This document shows, one piece after another, positions 1 through 64,000 of a stretch of DNA of 64,000 nucleotides. Location: positions 1,889 through 65,888 of the forward strand of contig CAZXKN010000116.1 of assembly GCA_964641815.1 (NCBI GenBank), read 5' to 3'. Each line of letters begins with the position of its first letter. The first letter of the stretch is position 1. The notes beneath the pieces were generated by a model. That model made no database searches and had not been told where the DNA came from. It saw only the letters and a list, made by a program, of their open reading frames with translations. Position numbers and translations under genes: made by a program. Origin of the DNA: an uncultured Gemmatimonadaceae bacterium (GTDB taxonomy: Bacteria > Gemmatimonadota > Gemmatimonadetes > Gemmatimonadales > GWC2-71-9).

Positions 1-586
1 ACAACAGCGCGCCCGACGGCGACGCGGTAAAGGCATGGCGCGCGCTCACCGCGCCGTTGTGTCCGAGGGTGAGTCCGGCGATCGACAGCAGCACAATCGC
101 CCCGACCTTCACCGCGGTGCTCCAATTCTGCACCGTGGCCGCTTGCCGCACGCCGCGAATGTTCACCGCGCTCACGACGACGATCATGAGGGCCGGCAGG
201 AGCCTCTTGCCGACATCCCCGAGCGGCACGAGCTCGCCGGCGTAACCGGCGAACGCGACGGCCAGCGTCGCGGTCGATCCGGTGTTGATGGCGAGAAACA
301 GCGTCCAACCGAGCAGAAATGCTGGGAAGGTCCCGAACGCTTCGCGCACGTAGGTATACGAGCCACCCGCGTCGGGATACGACGACCCCAGCTCGGCGAA
401 CGTCAGCGCACCGAGCAGCGAGCAGATGCCGCCCACCAGCCAGACGACGAGCGCCACGCCGGGATCGGCGGCGGTGTTGCGCAACACGGTACCGGGGACG
501 AGCCAGATCCCCGACCCGATGACCGTTCCGATAACGACGAGGACGAGGTCACCCCGCCGCAGCGAGCGGGTGAGGCCGCCGCTCAA
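1..586 (-). CDS. APC-superfamily amino acid permease, N-terminal part (gene runs off the left edge)
   Basis: Absent from the ORF track because there is no stop inside the window. My minus-strand translation from ~586 down to position 1 is open. It reads LSGGLTRSLRRGDLVLVVIGTVIGSGIWLVPGTVLRN...FAELGSSYPDAGGSYTYVREAFG...LFLAINTGSTATLAVAFAGY. These are the GSGI and GGxYxY motifs and the TM-helix pattern of APC permeases. Candidate TTG start at 586 overlaps the ggt stop; the start is uncertain. Confidence 0.7.
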   Translation of the reverse strand, partial: MSGGLTRSLRRGDLVLVVIGTVIGSGIWLVPGTVLRNTAADPGVALVVWLVGGICSLLGALTFAELGSSYPDAGGSYTYVREAFGTFPAFLLGWTLFLAINTGSTATLAVAFAGYAGELVPLGDVGKRLLPALMIVVVSAVNIRGVRQAATVQNWSTAVKVGAIVLLSIAGLTLGHNGAVSARHAFTASPSGALL

Positions 587-2253
587 TGCCCCGCCGCCAT
601 GCCGTCCTTGCGCGGATCCGAGCCGCCGGCGTAGCCGCGCGGCAGCCGCAGGATCGCCTGGGCGCCGCCGAACGCCACCCCGCTGTCGGCGACGATCGCG
701 TGCCCCAGCAGGGCGAGCCGGCGCCGCACCGCGTCGCCGATGGCGGGCTCGAGCGCAACTCGCAGCCCGTCGAGATGGCGGAAGCGCGGCGCATCGACGG
801 CGTCCTGCAGGTCCATGCCGAACACCAGCAGATTCAGCAGCACCTGGACCTGGCCCTGCGGCTGCATCGAGCCACCCATCACGCCGAACGACAGCCACGG
901 CTCGTCGGCGCCGTTGGCGCCCGCGCGCGTCACGAACGCGGGGATGATGGTGTGGAACGGCCGCTTCCCCGGGGCCACGGTGTTGGCCAGTCCCTGCTCG
1001 AGCGTGAACCCGGCGCCGCGGTCCTGCAGCGCGAATCCGGTCCCCGGCACCACGACCCCGGAGCCGAAGAGATCGTAGAGCGAGTTGATGAACGAGACCA
1101 TATTGCCGGCCGAGTCGGCGACGGTGAGGTAGATCGTCTCGCTCGCCGTCATCGCCTTCCCTGGTGCGGGACGGTCCTGCGCCCGACTGCTGTCGATCTG
1201 GGCTCGCCGAGCCGCGACGAAGGGATCGGCGAGCAGCGCGTTGGGGGCGATCGTCATGGCCGTCGGCTCACCGACGTACTGCGCGATGTCGGCGTATGCC
1301 AGCTTCTTCGTCTCGATCAGGAGATGGAGGTAAGCCGCCGAGTTGTTTCCCAGCGCGCGCAGGTCGTAGGGCTCGAGGATGCGCAGCATCTCCAGCGTCG
1401 CCACGCCCTGTCCGTTGGGCGGCAGCTCCCAGACGCGGTAGCCGCGGAAGGTCGCCGAGATCGGCGTCACCCATTCGACGCGATGGTGGCGCAGGTCGTC
1501 GAGCGTGAGATAGCCACCCAGCTCGTGGACCCGATCGACGATGCTGCGGCCCAGCTCCCCGCCGTAGAACACGTCCGGTCCGCGTGTCGCGATCACACGC
1601 AGGGTGCGGGCGAGATCGGGATTCCGGAACCATTCCCCGGCTTTCGGCGCGCGGGTCCCGTCCACGAGAAACGTGGCGCGCGCGCCGGCGTCACGCGCGA
1701 GCTTCGCCGTTTCGCTGGTCCAGTCCTGAGCGATGATCGGTGTGACCGGAAACCCCTCTTCGGCATAGCCGATCGCCGGCTGCAGTGCCTGCGCCAGGGT
1801 GATCGTGCCGTAGCGGTGCAGCAGCGCCTCCCACCCCGAGAGTGCGCCGGGGACCGTCACATCCTCCACGGTTTCCTGGGGCATCGTGCTGTGGCCCCGG
1901 GCGAGCAACGCGTCGCGGGTCATGAGGCTGCCGGCGCGCCCACTGGCATTGAGACCGATGAGGGTATGGTCCTTCGCGTTCCACACCAGCGCGAACATGT
2001 CGCCGCCGATCCCGGTCATCATGGGCTCGACGACATTGAGCACCGCGGCGGCCGTCACCGCGGCGTCGACGGCGTTGCCGCCGCGCTCCAGCACCGCCAG
2101 TCCCGCGGCGGTGGCGAGCGGCTGGCTGGTCGCGATCATCCCGTGAGGGGCGTACACGGTCGAACGATGGGCCATGGTCGTGGGTCGTGGTGACTGGGCG
2201 AAGATCGGGTGCGCCGCGAGCGCGGCACTCAAGACGAGGACGTGGCGCGTCAC
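583..2253 (-). CDS. ggt: gamma-glutamyltranspeptidase
   Basis: 556 aa with signal peptide MTRHVLVLSAALAAHPIFAQ. Family motifs include MTGIGGDMFALVW and the autoprocessing-Thr context PGKRPFHTIIPAF. GTG start overlaps the upstream stop (GTGA). Confidence 0.9.
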   Translation of the reverse strand: MTRHVLVLSAALAAHPIFAQSPRPTTMAHRSTVYAPHGMIATSQPLATAAGLAVLERGGNAVDAAVTAAAVLNVVEPMMTGIGGDMFALVWNAKDHTLIGLNASGRAGSLMTRDALLARGHSTMPQETVEDVTVPGALSGWEALLHRYGTITLAQALQPAIGYAEEGFPVTPIIAQDWTSETAKLARDAGARATFLVDGTRAPKAGEWFRNPDLARTLRVIATRGPDVFYGGELGRSIVDRVHELGGYLTLDDLRHHRVEWVTPISATFRGYRVWELPPNGQGVATLEMLRILEPYDLRALGNNSAAYLHLLIETKKLAYADIAQYVGEPTAMTIAPNALLADPFVAARRAQIDSSRAQDRPAPGKAMTASETIYLTVADSAGNMVSFINSLYDLFGSGVVVPGTGFALQDRGAGFTLEQGLANTVAPGKRPFHTIIPAFVTRAGANGADEPWLSFGVMGGSMQPQGQVQVLLNLLVFGMDLQDAVDAPRFRHLDGLRVALEPAIGDAVRRRLALLGHAIVADSGVAFGGAQAILRLPRGYAGGSDPRKDGMAAGH

Positions 2254-3284
2254 AGGCGCTCCAGGACGGCCGCGGCAGCGGCCCTGGTCGAGGTGGTCCC
2301 GCCCAAGTCCTGTGTGCGGACTCCGGCGGCGAGGGCTTGCTGGACGGCGCGCTCGATCGCGCGCGCGGCGTCCTCGTGGCCGAGGCGCTCGAGCATGAGG
2401 GCGCCGGTGAGAATGGCGGCCACGGGATTCGCGACTCCTTTGCCGGCGAGCGGCGGGGCCGAGCCGTGCACCGGCTCGAACAGTCCCGGCCGGCCGGGAT
2501 GGAGGTTGGCGCTGGCCGCGAGGCCGAGTCCGCCCACCAGTCCCGCGCCCAGGTCCGAGAGAATGTCGCCGTAGAGGTTGTTGGTGACGATCACCTGGAA
2601 GCGGCCGGGGTCACGCACCATCTCGAGTGCGAGGGCGTCGACGAAGCGATGCTCCGCGGTGATGCCGGAGTACTCCGCCGCGATGACCTTGAAGCGTTCC
2701 TGCCAGATGCGGTGGGCGGGGACGGCGTTCGACTTGTCGCTCATCGTGACCCGCGTTTTCCCGTGGGTGCGTGCCCATTCGAAGGCCGCGCGGATGATGC
2801 GGTCGACGCCCTGTGCCGTGTTGATCTCCTCGGCGATGTACTCCTCGCCCGAGATCCGCCCTCTCCCGAGGTAGACTCCCTCGGTGTTCTCCCGGAAGAT
2901 CACGAAATCGATCTCCTGCGCCGCCCGGAGCGGTGTCAGATCCGGGTGCAGCAGCTGCACCGGCCGGAAGTTGATGTAGAGATCGAGCCGGAATCGCAGG
3001 CCGAGCAGAATGTCTCGAGCGTGCTCGTTGCCGGGGACGCGCGGGTCGCCGATCGCGCCGAGGAAGATGGCGTCGACGTCATCGCGCAAATGATTGAAGG
3101 CAGGATCGGGGAGGGTCTCGCCCGTCTTGAGGTAATGGTCAGCGGAGTAGGGGAGGCGCTCCCACCGGATCGAGGCGTCGTGTGCGGCGGCTGCCTGCTC
3201 GATCACTGGGATCGCCGCGTCGATCACTTCGGGACCGATCCCGTCGCCGGCGATGACGGCGACGCGGTGGGCAACAGGCGTCAT
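2250..3284 (-). CDS. isopropylmalate/tartrate dehydrogenase family oxidoreductase (LeuB/TtuC-like)
   Basis: 344 aa with N-terminal RVAVIAGDGIGPEV, NNLYGDILSDLGAGLVGGLG and FEPVHGSAP, typical of the isocitrate/isopropylmalate dehydrogenase family. Confidence 0.85.
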   Translation of the reverse strand: MTPVAHRVAVIAGDGIGPEVIDAAIPVIEQAAAAHDASIRWERLPYSADHYLKTGETLPDPAFNHLRDDVDAIFLGAIGDPRVPGNEHARDILLGLRFRLDLYINFRPVQLLHPDLTPLRAAQEIDFVIFRENTEGVYLGRGRISGEEYIAEEINTAQGVDRIIRAAFEWARTHGKTRVTMSDKSNAVPAHRIWQERFKVIAAEYSGITAEHRFVDALALEMVRDPGRFQVIVTNNLYGDILSDLGAGLVGGLGLAASANLHPGRPGLFEPVHGSAPPLAGKGVANPVAAILTGALMLERLGHEDAARAIERAVQQALAAGVRTQDLGGTTSTRAAAAAVLERL

Positions 3285-3286
3285 CG

Positions 3287-3350
3287 GTCGTCGGTCATCG
3301 GTCGATGTCCCGGTGCAGTAACCGATGACCGATTACCGAAAACCGACGAC
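3287..3350 (-). repeat. unit-built imperfect hairpin H1 (heptamer TCRTCGG / CCGAnnA arms)
   Basis: The array tcatcgg tcgtcgg tcatcgg tcgatgt spans 3281-3308, with ccgatga ccgatta ccgaaaa ccgacga at 3322-3349 on the other side. GTCGTCGGT (3287-3295) pairs with ACCGACGAC (3342-3350). CATCGGT (3296-3302) pairs with ACCGATG (3321-3327). The element lies between the stop of 3357..4091 and the ATG (3284) of the next gene. Confidence 0.7.
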
Positions 3351-3356
3351 GCTGCG

Positions 3357-4091
3357 TCACTCGAACCCCGTCGCTCTCCCGCATCCGATGCAGTACGCCC
3401 ACCCGACGTCCACCTCGCTGCCGCACGCGGGGCACTTCAGCTCCCCCGAAGGCGGCTGGCCGCAATGCGGGCAGAAATTGACCTTGCGGTTCGCGGGCAC
3501 CGAGCCGCCACAATAGGGACACTGCCGCGGCGGCACCGCCTCTTCCGCGTCAGCCAGCTCGAACGCCGGGGCATTCGGCTCGAACTCCGGCGCATCGGCG
3601 ACATCGGCTCGCTCGAGGTCAGTGAACATCACCGGGGGGATCGGGTTTTCCGACGTCCAGCTGACCGGCTCGTCTTCCTCCTCTTCCGCGACCAGCTCCG
3701 GCTCCTCCCGGTCCCGCACCGGCTGCGGCGGGGCATAGCCCGCCATGTCGCCGCGCAACACCCGCTCGGCGGCGAAGCGATTGATCATCACGCGGGCGTC
3801 GGGGAAGTTGCGGAAGAACGAGGTGTCCGGGTTCGTCGCCGTGACTTCCTGCTGCATCCCCTCACGGACGTCGGGGGGATCGAGCTGCACCAGACCGCGC
3901 TCCCCCGCGAGCAGCCGCAGTACCGTCATCTCGTAGTCCTGGTGCGTGGCCACTTTCAGCCGCGACCGGTTGGAGCGATAGGGGACGAGCCGCTCGTACA
4001 GGTCGGCGGCGGGGAAGGGGAGAGCGAGCCGCGCGTCGCGCGACAGGGCTTCGACGAGGCACTCGAAGAGCCGGTCCAGCTCGTCGCTCAT
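3357..4091 (-). CDS. hypothetical protein with acidic linker and C-terminal double zinc ribbon
   Basis: 244 aa. C-terminus is CPYCGGSVPANRKVNFCPHCG...KCPACGSEVDVGWAYCIGCG (four CxxC pairs). The central stretch is Glu/Pro-rich. No enzyme motif recognised. Confidence 0.7.
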   Translation of the reverse strand: MSDELDRLFECLVEALSRDARLALPFPAADLYERLVPYRSNRSRLKVATHQDYEMTVLRLLAGERGLVQLDPPDVREGMQQEVTATNPDTSFFRNFPDARVMINRFAAERVLRGDMAGYAPPQPVRDREEPELVAEEEEDEPVSWTSENPIPPVMFTDLERADVADAPEFEPNAPAFELADAEEAVPPRQCPYCGGSVPANRKVNFCPHCGQPPSGELKCPACGSEVDVGWAYCIGCGRATGFE

Positions 4092-4114
4092 GGGACGACA
4101 ACCACACCCTTCAT
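4088..4114 (-). CDS. candidate 8-codon upstream ORF (MKGVVVVP*) translationally coupled to 3357..4091
   Basis: Sequence is ATG AAG GGT GTG GTT GTC GTC CCA TGA. A strong SD GGGGGAGAGG (reverse complement of 4119-4128) sits 4 nt upstream of the ATG. Its TGA overlaps the ATG of the next gene (ATGA). The peptide repeats the C-terminus of the upstream gene. Confidence 0.4.
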   Translation of the reverse strand: MKGVVVVP

Positions 4115-4137
4115 TGTACCTCTCCCCCTGTCCACCC

Positions 4138-5193
4138 TCACTTCACTACCACCACGCCCTTCATGAACGGGTGTGGCGTACAGTGGTAGGTGAAGGTACC
4201 TGCGTGATCGAAGCGGTGCACGAAGGACGTGTTCGGATTGATCAATTGCGAGCCCTGTTCTCCACTGTCGAACGTGACGGTGTGTCCGAGGGGATCGATG
4301 TTGTTCCAGCGGACTGCCTGCCCCACGGAAATGACCACGGTATCGGTCGGGAACTTCATGGCTCCGATGGTGACGGTCGCGCCGAGCGGTGCGTTGACAT
4401 CTCCTACCACCCTCGCCGATCCGCCACCGTGGAACCAGGGAGCGAAGCGACGCAGATGAATGGGGATGGTGAACTCGAACCCGTAGAGACGTTGCGAGCT
4501 GCCGATGGAATTCCCCTGAATCGTGCTCGCCGTCACGTTGGAGACCTCGAACGCGAAGGTGTGAGGCGAATTGGGGATCTGCACCTGGATTCCGGCACTC
4601 CACGCCGCCCGGACCGTGGGGCTGACGAACGAGCCCACGTCGGCTGAGACTGCGAAGTACTGCGACAACCGGGCGACGGCGCCGCCGGCAAACGCGGCGC
4701 GCCCCTTGGCAACCCCGAGTGCCTTCGACGCGTACCGGGCCGCGCCCTCGAGGGTGAGCGCGCCCACGGTATAGTCGACGCCGAGCTCTCCATCGGCGCT
4801 CTTGGCGAGCAGGCTGTAGGCCGGGGTTACCGCGACGTGCAGACCCGTGCTCCCTTCAGGGCCGCCGTATGCCCGCCAGCGCGCGAACAGCTCCGTCTCG
4901 TTGGTCGAGGTGGCGCCACGTCCCAGACCGACCAGGGACTTTGTCGCGAACCAGGTCCCGATCGCGACCCGGTGTGTGATGCCGGTCGAGAGCGTAAACG
5001 TCGGCGAATTCACGACGAAGTGGCCGCTCGAGGACGTCGCGGGAGAGACGTAGAAGCGATGTAGAAAATTGAACTGCACGACGTTGGGCTCCGCCACCCA
5101 GGTCCCCGCGAGGTTGGGGGACCGATACAGCAGCGATTGGGCCGAAAGTGGAGCGGCAAGACCCAATACGGTACTGACGACGATGAGGCGCAT
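4138..5193 (-). CDS. secreted protein: N-terminal beta-rich domain of unknown function fused to a C-terminal cupredoxin (plastocyanin/azurin-like) domain
   Basis: Trimmed to MRLIVVSTVLGLAAPLSAQ (signal peptide); the track starts at a TTG at 5235. The C-terminal ~100 aa carries type-1 copper ligand spacing: GHTVTF...YHCTPHPFMKG (His, Cys, His, Met). The N-terminal ~250 aa has an alternating beta-strand-like pattern. Confidence 0.8.
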   Translation of the reverse strand: MRLIVVSTVLGLAAPLSAQSLLYRSPNLAGTWVAEPNVVQFNFLHRFYVSPATSSSGHFVVNSPTFTLSTGITHRVAIGTWFATKSLVGLGRGATSTNETELFARWRAYGGPEGSTGLHVAVTPAYSLLAKSADGELGVDYTVGALTLEGAARYASKALGVAKGRAAFAGGAVARLSQYFAVSADVGSFVSPTVRAAWSAGIQVQIPNSPHTFAFEVSNVTASTIQGNSIGSSQRLYGFEFTIPIHLRRFAPWFHGGGSARVVGDVNAPLGATVTIGAMKFPTDTVVISVGQAVRWNNIDPLGHTVTFDSGEQGSQLINPNTSFVHRFDHAGTFTYHCTPHPFMKGVVVVK

Positions 5194-5219
5194 GCAATGC
5201 CCTCCGGTGGTGGTCAACG

Positions 5220-5254
5220 AATCCGCATTCCCCAATCCGCAATCGGCAATGCCG
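5220..5254. repeat. tandem heptamer array (AATCCGC-like, 5 units), no complementary arm found
   Basis: Units are aatccgc attcccc aatccgc aatcggc aatgccg. The array lies in the 61-nt gap between the dCMP deaminase stop (5255) and the cupredoxin-fusion start (5193). Confidence 0.6.
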
Positions 5255-5758
5255 TCATCGCCACTCGTTCACCCAGCGGTCGTACTGCACGGTGGTGACG
5301 CCCCCCGAACCGAGTACTTCGATGCCGGACGGATCGCGGTAGGCCTTGCGATAGAAGACATGAGTCACGCCCGAGTTGATGATGAGCTTGGCACACATCA
5401 CGCAGGGGCTCGCGCTGACGAACAGCACCTTGTCGCGCACATTGCCGGGCGCCTTCACCAGGGCATTCATCTCGGAGTGAATGCAGCCGCAGCTCCCCGG
5501 CACGGCGCTGTCGCAGCGGTTGGCGAGTCCCCTGGCGTTGCCGTTGTAGCCGATCGCCAGGACGTTCTCGAGCTGCTGGTCGGTCACCACGGTCCCGACC
5601 TGCAGCCGTACGCAGGTGGACCGTTTGGCCAGCTCCTCCGCCATCCGCATGTACACCTCGTAGAGCGGAATGCGCTCCACTGGAGGCGCGGCCGCGCCGT
5701 CGGCCGTGAGGTTGAGGCGGTGCGTGTTGGCCGCGACGCCGTCCTTAGGTACGCTCAT
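5255..5758 (-). CDS. dCMP (deoxycytidylate) deaminase, ComEB-like
   Basis: Zinc-deaminase motifs CIHSEMNA and SPCVMCAKLI, with the N-terminal YMRMAEELAKRSTC context. Start taken at ATG 5758 (the track starts at 5770); the start is uncertain. Confidence 0.85.
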   Translation of the reverse strand: MSVPKDGVAANTHRLNLTADGAAAPPVERIPLYEVYMRMAEELAKRSTCVRLQVGTVVTDQQLENVLAIGYNGNARGLANRCDSAVPGSCGCIHSEMNALVKAPGNVRDKVLFVSASPCVMCAKLIINSGVTHVFYRKAYRDPSGIEVLGSGGVTTVQYDRWVNEWR

Positions 5759-6332
5759 GCACCTCCCCATCGGGGTCGTATGCCTGATACTTGCCGCGGG
5801 CGCGCTGCTGCGCGAGCCACGTGTCGAACCCCGACGGCACGAGACCGTTGGAGCGCTCCTGCCGTTCGGCGGCCCGCGTCGCGAGGAAGTCCGCGTACTC
5901 GTTCTTGGCGACCTCGTTGTGGCCGCGCACCCACTCCCAGTCCACCGTCAAGCCGTCTCGCGCCTGATCGAGCTTCTGCCACAGCAGCAGATTCTCGATC
6001 TCTCCCCCTTTGCGCTTCCAGCCCCGCGCCTTCCACCCGGGGAGCCATTCCGTGATCCCTTTGACGAGATACTCCGAATCGGAGACGTAGCGAATGCGGG
6101 CGTGCTGCCACTGCCGGTGTACCCACTCGAGCGTCGCGATCGCGCCGGCCAGCGCCATGCGGTTGTTGGTGGTGGCGGGGGCGAACTCGTAGAAATCCCA
6201 GCGCGCGATACTGTCGCCTGCGGGGGCCTCGATCAAGGCGCCGTTCCCGCCGGGACTGGGCTCGTCGCGGCGATTGCCGAGACAGCTTTCATCGGCGTGC
6301 ACGAGCACGGTGGTGACGGCGCGGGCGGGCAT
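5745..6332 (-). CDS. rnhA: ribonuclease HI
   Basis: Trimmed from track ORF 5745..6719, whose first 129 aa are an Arg-rich extension overlapping the upstream USP gene. From MPARAVTTVLVHADESCLGN the protein carries NNRMALAGAIATLE, VSDSEYLV and WEWVRGHNEVAKNEYAD, matching RNase H. Its start overlaps the USP stop (TGATG). Confidence 0.85.
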   Translation of the reverse strand: MPARAVTTVLVHADESCLGNRRDEPSPGGNGALIEAPAGDSIARWDFYEFAPATTNNRMALAGAIATLEWVHRQWQHARIRYVSDSEYLVKGITEWLPGWKARGWKRKGGEIENLLLWQKLDQARDGLTVDWEWVRGHNEVAKNEYADFLATRAAERQERSNGLVPSGFDTWLAQQRARGKYQAYDPDGEVHERT

Positions 6333-7090
6333 CAGGGTTGAATGGCGACGGGCAGATCGGTGTGCAACAGGATGTCTTCGGTGTGGGACGCGACGCTGGC
6401 GCGGCGCTCCAACGGCCCGCGCGGCACGTGCGCTCCGGCGAACAGCGCGTCGGCGTGGATCGCCCGCACCACACGTCCCACCACGTCCCCGGCGGAGCCT
6501 TCTTCCAGATGCGTCTGGAACGGCACACCGAGCAGCGAGAGCTCCGCCTCGGCCTGCCCCAGGACCTGCATGCCCTCGGCGCGGTCGCTGCAGGCGTGAA
6601 TCACATGCACCGTGCTGCCGGTGACGCTGGCGAAGCGCGCCGCGAGGTCCAAGGCCCGGCGGTTGCGGCCGTCGAACGCCACGGCGCACACCTGCATCGG
6701 AGACGGGCCGCCGCCGCATACGATCACGATGCGCTCGGAGAGCCGGATCAGCGACGCGGCGGTGTGTCCCAGCGCCGTCGGGCCGGCGTGCTCCGTCTCG
6801 ACCCCGCGCCGTCCCACCAGCACCGCATCCACTCCCTTCGCCAGTTCGGCGAGGGCGACGTCCGGGTCTCCCTGCTGCTGCTGCCCCTCCACCTCGAGCC
6901 CCGCTGCGGCGACGCGGAACCGCCCCCGGTCGACCAGGGCGGCCGCCGCCTCGGCACCACCCTTGGTGGACTCCTCCACCGCCGCCACGATGATCAAGGA
7001 ATGAAAACGCCGCGCCAGGACCACCGCCTGCTCGAGCGCGGCGTCGGCGTGCGGGCTTCCGTCCAGGCCGACGAGGAGGCGGGTGAACAT
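6332..7090 (-). CDS. tandem universal stress protein (two UspA domains)
   Basis: 252 aa. It has two Usp-like halves beginning LLVGLDGSPHADAAL and VCAVAFDGRNRRAL. The first half retains a G-x2-G-x9-G-like stretch (LVGRRGVETEHAGPTALGHTA). Confidence 0.8.
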   Translation of the reverse strand: MFTRLLVGLDGSPHADAALEQAVVLARRFHSLIIVAAVEESTKGGAEAAAALVDRGRFRVAAAGLEVEGQQQQGDPDVALAELAKGVDAVLVGRRGVETEHAGPTALGHTAASLIRLSERIVIVCGGGPSPMQVCAVAFDGRNRRALDLAARFASVTGSTVHVIHACSDRAEGMQVLGQAEAELSLLGVPFQTHLEEGSAGDVVGRVVRAIHADALFAGAHVPRGPLERRASVASHTEDILLHTDLPVAIQP

Positions 7091-7100
7091 CAGCGCGCGC

Positions 7101-7337
7101 TCACGGCAGGACGGAGAAGCGATCGAGCTCGCGCAGCGGGAAGCGCAGTACTTCGCCGGTCATCGGCAACCGGGCATCGAGCGCCTCGTTGCGTCCGTCG
7201 ATGTGCAGGTGCTCCGCCACGACGACGTACTCGGTGCCGCGGCGCGACAGCGCCACGCGGCGCCGCTCCCGCACCGCCCGCTCGAGCGCATCGAGCGCGT
7301 CGGGGGAGAGCGACCGGTACTCCGGGATGGCGGGCAT
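7101..7337 (-). CDS. hypothetical 78-aa protein
   Basis: ORF packed between selD (14-nt gap) and the USP gene (10-nt gap) on the same strand. No recognisable motif. Confidence 0.5.
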   Translation of the reverse strand: MPAIPEYRSLSPDALDALERAVRERRRVALSRRGTEYVVVAEHLHIDGRNEALDARLPMTGEVLRFPLRELDRFSVLP

Positions 7338-7351
7338 TGTCCAGGTGAGAT

Positions 7352-8398
7352 TTAACGGGCGTCGATCGTTCCCGCTGGCCCGGCCGTGACGGCTCCGATT
7401 ACCGCAGCAGCCGCCAGGCCTTCACGCGCCATTGCCTGCTGCAACCGCTCGACGCGCTCCGGCGGCAGCGTGATCAACAGGCCGCCCGACGTCTGCGCGT
7501 CCGCCAGCAGCAGGCGCTCCTCCTCGGGGATCGTCGCGGCGAACCGCACCGCCTCGCGCACGCTCTCGAGATTGCGTTTGGTCCCGCCCGGCACCGCGCC
7601 GCGCGCCAGCAGCGCGCGGGCCCCGGCGAGCACGGGGACCGTGGCGGCTGCGAGCGTGGCGGCGACGCCGCTGGCCCGCAGCAGCGAATGGAGGTGGCCG
7701 AGCAACCCGAAGCCGGTGACGTCGGTCGCGGCATGCACGCCGACCGCCAGCATCGCCCGCGACGCGGCGGCGTTGAGCGTCGTCATCGCCGTCACCGCGC
7801 CGGCGAGCGTCGCGGCGTCGGCAAGGTCGCGCTTCAGCGCGGTGGTAATGATCCCCGTGCCGATCGGCTTGGTGAGCAGCAGGGCGTCGCCGGGCTGCGC
7901 CCCGGCGTTGGTGACGATGCGCTCGGGGTGCACCTCGCCGATCACCACCATCCCGAACTTCGGCTCGGGATCATCCACCGAGTGCCCGCCCAGCACGAAC
8001 GCGCCCGCGGCCTGCGCAACGTCGCTGCCGCCCCGGAGCACCTCGCCCAGCAGCTCGAAGGGGAGCCGGTCCCGCGGCCACCCGACGAGGTTGAGCGCAA
8101 ACAGCGGCGCGCCGCCCATCGCGTAGACGTCGGAGAAGGCATTGGTGGCGGCGATACGCCCGAAGTCGTAGGCGTCGTCGACGATCGGCGTGAAGAAGTC
8201 GACCGTCGCAACGAGCGCCCGCTCCGGTGACAGCTGGAACACCGCCGCATCGTCGCGGCTCGAGGCGTCGACGAGGATGCGCGCGTCGTGCGGGACGGGG
8301 ATATGGCGCAGCACCTCGCTCAGCTCGGAGAACCCGAGCTTGCAGGCGCATCCCGCCCCGTGGGAGAAGGCGGTGAGGCGAACGGAGGTGGCGGTCAT
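7352..8398 (-). CDS. selD: selenide, water dikinase (selenophosphate synthetase), Cys-type
   Basis: 348 aa. N-terminal glycine-rich active-site loop is SHGAGCACK, with Cys rather than Sec. AIR-synthase-like core motifs include DDAAV, DFFTPIVDD and GGHS. Confidence 0.9.
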   Translation of the reverse strand: MTATSVRLTAFSHGAGCACKLGFSELSEVLRHIPVPHDARILVDASSRDDAAVFQLSPERALVATVDFFTPIVDDAYDFGRIAATNAFSDVYAMGGAPLFALNLVGWPRDRLPFELLGEVLRGGSDVAQAAGAFVLGGHSVDDPEPKFGMVVIGEVHPERIVTNAGAQPGDALLLTKPIGTGIITTALKRDLADAATLAGAVTAMTTLNAAASRAMLAVGVHAATDVTGFGLLGHLHSLLRASGVAATLAAATVPVLAGARALLARGAVPGGTKRNLESVREAVRFAATIPEEERLLLADAQTSGGLLITLPPERVERLQQAMAREGLAAAAVIGAVTAGPAGTIDAR

Positions 8399-8414
8399 GG
8401 ATCGGGAAATATGG

Positions 8415-8490
8415 AGGAGACGGTAGGAGACGGTAAGAGACGGTAAGGGATGCTACCCCTACCGTCTCTTACCGCCTCTTGCCGTCCCCT
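8415..8490 (-). repeat. unit-built hairpin H2 (decamer GAGACGGTAR arms)
   Basis: 8415-8449 (gagacggtag gagacggtaa gagacggtaa ggg) pairs with 8456-8490 (ccctaccgtctc ttaccgcctc ttgccgtccc c...). That is 35 positions with 5 mismatches and a 6-nt loop. It lies between the stop of 8495..9283 and the selD start. Confidence 0.8.
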
Positions 8491-8494
8491 ACCG

Positions 8495-9283
8495 TCAGGC
8501 TTCTTGCGCGACCAGTAGCGATCTGAGCCCGATCAGCGCACGCTCTTCGTTCGCCGGCTCGTCGAAGCTGCCATCCTCCCGCTGCATCGCCAACAGCGCG
8601 GGCACGGCGTTGGAGATCAGCTCCCGCGCCGGCCGGATCCCGGCGAGCAGCAGGGACTCGAGCATGTGGAACAGGTTCGCGTCGCCCCACGTTCCGTCGG
8701 GACGCTGGCTCTCGCCGAGACGCTCGACGCACGCCGGGAGCCGGTCATGGTACGGGACCGGCGCCACCGCCACGACGCCGAGGGCGCTGGCGGCGAGCTC
8801 GTTGTGCACGCTGGGCCAGAGACTTAAGACCCGCTCGAGGCGGCGCAACACTCGCGGCCGGGCATCCTGGCGCGCTCGGAGCAGCACGCGCAACCCGAGG
8901 CACTCCGCGGCGAACGTCGCCCCTTCCGCGCTCGTGAGCACGGTCCCGTTGGGCAGGGCGAGCGGCGACGGCGCCGACAGCGCGGGCGGCATCTCGAGGA
9001 ACGTCAGCACCCAGGCCACGAGCCGCGCCAGGCTGCCCTGCAACGCGTCGAGTCCCAGGTCCATCATCTCCCATGCGGCCCAGGCCGTGGTGACCAATGA
9101 CCCGCCGATCGAGCCGTCCATCTTCGTCTTGGCGCGCCGCTCGCTGACGAGCACCTGTGTGAGCTGCTCGTCCTCCGGGCGGGGGATCCCCAACAGTCGG
9201 CGGCCCAAGACACCTTGGCGCGAATCGAGGACCGAAAAGAAATTCTCCAGGCGTGTGATCGCCTGCTCCAGCGAGGTCGACAT
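8495..9283 (-). CDS. prenyltransferase/terpenoid-cyclase-repeat-like (alpha/alpha toroid) protein, function unknown
   Basis: 262 aa. Repeated motifs of the prenyltransferase/squalene-oxidase repeat type: DGSIGGSLVTTAWAAW, QRPDGTWGD, QREDGSF. Confidence 0.6.
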   Translation of the reverse strand: MSTSLEQAITRLENFFSVLDSRQGVLGRRLLGIPRPEDEQLTQVLVSERRAKTKMDGSIGGSLVTTAWAAWEMMDLGLDALQGSLARLVAWVLTFLEMPPALSAPSPLALPNGTVLTSAEGATFAAECLGLRVLLRARQDARPRVLRRLERVLSLWPSVHNELAASALGVVAVAPVPYHDRLPACVERLGESQRPDGTWGDANLFHMLESLLLAGIRPARELISNAVPALLAMQREDGSFDEPANEERALIGLRSLLVAQEA

Positions 9284-9427
9284 GAGGCCTCCGTGGGTCT
9301 GGAGGTGGATCGGTGCAGCGGTTTGGCGCGAATGCGAAATCCACGGCGACGGGCTCAGGGAAGCCGTGTGATCTCTACAGTCTGGCTGATAGTCCTTGAG
9401 CGCAGAAAAGGTTCCCGGAAGAATCGC

Positions 9428-9757
9428 TCACCCGAGCCGCCACGCCAGGATGGCGCCTGCACCACAATAGCGCATCACCGAAAATGCCATGGCCGCGAAT
9501 GCGGGACGGGTCGAGAGGGCGGACGCGAGCAGCCCGACGAGGCCGAACAGCAGCCACCACGCACCGTGGCCGAGGCTGTCGAACCACAGCGACGCAAACA
9601 ACGTGACGACGAGCGCTTCGAACGCGCTGGCCGCGAGCGTACCTGCCGTCGGGGCCGGACTCACGGTGACGCCCGTCACACGATGCGCGGCCCAGCCGGC
9701 GGCGGCGAACCAGATCGCCACGGGGACCCAGGCGAGCAACAGCCGCCCGAGCGTCAT
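9428..9757 (-). CDS. small integral membrane protein (3-4 predicted TM helices)
   Basis: 109 aa, almost entirely hydrophobic (LLLAWVPVAIWFAAAGWAA..., WWLLFGLVGLLASAL...). Its start overlaps the stop of the upstream amidohydrolase by 4 nt. Confidence 0.55.
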   Translation of the reverse strand: MTLGRLLLAWVPVAIWFAAAGWAAHRVTGVTVSPAPTAGTLAASAFEALVVTLFASLWFDSLGHGAWWLLFGLVGLLASALSTRPAFAAMAFSVMRYCGAGAILAWRLG

Positions 9758-11496
9758 CCGCTCGTGGCGCCGCCCTTGCCGCGGCGATCGGACGGCACGT
9801 AGCCGGGCCCGCGCAGGCCGCGACCCGGACGGGCAGCGGTGATCTCGCCGCGTCGCAGCACGATCTGGCCGTTGACCAGCACGTAGGTGATGCCGACGGA
9901 GGGCTGGTGTGGCTTCTCGAAGGTCGCGCGGTCGTTCACCGTCTCGGGATCGAACACCGTGATGTCGGCGGCCATCCCGGGCCGCAGCAGGCCGCGGTCA
10001 GCGAGGCCGACGCGCTGCGCGGCGAGGGACGTCATTTTGCGCACTGCGAACTCGAGCGGCATCAGATGTTGCTGGCGCACGTACAGTCCGAGGATGCGCG
10101 GGAACGTCCCGTACGCCCGCGGATGCGTGTAATCCTTGCCGAACGGTCCGTCGGGGGCGACGCCGGAGGCATCGCAGTCCACCGCCACCCACCACGTCTT
10201 CAGCGCCGCCTGCACATCGTCATCTCTCATCTCGAAGTAGATCGCGCCGGTGCGGGCGTGGTCGGCGAGCACGATGTCGAACAGCGTCTCAATGGGGTCC
10301 TTCTTGCGCTCGCGGGCGATGTCCCCGAGGTGACGTCCGTCGAGCGCGTGGAGCGAGTCCTGGAACACCCCGGCGATCATCACCCCATCAGCGCCGCCCG
10401 AATTGATGTAGGGGTTCTCGTCGCCGCCTCCGGTGAGCATCTCCTGGCGCAGCTTGACCCGGGTGGGCCGGTCGCGCAGCCGTGCGAGCAGTGAATCCGT
10501 CCCGCCGGCGTGGGCCCACTGCGGGATCGCCGCGTCGAGCGACGTGGCGGCGGCGATGTAGGGATACTGATCGGCGGTGATGTCGAGCCCCGCGGCCCGG
10601 GCGGAGTCGATGCGCTGAATCAGGTGCGGCATGCGGCCCCACTGCGGCGCGCCTGCGGCCTTGAAATGCCAGATCTCGGCGGGGATATCGGCGGCCTGGG
10701 CAATGCGGAACACTTCGTCGAGCGCCTCGTCTTCGTGTCCCGCTTCGTTGCGGATGTGGGAGGCGTAGATCCCGCCGTGACGGCGCGCCGCGCGCGCGAG
10801 CCCGATCAGCTCTTCGGTCGGTGCGTAGATCGCCGGGGCGTACAGCAGGGCCGTCGACACGCCGAGGGCGCCCTGTTCCATCATGGTGTCGACCAGCGCT
10901 TCCATGTGGGCCTGCTCGGGGCCGGTGGCCGGACGGTTGGCGAAGCCGATCACCGCCATCCGCACCTGCGTGGCGCCGACGAACGTCGCGATATTGATCG
11001 TGGATCCGGTGTGCTCGAGGTGGGCGAAGTAGCCGTCCAGATCGCGCCAGTCCTCGCTGAACTTGTACTTCTTCATCACCGCGGAATCGAGCGCGACCAG
11101 CCGGTCGGTGAGCGGCGCCACCGAGCCGCCTTCTCCCGTCACTTCGGTCGTGATCCCCTGCGTCACCTTCGAAAGCGCCCGATTGTCGATCAGGACGTTC
11201 GTCTCCGACTGCCCCAGCATGTCGACGAAGCCGGGTGCGACGACCAGCCCTTTCACGTCGAGCGTTTCCTTCGCCGTCCCGGTGAGGCGGCCGATCGCGG
11301 CGATGCGATCGCCGCGCACGCCGAGATCCCCGCGCCAGCGCGGATTGCCGCTGCCGTCGACGATCCAGCCGCCGCTGAGCAGCACGTCATACGTGGCGTT
11401 CGCCGGCGGCGGCGGCGCGGCGGTACTGGACGGCTTGGGGCGCTGGCACGCCGCGGCGGCGAGCAGCACGAGCCCCGCACAGGTCACTTTTTCCAT
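9754..11496 (-). CDS. N-acyl-D-amino-acid deacylase (D-aminoacylase)-like amidohydrolase, secreted/lipoprotein
   Basis: Trimmed from track ORF 9754..12561 to MEKVTCAGLVLLAAAACQ (lipoprotein-like signal). Family motifs: DGSGNPRWRGDLGVRGDRIAAIG, APGFVDMLGQSE, GITTEVTGEGGS, IYASHIRNE, IWHFKAAG. Confidence 0.8.
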   Translation of the reverse strand: MEKVTCAGLVLLAAAACQRPKPSSTAAPPPPANATYDVLLSGGWIVDGSGNPRWRGDLGVRGDRIAAIGRLTGTAKETLDVKGLVVAPGFVDMLGQSETNVLIDNRALSKVTQGITTEVTGEGGSVAPLTDRLVALDSAVMKKYKFSEDWRDLDGYFAHLEHTGSTINIATFVGATQVRMAVIGFANRPATGPEQAHMEALVDTMMEQGALGVSTALLYAPAIYAPTEELIGLARAARRHGGIYASHIRNEAGHEDEALDEVFRIAQAADIPAEIWHFKAAGAPQWGRMPHLIQRIDSARAAGLDITADQYPYIAAATSLDAAIPQWAHAGGTDSLLARLRDRPTRVKLRQEMLTGGGDENPYINSGGADGVMIAGVFQDSLHALDGRHLGDIARERKKDPIETLFDIVLADHARTGAIYFEMRDDDVQAALKTWWVAVDCDASGVAPDGPFGKDYTHPRAYGTFPRILGLYVRQQHLMPLEFAVRKMTSLAAQRVGLADRGLLRPGMAADITVFDPETVNDRATFEKPHQPSVGITYVLVNGQIVLRRGEITAARPGRGLRGPGYVPSDRRGKGGATSG

Positions 11497-12839
11497 TCGG
11501 CCCTCAAGGAATCCGGTTTGATCGCCCGCCCGCGCAGCATCACCCAGGCGATGTCGCGGGTGGCGGAAATGTCGTCCACGGGACTGCGGTTCAGTACGAC
11601 CAGATCGGCCACCTTCCCCTGCACCAGCACGCCGATCGAATCGGCGCCGAGCACCTGGGCGGCGTGCCGGGTCGCGGCGGTCAGCGCCTCGATCGGGGTG
11701 AAGCCGGCCGCGACGAGCAGCGCGAGCTCTTCGTGCAGCGAGGCGCCCGGAACGAGGAGCGGGTTCGCGGCACCGGTGCCCGTCGCGACGAGTCCCCCCG
11801 CGGCCTTGAAGTCCCGCACGAACTGATCCTGCCGGTCGCGGCCGCGGCGGAACGCGGCGAACTGCGGCGCGCGCCAGCCGCTGCGCTGCAGCCACCCCGC
11901 GGCGTCGCGCACCGTTGCGGCGTCGGCGGGGACGTCCGCCATGCCGAAACGCGTCGCCAGGGCGGGGTCGTCGAAGCGCGCGTAGGTGTCGTGCGCGACC
12001 AGTGCCGGCACGATGGCGACGTGCGTGGCGGCGAGGGCGCGGGCCGTCCGCTCCACCGTCGCCGAGTCGAGCCCTCCCCAGCTCGCCTCTTCCAGCGTGA
12101 GGCCGGGGAAGAAGAGGTCGTGGGCGCGGACGAAGGGGGCAGGGTCCATCGCCGACGCGACGACGCCGGAGAGATCCTCCAGCGACGCGACGCCGGCGCG
12201 CGCGGCGGACACGGCGTCGAGCTTGCCGACCCGCGCCGCGACGCGCAGCCGCAGCGTCGCGGCTTCGTCGATGATGGCCCGCAACAGCTCCGGCGTGATC
12301 TTCGTGTAGACCATCACGAAATCCGCTCCGGCGACGGCGCGCTGATCCACCGCCTGTCGGGCTTCCTCGTCTCCCGACACCGCGGCGGCGCCGGGGAGCG
12401 TGGGGGCGAGCCCGTCGATCGCCGCCCCCGCCGTGTACACGCGCGGCCCGATGATGGATCCGAGATCGACGTCTTTCTTGAGCGTAAACCCTGAATCCGC
12501 CGGAGAATGCACGTCGCGCACCGACGTGACGCCCCACGCGACGTAGCGCGGCAACGCCCACCGCTCCACCATCGCGTTGGCGTCGATCAGACCGGGGATG
12601 ATCGTCTTGCCCAGCAGATTGATGCGCTCGGCGCCGCGCGGCACTTTGATTTCGTTCACGCGGGCGACCGCTTTGATCTCCCCATCCTTAATGAGGATCA
12701 GCGCGTCCGTCTTCGGTGCACCGCCCGAGCCGTCGATCAGCGTCGCGCCTTCCAGCGCGATCATCCCTTTCCCGGGGGACGTGCACGCCGCGGCCAGCGC
12801 CAGGGCGCCGAGCTGCGCGGCGGTCCACCAGCGACTCAC
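11484..12839 (-). CDS. amidohydrolase-fold protein with degenerate metal-binding motifs, secreted/lipoprotein
   Basis: Trimmed from 11484..13313 to GTG 12839 (VSRWWTAAQLGALALAAACTSPG; GTGA overlap with the upstream stop). The fold signature LIDGSG...ILIKDGEIKAV...IIPGLIDA is present. The HxH site reads ANAM and the usual GTDA reads GTGAAN. Confidence 0.75.
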   Translation of the reverse strand: MSRWWTAAQLGALALAAACTSPGKGMIALEGATLIDGSGGAPKTDALILIKDGEIKAVARVNEIKVPRGAERINLLGKTIIPGLIDANAMVERWALPRYVAWGVTSVRDVHSPADSGFTLKKDVDLGSIIGPRVYTAGAAIDGLAPTLPGAAAVSGDEEARQAVDQRAVAGADFVMVYTKITPELLRAIIDEAATLRLRVAARVGKLDAVSAARAGVASLEDLSGVVASAMDPAPFVRAHDLFFPGLTLEEASWGGLDSATVERTARALAATHVAIVPALVAHDTYARFDDPALATRFGMADVPADAATVRDAAGWLQRSGWRAPQFAAFRRGRDRQDQFVRDFKAAGGLVATGTGAANPLLVPGASLHEELALLVAAGFTPIEALTAATRHAAQVLGADSIGVLVQGKVADLVVLNRSPVDDISATRDIAWVMLRGRAIKPDSLRAEWKK

Positions 12840-13285
12840 GGCTTGGGATCCGCCGACGTGTGATCGTGGAGAATCAGCCAGCGCGGCCCTCGCTTCTGCA
12901 GGATCAGCGTGAACGGCCCGCTGGCGGTGAGGGAATCGCCGCGGTGCAGCGCGAAGCGGGCGGTGGCGAACGCGAGGTCGAGGGTGAGCGGCTGGACACG
13001 CACCTCGCTGAAGGACAGCGAATCGCGCGACTTGCCGGGCGCGAAATACGTCGTCTTGTAGTGATCGTAGAGCGGCTGCCAGCCGTATTGCACGTGACCG
13101 CCGGTGACGTAGCTCGTAGTCGAATCCCTGGCGTAGTCGCTCATGAAGCCGTCGAGGTCGCCCCGGTTCCAGTCGCTCGCCGAGCGGGTGAGCGCGGCGG
13201 TGATTTCCTGCTGGGGATCTCCGGTGGGGACCTTGGGTGCCGCGCAGGCAGCCGCGAGCACCACCACACCGCATACGCTGCGCAT
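12836..13285 (-). CDS. SnoaL/DUF4440-like (NTF2-fold) lipoprotein
   Basis: Trimmed to MRSVCGVVVLAAACAAP (lipobox). The NTF2-like pattern is ITAALTRSASDWNRGDLDGFMSDYA ... WLILHDHTS. Confidence 0.6.
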   Translation of the reverse strand: MRSVCGVVVLAAACAAPKVPTGDPQQEITAALTRSASDWNRGDLDGFMSDYARDSTTSYVTGGHVQYGWQPLYDHYKTTYFAPGKSRDSLSFSEVRVQPLTLDLAFATARFALHRGDSLTASGPFTLILQKRGPRWLILHDHTSADPKP

Positions 13286-13328
13286 GACCACCTCTTCGTT
13301 GGCGGGCCGCCACAACGTACCTTGCCGG

Positions 13329-14075
13329 ATGGCCGATGCAACCCCGTTCGCGGGAGCCATCGTCTACGGACCGGTCCTTTCCCGTCGCCTGGGACGGAGT
13401 CTGGGGATCGATCTCCTGCCGCCGCGCTCGAAGCTGTGCGAGCTCGACTGTCCCTATTGCGATTGCGGATTCACCACCCCACGGGTCCCGCGGGACCGCT
13501 GGCCGTCTCCCGACGAAGTCGGCCAGGCACTGCGGCGGGCGCTCGAACGCTCAGCGACGGCCCCCCACTGGATTACGCTGTCGGGGCGCGGCGAGCCGAC
13601 GTTGCACCCGCGGTTCGCCGTAGCCGTCGATCGTGTGCTCGCGGCGCGGGACGCGCTCGCCCCAGCGGTGCGCGTCGCCATCCTCTCCAACGGCATCGCC
13701 GCCCGGGTGCCGTCCATCCGCGACGCCCTGCGGCGGCTCGATGCGCGCATCATGAAGCTCGATCCCGGTCCGGCGGCGCGGGTGAACGGCGCGGTCATCG
13801 ACGCCGAGCGGATCGCGCGGTCGTATCAGGGGCTCGCGCCCGTGACGGTGCAGGCCATGGTGGTTCGGGGACCGGAATGGGACGGCTCGAGCGACGCCAG
13901 CTTCGCCGCCTGGCTGCCGCTCGCCGTCCTGGCGCAACCGGAGGCGGTACAACTGACGACCCTGAGCCGGCCGCCGGCGGATTCCAGAATCACAAATGTG
14001 CCGCGGGAGCGCCTCCAGCGAATGGCCGCGGCCATCGCGGAAGCGCTCCCGCGAGCGATTGTCCGTATCGTTTAG
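13329..14075 (+). CDS. radical SAM protein (small, single-domain)
   Basis: Trimmed to MADATPFAGAIVYGPVLSRRLGRSLGIDLLP. The CxxxCxxC cluster is CELDCPYC, followed by a GEPTLHP SAM-binding-like motif. Confidence 0.75.
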   Translation: MADATPFAGAIVYGPVLSRRLGRSLGIDLLPPRSKLCELDCPYCDCGFTTPRVPRDRWPSPDEVGQALRRALERSATAPHWITLSGRGEPTLHPRFAVAVDRVLAARDALAPAVRVAILSNGIAARVPSIRDALRRLDARIMKLDPGPAARVNGAVIDAERIARSYQGLAPVTVQAMVVRGPEWDGSSDASFAAWLPLAVLAQPEAVQLTTLSRPPADSRITNVPRERLQRMAAAIAEALPRAIVRIV

Positions 14076-14362
14076 CGACGCCGGCGCTTCGCCTTGCGTC
14101 CCGTCTTCTTCTTCGCCTTCGCGCGCTTCGCCTTCTTCTTGCTCTTCTTCGGGGCTTTCTTCTTCTTTGCCTTTGCCTTCGGCTTCGACGCTTTCTTCTT
14201 TTTCTTCGCCGGCGCGCGCTTCGGTCTGGGCGGCGACGTCCCCTCATCCATCGACGGAGTGTACAGCGGTGCCGGCATCGGTTCAGGCGCTGGCTCCGGC
14301 GGGAACATCGGCTCCATCATTCCGGGGCCGCCCATTCCCGTGAACTCTGTGGTCGAGACCAT
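14072..14362 (-). CDS. lysine-rich basic protein (histone H1-like tail), putative
   Basis: 96 aa with a Met/Pro-rich N-terminus and a C-terminal half of KKKKKASKPKAKAKKKKAPKKSKKKAKRAKAKKK. The strong AAG/AAA run is atypical for this GC-rich sequence. The opposite-strand ORF is a poly-Phe artefact. Confidence 0.55.
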   Translation of the reverse strand: MVSTTEFTGMGGPGMMEPMFPPEPAPEPMPAPLYTPSMDEGTSPPRPKRAPAKKKKKASKPKAKAKKKKAPKKSKKKAKRAKAKKKTGRKAKRRRR

Positions 14363-14560
14363 CTATGTGTCCTCCGCAGGTTGTGTCGGCTGGGGGCCTA
14401 TAGCTTATCCGACTCACAGTCCGACGCAAGTGAGCGCGAAGCACCTCCCGCCGCCTGAGCGGACCCGCGGAGGGGCACTCCCCCGACACCCGGCCGAACG
14501 CCTATCGTGTGACCCCAATCAGGGTTACGGCCTCGCGCTGCGGCATTACATTAGGCGACA

Positions 14561-16813
14561 ATGATCATCACCAGATTCCTCGTCCTGGCCGCCGCCGTAT
14601 CCCCGCTGGCGGCTCAGGCAGTGACCGAAGTGCAGGTGGCACCCCCGTCGATCAGCATCAAGGTGGGTGAGCACTACGGCTTGATCGCGACCGCCTACGA
14701 CCGCGTGGGCAACGTGCTCCCCGCGGCCCGGATCCAGTGGGTCTCGAACAACACCGCCGTCGCCCGCGTCGACGGCAGCGGCACCGTGACCGGTGTGGCC
14801 GCCGGCGTCGCGATCGTCGAGGCCCGCGCGGGCCAGAAACGTGGGCAGGCGGCGGTCCAGGTGGCAGCGGCGGCGCCGACGACCAACTCGACGACCACCA
14901 CCGCGGCCGGCGGTGGTGATCCGTATGCCGGCCAGCCCCCGGGCACCGGGACAGCCGCAGTGCTGCGCATCGATCCGCCTTCGGTCTACCTGCTTCCCTC
15001 CGAGCACACCCGCGTCTCGCCGCGCGCCTTGCGCGACGACGGATCCCCCGCCGCGCCGGTGCAGGTGACGTGGAAGTCGCTGCGCGAGGACATCGCGAGC
15101 GTAGACGCCGGCGGCACGGTGGTGGCGCTGGCGCCGGGGCAGGGGACGATTCAGATGTCGGGGTCGAACGGGCTCACGGCGACCGCGCCGGTCGTGGTGC
15201 AACAGTCGGAATTCGCGATTCAAGAGGGGAATTCGCTCACCCTGGCGCCAGGCGAATCGGACACGCTGCACGTCGTTGTCCCGACGCAGGAGAGCCGGCT
15301 GATCAGTCCCATCGCCCTGACCTGGACCACGAGCGACCAGAGCGTCGCCCAGGTCAGCCTCAACGGGGTGGTGCGGGCGATGGGGTCCGGCAAGGCGACG
15401 CTCGGCGTTTCGGGATTCCTGCAGCAGAAGGGCGTCGAGGTCCTGGTCCACCGGGCGGTGGATCTGTTCGCCGTACGGCCGTCGACCCGTGCCGACGTCG
15501 AAGTGCCGGTGACGTCGACGGTACGCTTCGAAGCCAAGGCGCTCGCGGCCGACAGCACACCGGTACCCGAGGCGCGGCTCGTCTGGACCGTCGCCGACAC
15601 GGGGCTGGCGGGTTTCGATCCGGCGACCGGGATCCTCACCGGACGCAAGATCGGCCGCACCCAGCTGCTGCTGCGCGGACCCGGCCAGACGCCGCTGCGC
15701 ACCAGCTGGAACATCAGCGTCATCGCGGGCTCGGTGAAACTCGCCACCGCGCGCACCGGCATTACCCAGGGCGCGCGCCTGGCGCTCAGGGCCAGCTTCG
15801 CCGACGACACCGGTGCGGTGCTCGGTCCCGCCAGCGGGCTCACCTGGAGCGTTGATCCTGCGAGCGTCGCCACGGTGTCGGAGGACGGCACCGTTTCTGG
15901 CGTCGGCCCGGGGCACGCCCGCGTCACCGCGACCGCGCCGGGGGGAAAGACCGCGACCGCGGATGTGTTCGTCGAGAGCGAGCTGTTGCTCGCCGGGACG
16001 CGGAACGGGTCGCTCAAGTTGTACTGGGTCGACCGCGCGAACCTGAGCGTGCTGCGCCGCGCAGCGAGCGACACGGCGCTGGCCACCGATCCCGCGATCT
16101 CCCCCGACGGGTCGCGTGTGGCGTTCGTCTCGACCCGCGACGGCAATCTCGAGATCTACGTGATGGACGCGGACGGGACGAACCTCACCCGCGTCACGAA
16201 CGATCCACAGCCCGACGGCCGGCCGGCCTTCACTCCCGACGGATTGGGGCTGGTGTTCCAGGCGCAGCGCATGGTGAACGGCAAGCCGTTCCTCGAGATT
16301 TACAGCGCCGCGCTCGACGGCAGCGGACTGAAAGCGCTCACCACCGATTCGCTGAACCAGACCCCGACGGTTGCTCCCGACGGCGCCACGATCGCGTTCG
16401 CCTCGACGCGCAACAAGAACGCCGACATCTGGCTGATGAGCCGGGACGGCAGCAATCCGCGCAACTTCACGAAGTCGCCGCAGCAGACGGAAAGCGAACC
16501 GCATTTCCTGCGCGACGGCTCGCTCGCCTACCTGGTGGAGCGCAAGGACCAGACGAACCGGACCGTGCGCCAGGTGATGAAGGTGAACCTCGCGACGGGT
16601 GCGACGACGCCGCTCACGGGGACCGATTACCTGATCGCGACGTACGCCGTGGCGCCGGCGGGCGACCTCATCGCCCTCGTGGTGCCGTCCGATCCGTCCA
16701 ACCGCAAGAACCCGATGTACCGGATCTACCTGCAGCCGACGAGCGGCGGCGCTCCCACGATGATCCCGGCGGGCCCGACCGAGCAGATGCAGGCGCCCGT
16801 GTTCCTGCCGTAG
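14561..16813 (+). CDS. secreted protein with multiple Big_2 (bacterial Ig-like) domains and a C-terminal TolB-like PD40 beta-propeller
   Basis: 750 aa with signal peptide MIITRFLVLAAAVSPLAAQA. Repeated ...W.S.N..VA.V...G.V.....G.A.I.A patterns (Big_2). C-terminal PD40 repeats include PAISPDGSRVAFVSTRDGNLEIYVMDADGTN and PTVAPDGATIAFASTRNKNADIWLM. Confidence 0.8.
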   Translation: MIITRFLVLAAAVSPLAAQAVTEVQVAPPSISIKVGEHYGLIATAYDRVGNVLPAARIQWVSNNTAVARVDGSGTVTGVAAGVAIVEARAGQKRGQAAVQVAAAAPTTNSTTTTAAGGGDPYAGQPPGTGTAAVLRIDPPSVYLLPSEHTRVSPRALRDDGSPAAPVQVTWKSLREDIASVDAGGTVVALAPGQGTIQMSGSNGLTATAPVVVQQSEFAIQEGNSLTLAPGESDTLHVVVPTQESRLISPIALTWTTSDQSVAQVSLNGVVRAMGSGKATLGVSGFLQQKGVEVLVHRAVDLFAVRPSTRADVEVPVTSTVRFEAKALAADSTPVPEARLVWTVADTGLAGFDPATGILTGRKIGRTQLLLRGPGQTPLRTSWNISVIAGSVKLATARTGITQGARLALRASFADDTGAVLGPASGLTWSVDPASVATVSEDGTVSGVGPGHARVTATAPGGKTATADVFVESELLLAGTRNGSLKLYWVDRANLSVLRRAASDTALATDPAISPDGSRVAFVSTRDGNLEIYVMDADGTNLTRVTNDPQPDGRPAFTPDGLGLVFQAQRMVNGKPFLEIYSAALDGSGLKALTTDSLNQTPTVAPDGATIAFASTRNKNADIWLMSRDGSNPRNFTKSPQQTESEPHFLRDGSLAYLVERKDQTNRTVRQVMKVNLATGATTPLTGTDYLIATYAVAPAGDLIALVVPSDPSNRKNPMYRIYLQPTSGGAPTMIPAGPTEQMQAPVFLP

Positions 16814-17865
16814 TGAAGGCATTCGTCCTCCGGGCGACCGGAGGAGAGGGACTCGAACACACCGCGCTCGTCGATGTCCCGCCCGCTCCCACGCCGGGTC
16901 CCGGCACAGTGCGCATCGCCATCAAGGCGACAGCGCTCAATCACCTCGATCTCTTCGTCATCCGCGGAATTCCGGGTCTGCCGAAGTCGCTGCCGCACAT
17001 TCTCGGCTCGGACGGGGCGGGTGTCGTGGAATCGGTGGGGGCCGGGGTAACCGCGGTCCGGCCGGGCGAGCGCGTCCTCATCAACCCCGGCATCTCCGAC
17101 TACAGCTGCGAATTCTGCCGCAAGGGCGAGCACAGTCTCTGTGTGCGCTACGGCATTCTGGGAGAGCACTTCCCCGGGACCATGGCGGAGCTCGTGACGG
17201 TGCCTGACCACAATGTCCTGCCGATCCCCGCGACGACCCCGCCCCTCACCTGGTCTGAAGCGGCAGCGTTTTCCCTCGTCACCCTCACGGCCTGGCGCAT
17301 GGTGGTGACCCGCGCGCAGCTGCAAGCGGGCGAGTGGATGCTCGTGTGGGGGATCGGCGGCGGGGTATCGCTCACCGCGCTGCGCATCGCGAGACTCGTG
17401 GGCGCGCGGGTGATCGCCACGTCGTCGAGTGATGCGAAGCTGGCCAGGGCCAGGGAGCTGGGTGCCGAGGTCACGGTGAATCACCGCACGCAGCCGGTGA
17501 CACAGGTCGTGCGCGAGGTTCCCGGGAAGCGCGGCGTGGATGTCGTGGTGGAGAACGTGGGGGAGGTGACGTGGGGCGATTCGCTGCGCTGTCTCGCCAA
17601 GGGCGGGCGGATCGTCACCTGCGGCGGCACGAGCGGGCCGCAGCTCGTGACCGACGTGCGGCCGCTGTTCTGGCATCAATTCACGATCCTCGGCTCGACG
17701 ATGGGGAATGCCGCCGAGTATCGCGAGGTGGTGCGGCGGCTGGGACAAGGGGAGCTGCGTCCGATCATCGATGCCACGGTTCCCCTGGAGCGCGCACGGG
17801 AGGGGTTCGAGCGCCTGGCGCGCGGCGATCAGATTGGGAAAGTGACAGTCGAAATCGGGAACTGA
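16813..17865 (+). CDS. zinc-type alcohol dehydrogenase / quinone oxidoreductase (MDR family)
   Basis: 350 aa with GSDGAGVVESVG, the Rossmann motif VWGIGGGVS, and a typical MDR length and C-terminus. Confidence 0.85.
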   Translation: MKAFVLRATGGEGLEHTALVDVPPAPTPGPGTVRIAIKATALNHLDLFVIRGIPGLPKSLPHILGSDGAGVVESVGAGVTAVRPGERVLINPGISDYSCEFCRKGEHSLCVRYGILGEHFPGTMAELVTVPDHNVLPIPATTPPLTWSEAAAFSLVTLTAWRMVVTRAQLQAGEWMLVWGIGGGVSLTALRIARLVGARVIATSSSDAKLARARELGAEVTVNHRTQPVTQVVREVPGKRGVDVVVENVGEVTWGDSLRCLAKGGRIVTCGGTSGPQLVTDVRPLFWHQFTILGSTMGNAAEYREVVRRLGQGELRPIIDATVPLERAREGFERLARGDQIGKVTVEIGN

Positions 17866-18351
17866 GCCTGCGGGTTGACGAAATCGGCACGAACAACCGG
17901 CCCAAGGGGGCCAACCAACTGTTCGCTTCGCTTGCAGGACGATCGTCCGTGCCGAGCCCGGTCATCGGCGAAGAATCTGAGCCGGCACTGTCAACCAACT
18001 CTCAACTCATCGCTGTTTGTGGTTACCCGGGAGCGTGAGCAGAAGGTCCGCTGCGAACTACTTGGCTGGTAATCACTTGTGCGCCAGCTGCCGGCAGCGC
18101 TCTGCGATTGGTCTTTCAACCACAATTATTCTCATCACAGCCACGCCAGCTCCGAGAAGGGACCGAACGCGGACGATGCACGATCAGATTGACGAGCAGC
18201 GAGGCGCGGTAATACGCCCTCCGAGAGGCTGCGGAACGCGTTGCATTCTTGGTCCTAAGTAATTACTTTTCATCCACTTACGCCGCTTGCCGCGCCCCAT
18301 TTAACCATACACCCAGCTGACGGCGAGTAGCTGAAAGCTGATGGCTCTTCA
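17866..18351. other. 486-bp noncoding tract, less GC-rich and palindrome-rich (possible ncRNA and/or gyrA leader/promoter)
   Basis: Only short, unconvincing ORFs with poor third-position GC. Contains perfect 12-bp palindromes GGACGATCGTCC (17937-17948) and GCTGCCGGCAGC (18087-18098). An 8-bp helix TTGTGGTT (18017-18024) / AACCACAA (18118-18125) encloses ~95 nt with further stems. CAACCAACT is repeated at 17912 and 17992. Confidence 0.6.
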
Positions 18352-20901
18352 ATGACCTCACCGACCCGCGAACGCATCCTGCCCCGGCTCATCGAAGACG
18401 AGCTGAAGGAATCGTTCCTCGACTATTCGATGAGCGTCATCGTGCAGCGCGCGCTGCCCGATGTGCGTGACGGCTTGAAGCCGGTGCACCGGCGCATCCT
18501 GTACGCGATGCACGAGCTGGGACTCCTCCCGGGGCGTCCCTTCAAGAAGAGCGCGACCGTCGTCGGCGACGTGCTCGGCAAGTACCACCCGCACGGCGAT
18601 ATCGCCGTCTACGACTCGCTGGTCCGCATGGTGCAGGACTTCTCGCTGCGCTATCCGCTGATCGACGGGCAGGGAAACTTCGGCTCGGTCGACGGCGATG
18701 CCGCAGCCGCCTACCGCTACACTGAAGCCCGGCTGACGCGCATCGCGATGACGATGCTCGAGGACATCGACAAGAACACCGTCGATTTCATCCCCAATTT
18801 CGACGAGCATCTGCAGGAGCCGACCGTTCTGCCGGCCCGCCTGCCGAATCTGCTGGTCAACGGATCGGCCGGGATCGCGGTCGGGATGGCGACCAACATT
18901 CCGCCCCACAACCTCGGTGAGACGGTCGCAGCGATCACCCACCTGGTCGATCATCCCACGGCGACCATCAAGGATCTGCGCAAGTTCATCAAGGGGCCGG
19001 ACTTCCCCACGGGCGCGATCATCTACGGCCGGGACGGGATCAAAGAATGCTACGAGAAGGGCCGCGGCCGTATCGTCATCCGGGCCCGGGCGACGATCGA
19101 GGAGAAGGAGTCGACGGGGAAGCAGCAGATCGTCGTCACCGAGTTCCCCTACCAGGTCTCCCCCGAACGGGTGATCGAGCAGATCCGCGACCTGGTGCTG
19201 GGCAAGAAGCTCGAGGGGATCAGCGACCTCCGCAATGAATCCGACAAGGACGGCATCCGCGTCCTGATCGAGCTGAAGCGCGACATCGTGCCGATGGTCG
19301 TGCTGAACCAGCTGTACCAGCGCACGCAGATGCAGGTGACGTTCGGAGCGATCATGCTGGCGCTGGTGGACGGCGTGCCGCGCGAGCTGAACCTGAAGGA
19401 GATCCTCGAGAACTTCATCGAGCATCGCCACACCGTCATCGTCCGCCGCACCGAATTCGAGCTGCAGCGCGCCCAGGATCGCGAGCACATCCTGGAAGGG
19501 TTGAAGATCGCTGTCGATCACATCGACGAAGTGGTCCGCATCATCCGCAAGGCCAAGGACGTCCCCGCTGCCGACGCGGCATTGCGCAAGCGCTTCAAGT
19601 TGTCCGAGCGGCAGTCCGCTGAAATCCTCAACATGCGCCTGGCGCGGCTCACGGCCCTCGAAATCACCAAGCTCGAAGACGAATTGAAGGAAGTCCGCAA
19701 GTTCATCAAGGAATGCAAGGAGATTCTCGCCTCCAAGCCGCGGCGCATGAAGATCCTGAAGGAAGAGCTGGCCGAGCTGGGGCACGGCTTCAGCGACGAG
19801 CGGCGCACCGAGATCGTGGCCGACCAGGGCGAGTTCTCGATCGAGGACCTGATCGCCGAAGAGGACATGGTGATCACGGTGTCCCACGGCGGCTACATCA
19901 AGCGTCTCCCCGTCACCTCCTACCGGCGGCAGCGGCGCGGCGGCCGGGGCGTCACCGCCGCCCACGCGAAGGAAGACGACTGGCTCGAGCACCTGTTCAT
20001 CGCCTCGACCCACGACTACGTGATGTTCTTCACCCAGAACGGGCAGTGCTACTGGCTCAAGGTGCACGAGATCGCCCAGGCCGCGCGCGCCGCCCGGGGC
20101 AAGCCGGTGCTCAACTGCATCGCGATCAAGCCCGACGAGCGGGTCGCGGCGCTGGTGCCGGTGCGGGAGTTCTCCGAGGATCAGTTCCTGTTCTTCATCA
20201 CCCGTGAGGGGGTGGTGAAGAAGACGCGGCTCTCCGAGTTCGGCAATCCGCGCTCGGTGGGCATCCGGGCGATCAACATCGAGAAGGGCGATGAGCTGAT
20301 CGACGTGCAGGTGACCGATGGGAAGAACGACGTTGTGCTCGCCACCCGGCACGGGATGAGCATCCGCTTCCACGAGCAGGATGTGCGCGACATGGGACGG
20401 ACCGCCACCGGCGTCTGGGGCGTCGCGCTCGACAAGAGGGACAAGGTGATCGATCTCGTGATCATCCGGCGCGCGTCGACGCTGCTCGCCGTCACCGAGA
20501 AGGGGATGGGCAAGCGCTCGGAGCTCGACGAATACCGCGTGCAGCATCGCGGCGGCCGCGGCATCATCACGCTGAAGCGCAACGACAAAACCGGCGACGT
20601 GGTCGCCCTGAAGGAAGTGCTCCCCGACGACGAGTTGATGATGATCACCAAGAAGGGGATCGTGATCCGCGTCCCGGTCGAAGGCATCCGCATTACGGGC
20701 CGCAACACCCAGGGCGTGAAGGTCATGAACCTCACCCCCGGCGATCTCGTGGTCGATGTGGCGCGTATCGTCAAGGAAGAGGATGGCGAGGGGGACGACG
20801 ACGAGGAGTCCCCGACCCCAAAAGCCGCCCCGCAAGGTCCCCCGAAAGCTCCGCCGCCGAAGGCCGGGCCGTCCAAGGGCAAAGGCAAGAAAAGGAAATG
20901 A
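18352..20901 (+). CDS. gyrA: DNA gyrase subunit A
   Basis: 849 aa with [26 protein letters not shown], the active-site [12 protein letters not shown]-terminal beta-pinwheel repeats and an acidic-then-basic tail. Confidence 0.97.
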
Positions 20902-21851
20902 CCGGAATCGCGGATGCCGACGTCGCCGACGCCGCGCGCGCCCTCGACGGCGTCGCGGTGCGCACCCCACTCGTCTGGGTCGAATCTCTCGGCGCCTGGC
21001 TCAAGCTCGAGAGCCGCCAGCCGATGGGGGCATTCAAGATCCGCGGCGCCTTCAACGCCATCCGCAAGCTCGCCCCCGCGGTGCGCGCGCGGGGGGTCAT
21101 CACCTTTTCCTCGGGGAATCACGGCCAGGCGGTCGCCTATGCGGCGCAACGCTTCGGCGTGCGTGCCGTGGTCGTCATGCCGGAGACCGCGCCGAGCGTC
21201 AAAGTCGACGGCGTGAAGCGCTGGGGTGGTGAGGTCGTCATGGCGGGCCGCACCTCCGAAGACCGCCGCGTGGCTGCGTTGGAGCTCGCCCAGCGCGAGC
21301 AGCTCGCGGTGATCCCGCCGTTCGATCATGCCGACATCATTGCCGGGCAGGCGACGGTCGGCGTCGAGATTGCCGCCGATCTTCCCGACGTCGCGACGGT
21401 GGTGGTGCCCGTCGGCGGGGGCGGGCTGATTTCCGGCGTGGTGCGCGGCCTCGCGGCGGCGGGGAGCCGCGCCCGCGTCGTGGGCGTCGAGCCCGCCGGT
21501 GCGCCCAAACTCACCCGCTCGCTCGCCGCGGGGCACCCCGTCACCCTCGAGCGGACGGCCAGCGTCGCCGATGGACTGATCACCCTGACGGTGGGCGAGT
21601 TGCCGTTTGCCGTGCTCCAGGCGGACGCCGCGCGGCTCGCGGGCGTCGTCACGGTAGAGGATGACAGCATCCGCGAGGCGGTGCGCTTTCTCCACCGCGA
21701 CGCCGGTCTCACTGTCGAGCCGTCGGGAGCGGCGACCACGGCGGCGCTGCGCTCGGGCGCGCTCGACCCGTTCCGCACGCCGCCGCTCGTTCTCGTCGTC
21801 AGCGGCGGCAACGTCGATCCCGCGTTGCTCGAGGAGACTGCCCACACGTGA
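20898..21851 (+). CDS. threonine/serine dehydratase-like PLP enzyme (fold type II)
   Basis: 317 aa with the PLP-lysine motif [16 protein letters not shown] and [10 protein letters not shown]. No C-terminal regulatory domain. ATGA overlap with the gyrA stop. Confidence 0.85.
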
Positions 21852-23326
21852 CGGACGCCGGCGCGCCACGAAACTCCTCCGGAAAAATGGCCGCCGTGGG
21901 GCCGCCGAAGATTCTGGTGGTCGACGACCACGAGCCGCTGGCCCAGGCGCTGCAGACGATCCTGGCCCGCGCCGGCTACCAGGTCGTGGTGAGTCCGACC
22001 GGCGAAAACCTGCTGGCGCTGCTCGCCGCCGAACGGCCGCAGCTCATGCTGCTCGACATCATGATGCCGAAGGTGGACGGGCTGACGATGCTGGAGCGGC
22101 TCAAGGAGGACGAGCGCTTCCGCGACCTCCCCGTCCTCATGATGTCGTCGATGGATCCCGAGGACGCGACGGTGCGCTCCCTGGGCCTCGGCGCCTCCGA
22201 CTTTCTTCCCAAGCCGATCCGGCAGCGCGAGCTCCTGGCGCGCGTCGAAGCGCACCTCAAGCTGGGACGGGCCGCCGCCGAGTCGCGCAAGGAAGCATCC
22301 AACCGCGCCGCGATGGTCGAGATCCTGCACGAGATCACCGACTCGCTCAAGCCCGACGAGATCTACAACATCCTGGTGCGGCGCGTGGCGCGGGTGCTCA
22401 ACATCTCCAAGTGCTCCATCGTGCTGGCAAAGCCCGGCGACAAGACCGGCACGGTGGTGTCGTCGTTCGAGAATCCGATGCTGCGCAACCTCGAGATCGA
22501 CCTGGCGCGCTACCCGGAAATCGAAAAGGCGCTGGCCGGGGGCGCCCCGGTCCTCGTGTCGGACGTCTCCACCGACGCCCTGTATGAGAACGAGCGGCGC
22601 CGCTGGCAGTCGGAGCGCATCTCGGTGCCGACGCGATCCGCCGTGGCAGTCCCGTTTTCGATGAAGAATCGCCAGGTCGGCGTCTTCTTCCTTCGGACCA
22701 CGGACCAGGGTGATCCGCTGCAACCCGCGGACGGACGGTTCGCCGAATCGGTGATTCAGACCGCCGTGGCCGCGATCGAAAAGGCGTACGACTTCGAATC
22801 GGCGATGGTCGACAAGCGCCACTTCGAGCAGCTGGCCTCCACCGACGCCCTGACCGGGACGATGAACCGGCGGGCGCTCGCCGAGGCGCTCGCCGCCGAG
22901 CTCGACCGGGCACGCCGCTACAATCTGTATCTCAGCGTGCTGATCGCCGATCTCGACCGCTTCAAGCAGGTCAACGACATCCGCGGGCATCTGGCGGGCG
23001 ACGGCGTGTTACGGCAAGTTGGTGACCTGCTGCGCCATGAGGCCCGGTCGGTCGATCTCATCGCGCGCTACGGCGGGGAAGAGTTCGTCGTGGTGATGCC
23101 GGAGACGACGCTGCGGGGCGCGGCGGTGTTTGCCGAGCGTGTGCGCGGGAAGGTCCAGGCCCGGAACTTCGCCCCCAGCGGGGAGGAGCCGCTCCACCTG
23201 ACGGTGAGTATCGGGCTCGCCGGCTTTCCCGACGAGCGCGTCACCAGCGCCGACAGTTTCCTGGCGCTCGCCGACCAGGCCCTCTACCGCGCCAAGAACG
23301 AGGGCCGCAACCTGGTACGGGAATGA
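21848..23326 (+). CDS. response-regulator receiver + GAF + GGDEF diguanylate cyclase
   Basis: 492 aa. The receiver (ILVVDDHEPL...LLDIMMPKVDG...KP) is followed by a GAF-like middle region. The GGDEF domain carries RYGGEEFVVVMPET. GTGA overlap with the upstream stop; an alternative ATG lies at 21887. Confidence 0.85.
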   Translation: MTDAGAPRNSSGKMAAVGPPKILVVDDHEPLAQALQTILARAGYQVVVSPTGENLLALLAAERPQLMLLDIMMPKVDGLTMLERLKEDERFRDLPVLMMSSMDPEDATVRSLGLGASDFLPKPIRQRELLARVEAHLKLGRAAAESRKEASNRAAMVEILHEITDSLKPDEIYNILVRRVARVLNISKCSIVLAKPGDKTGTVVSSFENPMLRNLEIDLARYPEIEKALAGGAPVLVSDVSTDALYENERRRWQSERISVPTRSAVAVPFSMKNRQVGVFFLRTTDQGDPLQPADGRFAESVIQTAVAAIEKAYDFESAMVDKRHFEQLASTDALTGTMNRRALAEALAAELDRARRYNLYLSVLIADLDRFKQVNDIRGHLAGDGVLRQVGDLLRHEARSVDLIARYGGEEFVVVMPETTLRGAAVFAERVRGKVQARNFAPSGEEPLHLTVSIGLAGFPDERVTSADSFLALADQALYRAKNEGRNLVRE

Positions 23327-24414
23327 GCCAGCGCCGTTGCCCGAAGTGCAAGACCGTCTATCCCGACACCGCCCGCTTCTGCCCCAAGGACGGCTCGATG
23401 CTGGTGGACGTGCAGAGTGCGCCGCCGGCCGCTGCGACGCCGGCCAGCGGCAGCGCCACCTCGGTGCGCACCCCGGTCAAGCCGCAGGCGTCGCTCGATC
23501 GCGCGTCCACCCTCTCCAACCAGCTGCTCGACGCCCGCTACCAGGTGATGAAAAAGCTGGGCGAAGGCGGGATGTCGTACGTCTACCTCGCCAAGGAGAT
23601 CTCGAGCGGCCAGGAAGTGGCGATCAAGGTGCTCTCGCCGAAGCTGGCGAGCGACAAGAGCTCGGTCGAACGACTGCGCCGCGAGGCGGGCCTGGCGATG
23701 CGGCTCGACCACCCCAACGTGTGCCGCATCCTGCGACTCGGCGAATCGGAGGACGGGCTCATCTATCTGGTGATGCCGTTCCTCCACGGCGAGCTGCTCT
23801 CCGACCGGGAGGTGCGCGGCGGGCCGATGGACCTCGCCGTCGGGTTGTCGATCCTGCGGCAGGTCTGCGCCGGGCTGCATCACGCGCACGAGCTGCAGAT
23901 CATTCATCGCGACCTGAAGCCCGAAAACATCATGCTCGTGCCCAACCCGGACGGGTCGGATCGGGCGGTGGTCATGGACTTCGGGCTCGCGAAGGAGCGG
24001 CGCGCCGATCCGTCGATCGCCAAGCTCACCGCCACCGGCATCATCCTCGGCACGCCTGAGTTCATGAGTCCCGAGCAGATCCGCGGCAAGCCGCTCGACG
24101 CCCGCTCCGACGTCTACGCCCTGGGCATCGTGGCCTTCGAGATGTTCAGCGGCAAGCTGCCGTTTCAGGGACGCAACGCGCAGGAGATGATGATCGCCCG
24201 GTTGCGGGGCAGCCCGGTGCCGCTGCGGACCTACCGGCCGGACCTCCCCGCGGGTCTCGAGAAAGCGATCGCGAAGTCGCTCGAGACCAATCCCGACGGC
24301 CGCTTCAGCACGACGCTCGAGTTCGCCGCTGCGCTGTCGGAGAGCGACGGCTCCGGCGGCGGTGGCGGGGGAAGCGGCGGGCTCTTCGGAAAGCTCAAGG
24401 AAAAGCTGAAGTAG
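23323..24414 (+). CDS. Ser/Thr protein kinase with N-terminal zinc ribbon
   Basis: 363 aa. N-terminal CPKCKTVYPDTARFCPKDG. Hanks kinase motifs VAIKVL, HRDLKPENIML, DFGLAK, GTPEFMSPEQ. ATGA overlap with the upstream gene. Confidence 0.9.
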   Translation: MSQRRCPKCKTVYPDTARFCPKDGSMLVDVQSAPPAAATPASGSATSVRTPVKPQASLDRASTLSNQLLDARYQVMKKLGEGGMSYVYLAKEISSGQEVAIKVLSPKLASDKSSVERLRREAGLAMRLDHPNVCRILRLGESEDGLIYLVMPFLHGELLSDREVRGGPMDLAVGLSILRQVCAGLHHAHELQIIHRDLKPENIMLVPNPDGSDRAVVMDFGLAKERRADPSIAKLTATGIILGTPEFMSPEQIRGKPLDARSDVYALGIVAFEMFSGKLPFQGRNAQEMMIARLRGSPVPLRTYRPDLPAGLEKAIAKSLETNPDGRFSTTLEFAAALSESDGSGGGGGGSGGLFGKLKEKLK

Positions 24415-24419
24415 TCGCG

Positions 24420-25511
24420 GTGAAGCGCTTTCCTGCCTTCGATCCACCCGAGTACGTCACCTGGCAGCCCGATCCGGCGCTGACCCGCGCCTACCGTGAA
24501 ACGATCGAGCGGGACCCGGAGCGCCGCGCGCTCGTCGCCACCCTGCAGCAGGACGACCACCGCGCGCTGTACGCCGGATTGCTGCGCACCCGGCTGCACG
24601 ACATCACCCTGAAGCGCTGGGTGCGCACCGGGGTGCTCTCCAAGGCATGGCTCGGCACGGGGGAGGAAGCGGCGACGGTCGGTCCGGTGCACGCCCTCGA
24701 TCGCGCCAGCGACGTTGTCGCCCCGATGATCCGCAACGCCGGCGCCGTGATCGAGATGGGGATGTCGATCGCCGACGCCCTGCGCGCCTACCTCGCCACC
24801 GACGACTCCCCCTCGCGCGGCCGTGACCTGCACGTCGGCAACCTGCGGCAGGGAGTCCTGCAACCCATCTCTCACGTCGGCGACATGGTGCCGGTGATCG
24901 CCGGCATCGCCCTCACGTTCAAGATGAAAGGCGAGCGACGGGTGGCGCTCACGTGGGTCGGGGACGGCTCGACCAAGAGCGCGGCCGCGCACGAGGGGAC
25001 CAACTTCGCGGCGGTGCAGCGGCTGCCGGCGATCTTCATCGTGCAGAACAACCTGGTGGCGCTGGGGACCCGACTCGAGCAGCACCACCTGCCGGGCACC
25101 TTCGAGGATTGGGCGGCATCGTACGGGGTGTGGGGCGCGAGCTGCGACGGCAACAACGTGCTCGATGCCTGGGCGGCGACGCGGCTCGCCGCCGAGCGCT
25201 GCCGCAGCGGGCAGGGACCCGCACTGCTCGTCGCGAACACGTTCCGTATGGGCGGGCACGCCACACACGACGAGCGCGAGGCGCGCGAGACGTTCCCGGC
25301 CACGCTGTTCGCGGAGTGGGGAAACCGCGACCCGATCGGGCAGTACGAGGAATACCTGAAGGGAGCCGGGTGGTCGGGGCAGGAGCTGGAAGCGGTGGAA
25401 ACCGGCGTCACGGCCGAGATCGAGCGGGCGGAGCAGGAGGCGCTCTCCAGCAGGGAACGGATGCCGGCGGAGGAGAGCGCGCTCGTAGGAGTGTATTCGA
25501 ATGGGCGGTAG
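24420..25511 (+). CDS. thiamine-diphosphate-dependent 2-oxoacid dehydrogenase E1 component, alpha subunit
   Basis: 363 aa with TPP motif region WVGDGSTKSAAAHEGTNFAAVQRLPAIFIVQNN and FRMGGHATHDE. No E1-beta gene is adjacent. Confidence 0.8.
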   Translation: MKRFPAFDPPEYVTWQPDPALTRAYRETIERDPERRALVATLQQDDHRALYAGLLRTRLHDITLKRWVRTGVLSKAWLGTGEEAATVGPVHALDRASDVVAPMIRNAGAVIEMGMSIADALRAYLATDDSPSRGRDLHVGNLRQGVLQPISHVGDMVPVIAGIALTFKMKGERRVALTWVGDGSTKSAAAHEGTNFAAVQRLPAIFIVQNNLVALGTRLEQHHLPGTFEDWAASYGVWGASCDGNNVLDAWAATRLAAERCRSGQGPALLVANTFRMGGHATHDEREARETFPATLFAEWGNRDPIGQYEEYLKGAGWSGQELEAVETGVTAEIERAEQEALSSRERMPAEESALVGVYSNGR

Positions 25512-27129
25512 AGGCCTGTCAGTCCTTGTTGCGGTTTGCAGTCTCGTCACGCCATCCGCGGGGCAATCCCCGCGAGTTCAATCCTACGGCTTCTCCCTGT
25601 CATTGCCGGACAACGACGACTCCATATTGCGCGTGACCGCGTGGATCAACTTCGAACCGGGATCGTTCCAGCAAGGGGATACGGCCAAACTCAATCTCGT
25701 TGGTCTGACCGTGGACCGCGTTTTCGAGAGGGGATTGAACGGGTGGGAGCTGGGAAGCCGGATCGAGTTTGGTTATGACGGGAGCCTCCTTCGGGTCCGG
25801 TTACCCGATCCGGCGCGAGCGCGCGGCATCGTTGTCGAGTATCACGGCACCCCACGAGATGGACTCATCATCGGCCGCGACCTGCGGGGAAGGCGCGTCG
25901 TATTTGGGGACAACTGGCCCGAGCGAGCAAGGTTCTGGATTCCTACGGTCGATCATCCAAGTGACAAGGGACAAGTAGCCTTTTCAATCGGCGTTCCAGT
26001 TGGGTCGGGATTACGCGTCGTGGCGAACGGACGGTGGGTCGCCGGGAGCCTGAACGAAACCGACCATGGCCGCCAAGTGGTCACTACCTGGCAAGAAGAC
26101 TCGCCAATTCCCACCTACACCATGGTGCTGGGCGCCGCACATTTCGCCGTCTCCAATCATCGTCCAATTGTTCACGGCCGCGACACGATCCCCATCACCG
26201 TCTGGGCCTACCCCGAGGACTCTGCGTTCGCCGACTCGGGTCCGTTCCGCCGCGTCACGGAGATCGTCGAGACGATGGAGCGGCTCGTCGGCCCGTTTCC
26301 CTACGAGAAGCTGGCGCACGTCGAGTCGTCGACCCGCTACGGCGGCATGGAGAACTCGACGGCGATTTTCTACGCCGAGAAACCGTACGTCGAGCGCACG
26401 ATGCGCGAGGGCGTGGTGCGCCACGAGACGTCGCACCAGTGGTTCGGAGACGCCGTGACCGAGCGCGACTGGGCGCACCTGTGGCTGTCGGAGGGGTTCG
26501 CCAGCTACTTCGACCTCGTGATCGGCGCCGCGCTCGACGGCGATTCGGTGCTCACGGCTGGCCTGACGCGCGATGCCCGCGCCTACTTCGCGTCCAAGGT
26601 GGTCGATCGGCCGCTCGTCGACACCGCCGAACACGATCCGAACAATCTCCTCAACGAAAACAGCTACCAGAAGGGCGCGTGGGTGCTGCATATGTTGCGG
26701 GAGTCGGTCGGCGACTCGGCGTTCTTTCGCGGGATCCGCGAGTACTACCGGGTGTACCGTGACTCGACCGCCCGCTCGAGCGATTTTCAGCGTGTGATGG
26801 AAGGCGCCGCCGGCCGCAGTCTCGACGAGTTTTTTCGGCAATGGCTCTGGCAACCCGGATATCCGCGCCTCGATGTCCGCTGGCGCTTCGAGGCGGCCGA
26901 CCACCGCGTCCGGTTGGAGATCACGCAGTCGCAGCCCGAGGCGTGGGGCATATTTCGTATTCCCGGGCTCGAGGTCGAAGCGGTATCGGCGGCGGGAGTG
27001 GCGACGCGGCGCGTCTATGCGCTCGACGACCGCACGACCATCGCCTACCTCGAGCTCGCTGCTGCGCCGAGCGTGATTCACGTCGATCCCGATCATCGGC
27101 TGCTCGTGCAGACTACCGTGACGCCTTAG
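25501..27129 (+). CDS. M1-family zinc aminopeptidase (aminopeptidase N-like), secreted
   Basis: 542 aa with a signal peptide, exopeptidase motif GGMENS, and zinc site HETSHQWFGD...WLSEGFASY (HExxH-x18-E). Confidence 0.85.
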   Translation: MGGRGLSVLVAVCSLVTPSAGQSPRVQSYGFSLSLPDNDDSILRVTAWINFEPGSFQQGDTAKLNLVGLTVDRVFERGLNGWELGSRIEFGYDGSLLRVRLPDPARARGIVVEYHGTPRDGLIIGRDLRGRRVVFGDNWPERARFWIPTVDHPSDKGQVAFSIGVPVGSGLRVVANGRWVAGSLNETDHGRQVVTTWQEDSPIPTYTMVLGAAHFAVSNHRPIVHGRDTIPITVWAYPEDSAFADSGPFRRVTEIVETMERLVGPFPYEKLAHVESSTRYGGMENSTAIFYAEKPYVERTMREGVVRHETSHQWFGDAVTERDWAHLWLSEGFASYFDLVIGAALDGDSVLTAGLTRDARAYFASKVVDRPLVDTAEHDPNNLLNENSYQKGAWVLHMLRESVGDSAFFRGIREYYRVYRDSTARSSDFQRVMEGAAGRSLDEFFRQWLWQPGYPRLDVRWRFEAADHRVRLEITQSQPEAWGIFRIPGLEVEAVSAAGVATRRVYALDDRTTIAYLELAAAPSVIHVDPDHRLLVQTTVTP

Positions 27130-27138
27130 GAGGCCACA

Positions 27139-28266
27139 ATGCGAGAACGACTTGGGTACGCAGCGCTCTTGGTGATCGCCTGCAGCGGCGGTAAGTCGGC
27201 CGCCAGCCAGGAGCCGCCTGCCGGGATGGTGCCGCAACAAATCGCCGGGCACACGTTGTTTCTGCGCACCGGATTCAAGATCAACGTCTTCGCGGACCTC
27301 GGTGGGGTGCGCAACCTGGTGCTGGGACCTGGGGGCGCGGTCTACGCGGCGTTGCAGGGTCCCGGCCGAGTGGTCCGGCTCGCCCACGCCTCGGGAGACA
27401 GCACGGCCGGCGCCACCGAGGACGTCGCCACCGGGCTGAACGGTCCATTCGGGATCGCCTTCCGTGGCGACACGATGTACGTCGGCGAGCAGACTCGCGT
27501 GACGCGATTTGCTCCCGGGAGCACCGCCGGTCAGGCGATCGTTTCCGGGCTGCCCTCGGGCGGCCACAGCACCCGGACGGTCGTGTTCGGTCCGGACGGC
27601 CTGATGTACGTCGCGGTCGGATCTTCGTGCAACATTTGCGACGAGTCCGACCCGCGCCGCGCGGCGGTCACCCGTTTCAACCCAGACGGGTCGGGGGAGC
27701 ACCGCTTCGCGACAGGACTGCGCAACTCGGTGGGACTCGCCTTCAACCCGTCGACCAGTGAGCTGTGGGCGACGAACAACGACCGCGACAACATCGGCGG
27801 CTCGAATACCGCGATGACGGACGACCTGCCCCCCGAGCATCTCAACATCCTCAAGGACGGCAAGTTCTACGGCTGGCCGAAGTGCTATCTGCCAGGCAAG
27901 CCGAACCCTGAATACGCGAGCGCCGACTGCTCCACGGTCGAGCCTCCCGCGATCACCTTCCAGGCGCACTCGGCCCCGCTCGGCATCACGTTCTATACCG
28001 GTTCGGCGTTCCCCGGCTACAAGGGTGATGCGTTCCTCACGTATCACGGCTCGTGGAACCGCAGGGTCCCCACCGGCGCGAAGGTCGTGCACGTGAAGGT
28101 GGAGAGTGGCAAGCCGGTCTCGATCGAAGACTTCGTCACCGGCTGGCAGCTGCCCGACGGCTCGCGCTGGGGCCGTCCCGTAGCGGTGCTCGCGCTGCCC
28201 GATGGGTCGCTCCTGATTTCGGATGATCAGGGCGGGAAGATCTGGCGGGTGACGTATGGGAAGTAA
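27139..28266 (+). CDS. PQQ-dependent sugar (glucose/sorbosone) dehydrogenase-family beta-propeller
   Basis: 375 aa with a lipoprotein-like N-terminus (LLVIACSGG). Contains HSTRTVVFGPDGLMYVAVGSSCN and the DDLPPEHLN... pattern typical of soluble aldose/sorbosone dehydrogenases. Confidence 0.8.
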   Translation: MRERLGYAALLVIACSGGKSAASQEPPAGMVPQQIAGHTLFLRTGFKINVFADLGGVRNLVLGPGGAVYAALQGPGRVVRLAHASGDSTAGATEDVATGLNGPFGIAFRGDTMYVGEQTRVTRFAPGSTAGQAIVSGLPSGGHSTRTVVFGPDGLMYVAVGSSCNICDESDPRRAAVTRFNPDGSGEHRFATGLRNSVGLAFNPSTSELWATNNDRDNIGGSNTAMTDDLPPEHLNILKDGKFYGWPKCYLPGKPNPEYASADCSTVEPPAITFQAHSAPLGITFYTGSAFPGYKGDAFLTYHGSWNRRVPTGAKVVHVKVESGKPVSIEDFVTGWQLPDGSRWGRPVAVLALPDGSLLISDDQGGKIWRVTYGK

Positions 28267-28395
28267 GGGCGGACGAGGGCGGACGAAGGCGGGAGAGGTC
28301 TACGTCGTGATGGGGATGGGAATCGCTCTGGTCGGGGCTACGTGGGGGTTTTCCCTCTACCGCCCTCTACCGACTTCGTCCGCCTTCTCCCGCCC
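28267..28395 (+). repeat. unit-built hairpin H3 (decamer GGGCGGACGA arms) enclosing the start of the next gene
   Basis: 28267-28299 pairs with 28363-28395 (33 positions, 5 mismatches, 1 G-U). The left arm starts 1 nt after the upstream TAA. GGGAGAGG (28291-28298) lies in the left arm. GTG 28307, ATG 28310 and ATG 28316 lie in the 63-nt loop. Confidence 0.8.
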
Positions 28396-29074
28396 GGACA
28401 TCCACTCGGAGTACGTCAAGTATCTCTCGGGTAAGGACACCCTTACCGCCTATCTGGCCTATCCCGAGCGGCGCGATCCGGCCCCGGCGGTGATCGTGAT
28501 TCACGACATCTACGGCATGGGCGACCGGCTGCGGCCGGCGGTCGAGCTCCTGGCGCAGCGGGGATTCGTGGCGATCGGGCCGGACCTCCTGTCGCGTGCG
28601 GGCGGCACGCCGGCCACGTCCGACTCCGCACGACGGCTGATCTCGGGTCTCGATCCCGACGCCGTCACGCGCGATCTCGATGCGACCTACGCCTATCTCC
28701 GGACGATCAAGGCGGTGCGGGGCGATCACATCGGGGTCATCGGGTTCTGCTGGGGCGGGAGCCAGAGCTTCCGGTACGCCACGAACAATCCGAATCTCAA
28801 GGCGTTCGTCGTCTGCTACGGCTCGGCGCCCGATACTATGGCGCTGGCGCGGATCAAGACAAAGGGACTCGGTGTGTACGCGGAGAACGACGCGCGCATC
28901 GGCGCCGGGCTGCCGGGCCTGGACACGGCGGTCAAACGCCTGCGGCTCGACTACCAGTACCGCGTGTACCCGGGCGTCGGCCACGCTTTCCTCCAGACGC
29001 GTGAAAAGCCCGATGTGGCGGACACGGCGTGGGCCGCGATCGAGGGGTTTTTCCGATCCCAGCTCGGCCGCTGA
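28310..29074 (+). CDS. dienelactone hydrolase family protein
   Basis: AYLAYPERRDPAPAVIVIHDIYGMGD, nucleophile-elbow context IGVIGFCWGG, C-terminal YPGVGHAF. The start is uncertain (GTG 28307, ATG 28310 or ATG 28316). The track start at 28256 overlaps the upstream gene and the hairpin arm. Confidence 0.8.
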   Translation: MGMGIALVGATWGFSLYRPLPTSSAFSRPDIHSEYVKYLSGKDTLTAYLAYPERRDPAPAVIVIHDIYGMGDRLRPAVELLAQRGFVAIGPDLLSRAGGTPATSDSARRLISGLDPDAVTRDLDATYAYLRTIKAVRGDHIGVIGFCWGGSQSFRYATNNPNLKAFVVCYGSAPDTMALARIKTKGLGVYAENDARIGAGLPGLDTAVKRLRLDYQYRVYPGVGHAFLQTREKPDVADTAWAAIEGFFRSQLGR

Positions 29075-29526
29075 CGGTCGGGGCGGCACTCGCCGCCGCC
29101 CTGCTGGGCTGCTCCGACTCCGCGCCGTTCCGGCCTCCCGGCGCGTCGCTCGTTGTGACGGTGCAGGCGTATCACTGCTCGGGCGGCTGTGGGTCGCCGA
29201 GTGGCCCGGTCGATACGGTGCAACGAGGCGATACCGCTCTCGTGCGACTCGCGGTCGCGGACACGTCAGGGAGCAGCACGATCGCGCTCCTCCGTCCTGA
29301 CTGCGCCGTCAACGTCACGATCCTCGGCGGGACGACGCAGCACACGCTGCCCGCTGCCGCAACCTGTCCTGATTCCGGAATCTCGGTCGACATGGGTTCG
29401 GTTCCCTATCTGCGGGACATCGAGTGGATCGTGGATGGGTCGTTCGCGGCGGGGGACTACACGCTGCGCGGCGATATCGTCGTCGACCCTCCCGTGACGG
29501 GCCGGCGGCCGGTGCACGTCCGCTAG
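29029..29526 (+). CDS. hypothetical lipoprotein
   Basis: 165 aa with lipobox AALLGCS. Four further Cys residues. No recognised domain. The start is uncertain because ATG 29029 overlaps the previous gene by 46 nt. Confidence 0.5.
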   Translation: MGRDRGVFPIPARPLTVGAALAAALLGCSDSAPFRPPGASLVVTVQAYHCSGGCGSPSGPVDTVQRGDTALVRLAVADTSGSSTIALLRPDCAVNVTILGGTTQHTLPAAATCPDSGISVDMGSVPYLRDIEWIVDGSFAAGDYTLRGDIVVDPPVTGRRPVHVR

Positions 29527-29539
29527 ACGGTCGCGCGCG

Positions 29540-30850
29540 TCAGGGGGCGTGGCTCGAGCGGTTGAGGATGTACTCGCGCGCGCGGTCGAGCGGCGCGTCC
29601 TTCCCGGCGAGGAATTCCGACACACTCACATCGACCGGCAGCTCGGGTGCGATGCCGATGCCCTGAATCTCCGTGCCGTCGGGAAAAGCGTCACGCGTGA
29701 CGGTGAGCCGCAAGCGCCAGTCTCGGTGCAGGCGCAGCTCGCTGACCTGTCCCGCGCTGCCCGCCGACGGCTCGCCGATGATCGGGCCCCGCCCCGCGTT
29801 GCGATAGGCGATGAGCATGTCCTCGGCGCTCCCCCCCGTGCGGGAGGACGACAACATGGCCACCGGTCCCGGGAAGACGGGAAGGTCGGAGCGGGCAGCG
29901 ATCGTGTCGGGGGGCGCCGCAAACCACGCCCCGGCCGAGTCGGGCATGTCCTGGCCGCGGTAGGCGGGACGGTACTGCGGGGTGCGCCAGCGCGAGGTGA
30001 GGAGCGGCCCGCGGACCAGGCGGCCGAGGATCCGGTACCCCGTTTCCCGGCCGCCGCCCACGCCGTCGTGCTCGCGGAGATCGAGGATCATGCCGCGCAC
30101 CGCGGCGAAGTCGGGGAACGCGCGATCGAACGCGCGCGCCACGCCGGGGTCGGCGAACGAGGACAGGCGCACCCAGACGATGGAATCGGCGAGGGTATCA
30201 ACCTGAAGCGGGACGGGAGCGAGCGGCCAGCGATCGAGCAGCGACACGCTGCGCGTCACGCTGGCGCCCCGCTCCTCGCCGCCGGGGAGCCGGAGCAGCA
30301 GGTGCAGGGCAGTACCTTTCTCTCCGTCGAGCATGCGCGCGACGGCGAGGTCCCACCGGGCCGCGTCGGTGGAGGCGGCGATCTGGGGCAGCACCGAATC
30401 GCGGATCCAGCGCTCCGCCGGGATGCCCTGCACTGCGAGGATCTCGGTGTTGCGCTGTGGATGCGCCACGCGCAGCTCGTCGTTGTCGGCGAAGTCGACG
30501 AGGAACGGGCGCCGTTCGACGCTCCGCAACACGACGGGAGGACGCCCCCAGCGCCCCGCGATCGCCGCTGGCGGCACGATCATCGCCTGGCCGTCGTCGA
30601 GCAGGGCGACCAGGCGTTGCAGGCGACGGAAGTAGGCGAGCGGCGGCTCGCGCCCGTTGGCGGCACCCAGGACGTCGGCGAAACCGGAGTCCCAGTCCGC
30701 GTGGATCCGGTCCCAGGCGGGATCGTTGTATCGCGCCTCCGCCCAGACGGCGGCGGCGATGCGGGCGCGCTCCACCGGCGCGATCTGCTGCGCCAGGAGC
30801 GGCACACTCCAGGCGACACTCAGAAGCGAGAGGCGCAACGGTGACGGCAT
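29540..30850 (-). CDS. S41-family (tail-specific/C-terminal processing-like) serine peptidase, secreted
   Basis: 436 aa with signal peptide MPSPLRLSLLSVAWSVPLLAQQ. S41-like core: GMILDLREHDGVGGG, AMLSSSRTGGSAEDML, GEPSAG. Confidence 0.65.
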   Translation of the reverse strand: MPSPLRLSLLSVAWSVPLLAQQIAPVERARIAAAVWAEARYNDPAWDRIHADWDSGFADVLGAANGREPPLAYFRRLQRLVALLDDGQAMIVPPAAIAGRWGRPPVVLRSVERRPFLVDFADNDELRVAHPQRNTEILAVQGIPAERWIRDSVLPQIAASTDAARWDLAVARMLDGEKGTALHLLLRLPGGEERGASVTRSVSLLDRWPLAPVPLQVDTLADSIVWVRLSSFADPGVARAFDRAFPDFAAVRGMILDLREHDGVGGGRETGYRILGRLVRGPLLTSRWRTPQYRPAYRGQDMPDSAGAWFAAPPDTIAARSDLPVFPGPVAMLSSSRTGGSAEDMLIAYRNAGRGPIIGEPSAGSAGQVSELRLHRDWRLRLTVTRDAFPDGTEIQGIGIAPELPVDVSVSEFLAGKDAPLDRAREYILNRSSHAP

Positions 30851-32042
30851 GGCCGTAATCTATTTGGTCTTCCTCATCTCGCCCCAGGTGCTGCTGTACC
30901 GCTACCTGTGGGTGCGGCTGCCTGATCCCACGTCTGCGACGCAGACGCGGCTCGTGCGGCTGGGACTGTCGCTCGTGTTCGCGGCGTTCGACTTCCCCTG
31001 GGTCTTCGTCGCGCGTCGCGTCCTGTTCGGCAGCGTGTGGGCGGGCGGCGGCGTGCCGATGCTGGCGCCCTGGCTCGCGTGGCAGCTGCTCGGCTGGATG
31101 TTCGGCGCCGCGGTGAGTGTGTACATCGGCGTCAAGGCGGTGGTGTGGACGGTGCGCAAACTGCGCGGGACCGCGGTTCCCACCACTCCGGGGCCACGCC
31201 TCTCACGGCGCCGCTTCCTGGCTCGTGCCACCTACGCGTATGCTGCCACCGGTCTCACCCTGACCGGGTACGGAGTCGCGAGCGCCCGGCGCGTCCCCGG
31301 CGTCACGCGGCGCGTGCTGACGTTCCCCGACCTGCCGCCGGCGTTTGACGGGCTCACGATCCTGCACGTCTCAGATGTCCACGCCGGCCAGTTCATGGAG
31401 CGCGACCAGATGCAGGAGGTGGTGGCGCGCGCCAACGCGCAGCGCGCCGATCTCATCCTGCAGACCGGCGACATGATCGACTACTCGCCGAGCTACATCC
31501 CGGCATACGTGCGCGCCTTCCGCGACCTCCAGGCTCCGCTCGGCGTCGTCACCTGCCTCGGGAATCACGACCTCTATACCGGGGCGAAGAAGGTGATCCA
31601 GGGCGTGCGCGACGCGGGCCAGATCGTGGTGCGTGGCGGGACGCACCTCATCGAGCGCAACGGGTCGACGCTCGTGATCGCCGGGATCGACGATCCCGAC
31701 AACTGGCTGTTCGACGATCCGCAGACGCTCGCCGTCGATCGTGTGCTGCGCGTCGCTCCCGCGGGGGCGTTCACCATTCTGCTGGCGCATCGCCCGGGCG
31801 CGTTCGATACGGCGCGGCAGCGCGGTGTCCCGCTCACGCTGTCGGGGCACATCCACGGCGGGCAGATCGCCATTCCGTTGTTGGGGTGGTCGGCCGGGCA
31901 GCTGATTACCAAATACGTCGCGGGGCACTTCGTGTCGGGCGCGAGCCAGTTGTACGTCAGCCGCGGCATCGGCGTGGTGGGGGTACCGATCCGCGTATTC
32001 GTGCCGCCGGAGCTTGCGCTGCTCGAGCTGCGCCGGGGCTAG
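30849..32042 (+). CDS. membrane-anchored metallophosphoesterase (calcineurin-like)
   Basis: Trimmed from 30657 to MAVIYLVFLISPQVLLYRY (3-4 N-terminal TM helices). Phosphoesterase motifs: ILHVSDVHAG, QTGDMID, LGNHD, GHIHGG. An alternative GTG start lies at 30887. Confidence 0.8.
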   Translation: MAVIYLVFLISPQVLLYRYLWVRLPDPTSATQTRLVRLGLSLVFAAFDFPWVFVARRVLFGSVWAGGGVPMLAPWLAWQLLGWMFGAAVSVYIGVKAVVWTVRKLRGTAVPTTPGPRLSRRRFLARATYAYAATGLTLTGYGVASARRVPGVTRRVLTFPDLPPAFDGLTILHVSDVHAGQFMERDQMQEVVARANAQRADLILQTGDMIDYSPSYIPAYVRAFRDLQAPLGVVTCLGNHDLYTGAKKVIQGVRDAGQIVVRGGTHLIERNGSTLVIAGIDDPDNWLFDDPQTLAVDRVLRVAPAGAFTILLAHRPGAFDTARQRGVPLTLSGHIHGGQIAIPLLGWSAGQLITKYVAGHFVSGASQLYVSRGIGVVGVPIRVFVPPELALLELRRG

Positions 32043-32614
32043 CCAGACTGGGCGATCGCCGCCCAGGCGGCCTCGCGGCACACCGTCACCCCGCCGCTGT
32101 TCGTCCCCCACTCCCGCGTCACGATCCGCTCCATCGCGACGCGTACCACGCCGAGCCAGGCTGCGGCGAGGGCGTCCACGCCGCCGCTGCGGACCAGCCC
32201 GTCGGCCTTGCCCTGCGCCACGAGTCCCTCGAGCCCGCCGCGAAACTCGCGCGCCGCGGTCCGGGCGCGCTCGTCCAGCAGGGCGGTGTGGTCCTGAAAG
32301 AAGAAGAGGCGCACGACCGCGGGCTCGCGCCCGGCGCCCCGCACCAGCGCCGCGGCGAGATGGGCGAGCTTGTGGGGCAGCGATTCCGCCGCAGCGTCCG
32401 CTTCGCGCACCCGCTCGGCGGCCCATGCCGCGGCGTCGCGATACACCTCGCTCAAGAGCGCCTGCTTCCCGGGGAAGTGCCGGTACAGGGCGCCCTCGGC
32501 GACGCCGGCATGGCGAGCGATGTCGCTGGTGGTCGTGGCGCGGTAACCCTGTGCGGTGAACAGCTCGAGTCCAGCACGCAGCAGCCGTTCCCGCGTGAGA
32601 TCGGCCTGCTTCAC
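32039..32614 (-). CDS. TetR-family transcriptional regulator
   Basis: 191 aa with N-terminal HTH RERLLRAGLELFTAQGYRATTTSDIARHAGVAEGALYRHFPGKQALL. Confidence 0.9.
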   Translation of the reverse strand: MKQADLTRERLLRAGLELFTAQGYRATTTSDIARHAGVAEGALYRHFPGKQALLSEVYRDAAAWAAERVREADAAAESLPHKLAHLAAALVRGAGREPAVVRLFFFQDHTALLDERARTAAREFRGGLEGLVAQGKADGLVRSGGVDALAAAWLGVVRVAMERIVTREWGTNSGGVTVCREAAWAAIAQSG

Positions 32615-32660
32615 AGGAGGGCGAATCTAATTAGCTTTCGCGCGCTTCGTCCCGGTCAGC

Positions 32661-32680
32661 AAACCTCCGTTCGGAGATTT
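32661..32680. promoter_or_regulatory. candidate TetR operator palindrome in the divergent intergenic region
   Basis: AAACCTCCGT|TCGGAGATTT matches in 8 of 10 half-site positions and lies 8 nt upstream of the ATG at 32688. A nearby AT-rich palindrome CTAATTAG sits at 32627-32634. Confidence 0.45.
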
Positions 32681-32687
32681 CCGCCGC

Positions 32688-33821
32688 ATGCGTATGCTGG
32701 TGCTCGGCGCGGGCCTGCAGGGGTCCGCGTGTGCCTTCGATCTGGTGCAGCAAGAGAGAGTCAGCCACGTCACGCTGGCCGACATCCAACCCGAGCGCGC
32801 AGCCGGATTCGTGAAGCCGTTCGCGGGGAAGAAACTGACCCTTGCGAAACTCGACGTGCAGGACCCCGCCGCGCTCGCGGCGTTGCTCGCGGGCCATGTC
32901 GCGGTGCTCAACGCGCTGCCGTATTACTTCAATCTCGACGTGACGCGGGCAGCCGTGGCTGCCGGGCTGCACTACGCCGACCTGGGCGGCAACACCGAGA
33001 TCGTCTTCAACCAGAAGAAGCTCGATGGTGACGCCCGTGCGCAGAATGTCTCCGTCATCCCCGACTGCGGCCTCGCTCCCGGCATGGTCAACATTCTGGC
33101 GGCTGAAGGCATCCGCCGCGTGGGGGCCGCCGACAGCGTGAAGATCTTCGTCGGTGGGCTGCCGCAGCACCCCGAGCCGCCGCTCAATTATCAGATCGTC
33201 TACTCGCTCGAGGGGGCGCTCGACTATTACACGACGCCGTCGTGGGTTCTGCGGGAAGGCAAGCCGGCCCGTGTCGACGCCCTGTCGGAGCTCGAGACGG
33301 TAGGGTTCCCGCCGCCGGTCGGGACGCTCGAGGCGTTCCACACCGGCGGCGGCATCTCCACCATGCCCTGGGCCTACGAAGGCCGTGTGCGCACGATGGA
33401 ATACAAGACGCTGCGCTATCCGGGACACATGGCGATCATGCGGCCGATCCGGGAGCTCGGGCTGCTCGACATCACGCCCCTCAAAGTGAAGGGGAAGGAG
33501 ATCGTGCCGCGCGACGCCTTCATTGCCGCGGTGTCGCCCAAGCTCAACAAGCCGGCGGGCCGCGACCTGGTCGCGTTGCGCGTCGACGTCTCGAGCCACA
33601 ACGGCACGCGCGCGTCGTGGGAGCTGCTCGACTACTACGACGAGGCGCGCGGCATCAGCGCCATGATGCGCACCACGGGCTATTCGCTCTCGATCACCGG
33701 CCTGATGCAGGCGGACGGACGCATCACGACGCGCGGCGTGCAGACACCCGATGAGGCGGTGCCGTTCGCGGCCTATGTGAGCGAGCTGAAGCGGCGCGGA
33801 GTCGATATCCGCGAGATCTGA
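32688..33821 (+). CDS. saccharopine dehydrogenase-like NAD(P)-binding oxidoreductase
   Basis: 377 aa with N-terminal Rossmann MRMLVLGAGLQGSACAFDL. Length and layout match the Sacchrp_dh N and C domains. Confidence 0.8.
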   Translation: MRMLVLGAGLQGSACAFDLVQQERVSHVTLADIQPERAAGFVKPFAGKKLTLAKLDVQDPAALAALLAGHVAVLNALPYYFNLDVTRAAVAAGLHYADLGGNTEIVFNQKKLDGDARAQNVSVIPDCGLAPGMVNILAAEGIRRVGAADSVKIFVGGLPQHPEPPLNYQIVYSLEGALDYYTTPSWVLREGKPARVDALSELETVGFPPPVGTLEAFHTGGGISTMPWAYEGRVRTMEYKTLRYPGHMAIMRPIRELGLLDITPLKVKGKEIVPRDAFIAAVSPKLNKPAGRDLVALRVDVSSHNGTRASWELLDYYDEARGISAMMRTTGYSLSITGLMQADGRITTRGVQTPDEAVPFAAYVSELKRRGVDIREI

Positions 33822-33904
33822 TAAGCGCTTTCGGCACCGGTCCATGAACGCCTCTTCACCTTGTCTTGAAAGAACCTTGTGCCGCCGCGTGCGAGACTGC
33901 CGCC

Positions 33905-34477
33905 ATGGCGCTCGACTTCCGCAGGCTCTGGCAGCAGGCGACACCCTACCACGAATTCGTCCGGGATGCGGCCGCAAACCGTGAGCTGTGGGCCTCGATG
34001 GAGCGGATCGCGCAGATTCCCGAGTGGGCGATCGCGGCGGTCCGGACCTCGGGAGAGAAGTTCAACTTCCTGGTGATCGCCGAAGACTGGTGCGGGGATG
34101 GGACGAGCACGATCCCCTATCTTGCCAAGCTCGCGACGATCACCCGCTGTATCGAAGTCCGGGTGCTGCGACGCGATGAGCACCCGGAAGCGATGGATCG
34201 CTATCTCACCGACGGGGCGCGCGCAATTCCGATCGTGATCGTCTTGAACCGGCATCTCGAGGAGCTGGGCCATTGGGGTCCACGCCCCGCAGACCTGCAG
34301 GAGTGGGTGCGCAGCGAGCGAGCGAAAACCGGAGTGAAGCCGCCCTACCCGCAGATCCGGCGCTGGTATGCGCGGGACAAGGGGATCGCGACGCTGCGGG
34401 AGGTGTTGGAGCTGTTCGCGAAGAAGCCGTCAGCTGTCAGCCCTCAGCCGTTAGCTGTTTCGGCAATGACTGGCTGA
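33905..34477 (+). CDS. thioredoxin-fold family protein (single-Cys WCGD motif)
   Basis: Trimmed to MALDFRRLWQQATPYHEF. Contains FLVIAEDWCGDGTSTIPYL and AIPIVIVL. The last ~16 codons (KKPSAVSPQPLAVSAMTG) are encoded by hairpin H4. Confidence 0.7.
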   Translation: MALDFRRLWQQATPYHEFVRDAAANRELWASMERIAQIPEWAIAAVRTSGEKFNFLVIAEDWCGDGTSTIPYLAKLATITRCIEVRVLRRDEHPEAMDRYLTDGARAIPIVIVLNRHLEELGHWGPRPADLQEWVRSERAKTGVKPPYPQIRRWYARDKGIATLREVLELFAKKPSAVSPQPLAVSAMTG

Positions 34478-34492
34478 TAGCTGACAGCTGAC
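34429..34492. repeat. unit-built hairpin H4 (heptamer GTCAGCT / AGCTGAC arms) between convergent genes
   Basis: 34429-34449 pairs with 34472-34492 (21 bp, 2 mismatches) with a 22-nt loop. The plus-strand stop (34475-34477) lies inside the right arm. The minus-strand stop (34498) is 6 nt beyond. Confidence 0.8.
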
Positions 34493-34497
34493 AGCAG

Positions 34498-35640
34498 TCA
34501 GTAACTCCAGCTGCTCCCAAACAAGAATTGATGCCCATCTGACCCGAACCCCGCGCCGGCCACCAGCACCCCGTTGCGGCCGAAGCGGATCATCAGCTCT
34601 CCGCCGGCACTCGAGTGCAGATCGTGGGTGGTCAGCTGGAACGCGCTGCCTGAGCCGAAGACGCGGCCCGTGTCGTAGAACCCGACCAGCTTGACCTCGA
34701 GGATCGTCGGCGCGTAGAGCAGCGCGTAGCGCACCTCGACGCCGCCGAGCAGCTTGTCCGGCCCGATGAAGCGCGAGTCGTAGTATCCCCGCAGGCTGCG
34801 GTACCCGCCCACGCCGACGTACGGCCGTCCCGACGATTCGATTACCTGCATCACCGAGATGCTCGGGCCGCCGCTCATCCGCTCGCCCAGCACCCGTCCC
34901 GCCAGCATGATCCGCTCCGTCGGGTGCACGTACGCCTGCACACCGACGGTGGTGCGATTGTAGTGCTGCGCCGTGGCGAGCAGCGCTTCCGCGAGGACGC
35001 CAGAGTGGGGGTCGATCTCGTTGTCGCGCGTATCGGCGACGAGACCGGCGCGCAGCGCGGCATCGTTCCAAGGTGCCGAATCGGCGATGCCGGCGGTGCG
35101 GTCGCGCACGAACAGCCCGTCGCCGGGGAGGGTGCGGAATGTCGTGTGCTCGAGCGAGCCTCCGACCAGCAGGCGCAGCGGTCCCGCGAGGCGCCGCTGC
35201 AGCGTCAGGCGCGCGAGGTCCGAGGTGCGGCTCACGCGATAGAAGTAGGGCGTGAACGGCGTATTGCTGTCGGCGTCGAAGCGCGTGTCGTTGCCGATGC
35301 CGAAGTAGCCGAGCCGGTTGGCCCGCAGGGCATCGAGGGTGACGGCGGCGCGCCACCCCTCCCACAGGGCCGGGGCCTGCGCATCGAGCTCCACCAGGTA
35401 ACTCCCCTGCGTGCTCGCGCCGGCGGTGAGCGTGAGGGCGGCGCGGTTCGGCTCGGGGCGCTCGCGGAACCCGATGGAACTGTAGACTCTCGCATAGCCT
35501 GCGATCCACCAGCCGTCGATCGAGCTGTAGTAGCCGTAGGGCGTGTAGGTGAAGTCCCAAAGCGGCTTCACCTCCGGCTGTTGTGCGGCGAGGCACCGCG
35601 CCGCGAGCACGGAGATGAACAGGACGGCGGCGCGGCGCAC
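34498..35640 (-). CDS. outer-membrane beta-barrel protein, Omp85/surface-antigen (D15)-like
   Basis: 380 aa with a signal peptide, alternating-residue beta strands, and the terminal motif GHQFLFGSSWSY (aromatic C-terminus). Contains YYDSRFIGPDKLLGGVEVRY, as in bacterial surface antigen barrels. Confidence 0.65.
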   Translation of the reverse strand: MRRAAVLFISVLAARCLAAQQPEVKPLWDFTYTPYGYYSSIDGWWIAGYARVYSSIGFRERPEPNRAALTLTAGASTQGSYLVELDAQAPALWEGWRAAVTLDALRANRLGYFGIGNDTRFDADSNTPFTPYFYRVSRTSDLARLTLQRRLAGPLRLLVGGSLEHTTFRTLPGDGLFVRDRTAGIADSAPWNDAALRAGLVADTRDNEIDPHSGVLAEALLATAQHYNRTTVGVQAYVHPTERIMLAGRVLGERMSGGPSISVMQVIESSGRPYVGVGGYRSLRGYYDSRFIGPDKLLGGVEVRYALLYAPTILEVKLVGFYDTGRVFGSGSAFQLTTHDLHSSAGGELMIRFGRNGVLVAGAGFGSDGHQFLFGSSWSY

Positions 35641-35642
35641 GC

Positions 35643-36701
35643 TCAGGCGGGTTGGTCCATGTCGTAGAGGGCCGCGGTGTCGACGAAGCGGGCGGTGGTG
35701 CCGTCGTGGACCGCGAAGCGGCTATGATAGAGCGCTGCTGCGCCGAACTCGCCGCGTTTGTTGACCGCATAGAAGTCGAGCTGGTAGCGCGGGCGCCCCT
35801 CCGGGCCGAGCAGCCGCGGCGGCGTCAGGTGCATGGCGCGTTTCAGTGTTTCGAGGCAGGCATCGGTGGGCTTCATCCCGCGGCGCATGTTGTCGACGGT
35901 CAGAAACCCTCCCGCGATCATGATGTTCGCTTCGCCGAGCCCCGTGGAGCCGGCCGCGCCGACGTCGTTGTCGCAGTACTGGCCGGCGCCGACGATGGCG
36001 CTGTCGCCCACTCGGCCGGGAACCTTGAACGCGAGACCGGCGGTGGTGGTGATCGATGCGATGTCGCCGCCCGGCGTCACCGCGTCGCAATTGATCGTGC
36101 CGGTGGGCGGGTGCACGACCATGGGGGTGTGCGCCGGCACGTCGAGATAGTTGTCGCTGGGACTGAGGTTGGCGCGCCACTCGAGCCACGCCTGCCGTGA
36201 TGCGTCGGTGAGCAGATCCTCTTCCTTGAAGCCATACGACAAGGCGAACCGCTTCGCGCCTTCGCCGACCAGCAGGATGTGGGGCGTGTATTTGAGGATG
36301 AGCTTGACGACTTCCGAGGCGGTCTTGATGCCCTCGAGCGCCCCCACCGCGCCGGCGCGCTTCATCGGTCCGTGCATGCACGACGCGTCGAGCTGGACCA
36401 CGCCGTCGGCGTTGGGTAACCCGCCGTAGCCGACCGACTGGTCGGTGGGATCGAGCTCCTGGATCTTTACGCCCTCGACGATCGCGTCGAGCGGGTCGGC
36501 CCCGCCGACCAGCAGCTCGTGCGCCCGTTGCACGGGACGCAGGGAATTGGCGGATGAGATGACGACCGGTGTGGCCGCCCAGGCGCGCCGCGGCAGCGGC
36601 CGGAGCGGGCGCAGCGGATGTGTGATGCCGAGGGCGCGGGCGGCGGTGAGGCCGGCGGCGGCGGACGCCAGGAAATCGCGGCGCGACAGGTCGGAAGGCA
36701 C
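35643..36701 (-). CDS. Ntn-hydrolase of the asparaginase-2 family (glycosylasparaginase/isoaspartyl peptidase-like), Tat-exported
   Basis: 352 aa with Tat signal SRRDFLASAAAGL. Contains the family motifs GYGGLPNADG, GTINCDAV (autocleavage Thr context) and GAGQYCDNDVGAAGSTGLGE. Confidence 0.8.
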   Translation of the reverse strand: MPSDLSRRDFLASAAAGLTAARALGITHPLRPLRPLPRRAWAATPVVISSANSLRPVQRAHELLVGGADPLDAIVEGVKIQELDPTDQSVGYGGLPNADGVVQLDASCMHGPMKRAGAVGALEGIKTASEVVKLILKYTPHILLVGEGAKRFALSYGFKEEDLLTDASRQAWLEWRANLSPSDNYLDVPAHTPMVVHPPTGTINCDAVTPGGDIASITTTAGLAFKVPGRVGDSAIVGAGQYCDNDVGAAGSTGLGEANIMIAGGFLTVDNMRRGMKPTDACLETLKRAMHLTPPRLLGPEGRPRYQLDFYAVNKRGEFGAAALYHSRFAVHDGTTARFVDTAALYDMDQPA

Positions 36702-36738
36702 GCCTGTTTCTAGCTCTCGCCTACAGGACTGTCAACTT

Positions 36739-37446
36739 GTGAAAGGCAGACCGTCGGCCTACGTTCTCGCCGTGATCGGCGTGGATCGTCAGGGGCCGGA
36801 GGATCCCCGGGTCGCCCTGCGGCGCATCATCGGCGGGGTGACGGTGGTGGCCTGGGCCCTGGCCGGACTGTCGTGGTTGTCGAGCGGCTCGATCGACTGG
36901 ACGCTCGTCGGATTCGCCGGCGCGATGTGGGGTGTGTACAGCTTCCTCACGATGATCGCCGACACCGTGGGCGGCCTCGTGCGGTTCGTCGGGAATCAGG
37001 TCACCGGCAATGTCGCGCTGCCCGTTCCGCAAGACACGATCGACGACCAGACCACGCGCTTCGAGCGCATGCTCGACGAACCGCTCGATCGGCACCATGA
37101 AATTCTCATCGGGATCCGATTGGCCGAGATCTACCGCACGCACCAGCATGACGAGGCGAAGTCCACCGCGCTGCTGGACCGGCTGCGCGCCAAATACCCC
37201 GACGCGAGCGAGCTCTTTCTGACGTCGCACCTGGGCATGGAGGAGGGAATCGACGATCAAGTGACCCGCTACGAGCGGATGCTCACGGGCCCACTCCAGC
37301 CGCACCAGGCGGTCCTGATCGGGCTCCGACTGGCCGAGATCTACCGCACGCTGCAGCACGACGACGCCAAGGCGGACGCACTCCTCGCCCGGATGCGCGC
37401 CGCATACCCCAACGCCCCCGAGCTGTCGCATGCCGGACCCGGTTGA
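36739..37446 (+). CDS. membrane protein with two tandem ~70-aa helical repeats, function unknown
   Basis: Two predicted TM helices (VTVVAWALAGLSWL, LVGFAGAMWGVYSFL) are followed by repeat 1 (37036-37245) and repeat 2 (37246-37443). The repeats share IDDQxTRxERML...L.G.RLAEIYRT.QHD.AK..ALL.R.RA.YP.A.EL. The start is uncertain (GTG 36739, 36772 or 36781). Confidence 0.55.
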   Translation: MKGRPSAYVLAVIGVDRQGPEDPRVALRRIIGGVTVVAWALAGLSWLSSGSIDWTLVGFAGAMWGVYSFLTMIADTVGGLVRFVGNQVTGNVALPVPQDTIDDQTTRFERMLDEPLDRHHEILIGIRLAEIYRTHQHDEAKSTALLDRLRAKYPDASELFLTSHLGMEEGIDDQVTRYERMLTGPLQPHQAVLIGLRLAEIYRTLQHDDAKADALLARMRAAYPNAPELSHAGPG

Positions 37447-38152
37447 CCTGTCGCTCGTGATCCCCGTGTACAACGAGCGCGACAACCTGGCGCCGCTGAT
37501 CGCCGAGATCGAGCGGGCGCTCGGGGGGACCCGCTTCGAGATCGTCGCCGTCGACGACGGCTCCACCGACGGGTCGTTGGAGACGTTGAAAGCGCTGAAG
37601 CGCGGGCACCCGGCGCTGCACATCGTGTCGTTCGCCGCCAACGCCGGGCAGACCGCGGCGTTCGCGGCGGGATTTCAGGCAGCGCGGGGAGCGGTGATTG
37701 TGACGCTCGACGCCGACGGCCAGAACGATCCCGCCGACATCCCGGCGCTCGTCGATGCGCTGGCGCAGAGCGGCGCCACCGCCGTCGCCGGATACCGCGT
37801 CGACCGGCGCGACTCGCGCTGGAAGCTCGTGCAGAGCCGTATCGCCAACGGTGTGCGCAACCGACTGAACCGTGAAACCATCCGCGACACCGGCTGCTCG
37901 CTCAAAGCGTTCCGCGCGCCGGCGGTGCGGGCGTTGCCGCTGTTCAACGGCATGCACCGCTTTCTGCCCACGCTCGTCAAGCTGCAGGGCGGAACCGTCG
38001 CCGAGGTGCCGGTGCACCACCGGCCGCGCCGCTCCGGACGCACGAAATACGGCATGTGGAACCGTGTCTTCCGTTCGCTCGCCGATGCGTTCGCGGTGCG
38101 CTGGATGCAGCGCCGCGCCCTGCGTTACCACGTCACCGAAGAGCTGCCGTGA
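37430..38152 (+). CDS. family-2 glycosyltransferase (polyprenol-phosphate sugar transferase, DPM1/ArnC-like)
   Basis: 240 aa with LSLVIPVYNERDNL, VAVDDGSTDGS and LDADGQNDP. Confidence 0.85.
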   Translation: MPDPVDLSLVIPVYNERDNLAPLIAEIERALGGTRFEIVAVDDGSTDGSLETLKALKRGHPALHIVSFAANAGQTAAFAAGFQAARGAVIVTLDADGQNDPADIPALVDALAQSGATAVAGYRVDRRDSRWKLVQSRIANGVRNRLNRETIRDTGCSLKAFRAPAVRALPLFNGMHRFLPTLVKLQGGTVAEVPVHHRPRRSGRTKYGMWNRVFRSLADAFAVRWMQRRALRYHVTEELP

Positions 38153-38181
38153 CCCCTCCGATCCCTCCGCCCCCCCGACCG

Positions 38182-39240
38182 ATGTCCAGGAAGCCCCGTC
38201 TCGATCCGGCGATCTTCAACCTCCCCGTCGCCCGGATGCGCGAGGGCTATTACTCCGACAAGTACTTCGTGCGCGCGCGCGACGTGCTGCTCAAGGACCA
38301 CCACCGTCCGCGTGTGACGATGCAGGTGTTCGGCAAATCCCACGCCTATCTCGGCGGCTCGGATGAGGCGATCGCCATCCTCAAGCTGTGCGCCGAATCG
38401 TGGGGCGAGCTCGACGTGCACGCGCTGTACGACGGCGACCAGATCGCCCCGTGGGAGACGGTGCTGCTGATCGAGGGACCGTACGACGCCTTCGCCAACC
38501 TCGAGACGCTGTACCTCGGCGTACTGGCGCGCCGCACCCGTGTGGGGACGAATACGCGGCGCGTGGTGGATGCGGCGCGGCCCAAGCAGGTCATGTTCTT
38601 CCCGGCGCGCCACGACCACTGGCTGGTGCAGACCGGCGACGGCTACGCCGCCCATATCGCCGGCGCGATCGGCGTGTCCACCGACGCGCAGGCGTCGTGG
38701 TGGGGGTCGGAGGGGATCGGCACGGTGCCACATGCGCTGATCGCCGCCTATGACGGCGACACCGTCACCGCGTCGGTCAAGTTCGCGGAGCTCATGGATC
38801 CGGAAATTCGCCTCATCACACTCGTCGACTTCGAAAACGATTGCGTGGCGACGTCGCTCGCCGTCGCGCGGGCGCTGGGGGAGCGGCTCTACGGTGTGCG
38901 GCTCGACACGTCGGAAACGCTGGTCGACCGGTCGATCGTGCCGCAGATGGGCCTGTTCAAGCCCACCGGCGTCAACCCGCAGCTCGTGTGGAACGTGCGC
39001 CAGGCGCTCGACCGCGAGGGCTTTCAGCGGGTGAAGATCGTCGTCTCCGGCGGCTTCACCGTGGAAAAAATCCGTCAGTTCGAGGACGAGAGCGTCCCGG
39101 TCGACATGTACGGCGTAGGGTCGAGCCTCTTTCAGGGGCGCTTCGACTTTACTGCCGACATCGTCCAGGTCGATGGGAAGCCCTGTGCCAAGGTGGGCCG
39201 CACGTTCCGGCACAACCCGCGCCTCGAGCGCGTCGAGTAG
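38182..39240 (+). CDS. nicotinate phosphoribosyltransferase family protein
   Basis: Trimmed to MSRKPRLDPAIFNLPVARMREGYYSDKYF. It has the type-II PRTase layout, and its neighbour is an isochorismatase-family protein. Confidence 0.75.
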   Translation: MSRKPRLDPAIFNLPVARMREGYYSDKYFVRARDVLLKDHHRPRVTMQVFGKSHAYLGGSDEAIAILKLCAESWGELDVHALYDGDQIAPWETVLLIEGPYDAFANLETLYLGVLARRTRVGTNTRRVVDAARPKQVMFFPARHDHWLVQTGDGYAAHIAGAIGVSTDAQASWWGSEGIGTVPHALIAAYDGDTVTASVKFAELMDPEIRLITLVDFENDCVATSLAVARALGERLYGVRLDTSETLVDRSIVPQMGLFKPTGVNPQLVWNVRQALDREGFQRVKIVVSGGFTVEKIRQFEDESVPVDMYGVGSSLFQGRFDFTADIVQVDGKPCAKVGRTFRHNPRLERVE

Positions 39241-39282
39241 GTTAGATTCCCTCGCTGTTTTCCAGACCTCGAAGGAGCAGGT

Positions 39283-39948
39283 ATGGCGCGGGTCATCTTC
39301 TGGGACGTCGACACCCAATACGACTTCATGAAGGCGGACGGCAAGCTGTACGTGCCCGACGCCGAGCACATCATTCCCAATCTGAAGCGGCTCACCGATT
39401 ACGCGCATGGGCACGGAATTCGCATCGTCGCTAGCGCCGACGATCATGCCCCCGGACATCGCGAGCTGTCCCAGTCGCCCAACTTCAAGGACACTTTTCC
39501 ACCGCACTGCATGCACGGCACTCCCGGCCAGAAGAAGATTCCCGAGACCGCGCTGCGCGATCCGCTCGTGATCGAGCCCGCGCGCGAGGATCCGGCCCGG
39601 CTCGCCGCGCGGGTGCGGGCGCATCGCGGCGACATCCTGTTGCACAAGCACGAATTCGACGTGTTCACCAACCCCAACGTCCTTCCCGCCGTCGATGCTC
39701 TGGCGCCGGAAGACGTCGTGCTCTACGGTGTGGCGCTCGATGTGTGCGACCGCTACGCCATCGAGGGGTTCCTGCAACATCGCCCCGCCATCCGCCTCTT
39801 CGCCGTGACCGACGCGATGAAGCCGATCGATCGCGACGCCGCGGAGCAGATGCTGAAGGAGTGGGGAGACGAAGGAGTGCGTCTGGTGAAAACCAGTGAG
39901 GTCGTGATGGGAGGCCTGGTCGAGCAGCTCGTCCGGGCGGGCGCATGA
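39283..39948 (+). CDS. isochorismatase-family hydrolase (nicotinamidase-like)
   Basis: 221 aa. N-terminal VIFWDVDTQYDF with a catalytic-Asp context. PPHCMHGTPG resembles the metal/Cys region of nicotinamidases. GVALDVCDRYA is also present. Confidence 0.7.
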   Translation: MARVIFWDVDTQYDFMKADGKLYVPDAEHIIPNLKRLTDYAHGHGIRIVASADDHAPGHRELSQSPNFKDTFPPHCMHGTPGQKKIPETALRDPLVIEPAREDPARLAARVRAHRGDILLHKHEFDVFTNPNVLPAVDALAPEDVVLYGVALDVCDRYAIEGFLQHRPAIRLFAVTDAMKPIDRDAAEQMLKEWGDEGVRLVKTSEVVMGGLVEQLVRAGA

Positions 39949-41042
39949 CGTCGGTTACCGCCCCGCCGCAGTCGACATTCGGAAAGTTCTTCCTCCCCGG
40001 ACCCACGGATGTCCATCCCGACGTCCTGGCCGCCCAGCTCAAGCCGATGATCCCGCACCGCTCCAGCGCGATGGATCAGCTGCTGCAGAGAATGGGCCCC
40101 CCGTTGCAGGCGCTCGCGCGCACGTCCCGCATCGTCCTGATCGGCACGACCTCCGCCACCGGCTTCATGGAAATGGCCGTGCGCAATGGCGTGCGCCATC
40201 GGGCGCTGTCGCTCGTGAACGGGGCGTTCAGCGAGCGCTTCGCCCAGCTCGTGACCGCGGCCGGGAAGGAGTGCATCCGGCTCGATGTGCCGCTCGGCCA
40301 GACGGTGGAGCCCGACATGCTGCGCGACGCGCTGCGCCGCACGCCGGTCGACGCCGTCACCATCGCCCACTCCGAGACCTCGACCGGGGTGCTGCAGGAC
40401 GTCGCGGCGCTCGCCGCCGTGACCCGCGAATTCGATGACGTTCTGTTCCTGGTGGACGCCGTGACGTCGATGGCCGGGAGCCCCGTCGAACCCGATCAGT
40501 GGGGCTTCGACTTCACCTTCACCGGCTCGCAGAAGGCGCTGGCGCTCCCGCCCGGACTGGCACTCGGGATCGCTTCCGAGCGCATGGTCGCGCGGGCGAA
40601 GACGCTGCCCGATCGCGGATTGTATTTCGATCTCGTCAGCTTCGAGGCGGCGATGGCGAAGTACCAGCCGACGAACACGCCGGCGCTGTCGCTGTTCTAC
40701 GCGCTCGACCGCCAGCTCGAGCGCATCGCGGCCGAGGGCGGGATCGAAGCGCGCTGGCGCCGCCACGAAGCGATGCGGCAGACGGTGGAGCGTTGGGCCG
40801 AGGCGCGCGGCATCGAGTACCTGCCGCGGGCGGGTCGGCGCAGCTGGACGGTGTCGTGTCTCAAGCTGCCGGCGGGGAAGAGCGCGAAGGACGTCACGGG
40901 CTCGCTAAAGGCGCAGGGGTGGACGATCGGATCGGGCTACGGGTCATTGAAAGACACCACGATCCGCATCGGCCACATGGGCGATCACTCGGTGGCGGGC
41001 GTCGAAGAGCTGTTGCCGCTCGTGGAGGCAGCGATCCGGTGA
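39945..41042 (+). CDS. class-V aminotransferase (serine-glyoxylate/phosphoserine aminotransferase-like)
   Basis: 365 aa with FLPGPTDVHPDVL and the PLP-lysine context FTGSQKALALPPGL. ATGA overlap upstream and GTGA overlap with serA downstream. Confidence 0.8.
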   Translation: MTSVTAPPQSTFGKFFLPGPTDVHPDVLAAQLKPMIPHRSSAMDQLLQRMGPPLQALARTSRIVLIGTTSATGFMEMAVRNGVRHRALSLVNGAFSERFAQLVTAAGKECIRLDVPLGQTVEPDMLRDALRRTPVDAVTIAHSETSTGVLQDVAALAAVTREFDDVLFLVDAVTSMAGSPVEPDQWGFDFTFTGSQKALALPPGLALGIASERMVARAKTLPDRGLYFDLVSFEAAMAKYQPTNTPALSLFYALDRQLERIAAEGGIEARWRRHEAMRQTVERWAEARGIEYLPRAGRRSWTVSCLKLPAGKSAKDVTGSLKAQGWTIGSGYGSLKDTTIRIGHMGDHSVAGVEELLPLVEAAIR

Positions 41043-42631
41043 CGCTGCGCGTGGTGGTGGCGGACCGCCTCGCGGCGGGCGGGCTGGACTTGCTGGCGCA
41101 GACGCCCGGGATCGAAGTGGTGAATTGCGCTGGCAAGCCGGCCGAGGAGCTGCAGCGGGCGCTGGAGCAGGCGCAGGCGCTGATCGTGCGCAGCGAAACC
41201 AAGGTCACGGTCGATGTCATGAACCGCGCCCCCGAGCTGCGCGTGATCGCGCGCGCCGGCATCGGCGTGGATACGATCGACGTGACCGCGGCGACCCGGC
41301 GCGGCATCGCCGTGATGAACGCCCCCGGGGCGAACACCGTCAGCGCCGCCGAGCATGCGCTCGGCCTGCTGCTCTCGCTGGTGCGCCACATTCCCGAAGC
41401 CGCCGAGTCGATGCGGCGCGGCGAATGGGATCGCAAGAAGTACGAAGGCACCGAGCTGCGTGGCAAGATTCTCGGCGTCGTCGGCCTGGGCCGGATCGGG
41501 GGCCACGTCTCGCAGATCGCGCGCGCGTTCGGCATGACGGTCGTGGCCCACGATCCGTTCCTGCCGCCGCATCGGGCTGCCGAAATGCAGGTCAAGATCC
41601 TCCCGCTCGAGCAGCTGCTCGCCGCCGCGGACGTCGTCACCCTGCACGTCGCCTTGAGCGACCAGACGCGTCACCTGATCAATGCCGACCGGCTGGCGCT
41701 CATGAAGAAGACCGCGGTGCTGATCAACACCGCGCGCGGCGAGCTGGTGGACGAGGCGGCGCTGGCGGCGGCAGTCAAGGCCAAACAGATCGCGGGGGCG
41801 GCGGTGGACGTCTTCTCTGAGGAGCCGCTCCCCAAGGACTCCCCGCTGCGGGGCATCGACCGACTGATCCTCACTCCCCACCTGGCCGCCTCGACCGCGG
41901 AGGCACAAGACCGGGTGTCGCACGAGATCGCCACGGCGGTGCGGGACGCGCTCCTCCAGGGCGATCTCTCGACGGCCGTGAACGTCCCGGGAATCGGCGG
42001 CGACGTGCTGCGCCGCACTGCCCCGCTGCTCGCGTTGGCGCGCCGGCTCGGCCGGCTCGCCGGCGGACTCAGCGGCGCGGAGGTGACCGCCCTGGAAGTC
42101 GCCTATGGTGGCAGAGACGAGGAGGCCACGCGCCCCGTGCTCATCGCCGCCCTGGAGGGACTGCTCTCCGCCATCGGCGCGGGACCGGTGAGTCTCGTGA
42201 ACGCCACCGTTGTGGCCGAAGAGCGCGGCATCCGGCTCACGCGCCGCTCCGGCGCGGCCGAGCCGGGATTCGAAACGTCGCTCGGCGTGTCGGTGGATGC
42301 GGCGGGGAAGCGGGTGCGGGTCGCGGGAGCGCTCGTGGGATCGAACCAGGGCCGCGTGGTCCGGATCGACGACTATCACGTCGACGTCGTCCCCGAGGGC
42401 TGGCTGCTCGTCGTGAAGAACCGCGACGTGCCGGGCGTGATCGGTCGCGTCGGGACCCTGCTCGGCGAGTCGGGAATCAACATCGGCAGCTGGCACCAGG
42501 CGCGGGACGCCGGCCCGGGTCAGGCGCTGGCCGCAATCACCGTCGATCAGCCACCTGTAGACGGCGTGCGACACCGTATCGAGCAGCTTCCTGATGTCCT
42601 CGAAGTGAGACTCGCGCATTTCGGTGACTGA
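41039..42631 (+). CDS. serA: D-3-phosphoglycerate dehydrogenase with C-terminal ACT domain
   Basis: Trimmed from 40499 to GTG 41039 (VTLRVVVADRL). Contains GIGVDTIDV, GVVGLGRIGG, NTARGELVD, LTPHLAAST, and a C-terminal ACT-like segment LLVVKNRDVPGVIGRVGTLLGESGINI. Confidence 0.9.
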   Translation: MTLRVVVADRLAAGGLDLLAQTPGIEVVNCAGKPAEELQRALEQAQALIVRSETKVTVDVMNRAPELRVIARAGIGVDTIDVTAATRRGIAVMNAPGANTVSAAEHALGLLLSLVRHIPEAAESMRRGEWDRKKYEGTELRGKILGVVGLGRIGGHVSQIARAFGMTVVAHDPFLPPHRAAEMQVKILPLEQLLAAADVVTLHVALSDQTRHLINADRLALMKKTAVLINTARGELVDEAALAAAVKAKQIAGAAVDVFSEEPLPKDSPLRGIDRLILTPHLAASTAEAQDRVSHEIATAVRDALLQGDLSTAVNVPGIGGDVLRRTAPLLALARRLGRLAGGLSGAEVTALEVAYGGRDEEATRPVLIAALEGLLSAIGAGPVSLVNATVVAEERGIRLTRRSGAAEPGFETSLGVSVDAAGKRVRVAGALVGSNQGRVVRIDDYHVDVVPEGWLLVVKNRDVPGVIGRVGTLLGESGINIGSWHQARDAGPGQALAAITVDQPPVDGVRHRIEQLPDVLEVRLAHFGD

Positions 42632-42752
42632 GTAGTTTCCCCATGGCCGACACTCGCGCGGGCCGGTAAATTCGTCGTCGCTCTCCAACTGATCAGTTCA
42701 TCCGCCGGCCGTCGCCAGGCGTACTCAATCCGGGCCACCACAGGAGCTGCGA

Positions 42753-43193
42753 GTGACCGCCGTCCGCTACGAGCGCGCCAATCTTGGCACGACCTTTCTC
42801 CCCATCGGGCAGATGCTGCAGCTCGACCGCGTGAACACGGTCGACGGCGAATGCATCACCGCCGAGATGAACCTCAGCCCCGAGCATTGGGTGTTTCCGA
42901 TGCACTTTCCCGGCGATCCCATTTTCCCGGGGTGTCTTCTGATCGAAGCCGCGGGCCAGCTCGTGGCGTTGTGGGGATGGGACGCGGGTCTGCGCGGACG
43001 GCCGCGCATGGCCCGCACGAGCGCCGAGTTCGAGAGCCCCGTCTTCGCCACCGACCGCACCGTGACGCTGCAAGGTGAGGTCCGGCGCCGCCGCAACATG
43101 TGCTTCGGAACGGTGACCGTCACGGCAGGCGATCGGACGGTCGCGAAAATCGAGGCGGTGATCGTGGTAGTGGCGGGAGAGAACGGGCACTGA
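42753..43193 (+). CDS. FabA/FabZ-family 3-hydroxyacyl-ACP dehydratase (hot-dog fold)
   Basis: 146 aa with active-site region HWVFPMHFPGDPIFPGCLLIEAAGQL. Confidence 0.75.
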   Translation: MTAVRYERANLGTTFLPIGQMLQLDRVNTVDGECITAEMNLSPEHWVFPMHFPGDPIFPGCLLIEAAGQLVALWGWDAGLRGRPRMARTSAEFESPVFATDRTVTLQGEVRRRRNMCFGTVTVTAGDRTVAKIEAVIVVVAGENGH

Positions 43194-43214
43194 GCGAAAG
43201 ATTGTGAAAGTGGC

Positions 43215-43287
43215 GGAGGTTGGTGGAAGATGGTGGAGGCAACATCGAGCTACGTCCACCATCCTTCACCATCCTCCGCCAACCTCC
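43215..43287. repeat. unit-built hairpin H5 (decamer GGTGGARGWT arms) between convergent genes
   Basis: 43215-43239 pairs with 43263-43287 (25 positions: 1 mismatch, 2 G-U) with a 23-nt loop. It fills the gap between stops at 43193 (+) and 43299 (-). Confidence 0.8.
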
Positions 43288-43298
43288 AAACCCGCTTC

Positions 43299-44666
43299 CT
43301 AGTTCGTCTTATGCAGCTCCACCCGCCGATTCCGCGAGCGGCCTACCGCTGTCGCGTTGGTATCGATGGGATCGTCCGCGCCGTAGCCGCGCGACGTGAT
43401 CTGCTCCGGTGACACCCCCCGCTCGATGAGGTAGCTGCGCACCGCGTCCGCCCGGGCTTTCGAGAGGCGGAGATTGGCGGCGAGGCCGCCGCGGCTGTCG
43501 GTGTACCCGGCCACTTCCACGCGCGTCCCGGCGTGCGCCACCAGCGAGATCGCCACACGGTCGAGCGCGCCCCGCGCCCCGGCAGTGAGCGCCGTGCTGT
43601 TGAGCTCGAACGTCACATCCTCGAGGACCAGCGTGCGCGCGACTCCGGTAAAGAGCGGCGGGCACCCGATCGAATCGACCTTCTCCCCGACGGGCGTGCT
43701 GGGGCACTTGTCCATCGTGTCGACCACCCCGTCGCCATCGGAGTCCTTCGGCAGCGGGCAGCCGGTGGCGTCGATCTTCTCGCCGGCCGGCGTGTTGGGG
43801 CACTTGTCGGCGGAGTCGGGGACTCCGTCCTTGTCGCTGTCGAGCTCGCACCCCGTCGCGTCCACCTTCATTCCGGGCGGCGTGTTGGGGCACTTGTCGA
43901 GCGCATCAACCACGCCGTCCCCGTCCGCGTCCTTGGGGAGCGAGCACCCGCGCGCATCCACCTTGTCGCCCGCGGGGGTGTTGGGGCAACGGTCCAGGTT
44001 GTCGACCACCCCGTCCCCGTCTGCATCCTTGGGCAGCGAACAGCCGTGCGCATCGACCGATTCCCCGGGCGGCGTGTTGGGACAGTTGTCGAACTTGTCA
44101 CCCACACCGTCGTGATCGGAGTCCTTGGGGTGACTGCTGCCGATCAGGGCGGAGAGCCCGGCCTGCAGTGAAAAATTCCAGTTGTTCGGGACCGCGACGC
44201 TCTGGTTTTGCGGCGAGGGAATGAAATCCTCGACCGCCTCGACCCGCATCGCCCAGGCGCTGCCCAGGCCGAGGCGTAAGCCGAACAGTCCGCTCACGCC
44301 GTCGTCGGAGTAGTTGGCGGTCTTGCCATAGACGTTGTGGACGTACCCCGCCCCCATCATGATGCCGAGACTCCCGACGACCGGACGCCCGTACACCAGC
44401 TGGGCGCGCAACGGAATCAGCGTGCCATCGGGGATGAACGGACCAGTGGTCGGCAGATAGCCGCCCGTGCCCTCGACGGCGAGCCCGGGGGCGAGAAAGA
44501 CACCGAGGTACCCGCCGCCTCCGAAGGCGTTGTCGAGTGCCAGGGATTTATCGAACCGCGTGTAGCGTCCGAATCCACCGAACTCGATCGTCCCGGCGTC
44601 TTGTGCCGGGAGAGCGGCGGCGAATCCGGTGAGCAAGGCGACAACCGCCACGGTGCGAACGTGCAT
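43299..44666 (-). CDS. OmpA-family outer membrane protein with thrombospondin type-3 calcium-binding repeats
   Basis: Trimmed to MHVRTVAVVALLTGFAAALPAQ; a strong SD GGAAAGGAGG lies upstream. It has an N-terminal beta-barrel-like region and 5 repeats of D.D.DGV.D..D.CPNTP.G..VD..GC. The C-terminal OmpA domain carries GYTDSRG...NLRLSKARA. Confidence 0.85.
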   Translation of the reverse strand: MHVRTVAVVALLTGFAAALPAQDAGTIEFGGFGRYTRFDKSLALDNAFGGGGYLGVFLAPGLAVEGTGGYLPTTGPFIPDGTLIPLRAQLVYGRPVVGSLGIMMGAGYVHNVYGKTANYSDDGVSGLFGLRLGLGSAWAMRVEAVEDFIPSPQNQSVAVPNNWNFSLQAGLSALIGSSHPKDSDHDGVGDKFDNCPNTPPGESVDAHGCSLPKDADGDGVVDNLDRCPNTPAGDKVDARGCSLPKDADGDGVVDALDKCPNTPPGMKVDATGCELDSDKDGVPDSADKCPNTPAGEKIDATGCPLPKDSDGDGVVDTMDKCPSTPVGEKVDSIGCPPLFTGVARTLVLEDVTFELNSTALTAGARGALDRVAISLVAHAGTRVEVAGYTDSRGGLAANLRLSKARADAVRSYLIERGVSPEQITSRGYGADDPIDTNATAVGRSRNRRVELHKTN

Positions 44667-44766
44667 GGCGGCCTCCTTTCCGAGGTCGAATGATTTCCTT
44701 GCTCGGTACCCCGGAGTGCGACAGACGTATCGCGGCAGCAACAACTTCGACACCACACCCGCAGCT

Positions 44767-44784
44767 GCGTGACTGGCGTCACGC
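44767..44784 (-). terminator. short GC hairpin downstream of the second OmpA gene
   Basis: GCGTGAC-tggc-GTCACGC is a perfect 7-bp stem 19 nt after the stop at 44803. It has no U-tract, so its function as a terminator is uncertain. Confidence 0.35.
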
Positions 44785-44802
44785 GTTGTGTGGCCGGGAC
44801 GG

Positions 44803-46167
44803 TCAGCCGATGCGGTGCAGCTCCACTCGACGATTGCGGGCGCGGCCGGCCGGGGTGAGGTTCGAATCGCGAGGATTGGCTGACCCGAACCCGCGCGCAG
44901 TCAGCCGGGCGGGCGTGACGCCCTGGCGGATCAAGTACGCGCGTACTGCGTCGGCGCGGGCTTGCGACAACCGCCGATTGGCTTCCGGGGCCCCCTGGTC
45001 GTCGGTGTAGCCCGCGACTTCGACCCGGATCTCCGGGTATGCCCGAAGACTCGCGGCCACCTGATCGAGCGTTCCGAACGAGGCCGCCGCCAGCACCGCG
45101 CTTCCCGTCTGGAAGGTGAGGCCTTGCAGGATCAGCGTGCGCGATCCGCTGGTGAAGAGCAGGGGACACCCCAGTGCATCGACGCCCGCGCCGGCCGGCG
45201 TCCGCGGGCAGCGATCGCTCGCATCGGGGACCCCGTCGCCGTCGGCGTCCTTGGCGATCGCGCAGCCGCTGGCGTCCACCGTGTCGCCTGCCGGAGTGTT
45301 GGGGCACTTGTCCGCGGCATCGGCGACGCCGTCCCCGTCGGAGTCGATGGGACAACCGTTCGCATCGACCTTGACTCCGGCGCGGGTGCCGGGGCACTGG
45401 TCGTTGGCGTCGATCACACCGTCGCCGTCGGAATCCTTCGGCAGGGAGCAGCCGTTCGCGTCCACCAGGTCGCCGAGCGGGGTGCCGAGGCACTTGTCGA
45501 GCGAATCAGGAACGCCGTCGGAATCCGAGTCCCGGGCAGGAGCCGCGGGTGGCGCGACGCGCACGCCGGTCGGCGGCGGCTGCGTGGGAGCGGGGACGGC
45601 CGTCGGGAAGCGCGGCAGCGAGCCCGATCCGCGCCTGCCGATCAGTACGTCGAAGCCCGCCTGCAGCGCGAAATTCCAGTTGTCTCCGACGCCGGGCCCT
45701 TCGTTCAGCGGCGAGGGGAAGTAGTCGCTCACCGCGGCGACGCGCACCGCCAGGTGCGGGGTGAGATCGAAGCGGGCGCCGAAGAGTCCGGTGATGCCGT
45801 CTTCCCACTGGCTCGTGCCGTCGCGCACGGCGTTGTGGACAAAGCCGGCGCCGAACAACACCGTCGTCGTCGGTGCGGCAGGGACGCCGTAGACGAGCCG
45901 GAGCCGCAGCGGGATTTCCTTGACGTTCCCCGCCGCTGACACACCCGGAGCGGAATAGGCCGCCGATCCCTCGACGGCGAAGCCGCGCGCGACCCACACC
46001 GCGAGCGTCCCGCCGACCCCGATTCCGTCATTGATGAGGAGCGACGGATCGTAGCGCGTGAACTGCCCCAGCCCGCCGAGCTCGATCGTGCCGGGACGCT
46101 GCGCGACGACGGGGACGGTCAGGAGCGCCGACAGCACGACCGCGCTCGCGGGGACGGCCACTCGCAT
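44803..46167 (-). CDS. OmpA-family outer membrane protein with thrombospondin type-3 repeats (paralogue)
   Basis: Trimmed from 46527 to MRVAVPASAVVLSALLTVPVVAQ. It has the same architecture as 43299..44666, with 4 TSP3-like repeats and the OmpA domain GYTDDQG...NRRLSQARA. Confidence 0.85.
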   Translation of the reverse strand: MRVAVPASAVVLSALLTVPVVAQRPGTIELGGLGQFTRYDPSLLINDGIGVGGTLAVWVARGFAVEGSAAYSAPGVSAAGNVKEIPLRLRLVYGVPAAPTTTVLFGAGFVHNAVRDGTSQWEDGITGLFGARFDLTPHLAVRVAAVSDYFPSPLNEGPGVGDNWNFALQAGFDVLIGRRGSGSLPRFPTAVPAPTQPPPTGVRVAPPAAPARDSDSDGVPDSLDKCLGTPLGDLVDANGCSLPKDSDGDGVIDANDQCPGTRAGVKVDANGCPIDSDGDGVADAADKCPNTPAGDTVDASGCAIAKDADGDGVPDASDRCPRTPAGAGVDALGCPLLFTSGSRTLILQGLTFQTGSAVLAAASFGTLDQVAASLRAYPEIRVEVAGYTDDQGAPEANRRLSQARADAVRAYLIRQGVTPARLTARGFGSANPRDSNLTPAGRARNRRVELHRIG

Positions 46168-46181
46168 GCGGGCTCCTGACG

Positions 46182-48371
46182 TCAGGTGGCGACTTCCGGG
46201 GTGAGCGCGGGCGATCCCATGGTGCCGCTGGCCGCCGGTGGTACTGGCGCGGAGCTCGGTGGCGGCGGGGGCGGCTCCGCGGCCTGATCGGCGACGATGC
46301 GGAACGATTTCACCGCTCCCTGCAGCCGGTCGGCGGCCTCGGCGAGCTGGTTGGCCGACGACGCGATCTCCTCGGTGGACGCCGACTGCTCTTCGCTCGA
46401 AGCGGCGATCTCCTGGGCCGAGGCCAGCAGGCCGTCGGTCCCCTCGGCAACGGCGGTGAGGCGCGAGGCGATCTCGTCGACCAGCCGCCGCACTTCGACC
46501 GCCGACGTGGCGATCTCCTGGCTCCACGCGTCGTTGGCCTCGGCTTCCCCGGTGACGCTGGTGAGTCCCTGCGCCGCCGTCTGCGCCGCCTCGCGAGCCA
46601 CCGCCCCGGTCTGGGCGAGGCGCTGCAGCCGGTCGCGGGTCGCCTGCACACGGGTGAGCACGCCGCGCACCGTGTCGGCGGTTTCGGTCGCGCCGGCGGC
46701 GGCGACCGACGCGAGCTTGCGCACCTCGTCCGCCACGACGGCGAAGCCGCGGCCCTGCTGTCCCGCGCGTGCCGCCTCGATCGCGGCGTTGAGGGCCAGC
46801 ATGTTGGTCTGGGTGGCGACGGCCTTTGCTTGCGTGACGAAGCGCTGGATCTGCGCCGACGACGCGGCGAGCGCCTCCGCTTCCTGGACCCCGTGCTCGA
46901 TCTCGCTGCCGAGCTTGGCGAGCTGCGTGATGCTCTGATCGAGCACCCCCTTGTGGTGGCGGGCGAGCTTCGACAGTTCGGCGTTGCGCCGCACGGAATC
47001 CTCGGACCCCATCGCCAGGGCGCTCGCGATGTGGAGGATGCGGCTCGCGTCATCGGCGGCCGCGCGCACCAGCTGCGCTTGCTCGGCGGCGCGGCGCGTG
47101 AGGTCCTGCGTCGTCGACGTCATCTCCTGGGTGGAGGCGCTCATCTGCTCCGTCGCGGCGGAGATCTCGGCGGCCATCGCGGCGGACTCATCGGCGGAGG
47201 TGCGGATCGCGCCGACGAGGCGGCGCAACGCCTCCACCATCGTCTGGACTGAGGTCAGGAGGTCGCGCGTCTCCGACGATCCGCCGCGGGCGGTAACGCT
47301 GAGCGCGAGGTCGCCGCTCGCCACCTGCCGGGTCACCGCGGCAGCGGCGCGGACCGGCTCCGTCACTTGCCGGTCGAGCCAGCGTCCCAGACCGAACAGC
47401 GTGCCCATCGCCAGGACGAGCAACACGAATGCGCCGAACCATGCGACGTGCTGAACCCGCAGTGCCAACGCGTACGCCGCGCTGGTCGGCTGGCGAAACT
47501 CAACCCACCAGTGGCCGTCGTTCGTAGGGGTGGAGACGCTCAACTCCGCACCGTGTGTGCCGGCGGCCGGGACCACTGCGAACCGCGTGCTGTCGCGGTT
47601 CCCCGCCCGGCTGGTGTTCGGCAACGACCGCAGCGGGACCAGCGCGGTGTCCTGGGAAACGAGGACTCGTCCCTGTTCGTCCACGAGCTGCAGATAGGCG
47701 CTGTCGCCAAGGTCCGCGCCGCGGAACAGGTAGCGGAGGCGGTCGACCTCGATGACGGACAGGAGCACGCCGAGTACGCGGGTGTTCCGGTCGGATCGAA
47801 TGGCCACAGCGTGATCGATGGAGACGGTCGCCGCGGTGGGGTTGTATTGAGGTGGCCCCTCGTAGCTCCCGTCCCGCATCGCTCCCTGCCACCAGCCGGC
47901 GTCTCGCTGCAGGATGCCGGAGGGACGGGAGGAGGCGAGGACGACGATTCCGTGGTCTTCGGTGAACAGCACGTCGATCAGCTCCGAATTACCGACGTAG
48001 TCCCGCAGGAAGACTTGGAGCTCAGGGTCGGCGCCCAGCTGGCGCGTGCCACCGAAGACGCGTTCGATATCGAGCGGCTGTGCCCGGTCGAGGTGCCGGG
48101 CTGTCACTTGCTGGGAGGCGGTGCGCGCCGCGGCGACGACACCGGGCATGGTGGCAAGAACCTCGGTTTCGTGTCGCCGATCCCGCAGGTACGCGGTGAC
48201 TGCGGCGGCCACGCGACTACTGATTTCGGCGCCGCGGCGGTCGGCGGCCTGCTCGAGCGAAGACCGAGCCGCTCGGCCAGCGGCGAGACCGGCCACGACC
48301 GCGATCACGGCCGGGACCGCGACCACGAGGAGCAACCCGCTGCGCCCGAGCTGTCGAGGATTCGTCGCCAT
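46182..48371 (-). CDS. methyl-accepting chemotaxis protein (Cache-like periplasmic sensor, HAMP, MCP signalling domain)
   Basis: 729 aa with an N-terminal TM helix, a ~280-aa periplasmic domain, a second TM helix and a HAMP domain. Contains the highly conserved [33 protein letters not shown]. Confidence 0.9.
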
Positions 48372-48436
48372 TAGGGTGGTTCGGCTAACCTACGGCGCGT
48401 GACACAGCCGGGCAAGTCAATGTAGCTTCCCGCGAT

Positions 48437-50845
48437 ATGCGCGATGTCCCGAATTACGATCCAGCCGCAATCGAAGCGGCGTGGCAGGCACGCTGGGCGG
48501 AGCGCCGCACCAACGAGCCCGACCTCGACCGTCCCGCGCGGCCGTTCTACAACCTGATGATGTTCCCCTACCCGTCGGCCGAGGGCCTGCACGTGGGGAA
48601 CATGTTTGCGTTCACGGGGGCCGACATTCACGGCCGCTTCCAGCGCCTCCGAGGCAATACCGTGTTCGAGCCGATCGGCTACGACGCGTTCGGAATCCAT
48701 TCCGAGAACTACGCGCTGTCGCGAGGGATCAACCCCGCGAAACTCATTCCGGAGAACATCGCCACCTTCCGCCGGCAGCTGCACCGCATGGGCGGGATGT
48801 TCGATTGGCGCCACGAGCTGTCCACCACCGACCCCGGCTACTACCGCTGGACGCAGTGGCTCTTCCTGCAGCTCTTCAAGGCGGGGCTCGCGTATCGCAA
48901 GCGGGCGGCGGTGAACTGGTGCCCCAAGGACAAGACCGTGCTCGCCAACGAGCAGGTCATCAACGGCCACTGCGAGCGCTGCGGCACGGCGGTGGAGCAG
49001 CGCTCGCTCGATCAGTGGTTCTTCCGCATCACCGACTACGCGGGCCGCCTGCTCGACAACCTCGACCGGCTCGACTGGTCGGAGTCGACGGTCGCCCTGC
49101 AGCGCAACTGGATCGGCCGCAGTGAAGGCGCCGAGCTCGTGTTCCGGACGCCGGCGGGGCAGGGGATCACGGTGTTCACGACGCGCCCCGACACGGTATT
49201 CGGCGCGACCTACCTGGTCCTCGCCCCCGAGCACCCCTTCGTCGACGAGCTCACCGCTGCCGAGCAGCGCCCGGCGGTACGCGCCTACCAGCGCGAGGTC
49301 CAGAGCCGCGACGTCGTCGCGCGCCGCGTCGGCGAGAAGAAGAAGACCGGCGTGTTCCTCGGTAGCTATGCGAAGAATCCCGCCACCGACGAAGCGATCC
49401 CGATCTGGATCGCCGACTACGTGCTGATGGAGTACGGCACCGGCGCCATCATGGCGGTGCCGGGACACGACACCCGCGACCACGAATTCGCGACGCAATT
49501 CAAATTGCCGATTCGCGAGGTGGTGCGGGTGGAGGGCGAGCAGCTCCCCGTCATCTCCGAGGAGGGCGTGCTCGTCAATTCGAAACAATTCGACGGCCTC
49601 GGGTGTCGCGAGGGCGCGCGCCGTATCGTCGCCTGGCTCGCCGAGCGCGGCGTAGGCTCGAGCAAGGTGCAGTACCGTCTGCACGACTGGTGCATCTCGC
49701 GGCAGCGCTATTGGGGTCCGCCGATCCCGATCATCTATTGTGACGCCTGCGGTCCAGTGGCGGTACCCGAACAGGATCTTCCGGTCGAGCTGCCGCTCAT
49801 CGAGGACTTCCGCCCCGACGATTCCGGCATCTCACCGCTGGCGCGGCACACCGAGTGGTACAACGTGCCGTGCCCGTCGTGCGGCAAGGCGGGGCGCCGT
49901 GAGACCGACGTCTCCGATACGTTCCTCGATTCGTCGTGGTATTACCTGCGCTACCCGTCGACCGAGTTCTCCGACCGGCCGTTCGACCCGGCGCGTACCA
50001 AAACGTGGCTCCCGGTCACGACCTACATCGGCGGCAACGAACACGCCGTGTTGCACCTCTTGTATTCGCGCTTCATCACGATGGTGCTCAAGGATTTCGG
50101 GCACGTCGAGTTCGAGGAGCCGTTCCCCAAGCTGCGGGCGCACGGGTTGATCGTGAAGGACGGCTCCAAGATGTCGAAGTCGCGCGGCAACGTCGTCGTC
50201 CCCGACGCCTACATCCAGCAGTGGGGCGCCGACACGTTCCGGATGTATCTGATGTTCCTGGGACCGTTCCAGGAGGGCGGCGACTTCCGCGACACCGGGA
50301 TCACGGGGATCCGGCGCTTTCTCGAGAAGGTGTGGGTGCTCGCCCACGAAGCGACGGCCGGGCCCGACCGGGCGGCGCCGCCCGAAGTCGTCACCAAGCT
50401 GCATCAGACGATTCGCAAGGTGACGGCGGACACCGGCGCACTCGATTACAACACCGCGATCGCGGCGATGATGGAGTACATCAATCTCGTGCGCGAGCGC
50501 GACGCGGGGAGCCGCGAAGCCCTGCGGCCGCTCGTGTTGCTGTTGTCGCCCTACGCTCCGCATCTCGCCGAGGAGCTCTGGATCCTGCTCGGCGGTTCGG
50601 GGCGCAGCGTGTTCGACGAGCGCTGGCCGGAGTACGTCGAGCGGCTCGCCGTCGCAGGCGAAGTCGAAATCGCCATCCAGGTCAACGGCAAGCTGCGCGG
50701 ACGCCTGCAGCTGCCGCGCGGCGCGTCGCAGGACGACGTGGTGACGCGTGCCCTGAAGGAGGAAGGCGTCAAGAAGTTCGTGAATGGGAGCAAGGTGAAA
50801 AAGGTGATTTACGTGCAGGATCGGCTGGTGAACCTGGTAGTGTGA
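48437..50845 (+). CDS. leuS: leucyl-tRNA synthetase
   Basis: 802 aa with a class-I HIGH-type motif (PSAEGLHVGN), KMSKSRGN, and a CP1 editing domain with a zinc-knuckle-like CERCG. Confidence 0.97.
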   Translation: MRDVPNYDPAAIEAAWQARWAERRTNEPDLDRPARPFYNLMMFPYPSAEGLHVGNMFAFTGADIHGRFQRLRGNTVFEPIGYDAFGIHSENYALSRGINPAKLIPENIATFRRQLHRMGGMFDWRHELSTTDPGYYRWTQWLFLQLFKAGLAYRKRAAVNWCPKDKTVLANEQVINGHCERCGTAVEQRSLDQWFFRITDYAGRLLDNLDRLDWSESTVALQRNWIGRSEGAELVFRTPAGQGITVFTTRPDTVFGATYLVLAPEHPFVDELTAAEQRPAVRAYQREVQSRDVVARRVGEKKKTGVFLGSYAKNPATDEAIPIWIADYVLMEYGTGAIMAVPGHDTRDHEFATQFKLPIREVVRVEGEQLPVISEEGVLVNSKQFDGLGCREGARRIVAWLAERGVGSSKVQYRLHDWCISRQRYWGPPIPIIYCDACGPVAVPEQDLPVELPLIEDFRPDDSGISPLARHTEWYNVPCPSCGKAGRRETDVSDTFLDSSWYYLRYPSTEFSDRPFDPARTKTWLPVTTYIGGNEHAVLHLLYSRFITMVLKDFGHVEFEEPFPKLRAHGLIVKDGSKMSKSRGNVVVPDAYIQQWGADTFRMYLMFLGPFQEGGDFRDTGITGIRRFLEKVWVLAHEATAGPDRAAPPEVVTKLHQTIRKVTADTGALDYNTAIAAMMEYINLVRERDAGSREALRPLVLLLSPYAPHLAEELWILLGGSGRSVFDERWPEYVERLAVAGEVEIAIQVNGKLRGRLQLPRGASQDDVVTRALKEEGVKKFVNGSKVKKVIYVQDRLVNLVV

Positions 50846-50932
50846 ATGCAGAATGCAGAATGCAGAATGTCGAATGCAGAATTCTCCGGTCAGGAATTCT
50901 GCATTCTGCATTCATCATTCTGCATTCGCATC
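50844..50932. repeat. unit-built hairpin H6 (heptamer GAATGCA / TGCATTC arms) spanning stop codon to stop codon
   Basis: The left arm has 5 GAATGCA-type units plus GAATTC (50844-50884), the loop is tccggtcag, and the right arm is GAATTC plus 4 TGCATTC-type units. 50851-50884 pairs with 50894-50927 (34 positions: 3 mismatches, 1 G-U). The element abuts the leuS TGA (50843-45) and the minus-strand stop (50931-33). Confidence 0.85.
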
Positions 50933-52040
50933 AGAGCAGTTTCCCGATGACGTCTCCCACGACGTACCCGACCGCCGCGACGCCGACTCCCACCACGAAC
51001 ATGTCGATGCCGCTCCGGAAGATGCTGCGGCCGGTGAAGAAGCTGCGTGCCGCGCCGACGGCGAAGTGCGACGCCATCGCGATGACGAACGCCATCCACA
51101 CCGCGGCCTGGCCGGACAGCACGAGGAACGGGGCCACGGGGATGAAGGCACCCACCGCCGTCGCCACGCCGGTCACCCATCCCTCCTTGAGCGGCGTCGA
51201 GCGCGCCTCGCCGATCTTCAGCTCCTCACGTACGCTCTCTGCCAACGCGCGGGCAGGGTCGCGCATCACCTGCGCCGCCATCGCGTGCGCGCGGTCGGAC
51301 TCGATCCCGCGCGCCTCGTAGATCAGCGCCAGCTCCTCCGCCTCGATCTCGGGCATCAGCTGGATCTCTTCGCGCTCCATCGCGATCTCGTGGGCGTACA
51401 CCTCCTGCTCGCTCTTCGCCGCGAGGTACCCGGAGGCCCCCATCGAGAGCGCGTCCGCGAAGAGACCCGCCACCCCCGAGATCAGCACCACGTGGGGCGA
51501 CACCGCGGCGCCGATCACCCCGGCCACGAGGCCGAAGTTCGCGGTGAGCCCGTCGTTGAATCCGTACACGACGTTGCGCAGAAACCCGCCCGACTCGGTT
51601 TGATGCCACGGCTCGGCTCCCTTGCCGGCGAGCTCGGCGAGCGTGCCCGCGTGCTCCGCCGACTCCTTGGCGAGCGTGAGCGACACGGCGCGCGCGTCGC
51701 CCGACGAGTCGCGGTGCAGGTCGATGTAGCCTTTGACTTCCCGCCCTTCTTCCCGCAACAACAGGGGCAGGAGATAGCCCGGACCGAGTCGCTTGCCGAG
51801 CCACGCCATGACACGCGCGTTCAGCGACGGGATGGTCGCGGCGCCAGGGAGCGCGTGACCGTGGTCGCGCAACAGCTTCGCCCACAGCTCGGTGTGGCGA
51901 CGCTCGACGTCGGCCAGCTTCGCGTAGGTGGTCTTCTTTTTCGCGTCGGGTTCGACGCTGGCCAGCACACCATAGAGGAAGGCGGCGTCCGACTCGTCCT
52001 GATAGTGGTGCAACCAGGTCTTCACTTCGGCCGTGGGCAT
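50931..52040 (-). CDS. VIT1/CCC1-family iron/manganese transporter with N-terminal ferritin-like domain
   Basis: Trimmed to MPTAEVKTWLHHYQDE. The N-terminal half is rubrerythrin/ferritin-like (DESDAAFLY...ERRHTELW). The C-terminal half carries VYGFNDGLTANFGLVAGV and TM helices typical of VIT1. Confidence 0.8.
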   Translation of the reverse strand: MPTAEVKTWLHHYQDESDAAFLYGVLASVEPDAKKKTTYAKLADVERRHTELWAKLLRDHGHALPGAATIPSLNARVMAWLGKRLGPGYLLPLLLREEGREVKGYIDLHRDSSGDARAVSLTLAKESAEHAGTLAELAGKGAEPWHQTESGGFLRNVVYGFNDGLTANFGLVAGVIGAAVSPHVVLISGVAGLFADALSMGASGYLAAKSEQEVYAHEIAMEREEIQLMPEIEAEELALIYEARGIESDRAHAMAAQVMRDPARALAESVREELKIGEARSTPLKEGWVTGVATAVGAFIPVAPFLVLSGQAAVWMAFVIAMASHFAVGAARSFFTGRSIFRSGIDMFVVGVGVAAVGYVVGDVIGKLL

Positions 52041-52174
52041 TGGGGCAAGATACAAGGCTGCAACCATTTACGCGTCCGGTACGTAGTGGCGCGATGGATC
52101 AGGAACCGCCCCGTCCGGACGCTGCCCCCCACCTGCGACCATCCCCACCATCACCGCATCTTAACAAACGACCG

Positions 52175-52711
52175 ATGACGCTCTCCTTGTCCGTCCCCGA
52201 CATCCTGGTAGCGCGCGCGAAGACCGGAGATCTCGAGGCTCTGGAAGCGCTGTACCGCGCCTTCGAGACGCCGGTCTACAACCTCGCGCGGCGCATTTGC
52301 CGCACGCCGGAGGACGCGGAGGACGTGCTGCAGGAGACATTTCTCGAGGTGGTGAAGAGCATCGGCCAGTACCGCGGCGAAGGGCATCTCTGGGGTTGGG
52401 TGCGCCAGATCGCTTCATCGAAAGCGCTGATGCGGCTGCGCGCCGAGAAGCTGCGCATGACCGACCAGCTGGTGGACGAAGCGGCGGGTGCACCGCCGCC
52501 GAGCGTAGCGGCAGGGATCGATCTCGAGCGTGCGTTGGAGCAGTTATCGACAATGTCCCGGGCAGTGGTGTGGCTGCACGACGTCGAGGGGTTTACACAC
52601 GAGGAGATCGCCGAGCAGATGGGTCGCACGGTGAGTTTTTCGAAGTCGCAGCTGGCCCGGGCGCATGCGCGCCTGCGGCGCCTGCTGTCGCCGGCTGCCG
52701 CCGGCAGCTGA
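52175..52711 (+). CDS. ECF-type RNA polymerase sigma-70 factor
   Basis: Trimmed to MTLSLSVPDILVARAKTGD. Region 2 is PVYNLARRICRTPEDAEDVLQETFLEV. Region 4 is VVWLHDVEGFTHEEIAEQMGRTVSFSKSQLARA. Confidence 0.85.
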   Translation: MTLSLSVPDILVARAKTGDLEALEALYRAFETPVYNLARRICRTPEDAEDVLQETFLEVVKSIGQYRGEGHLWGWVRQIASSKALMRLRAEKLRMTDQLVDEAAGAPPPSVAAGIDLERALEQLSTMSRAVVWLHDVEGFTHEEIAEQMGRTVSFSKSQLARAHARLRRLLSPAAAGS

Positions 52712-52726
52712 AGGAGGGGTTGCACG

Positions 52727-53302
52727 ATGCATTGCACGATTGAAGATCTGGTCGCGTTGCGGGACGGCGAAGGCTCGGTGTGGGCGCGCCGGCACGTGGG
52801 GGAGTGTGCCGACTGCCAGGCCGAGCGCGAGCGGTTGTACCAGCGCGTGGCGCAGCTCAAGGCACTCCCCACGCTGCGGCCGCCGCGTGATCGCTGGCAC
52901 GCGATCCGGGACACGGTCGTGGCCGAGCGCTCACGGAAACGGCGGCGCTGGATGCGCAGCGGCCTGGCGGTGGCGGCGGCGTTGGGCGGGTTGATGATCG
53001 TCATCCCGATGGTGCAGAGCCCGACGCACGCACAGGAGCTGGCCATCGTCAAGGATTCATCGGCGCAGCTCGAAACGGTGCTGCGCGATTACGACTCCGA
53101 TTCGCGCGTGATGAGCGGTCGCGAGGCCGACCTCACCGCGCAGCTCGAGGATCAGATCGCCGTACTCGACGGACAGTTGTCGCAGCTGGGCGAGTCGGCG
53201 CGCGCCGACGCCCAGCTCGTAGATCTGTGGCGGCAGCGGGTAGACCTGATGCAGCAGCTCATGCAGGTGCACGTCACCCGTGCCAAGTACGTGGGTCTCT
53301 AA
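52727..53302 (+). CDS. anti-sigma factor (zf-HC2 type, single TM)
   Basis: 191 aa with N-terminal H-x3-C-x2-C (HVGECADCQ) and a TM helix LAVAAALGGLMIVIPMV. It lies directly downstream of the ECF sigma gene. Confidence 0.7.
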   Translation: MHCTIEDLVALRDGEGSVWARRHVGECADCQAERERLYQRVAQLKALPTLRPPRDRWHAIRDTVVAERSRKRRRWMRSGLAVAAALGGLMIVIPMVQSPTHAQELAIVKDSSAQLETVLRDYDSDSRVMSGREADLTAQLEDQIAVLDGQLSQLGESARADAQLVDLWRQRVDLMQQLMQVHVTRAKYVGL

Positions 53303-53325
53303 GCGGCCCCAAGACAAGAGGAATC

Positions 53326-54426
53326 ATGAAGCGCACCTGGATCATCACCGCACTGGCTCTGGCCGGCGCCGCCCCGTTCACGCTTGACGCGCAACAGGCG
53401 GCACCGCCGCCACCGGCGCCGCGCGCCCGCACGCCGCGCACCGACGGCCGGGCGTACACCTTCTCCTTCGACAGCAACCGTGGCCGCATCGGCGTGCTCG
53501 TGAATACCGTTGCCGATTCGGCTTCGGACCGCTACGGCGCGCGGATCGATGGCGTGACGCCGGGTGGGCCCGCCGAAAAGGCAGGGCTCAAATCGGGTGA
53601 CGTCATCACGAAGTTCAACGGCAAGGCGCTCGTGGGCACGGGGTCCGCGGATCTCGACAGCGATGAATCCGCTCCCGGCCACCGGCTGATCGAGCTGGCG
53701 CACGATCTCGATCCCGGCGACACGGTGAAGGTCGAGTACCGCCGCGGCACGGAGACGAAATCGGCCACCCTGGTCGCCGATGCCAGCGGTGCGTTCGCCT
53801 TCGGTGGCATGGGGCCGATGATGCGTGGTGAGATGGAAATGCCCAAGATGCCCTTCGTGATGGGCGACGGCGATGACCACATGAACATGAGGATGGGCGT
53901 GTTCTGCATGGGCGATGCCTGGTGCGACCTCGACCTGGTCACCCTCAATCCGGAGCTCGGCGATTACTTCGGGACGAAAGACGGCGTGCTGGTGGTCAAG
54001 GCGCCCGCGGACTCCGGCCTCCCGCTGAGGGGCGGCGACGTCATCCTCTCGATCGGCGGCCGTAAACCGACGTCCCCGTCCCACGCGATGCGCATCCTGC
54101 GCTCCTACGATGCCGGCGAGACCGTCTCGATCGAGATCATGCGCCATCAAAAGCGGACGACGATCTCCTGGACCGTGCCCGACGAGAACCGGCGCTGGCG
54201 AGTGCGGGCCGCCCCGCGCGAGCGCGGCGAGCAGAGCATGTGGATCGTGCCGAACGCGACGACCGAGCGACTGCGCGCGCTGCAGGTCGACGGCCGCCGG
54301 GCGCTCGAGTCGGCCCGTGCCCAGGAGCGGCGCTCGCTCGGTGAGTCGCGCCAGCAGATCGAGCGGCTGCGCCGCTCGCTGCAGGACATGGTGCGCCGCC
54401 ACCGCATCGCGACGGCGGTGATTTAG
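53326..54426 (+). CDS. secreted protein with two PDZ domains
   Basis: Trimmed to MKRTWIITALALAGAAPFTLDAQ. PDZ signatures are IDGVTPGGPAEKAGLKSGDVITKFNGKAL and VVKAPADSGLPLRGGDVILSIGGRK. Confidence 0.7.
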   Translation: MKRTWIITALALAGAAPFTLDAQQAAPPPPAPRARTPRTDGRAYTFSFDSNRGRIGVLVNTVADSASDRYGARIDGVTPGGPAEKAGLKSGDVITKFNGKALVGTGSADLDSDESAPGHRLIELAHDLDPGDTVKVEYRRGTETKSATLVADASGAFAFGGMGPMMRGEMEMPKMPFVMGDGDDHMNMRMGVFCMGDAWCDLDLVTLNPELGDYFGTKDGVLVVKAPADSGLPLRGGDVILSIGGRKPTSPSHAMRILRSYDAGETVSIEIMRHQKRTTISWTVPDENRRWRVRAAPRERGEQSMWIVPNATTERLRALQVDGRRALESARAQERRSLGESRQQIERLRRSLQDMVRRHRIATAVI

Positions 54427-57098
54427 CGGCGATTCGGTCCGATCAGGATCGCGTTCGTCACCAGGCGCGCCGTGCCGCGCCAGAAGCCGCGTAACAGGGG
54501 GTCGCCGAGGAACAGCACCACTCGGCCGTCCCCCTGATTTTCTACCACCGCCCACGCCGTCCCCTTCAACAAGCGGTCGGTATTCCCGGGCCAGCTGAAC
54601 CCCGAGAGGGTGAGCGAATCCTCGGTGAACACGACCGGGTTCGCGCCGTTCTTCGATTGCTTCCAGAACGTCGTGCCGTCGAGGTACACGGGCAGCTGGT
54701 CCTGCTCGTAGCCGAGCGTCAACCAGTGCGTGCGGTCGAGCGTGGCGCGGAAGATCGACCCCGGCAGCCACTCCGGTTTTTCCTTCGTCGGAGCGCTGGG
54801 AGAGCGGAGCGGCGGTGCGCTCGCCTGGATCGTGCTGTCGGACTTTCCCGAATCCGCGCCCACCGCGGCGATCGATGACAGTCCGACGTCCTTGTCGCTC
54901 GCGAAGTCGCCGGCGCCCCCGATCCCGATCAACACGCCGCCCGATTGCACCCAGGCTTTGAGCTTCGTGATGCCGCCCTCGCCGAGCTGCCGCTTCATGC
55001 GGCCGCCGGAGCCGTCGGGGAGGATGATCACGTTGAAGCTGCTCAGATCGTCGAGGTTGCCGAGGTTCGCGAGCGGCACCGGGGTGAACCCGGCGCCGAA
55101 GTCGCGTACCAGGAAGTGCCACAGCCAGCCATAGCTCGTTTCGGAGATGCCGTCGCCCACAGCGACGAGAATGTGGGGCGGGGACAGGCTGACGACGGCG
55201 TCCGAGCCGGTGCCGGTGCTCCCCGTGTCGGCGAATGCGCTGGCCACCGCGGTGACGGGGACGCCGAGCGGTACCGCGAGAGCGGGAATGCGATCGGCCA
55301 GCGTCGCCGGGTTGCGCTGCTGCCGCACCACGAAGCTGCCGCGCGGGAAGTCGTGCCCGTCCGCCACCAGCGGCCGCAGCGCCACGGCGACGTTGAAGCC
55401 CTCGCGCTCGAGCGCGTAGACGAGGCGGGCGGCGCCGAGGTTGTCGTCGCGAAACACGTAGGCCGACGTCGCCCGCGCCGGAGCGGCGGGCGCGGGCAGG
55501 ACCGTGTCCGTCACGGCGCTGCCGGCGGGCCCTGCGGCGTCCTCGGTCCAGTAGGCCTCGACATTGAAAGTGTACGGCATCGACCAGGCGGTGACGTCGT
55601 AGAACCCGTAATCCTCTTTGTCGGCGTCGCTGCCGCGGCGGCGATTGCGCCGAAATTTCTCGACCTGGTCCTGCACGAACGGCCGCTCGAGCACGGCATT
55701 GGGCTCGAGCAGCGCTTTGGCGAGTCGCCGCTGCGGCTGCGTCAGATCGACGATGTAGCTCCCCGCCGGGAAGGTGTGCCGCCCGGCCGTGCCGCCGAGG
55801 TAGGGATGCGAGAGCGTGGATGTCCAGGGCTGTGGCAGGCGCGACACTTCGATGCCGTTGCGCAGCAAGAGGCCCACGACGTGCGCCGTCATCCGCGGAT
55901 CGGTGCCGGGGAGCAGGACGATGCGCTTCATCCGGTCGGTCGCGGCTTCGTCCATCGCCGATGTGCGGAAGGCGTAGTAGTCGGCGAGGCGCGCCTGGCG
56001 GTTCCGGGCGGCGGTCTCGAGCGTCGCGAGCGACGCGATGAAGTGGTGCGCGATGCCGTCGCGGAACGTGCTGATCGTGCCGTCGTCGCGGCGGCGGTTG
56101 AACTCGGGGCCGCCGTCGGTTTCGTAGGTCATCCCCGTGGCGCCCTGGAACGTGGTCCACTCGTCCCAGTAGCCCGCGTAGAACAGGTCGAAGGTGCTGC
56201 GCACGAAGTACTGCCAGCCATAGTGGTCGAAGGCGGCGGCGTTGCCCCGGCCGAACACTTCGAACCAATGGGGCGCCTGTGGGGGGAGGTTCTGGTTCAG
56301 CGCGGGTGCGACCGGCGGGAAGAAGAACGTCTGTGTCGTCGAGTGGTGGTCCACGAATACCTGCGGGTGCCAGCGCAGGATCCCATCCATCATGACGCGC
56401 ACTTCGGGTTGACTCTGCGCCACGAGGTCGCGGTTCATGTCGAAGCGGAAGTGGTTGTAGCGCCCCGTCACGCCCCACGGCTCGTTCTGCTCCAGCGCCC
56501 ACGGGTTGTCGGCCCCGACCGCCACCGAGTTGTACCAGGCGGCGAAGCGCTCGTGGCCGTCGGGATTCGCCGACGGGTTCAGCACCAACACGACGTTCTT
56601 GAGGATCAGACGCGTGATCGAGTCGTCTCCGGCGAGCATCTGATAGGCGACCTGCATCGCCGCTTCGAACCCCGCCGGCTCGTCGCCGTGCACCGAGTAC
56701 TGGAACAGCACGATGATCGGCTCAGCGGCGGCGATTTGGGTGGCGCGCGCCGCGGGCGTCTTGCGCGGATCGGTCAGCTCTCCGACGGCGGCGCGGATCT
56801 GCTCGACGCGGGCAAGGTTCGCCGCATCGGAGATGATCAGCACCCGGTAGGGCCGGTGCTCCACCGTCTGCCCCCAGGTCTCGGCGCGCACCCGGTCGGG
56901 CGCCGTGGCGAGCAGCGTGTCGAGATACCGCTGCATCACGGCGTACATCGTCTGCTGCTCGCCGGCGGCGTAGCCCGTGATCGCCTCGGGGCGCGGCACT
57001 GTGGGGCGGTACGGCCCGCGCGCGTAGAAGTCGAAGGATTGCGCCGCCAATGACGCTGACGCGCTCAGGAGTCCGACGAGCAGGGCGTTGGTTCGCAT
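54423..57098 (-). CDS. M14-family zinc carboxypeptidase, large secreted multidomain form
   Basis: 891 aa with signal peptide MRTNALLVGLLSASASLAAQ. The zinc motif is SVHGDEPAG (HxxE), and the M14 core lies in the first ~350 aa. Confidence 0.8.
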   Translation of the reverse strand: MRTNALLVGLLSASASLAAQSFDFYARGPYRPTVPRPEAITGYAAGEQQTMYAVMQRYLDTLLATAPDRVRAETWGQTVEHRPYRVLIISDAANLARVEQIRAAVGELTDPRKTPAARATQIAAAEPIIVLFQYSVHGDEPAGFEAAMQVAYQMLAGDDSITRLILKNVVLVLNPSANPDGHERFAAWYNSVAVGADNPWALEQNEPWGVTGRYNHFRFDMNRDLVAQSQPEVRVMMDGILRWHPQVFVDHHSTTQTFFFPPVAPALNQNLPPQAPHWFEVFGRGNAAAFDHYGWQYFVRSTFDLFYAGYWDEWTTFQGATGMTYETDGGPEFNRRRDDGTISTFRDGIAHHFIASLATLETAARNRQARLADYYAFRTSAMDEAATDRMKRIVLLPGTDPRMTAHVVGLLLRNGIEVSRLPQPWTSTLSHPYLGGTAGRHTFPAGSYIVDLTQPQRRLAKALLEPNAVLERPFVQDQVEKFRRNRRRGSDADKEDYGFYDVTAWSMPYTFNVEAYWTEDAAGPAGSAVTDTVLPAPAAPARATSAYVFRDDNLGAARLVYALEREGFNVAVALRPLVADGHDFPRGSFVVRQQRNPATLADRIPALAVPLGVPVTAVASAFADTGSTGTGSDAVVSLSPPHILVAVGDGISETSYGWLWHFLVRDFGAGFTPVPLANLGNLDDLSSFNVIILPDGSGGRMKRQLGEGGITKLKAWVQSGGVLIGIGGAGDFASDKDVGLSSIAAVGADSGKSDSTIQASAPPLRSPSAPTKEKPEWLPGSIFRATLDRTHWLTLGYEQDQLPVYLDGTTFWKQSKNGANPVVFTEDSLTLSGFSWPGNTDRLLKGTAWAVVENQGDGRVVLFLGDPLLRGFWRGTARLVTNAILIGPNRR

Positions 57099-57182
57099 GG
57101 GCGCTCAATGTATCCCCCGCCGGCAATGACGCAACCACTTGTTATTGGCTGACTTGTGGCCGTGTCCCTTGACGGTGACCAA

Positions 57183-57251
57183 GTCACGATATAACGTGAC
57201 AATACATCTTACGTAACATCTTGACGTAAGATCTTACGTAGCATCGTAAGA
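57183..57251. promoter_or_regulatory. AT-rich operator/promoter region with three inverted repeats upstream of the PadR gene
   Basis: Three inverted repeats: GTCACG-n6-CGTGAC (57183-57200), ATCTTACGT-n9-ACGTAAGAT (57206-57232) and TCTTACG-n6-CGTAAGA (57232-57251). TTGACG at 57221 is -35-like. The SD AGGGAG at 57261 precedes ATG 57274. Confidence 0.55.
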
Positions 57252-57273
57252 CATATCGAAAGGGAGTGGCATC

Positions 57274-57810
57274 ATGCGACACGGTTTCGACTGGGATGGG
57301 CTCTTCGGACCACGGGTCTTCGCTTTTGGCCATGGCGGCAGGCATCGTCGCCGCCGGCAATGGTTCGAGTCGGGCGACATGAAGTACGTGATCCTGAAAC
57401 AGCTGCGGGAAAAGCCCAAGCACGGCTACGAGATCATGAAAGATCTCGCCGAGCAGATGCACGGCTGCTACTCGCCCTCGCCGGGCACCGTCTATCCGAC
57501 GCTGCAGTGGCTCGAAGATGAGGGGCTGGTGCGTTCGCGCGACGTGGACGGCAAGAAGGTCTACGACATCACCGAGGCCGGGACGAAGTTCCTCGAGGAG
57601 CACAAGGACGTGGTCACCGACATCTTCGACCGTGTTGCCGAGACCGTAGAAGAGGCGCTGGGCGGCTCGATGGCCGAGTTGAACCAGGGTGCGGCGCGCC
57701 TCATGAAGCTCATCGCCCGCCACGGCTGGCGGGGCTCGGACGAAGCGAGAAAAAAGATCGCCGACATTCTCAATAAGGCCGCCAAGGACATCGAGGACGC
57801 ACTCGCATGA
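57274..57810 (+). CDS. PadR-family transcriptional regulator
   Basis: 178 aa with winged-helix core MKYVILKQLREKPKHGYEIMKDL...GTVYPTLQWLEDEGLV and a basic N-terminal extension (GGRHRRRRQW). Confidence 0.85.
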   Translation: MRHGFDWDGLFGPRVFAFGHGGRHRRRRQWFESGDMKYVILKQLREKPKHGYEIMKDLAEQMHGCYSPSPGTVYPTLQWLEDEGLVRSRDVDGKKVYDITEAGTKFLEEHKDVVTDIFDRVAETVEEALGGSMAELNQGAARLMKLIARHGWRGSDEARKKIADILNKAAKDIEDALA

Positions 57811-58241
57811 ACAGTCCCACGACGGGCATCCGCGCGTCGGATGCCGAGCGCGAACAGGTCGCGAAGCTGTTGCAAACGGCCGCCGGTGAAGGCCGGCTGA
57901 CGCCGGAAGAGGCAGGGGATCGTCTCGCGCAAGCATCTGCGGCGCAATTCCGTGACGAGCTGGAACGGCTCGTGGCCGATCTCCCGTCCGTGCCGCGCGA
58001 GCTGCCCGGCGTGCGCCCCCTGCCGCGTGCGTTCTGGGTCGCGGGCGGGCTGCTGCGCGTGGCGACATTCATCGGCTTCCTGCTGCTGTTCTGGCGCGTC
58101 GCCCTCTGGCCGGCGTTGCTGTTCGGCATCTTCGGGTTCTTCGCCATGACGCGCGCCATGCGGTTCGGCTGGTACGCGCGCCGGCAGCGGTGGATGATGC
58201 GGCGCGGCTGGCCGGATCGCTGGGGGACCGTAGTCCGCTGA
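57807..58241 (+). CDS. DUF1707-like membrane protein
   Basis: 144 aa. The N-terminal segment RASDAEREQVAKLLQTAAGEGRLTPEEAGDRL is followed by two TM helices. ATGA overlap with the PadR stop. Confidence 0.65.
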   Translation: MNSPTTGIRASDAEREQVAKLLQTAAGEGRLTPEEAGDRLAQASAAQFRDELERLVADLPSVPRELPGVRPLPRAFWVAGGLLRVATFIGFLLLFWRVALWPALLFGIFGFFAMTRAMRFGWYARRQRWMMRRGWPDRWGTVVR

Positions 58242-58246
58242 CCGGA

Positions 58247-58276
58247 CGCGCGCGAAATCGACTACATTTGCGCGCG
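58247..58276 (+). other. GC/AT hairpin between the DUF1707 gene and cutC
   Basis: CGCGCGCGAAAT (58247-58258) and ATTTGCGCGCG (58266-58276) form an imperfect inverted repeat. Its 3-prime arm reaches the cutC GTG start. Confidence 0.35.
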
Positions 58277-59040
58277 TGATGCTCGAAGCCTGCGTCGACT
58301 CCGTCGAATCGGCGCTCAGCGCCCAGGCGGGGGGCGCCGACCGGGTGGAGTTGTGCGACAACCTGCTCGAAGGCGGCACGACACCGAGCGCCGGGTTGAT
58401 CGCGCTCTGCTGTGCGCGGCTCAGGATTCCGGTCCACGTCCTGATCCGTCCCCGTGGCGGTGACTTCGTCTACTCCGACCTCGAGCTCGACGTGATGCGG
58501 CGCGACATTGCCGTCGCCCGCGAGCACGGTGCCCACGGGGTCGTGTTCGGCGTCCTGCTCCCCGACGGCGCGATCGACGTCCCCCGCACACGAGCGCTCG
58601 TCGCCGCGGCCCGACCGCTCCGCGTTACGTTCCACCGCGCGTTCGATTTCACGGCCGATCCCGACCAGGCTCTCGATGATCTCATCACCCTCGGCGTGGA
58701 CCGGCTGCTCACCTCGGGCCTCGCGGCGACGGCACTCCTTGGCAGCGGCATTCTCGCGCGCCTGGTGCGGCGCGCCGCCGGCCGTATCGCGATCGCCGCC
58801 GGCGGCGGGCTCTCGGAAGAAAATGTGCTCGCCGTGATCGAGCGCACCGGCGTCCCGGAGGTCCACGTGCGCGCCACGGCGCTGCTTGAGAGCCCCGTCG
58901 CCTACCGCCCCACGCACCTGTCCCTGTTGAAGCAGCCGCTCCCCAACGAATACGACCGCGCCGTCACCGACCCCGAGCGGATCCGGCGCCTCGTGGAGCT
59001 GCTGGGAAAGCGCACCCTCGTGGAGCGTCCGTCATGCTGA
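58276..59040 (+). CDS. cutC: copper homeostasis protein CutC
   Basis: 254 aa with MLEACVDSVESALSAQAGGADRVELC, RPRGGDFVYS, FHRAFD and LTSG, typical of the CutC TIM barrel. Confidence 0.85.
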   Translation: MMLEACVDSVESALSAQAGGADRVELCDNLLEGGTTPSAGLIALCCARLRIPVHVLIRPRGGDFVYSDLELDVMRRDIAVAREHGAHGVVFGVLLPDGAIDVPRTRALVAAARPLRVTFHRAFDFTADPDQALDDLITLGVDRLLTSGLAATALLGSGILARLVRRAAGRIAIAAGGGLSEENVLAVIERTGVPEVHVRATALLESPVAYRPTHLSLLKQPLPNEYDRAVTDPERIRRLVELLGKRTLVERPSC

Positions 59041-60689
59041 CTCGCCGCGAGATGCTGTCGCGCCTGGCCGGTGCCGGCGCCGCTCTCTCCGGGCTGCGCG
59101 TCCCGGCCGGCACCCTCGGATCCCTGGCACCGCGCCTCGCCCGTCCCACGGCGGCGCAACGCGCCTGGCAGGATCTCGAGCTCGGGATGTTCGTGCACTT
59201 CGCTCCCAACACCTGGCAAGAAAAGGAATACGACGACCTGTCGCTCGCTCCCGGCGCGATCATGGAGAACGTCGACACCGAACAGTGGGTCGACACCGCC
59301 CTGACACTCGGAGCCCGCTACATCGTTCTGGTCGCGAAACACGCCGGTGGATTTTGTCTCTGGCAGACCGACACGACCGACTACTGCATCAAGAACTCCC
59401 CGTGGAAGGGAGGACGCGGCGACGTCATGGCGTCGCTCGCCGACGCCTGCGGCCGGCGCGGGCTGCAGCTCGGCGTCTACCTCTCGCCGCGCGACGACAA
59501 ACACGGCGCCGGCCTGTCGGGCAAGTGCGCCACGCCCGCAGCGCAGGCCGCGTACGACGAGCTGTATCGTCGCCAGCTCACCGAGCTGCTGTCGCACTAT
59601 GGCCCGATCGTCGAGCTGTGGCTTGATGGCTCGAGCGTCGTCCCCACCGGCGACATCGTGGCCAACTACCAGCCCGACGCGATGGTGTTTCAGGGACCCC
59701 AGGCGACGATCCGCTGGGTCGGCAACGAGGACGGCTTCGCACCCTACCCCTGCTGGAATTCGCTCGTCGCCGCCGACGCGAGGACCGGCATCGCGACGGC
59801 GCTGCACGGCGATCCCGCCGGCGATGTCTGGATGCCCGTCGAGGTCGACGTCTCGATGCGCCGTCCCCACTGGTTCTGGAATACGACCGACGAGGCCAAC
59901 CTCCTGACGCTCGACCAGCTGATCGAGATCTACTACCGCTCGGTGGGCCGCGGTACGCAGCTGTTGCTCAACATGCCGCCCGACCGCACCGGGCGCATTC
60001 CCGCGCTGGACGCGGCGCGCGCCGGCGAGTTCGGCGACGAGATCCGCCGCCGCTTCGGGACGGTGGTGGGGGAAGGCGCCGTGACGGGGCGCCTGCTCGA
60101 TATCAGCCTCGGAGGCACACGGCGCGTCGACCACGTCATCCTGCAGGAAGCGATCGGGCAGGGCGAGCGGGTGCGCGGCTGGCGTCTGGAGGGCTATGCC
60201 TGGGAGCATTGGCAGCCGCTCGCGACCGGCACGGCTATCGGTCACAAACAGATCGTCCCGGTCACGCCGGACGGTTACACGATTCTGCGTCTCACCGTGA
60301 CCGACGCCCGCGAGGAGCCGGTCATTCAGCGGCTGGCCGCTTTCGACACCGGCAAGGCGCCACCAAAGACCTGGGCCGATCAGGCGCAGCTCTGGGCCGA
60401 CAACGCGGTAGGCCGGTGGAACGGGGACACGCTCACCCTCGACCTCACGCCCAACGTCCAGACGGCAGGTCAATACGAGCTGCGGCTCCTCGCTCCAGGA
60501 ACGACGCGCGTCGAGATCAAGACCCTCGAGCTGTCGGTCCGTGGGGCTGCGCAGCCGACGCTGGCCCGCATGGCCCCGGGCCGCAAAGATGCGGCGATCC
60601 TGACCATCCCCGAAGCCAACGATCCTGTTACGATCCGCGTACGGCTGCGTGAAGCCGCGAAGGGGACGGCCTTGCTCCAGAAACTGTAA
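59034..60689 (+). CDS. GH29 alpha-L-fucosidase, Tat-exported, with C-terminal beta-sandwich domain
   Basis: 551 aa with Tat-like signal TRREMLSRLAGAGAA. GH29 core motifs: GMFVHFAPNTW, GARYIVLVAKHAGGFCLWQT, YLSPRD. Confidence 0.85.
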   Translation: MLTRREMLSRLAGAGAALSGLRVPAGTLGSLAPRLARPTAAQRAWQDLELGMFVHFAPNTWQEKEYDDLSLAPGAIMENVDTEQWVDTALTLGARYIVLVAKHAGGFCLWQTDTTDYCIKNSPWKGGRGDVMASLADACGRRGLQLGVYLSPRDDKHGAGLSGKCATPAAQAAYDELYRRQLTELLSHYGPIVELWLDGSSVVPTGDIVANYQPDAMVFQGPQATIRWVGNEDGFAPYPCWNSLVAADARTGIATALHGDPAGDVWMPVEVDVSMRRPHWFWNTTDEANLLTLDQLIEIYYRSVGRGTQLLLNMPPDRTGRIPALDAARAGEFGDEIRRRFGTVVGEGAVTGRLLDISLGGTRRVDHVILQEAIGQGERVRGWRLEGYAWEHWQPLATGTAIGHKQIVPVTPDGYTILRLTVTDAREEPVIQRLAAFDTGKAPPKTWADQAQLWADNAVGRWNGDTLTLDLTPNVQTAGQYELRLLAPGTTRVEIKTLELSVRGAAQPTLARMAPGRKDAAILTIPEANDPVTIRVRLREAAKGTALLQKL

Positions 60690-60704
60690 ATTAACTTGTT
60701 TCCT

Positions 60705-63131
60705 ATGCGACCACTCCTCCTGCTCTCTCTCCTGCTCGTCGCCTGTCACCCTGCGGCGCAGCGCGCCAGCGATCCTCCCGGCACGGGCCCGCGCCGCCTT
60801 CCCACCGGCAGAGTCCTCGACCCGGCCGGCGTTACGCGACCAGTGGGGCAGATGCCGCTCGGCATGGTGCTGTCTCCCGCGGGGTCCCGGCTGGTACTGC
60901 TGCTCGGCGGATGGCGCGAGCATGGCCTGCAGGTGGTCGACCGCACAGGCCAGGTGCGCCAGACGATCCCCCAGGCGGCCGCGTTCGTGGGCCTCGCGTT
61001 CACGGGGCTCGGCACGTCGCTGTACGCGTCGGGTGGGAACACCGACGTGGTATATCGCTACCGCTGGACGAACGATCGCGCGCAGCTCGCCGATTCGATC
61101 ATGCTCGCGCCGCGCAGCCCGGGGAAGGACGGAACGCACTACCCCGCCGGACTCGCGTTGTCGGGTGATGGACGGATGCTCTATGTCGCCGAGAACCTCG
61201 CCGACTCGCTCGCCGTCGTCGATGTCTCGACGGGCACGGTGGTGCAGCGACTCGCGACCGGCCGCTATCCCTACGCCGTTGCCGTGACGCCCGATGGATC
61301 GGTGTTCGTGTCCAACTGGGGCGCCAGCGCGCTGTCGGTGTTCGCCCCGGCCGGCAACGGTCGCTTGAACGCCGCCACGTTCGTCCCCGCCGGCCGCCAC
61401 CCCTCGGCGCTGCTGCTCAACAAGTCGGGCTCGCGGGTGTTCGTCGCTTCCGGCAGCACGGACCGCGTCACCGTCCTCGACACGCGTTCTCACGCCGTCG
61501 TGGCGACACTGCTCGATCCGCCGCCTTCCGGCCCCGACGAGGGCACGACGCCCAACGCGCTCGCCCTGTCGGACGACGGCACGCGCCTCTTCGTCGCCGA
61601 AGCGGATGCCAACGCCGTGGCGGCATTCGACCTCCAGGCCGCGACCGCCGACGTCCCGTCCGCGAGCGGCAACGACCAGCTCGCGGGCCGGATCCCCGCG
61701 GGGTGGTATCCGACGGCGCTCGTCCAGATGCACGACACGCTGCTCGTCGCCAACGGGAAGGGAGCCGGGACTGGACCGAATCCTGCCGGTCCGCAACCCG
61801 ATGCAGCGCGGGCGCGCCACGGTGGCGATCCCGATACGAGCTACACCCTGGGACAGATTCGCGGCTCGCTGTCGATCATTCCCGTCCCGCGCGCGGGTCT
61901 CGATCTCCCGGCGCTCAGTGCCCGCGTTGGCCGGGCGAACGGGTGGGACAGTACACACACCGGCAGTCCGTATCCGCCCCTGACCCACGTGATCTACGTT
62001 CTGAAGGAGAATCGGACGTACGATCAGGTCCTCGGTGACCTGCCCGCCGCCGACGGCGACACGTCGCTGGTGCTGTTCGGCCGATCCGTCACGCCCAACC
62101 AGCATGCCCTGGCGGAGCGGTTCGGCATCTTCGATCGGTTTTTCGTCAACGCCGAGGTGAGCGCCGACGGCCACAACTGGTCGATGGCGGGATACGTCAC
62201 GGATTACACACAAAAGACGACACCTGCGAATTACGATCACGGTGGCCGAACCTACGACTACGAGGGGGAGAACCGCGGCACGATCCCCGAGGAAGACGTG
62301 GCGGAGCCCGCCCAGGGGTACGTCTGGGATCTGGCCCGCCGCGCCGGGATCAGCTTTGCGAACTTCGGCGAGTTCACGCGGGCCGAGGGAGGTGCATACC
62401 GCGGGCTCAAGGCGTTCCTCGCGGCGCACACCGACACCGCCTATCCCGGCTGGGATCTCTCGATCCCCGACCAGCGCCGGGCGGACGAATGGCTGGCTCG
62501 CTTTCGCGGCTGGGTCGAAGCGGGATCCATGCCGGCGCTTCAGATCGTGTATTTGCCCCAGGATCATACGTCGGGGGCGACAGCGGGCGCTCCCACGCCA
62601 CGCGCCATGGTCGCGGACAATGACCTCGCGCTCGGCCGCGTCGTTGCGGCACTCACGCACAGTCCGTTCTGGAAGAGCACGGTCGTCTTCGTGATGGAGG
62701 ACGACGCCCAGAATGGCCCCGACCACGTGGATTCACACCGCTCACCGCTGCTCGTGATCTCGGCCTACGGCAAGGGCGGAGTGATCCATCGCTTCACCAA
62801 CACGACCGACGCCTTGCGCACGATGGAAGAGATCCTGAAGCTCGACGCCCTGTCGCAATTCGATCATTACGGGCATCCGCTGCGAGACATCTGGCGCGAC
62901 ACGCCGGACACGACGCCGTTCACGGCGCTGACCCCGGCCGTGCCGCTCGATGAGCAGAACCGGGCAGGCACGCGGGCGGCGCGCGAGTCGCGGCGCCTCG
63001 ATCTCACCGATGTGGACGCCGCGGACATGGATGCCTTCAACCGCGTCCTGTGGATGGCGGTGAAGGGGGAGCAGGCGCCCTATCCGGGAACACACCGGAT
63101 GTCGGCGCTGGAGGTGCGCCGCTCGCGGTGA
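60705..63131 (+). CDS. lipoprotein fusing a YVTN/lactonase-type beta-propeller to a phosphoesterase-family (phospholipase C / acid phosphatase-like) domain
   Basis: Trimmed to MRPLLLLSLLLVACHP (lipobox). N-terminal propeller repeats include YVAENLADSLAVVDVSTGTVV, YPYAVAVTPDGSVFVSNWG and VFVASGSTDRVTVLD. The C-terminal phosphoesterase motifs are HVIYVLKENRTYDQVLGDL, NAEVSADGHNWS, YLPQDHTSG and MEDDAQNGPDHVD. Confidence 0.8.
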   Translation: MRPLLLLSLLLVACHPAAQRASDPPGTGPRRLPTGRVLDPAGVTRPVGQMPLGMVLSPAGSRLVLLLGGWREHGLQVVDRTGQVRQTIPQAAAFVGLAFTGLGTSLYASGGNTDVVYRYRWTNDRAQLADSIMLAPRSPGKDGTHYPAGLALSGDGRMLYVAENLADSLAVVDVSTGTVVQRLATGRYPYAVAVTPDGSVFVSNWGASALSVFAPAGNGRLNAATFVPAGRHPSALLLNKSGSRVFVASGSTDRVTVLDTRSHAVVATLLDPPPSGPDEGTTPNALALSDDGTRLFVAEADANAVAAFDLQAATADVPSASGNDQLAGRIPAGWYPTALVQMHDTLLVANGKGAGTGPNPAGPQPDAARARHGGDPDTSYTLGQIRGSLSIIPVPRAGLDLPALSARVGRANGWDSTHTGSPYPPLTHVIYVLKENRTYDQVLGDLPAADGDTSLVLFGRSVTPNQHALAERFGIFDRFFVNAEVSADGHNWSMAGYVTDYTQKTTPANYDHGGRTYDYEGENRGTIPEEDVAEPAQGYVWDLARRAGISFANFGEFTRAEGGAYRGLKAFLAAHTDTAYPGWDLSIPDQRRADEWLARFRGWVEAGSMPALQIVYLPQDHTSGATAGAPTPRAMVADNDLALGRVVAALTHSPFWKSTVVFVMEDDAQNGPDHVDSHRSPLLVISAYGKGGVIHRFTNTTDALRTMEEILKLDALSQFDHYGHPLRDIWRDTPDTTPFTALTPAVPLDEQNRAGTRAARESRRLDLTDVDAADMDAFNRVLWMAVKGEQAPYPGTHRMSALEVRRSR

Positions 63132-64000
63132 ATCGCGTTGCGCGTCTGATCTTCGCCACTGTCCTCGGCCTTCTGCGGACGGCGGCCGGGCAGGGTGAGC
63201 TCCGGCCCACCGTCCTGCTCGTGTCGATCGATGGGTTCCGCTCCGACTATTTCGATCGCTATCCCGCCCCGAATCTGCACCGGCTCGCCGCGCGCGGCGT
63301 CCGCGCGCCGCTCGTCCCGGTGTTCCCGACGAAGACGTTCCCCAATCACTACGCGATCGTGACCGGGCTCTATCCCGAGCATTCCGGCATCGTCGAGAAC
63401 ACGATGTACGATCCCGCGTTCGACGCCGTGTTTCAGATCAGCGACTCGGCTGCGGTCGCCGACGCGCGCTGGTGGGGCGGCGAGCCGCTCTGGGTCACGG
63501 TAGAGCGGCAGGGACAGATCGCAGCGTCCGGCTTCTGGCCGGGGAGCGAGGCGGCGATCGGCGGCGTGCGCCCGCACTATTGGCTGCACTACGACGTGCG
63601 CATGCCCGATTCGGCGCGGGTGCGCCAGGTGCTCGACTGGCTGTCGCTGCCGGCCGCCACGCGGCCGACGTTCGTGACGCTCTATTTCAGCGCGGTCGAC
63701 CACGCCGGGCACGAGTCGGGGCCCTCGAGCCCCGCCGTCGCCCGGGCGGTGCTCCAGGTCGACGCCGCGATCGGCCGCTTGCTCGACGGCCTGGAAGCAA
63801 AAGGGTGGAGCGACCGGATCAACGTGATCGTGGTCGCCGACCACGGCATGTCGCCGATCGCGACCGATTCGGTGGTGGCGCTGGACGATTACCTCTCCCT
63901 TGCCGCGGTTTCGCGCATCACGGGGGGCAATCCCGATCTCGGCCTGTGGCCGCGGGCGGGGTTGGAGGACAGCGTCGTGCGCGCGCTCGCGGGAAAGAAT
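63128..64000 (+). CDS. ectonucleotide pyrophosphatase/phosphodiesterase (NPP, alkaline-phosphatase superfamily), 5-prime part (runs off the right edge)
   Basis: Absent from the ORF track (no stop in the window). My translation from GTG 63128 (GTGA overlap) reads VNRVARLIFATVLGLLRTAAGQ...LLVSIDGFRSDY...PTKTFPNHYAIVTGLYPEHSGIV...YFSAVDHAGHESGP...VIVVADHGM. Confidence 0.8.
   Translation, partial: MNRVARLIFATVLGLLRTAAGQGELRPTVLLVSIDGFRSDYFDRYPAPNLHRLAARGVRAPLVPVFPTKTFPNHYAIVTGLYPEHSGIVENTMYDPAFDAVFQISDSAAVADARWWGGEPLWVTVERQGQIAASGFWPGSEAAIGGVRPHYWLHYDVRMPDSARVRQVLDWLSLPAATRPTFVTLYFSAVDHAGHESGPSSPAVARAVLQVDAAIGRLLDGLEAKGWSDRINVIVVADHGMSPIATDSVVALDDYLSLAAVSRITGGNPDLGLWPRAGLEDSVVRALAGKN

Follow-up and report, generated by a model that had tools for sequence, protein, structure and literature searches.

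Introduction

REP sequences form one conserved sequence family per genome and are mobilised by RAYT transposases. Rickettsia palindromic elements (RPE) result from the insertion of a conserved mobile sequence, and the peptide segment that they add is tolerated. Quasi-palindrome template-switch mutagenesis and replication slippage could, in combination, in principle make tandem repeat units and homogenise them on two inverted arms. At the RNA level, REPs stabilise upstream mRNA segments and, if located within about 15 nt of a stop codon, affect the translation of the upstream gene (PMC3733652). Post-transcriptional roles have been proposed for the STRR/TAACTGA heptamer arrays (PMC4679880; bioRxiv 10.1101/2022.06.06.494920), and a single inverted case was found among 170 sets of heptamer arrays (PMC4679880).

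Here, we analysed a hairpin at the junction of two genes in a 64-kb stretch of DNA, hereafter the window. This hairpin is one copy of a class that extends throughout the Gemmatimonadales and for which we coined the name periodic-arm hairpins. In these structures a unit of 7, 8 or 10 nt is repeated in tandem on both arms, and the hairpins are located at stop codons or in coding linkers of low constraint. The class is kept at orthologous positions over deep divergence; the sequence and the length of the unit turn over in concert, and the arms are under purifying selection at the nucleotide level. It is apparently undescribed so far: neither for Gemmatimonadota nor for any other group were hairpins whose arms are tandem repeats found to be described in the literature covered, which includes an inverted-repeat survey of 118,019 genomes and the studies of TAACTGA repeats and Nostoc heptamers, a coverage that is incomplete and in which absence is not proof.

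Results

Structure of the hairpin

The hairpin lies at the junction between a gene of the glucose/sorbosone dehydrogenase family (PQQ-type beta-propeller; 27139-28266, forward strand; Pfam GSDH PF07995, E = 6e-17) and a gene of the dienelactone hydrolase family (28256-29074, forward strand), which encodes a protein of 272 aa with an N-terminal membrane anchor (Pfam DLH PF01738, E = 5e-38, residues 64-267). Its existence, put forward in an earlier note on this DNA, was confirmed by the complementarity of the arms, by comparison of the RNA fold with shuffled sequences and by shuffling of the whole window. The 5′ arm GGGCGGACGAGGGCGGACGAAGGCGGGAGAGG (28267-28298, forward strand) is composed of three period-10 units, GGGCGGACGA, GGGCGGACGA and AGGCGGGAGA, followed by GG. 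As previously noted and as read from the sequence, it starts with the nucleotide directly 3′ of the dehydrogenase stop codon TAA (28264-28266). Its best ungapped partner is located at positions 28364-28395 (32 nt, 84% complementary), leaving a loop of 65 nt (28299-28363). The earlier note had placed the right arm at 28363-28395 and had given a loop of 63 nt, which is corrected to 65 nt in the best register. The stem can be extended by pairing of the outer nucleotides 28259-28266 with 28396-28403, as found in the minimum-free-energy structures and in the inverted repeat I1, to reach 28259-28298/28364-28403 (40 nt at 80%). The predicted RNA fold of positions 28255-28410 has an energy of -81 kcal/mol as compared to -65 ± 3.9 kcal/mol for 200 dinucleotide shuffles (z = -4.08), none of which was as good, and folding in a context of 231 nt gave the same hairpin. 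Tandem arrays were detected on both sides, at positions 28266-28292 (period 10, 2.7 copies) and at positions 28353-28395 of the forward strand (period 10, 4.3 copies of CCCTCTACCG-type units, encoding SLYRPLPTSSAFSRP). Because both arms are period-10 arrays, several pairing registers are available: a second one has a loop of 55 nt, and the inverted repeats I1 to I4 represent several of them. Direct reading of the window copy reveals variant units of one arm with no mirror in the other arm. The G-rich arm is the 5′ arm (GC skew of +0.60).

The hairpin, which forms an imperfect stem of about 40 bp, is entirely contained within codons 2 to 49 of the hydrolase gene. The 5′ arm encodes KGGRGRTKAGE, a basic tail ahead of the membrane helix. 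The translated loop yields VYVVMGMGIALVGATWGFSLY(R), the hydrophobic membrane-anchor segment, and an equivalent segment was found by alignment in all homologs of the hydrolase. The C-rich 3′ arm is translated as a Pro/Ser linker; it encodes LYRPLPTSSAFSRP in the hydrolase frame, in agreement with the coding role previously attributed to it.

That this structure is not a simple terminator, as the earlier note had argued, was borne out. The stem is GC-rich, but the loop of 55-65 nt is well beyond the 3-8 nt of canonical terminators; the sequence 3′ of the stem, GGACATCCACTCGG, carries no U-rich tract, and a terminator scan of positions 26500-30000 returned nothing at the hairpin. A promoter scan likewise gave no promoter-like site between the dehydrogenase and hydrolase genes, so that neither a canonical terminator nor a promoter was found at the junction by these scans. 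Searching positions 27000-29500 against Rfam at a permissive threshold produced only miRNA-precursor (long-hairpin) matches, which remained below threshold (34 bits versus a cut-off of 96). An assembly artefact was rejected since the same structures occur in a finished isolate replicon and in assemblies of several pipelines, the pipelines being told apart by the naming styles of their contigs.

Start of the hydrolase gene

The N-terminus of the hydrolase was compared by alignment of 36 homologs, and the junction was compared in 80 related loci, in most of which the dehydrogenase gene is located upstream of the hydrolase gene. In about 70 of these 80 loci, the junction reads ...atctGGAGGgtgaNNtATGgNNNNTAA/TAG, with a canonical Shine-Dalgarno (SD) sequence, an ATG and the stop codon of the upstream gene (conserved form ...atctGGAGGgtgaNNtATG). 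The layout is GGAGG-N7-ATG-N5-stop: the SD is 7 nt upstream of the ATG, which itself is 8 nt before the stop. The equivalents in the window are GGCGG (28244-48), ATG 28256 and TAA 28264-66. The complete SD (28244-28249, forward strand), GGCGGG here and GGAGGG in most orthologs, is located within the dehydrogenase gene, and the start codon ATG (28256-28258, forward strand) generates an overlap of 11 nt with this gene (ATGGGAAGTAA). The reading frame starting at the equivalent of ATG 28256 is open in all 80 loci, against 89 and 86 stops in the two remaining frames. Furthermore, among units of the CGGTAN type, N was T or C in 10 out of 10 cases when TAN was in frame, and A or G in 36 out of 49 otherwise. 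To judge from these counts, in-frame stops of the repeat unit are specifically edited out.

The conserved upstream SD and ATG, together with the open frame, place both signals 5′ of the stem and make the left arm itself coding. The earlier note had taken GGGAGAGG (28291-98) as the SD of the hydrolase, and GTG 28307, ATG 28310 and ATG 28316 in the loop as its possible starts, the hairpin thereby burying the SD. None of these assignments was retained: in about 70 of the 80 loci the conserved SD (28244-48) is inside the upstream gene, the conserved frame opens at ATG 28256, and the two lie outside the stem, which begins at position 28259. The database gene call (P0001, 254 aa) begins at ATG 28310, 18 codons later than ATG 28256. 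In the closest relative (L001), CTG is found in place of both ATG 28310 and ATG 28316.

Periodic-arm hairpins in the window and in related genomes

Six of the seven strong hairpins of the window have periodic arms, and these six copies are built from six unrelated units. In twelve dinucleotide shuffles of the complete window, strong hairpins averaged 0.25 per shuffle and none was periodic. On the reverse strand, a hairpin with period 7 (CGATGAC/GTCATCG; 3278-3352) begins 4 nt after the stop codon of the upstream gene (3357-59), and its 3′ arm holds the ATG of the downstream IPMDH/ICDH-like gene; a period-10 hairpin of the GACGGTAAGA type (8419-8496) directly follows the stop codon TGA (8497-99), and the next gene starts at 8398. 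Three others, not assigned to a strand, are located between convergent genes: 34429-34492 (period 7, GCTGTCA), 43211-43281 (period 10, GGTGGAAGAT; stops at 43193-95 and 43299-301) and 50851-50927 (period 7, GAATGCA), which occupies exactly the space that separates the convergent stops 50843-45 and 50931-33. All three convergent gaps of the window longer than 13 nt are filled by a periodic hairpin, and five of the six periodic hairpins abut a stop codon, beginning 0-17 nt after it. No periodic hairpin was found in any divergent spacer of the window or of the MAG set. The sister hairpins differ in where the downstream gene starts: within the 3′ arm, 20 nt beyond the hairpin, or ahead of the entire structure. 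A heptamer array devoid of an inverted partner was also observed after a stop codon (5220-5250).

The hydrolase hairpin conforms to the class in that one unit of 7-10 nt is repeated in tandem in both of its arms, the orientation being inverted from one arm to the other. Periodic arms were present in 82 out of 122 strong hairpins from related MAG loci totalling 484 kb, as compared to none of the two strong hairpins detected in 81 kb of Deinococcus and Variovorax DNA of equally high GC content. Throughout the class, loops measure 9-65 nt and arms 20-40 nt. The periodic hairpins of the related loci are for the most part found next to stop codons or within coding linkers, these location tallies being approximate as the gene calls came from a crude GC3-based caller. 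In the same loci, further copies conserved in position directly follow the stop codon of the hydrolase and that of a membrane metallophosphoesterase. A linker of the latter protein harbors a mid-gene sister site far from any stop or start, and so the class in its entirety cannot be accounted for by one boundary function. The 5′ arm was the G-rich arm in 81 of the 82 periodic hairpins, and in 10 of 11 strong hairpins of the cultured Gemmatirosa. In this organism similar hairpins were found, some of which belong to dispersed multi-copy families, and period-9 units occur; in the MAGs the periods were 7, 8 or 10, never multiples of 3.

The sharing of 7-mers between sites of one MAG genome was 0.047 versus 0.023 between genomes, and only two related genomes share a unit between two of their sites. 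A genome-specific recognition motif or a mobile family was rejected for the MAG loci because two sites of one genome hardly ever carry similar units. Taken jointly, the anatomy of the hydrolase hairpin and its membership of the class are very probably correct.

Evolution of the hydrolase hairpin

A hairpin was found at the N-terminus of the hydrolase in 47 out of 80 orthologs; its period is 8 or 10, and no fewer than 11 different units occur. The unit differs between lineages, both arms changing together. About a third of the orthologs have no hairpin at this site yet retain the same junction, and in one ortholog (L076) the 3′ arm is simply deleted; the hairpin is therefore dispensable. Since the N-termini of the hairpin-less orthologs are about equally long (31-53 codons), the arms appear to have evolved in place rather than to have been inserted.

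Double changes occurred in 15 of 28 pairs, as compared to 7.7 ± 1.6 in shuffles, none of which (0/500) was as high. The covariation score was 0.342 versus 0.183 for the shuffles, all 500 of which were exceeded, and slid controls gave 0.06-0.15. Between related pairs, identity reached 90% in the arms, 78% in the loop and 64% at the third codon positions of the catalytic domain; for the pair L026/L040, the arms were 98% identical and the synonymous sites 55%. Six environmental contigs from different samples, whose identity to the window is 97.7-99.96%, share one invariant hairpin region of 221 nt with no variation in repeat number. Wobble pairs counted on the sense strand amounted to 23 G:U versus 27 A:C at the hydrolase site and 6 versus 17 at the mid-gene site, whereas an alignment-based count leaned the opposite way (roughly 25 G:U versus 14 A:C); the sense-strand counts are confounded by the coding of Lys/Arg versus Pro and by bidirectional transcription, and any selection acting on the RNA itself is therefore putative. 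A protein-level cause for the conserved N-terminal motifs was rejected because these motifs correspond to the nucleotide unit read in its three frames and vary as the unit does.

Discussion

The explanation that we favour overall, although still tentatively, is that of a translated periodic-arm hairpin with a role in translational coupling and at the 3′ end of the upstream message. Its functional part, which derives from the geometry of the junction, is put forward with less assurance, as a possibility. Coupling is proposed here in a corrected form, in which start and stop codons overlap by 11 nt and the stem extends from 1 nt after the AUG. In the mRNA, a free 30S subunit would need about 12-15 bp of this stem to be melted in order to seat on the start codon. 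A ribosome ending translation of the dehydrogenase would stop at 28264-66 with the outer part of the 5′ arm already unwound, and its footprint would still cover the AUG located 8 nt upstream. Most of the hydrolase would then be produced by termination-reinitiation, at a constant ratio to the dehydrogenase. After refolding, the hairpin might block 3′ exonucleases or RNA polymerase where the dehydrogenase cistron ends, a role suggested by the sister hairpins that fill stop-to-stop gaps. Coupling leaves the sister hairpins located in other contexts unexplained.

Several other readings were weighed against this one. The model of the earlier note, in which the left arm buries the only SD GGGAGAGG, the starts lie in the loop and the upstream ribosome melts the arm, is very improbable. 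It can draw on the distance of this SD-like sequence to the loop codons (8-17 nt) and on the public gene call, which uses ATG 28310; however, it conflicts with the upstream ATG and canonical SD conserved in about 70 of the 80 loci, with an N-terminal extension that is open and edited for stops, and with the CTG codons of the closest relative. Moreover, a start at 28310 would drop the basic segment preceding the membrane helix, which is present in homologs called from the upstream start. Even less credible is a phase-variation switch, in which gain or loss of a 10-nt unit, not being a multiple of 3, would toggle the frame of the hydrolase. The periods of the MAGs and a copy number that varies by lineage would fit such a switch, but six independent environmental contigs of one species do not differ in their arrays, none of the 80 orthologs is out of frame, arrays of this kind are also frequent in non-coding gaps, and period-9 units exist in Gemmatirosa. 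The hairpin might also be purely a class-wide 3′-end element, serving the dehydrogenase message as a terminator or attenuator (factor-dependent or independent of a U-tract), as an RNase III site or as a barrier to exonucleases. Such an element would act without coupling, and its overlap with the hydrolase coding sequence would merely be tolerated. RNase III generically accepts stems longer than 20 bp as substrates, all usable convergent gaps of the window are occupied, nearly all of its periodic hairpins closely follow stops, and conserved copies come right after the hydrolase and metallophosphoesterase stops. We nevertheless consider this reading unlikely, given the missing U-tract, the 65-nt loop, the empty canonical terminator scan and the mid-gene sister site, which cannot be a 3′-end element; in addition, the hydrolase gene overlaps the upstream gene and has no promoter of its own, so that efficient termination would silence a conserved gene.

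Rather doubtful, although somewhat less so than a 3′-end element alone, is a self-perpetuating by-product at the DNA level, which would have no cellular role and only an incidental effect on hydrolase expression. Replication slippage would create the units, the arms would be kept complementary by gene conversion between them or by intrastrand template switching (quasi-palindrome correction), and the structure would persist wherever sequence constraint is low. Many features point in this direction: the units look seeded from the boundary sequence, with the stop or start codon contained in the outermost unit; the arrays exactly fill the available space; copies exist in a mid-gene linker; loss is frequent and includes a clean deletion of one arm; the sense-strand count gives no G:U excess; copy number and period differ between lineages; and the heptamer array at 5220-5250 has no partner. 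On the other side, divergence of the arms lags far behind that of synonymous sites (90% versus 64% identity, and 98% versus 55% for L026/L040), a pattern that unbiased concerted evolution does not yield. The six near-identical contigs do not vary in copy number, the untranscribed divergent spacers of the MAG set are free of these hairpins, and the rule that the G-rich arm comes first (81/82; 10/11 in Gemmatirosa) would imply a constraint on a single-stranded form.

Beyond the coupling and 3′-end role that we favour for the hydrolase hairpin, the class as a whole could conceivably, though this is on balance doubtful, constitute a previously unrecognised genomic element of the Gemmatimonadales, kept over very long times at fixed gene-boundary and linker positions by a dedicated, sequence-independent mechanism and acting as general punctuation at the RNA or DNA level. 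A structure-specific protein or a pathway of templated repair might be responsible, keeping all units alike in both arms, with the G-rich arm first. As a side effect, the elements would supply new peptide segments to the termini of membrane proteins, three frames of one unit giving for instance GGKRRYxAV and YRPLPPxTA. If the class is real and functional, it would represent a new type of gene punctuation in a major soil phylum hardly studied by experiment, and the public gene call, 18 codons too short, would exemplify a systematic mis-annotation of start codons. The hairpins would also offer a natural example of concerted evolution between the arms and among the repeats of each arm, and of a nucleic-acid structure that shapes a protein, the N-terminal motifs of the hydrolase family being the three frames of a 10-nt unit. 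They provide a test case for how GC-rich bacteria lacking U-tract terminators end or stabilise their transcripts, and for whether a strong structure just past the AUG enforces translational coupling. The similar hairpins of the cultured relative Gemmatirosa kalamazoonensis KBS708 make experiments feasible.

The class shares features with several known systems. Like intrinsic terminators, including bidirectional ones, periodic-arm hairpins are GC-rich and located just past stop codons, with sister copies between convergent genes; they differ by the lack of a U-tract, by loops of 9-65 nt and arms of 20-40 nt, by the G-rich arm coming first and by the coding nature of some copies. The junction resembles that of coupling hairpins, such as MS2 coat-replicase and many overlapping cistrons, in its 11-nt overlap (ATGnnnnnTAA) and in the stable structure at the downstream start, whose melting would require a ribosome arriving from upstream. 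However, classical coupling hairpins pair the SD or the AUG, whereas here both are outside a structure located wholly downstream of the AUG, and the sister hairpins show other geometries. With the STRR/TAACTGA arrays of cyanobacteria and Beggiatoaceae the class has in common 7-nt tandem arrays near gene starts or ends, but those are direct arrays of one genome-wide heptamer, while here the units are locus-specific and an inverted array creates a hairpin. Quasi-palindrome correction and slippage are mechanisms rather than elements, and they do not predict arms that diverge slowly relative to synonymous sites.

Further parallels are found among palindromic elements. The window hairpin is, like an RPE, palindromic, in frame within an ORF and translated; unlike RPEs, it has no conserved element sequence, and the orthologs without hairpin have N-termini of similar length (31-53 codons). 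With the REP/BIME/REPIN sequences of Enterobacteria and Pseudomonas, the class shares imperfect GC-rich palindromes that follow stop codons, separate convergent or co-directional genes and occur within operons, and the dispersed multi-copy families of Gemmatirosa resemble REPs. In contrast to REPs, the six copies of the window have six unrelated units, and sharing of units within a genome is rare in the MAG loci. REPs are extragenic, whereas the hydrolase and metallophosphoesterase copies are within translated ORFs, and other copies are extragenic. Finally, the arms described here are tandem direct repeats, which REP arms are not, and the copies are orthologous by position and evolve in place.

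Sequence and fold of the focal hairpin

The sequence at the junction is as the earlier note described it, and the hairpin was confirmed by its arms, its fold energy and comparison with shuffled sequences. The upstream gene, of the glucose/sorbosone-dehydrogenase family (Pfam GSDH), ends with the TAA at 28264-28266, and the 32 nucleotides directly following form the 5′ arm (28267-28298; GGGCGGACGA GGGCGGACGA AGGCGGGAGA GG). In an ungapped hairpin scan, this arm is 84% complementary to positions 28364-28395 across a 65-nt loop, and the stem can be extended outward to 28259-28298/28364-28403 (inverted repeat I1). Folding of the RNA from 28255 to 28410 yielded -81 kcal/mol; none of 200 dinucleotide shuffles, at -65±3.9 kcal/mol, was as good (z = -4.1), and the hairpin was also dominant when folded in a 231-nt context. 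Hairpins of such strength occurred in the shuffled whole window at 0.25 per 64 kb. Both arms are period-10 tandem repeats, a feature that had passed unremarked, and several pairing registers are therefore possible (inverted repeats I1-I4).

Start of the hydrolase gene and translation of the hairpin

The public protein call for the dienelactone hydrolase (P0001, 254 aa) starts at ATG 28310, in line with the earlier proposal, in which the left arm contains the SD and the loop the start codons. This anatomy is contradicted by comparison of 80 orthologous loci from Gemmatimonadales/Gemmatimonadota genomes (59-95% protein identity). The frame is open from the conserved DIHSEYVKY motif back to an ATG in all 80 loci. 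About 70 share the junction ...atctGGAGGgtgaNNtATGgNNNNTAA/TAG, with a canonical SD 7 bases 5′ of the ATG and the upstream stop beginning 8 bases past it; the counterparts in the window are GGCGG 28244-48, ATG 28256 and TAA 28264-66. From this ATG to residue D48, the two other frames hold 89 and 86 stop codons in 77 loci. Wherever the TAN of the repeat motif CGGTAN is an in-frame codon (10 cases), its N is always T or C; of the 49 out-of-frame cases, 36 have A or G. Furthermore, the closest relative has CTG in place of the loop ATGs at 28310 and 28316. Judged from these comparisons, the true start of the hydrolase is ATG 28256, 18 codons ahead of the public call. The SD and the AUG thus lie 5′ of the stem and not inside the hairpin, the whole of which is within translated sequence: the 5′ arm encodes KGGRGRTKAGE, the loop a hydrophobic helix VYVVMGMGIALVGATWGFSLY, and the 3′ arm (L)YRPLPTSSAFSRP.

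N-terminal truncation is apparent in many database homologs of the hydrolase too. The N-terminus of the dehydrogenase (27139-27210, MRERLGYAALLVIACSGG...) resembles a lipoprotein signal with a lipobox cysteine, so that both products of the overlapping pair would be envelope-associated.

Periodic-arm hairpins in the window and in other genomes

Beyond the frame of the earlier note, the more interesting result is that the focal hairpin is a member of a lineage-wide, selected and apparently undescribed class. No more than seven strong hairpins came out of the ungapped scan of the 64-kb window, and six of them have periodic arms, both arms being tandem repeats of one short unit, inverted. Three have period 7 (3278-3352, 34429-34492 and 50851-50927) and three period 10 (8419-8496, 28267-28395 and 43211-43281); each has a different unit, and whole-window shuffles contained no such hairpin. 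Tandem Repeats Finder, applied to the whole window, likewise detected pairs of short-period arrays with reverse-complement units besides the focal pair. Reading of the flanks showed that three periodic hairpins fill gaps between convergent genes, one of them (50851-50927) including a stop codon in its outermost unit. Two others lie between co-directional genes and begin 0-4 nt past the upstream stop, and in one of these the final unit of the 3′ arm contains the downstream ATG. No periodic-arm hairpin was found in the divergent spacers of the window and the related loci.

Other repeats were also observed in the window. The only strong non-periodic hairpin (41492-41557) has 16-nt arms, 94% complementary, and a 34-nt loop. 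On the minus strand, a heptamer array of GCGGATT type (5220-5250, about 4.4 copies), without an inverted partner, begins directly past the stop of gene 5255-5770(-), and GGAGG and the next gene's ATG at 5192(-) come after it; the array possibly represents half of a periodic-arm element or a stage preceding one. A 96-nt tandem repeat (43658-44126, 4.9 copies, 69% matches) within the minus-strand gene 43299-44756 is presumably a protein repeat domain. AT-rich direct repeats at 57197-57245 (a 25-nt unit twice, or the 12-nt ACATCTTACGTA 3.4 times), located where a divergent spacer separates genes 54423-57098(-) and 57274-57810(+), look like an operator or promoter region.

In 484 kb of related loci, 82 of 122 strong hairpins are periodic, with periods of 7, 8 or 10, while GC-matched stretches of Deinococcus and Variovorax plasmids (81 kb in total) contain two strong hairpins, neither of them periodic. 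In cultured Gemmatirosa kalamazoonensis, a finished replicon (plasmid 1, NZ_CP007129 100001-150000; locus L089) carries 11 strong hairpins in 50 kb, whose arms hold internal direct repeats. Some (5733-5841, 11179-11271, 19251-19333; 9514-9587, 45334-45485) belong to dispersed, near-identical families with internally repeated arms (GACAGGATGAACAGGACGGACAGGATG; CCGCAGAGGACGCAGAGGGCCGCAGAGG), and one hairpin of this locus is in a 5′ or divergent region. This REP-like dispersal is a feature of the Gemmatirosa hairpins, whereas none was seen in the window. An assembly artefact was rejected because the structures recur across assemblies whose contig names indicate several pipelines.

Conserved positions and turnover of the units

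A strong hairpin brackets the codons of the membrane helix at the hydrolase N-terminus in 47 of the 80 orthologs. The units are lineage-specific (GGCGGACGA, GGCGGATG, GGCGGTCG, GGCGGTAAGA, GACGGTAAGA, GGCGGCAA, GGCGGCGA, GGCGGTGGA, GGTGGAGGTT, GGAAGGTTGGA and GACGGCCA among others), with a period of either 10 or 8 depending on the lineage, and in every hairpin at this site the unit is identical on both arms. The RNAalifold consensus of 13 aligned period-10 loci has 28 pairs, 15 of which show compensatory double changes, compared with 7.7±1.6 pairs after shuffling (0/500). The covariation score was 0.342 against 0.183 in shuffles (0/500), and fell to 0.06-0.15 when the partners were slid by 1-3 columns. 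The N-terminal "protein motifs" GGKRRYxAV... and ...YRPLPPxTAxxRP are the three frames of the 10-nt unit over three successive copies.

The same positional conservation with unit turnover was found in related loci at three other sites: just past the hydrolase stop, just past the stop of a metallophosphoesterase gene that lies downstream, and midway along that gene. This mid-gene hairpin, present in L016, L017, L020, L021, L036, L042 and some 20 more loci (positions about 5250-5600), is translated in frame within a membrane metallophosphoesterase, in the linker ahead of a Tat-like SRRxFLARATYAY motif; its units have period 7 (GTGCGTG, GTCGTGC or GAGCAGG) or 8 (GGCGGTTG). The ortholog in the window (30657-32042) has no strong hairpin at this site.

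Past the metallophosphoesterase gene, a non-periodic hairpin with a GGGGCCC-type core recurs in related loci (about 6170-6510; e.g. L021 6314-6384, L016 6310-6384, L042 6361-6427). Its sequence is conserved among several loci; an ordinary terminator is one possibility, some other element a second. In two related genomes, a GGCGGTA(A/G)G unit is common to the N-terminal and post-stop hydrolase hairpins, about 700 nt apart (L041 3014-3143 and 3864-3941; L055 2978-3076 and 3757-3851), which suggests copying or conversion between neighbouring hairpins.

Selection, possible functions and alternatives

Identity in pairs of related loci is 90% for the arms and 78% for the loop, compared with 91% at codon positions 1+2 and 64% at position 3 of the catalytic domain; in the pair L026/L040, the values are 98% for the arms and 55% for third positions. 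Since unbiased homogenisation would not slow divergence between species, the slow change of the arms points to purifying selection on their nucleotide sequence. Also in favour of selection, the G-rich arm is the 5′ arm in 81 of 82 periodic hairpins of the related loci; for the strong hairpins of Gemmatirosa the count is 10 of 11. This polarity is identical on both DNA strands and is thus a property of the single-stranded hairpin itself. Against an indispensable role, G:U was not enriched over A:C mismatches on the sense strand, although this test is confounded by coding constraints and an alignment-based count leans the opposite way.

The coupling proposed in the earlier note can be kept in a corrected form, even though its anatomy was wrong. 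In the predicted mRNA structure the stem begins at 28259, one base past the AUG, and a free 30S subunit requires about +15 nt of single strand; de novo initiation on the hydrolase should thus be disfavoured. For a ribosome terminating at 28264-66, the outer 5′ arm would already be unwound and the AUG, 8 nt upstream, would be within its footprint, so that termination-reinitiation, with coupling to the dehydrogenase, is expected to account for most hydrolase synthesis. The scan found no promoter-like or terminator-like site between the two genes. Because the sister hairpins adjoin stops and leave no usable convergent gap unfilled, the hairpin, once refolded, is also a candidate for blocking 3′ exonucleases or RNA polymerase where the dehydrogenase cistron ends, a putative role resembling that of REP elements in E. 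coli operons, which act as such barriers. We infer that coupling and a 3′-end barrier are the most likely workings of the focal hairpin. Neither role suits the mid-gene metallophosphoesterase site, and a more general basis for the class is therefore possible, either in the DNA itself or in the mechanism that maintains the hairpins.

Several other readings were weighed. The hairpin might be purely a 3′-end element, without a role in coupling. A stem that buries the SD is disfavoured by the comparative placement of the start at ATG 28256, and phase variation by six environmental contigs with identical arrays (97.7-99.96% identity to the window), where the 221-nt junction region is invariant and copy numbers are equal, an observation that also speaks for selection. 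The class could also be a functionless by-product of slippage and quasi-palindrome template switching. Such an origin accounts for units seeded from local sequence, for arrays that fill the available space, for the mid-gene site and for the losses: the hydrolase-site hairpin is missing in about a third of the orthologs, and L076 retains the 5′ repeats with the 3′ arm deleted, which counts against an indispensable role. However, it leaves unexplained the slow divergence of the arms, the absence of the hairpins from untranscribed spacers and the G-first rule.

Comparison with known elements

No Rfam family matched the focal hairpin, and such hairpins are undescribed in the full-text literature searched, whose coverage is incomplete. 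The nearest known systems are REP/REPIN, the in-frame palindromic elements of Rickettsia, coupling hairpins, bidirectional terminators and heptamer arrays, the last known from cyanobacteria and Beggiatoaceae (PMC4679880; bioRxiv 10.1101/2022.06.06.494920). Each has one or two properties in common with the periodic-arm hairpins, which are akin to gene-boundary palindromes, a known kind. They differ from all of these systems in the combination that defines them: arms made of tandem repeats, a unit particular to each locus, orthologous positions at which the units turn over in concert, and translation across the hairpin.
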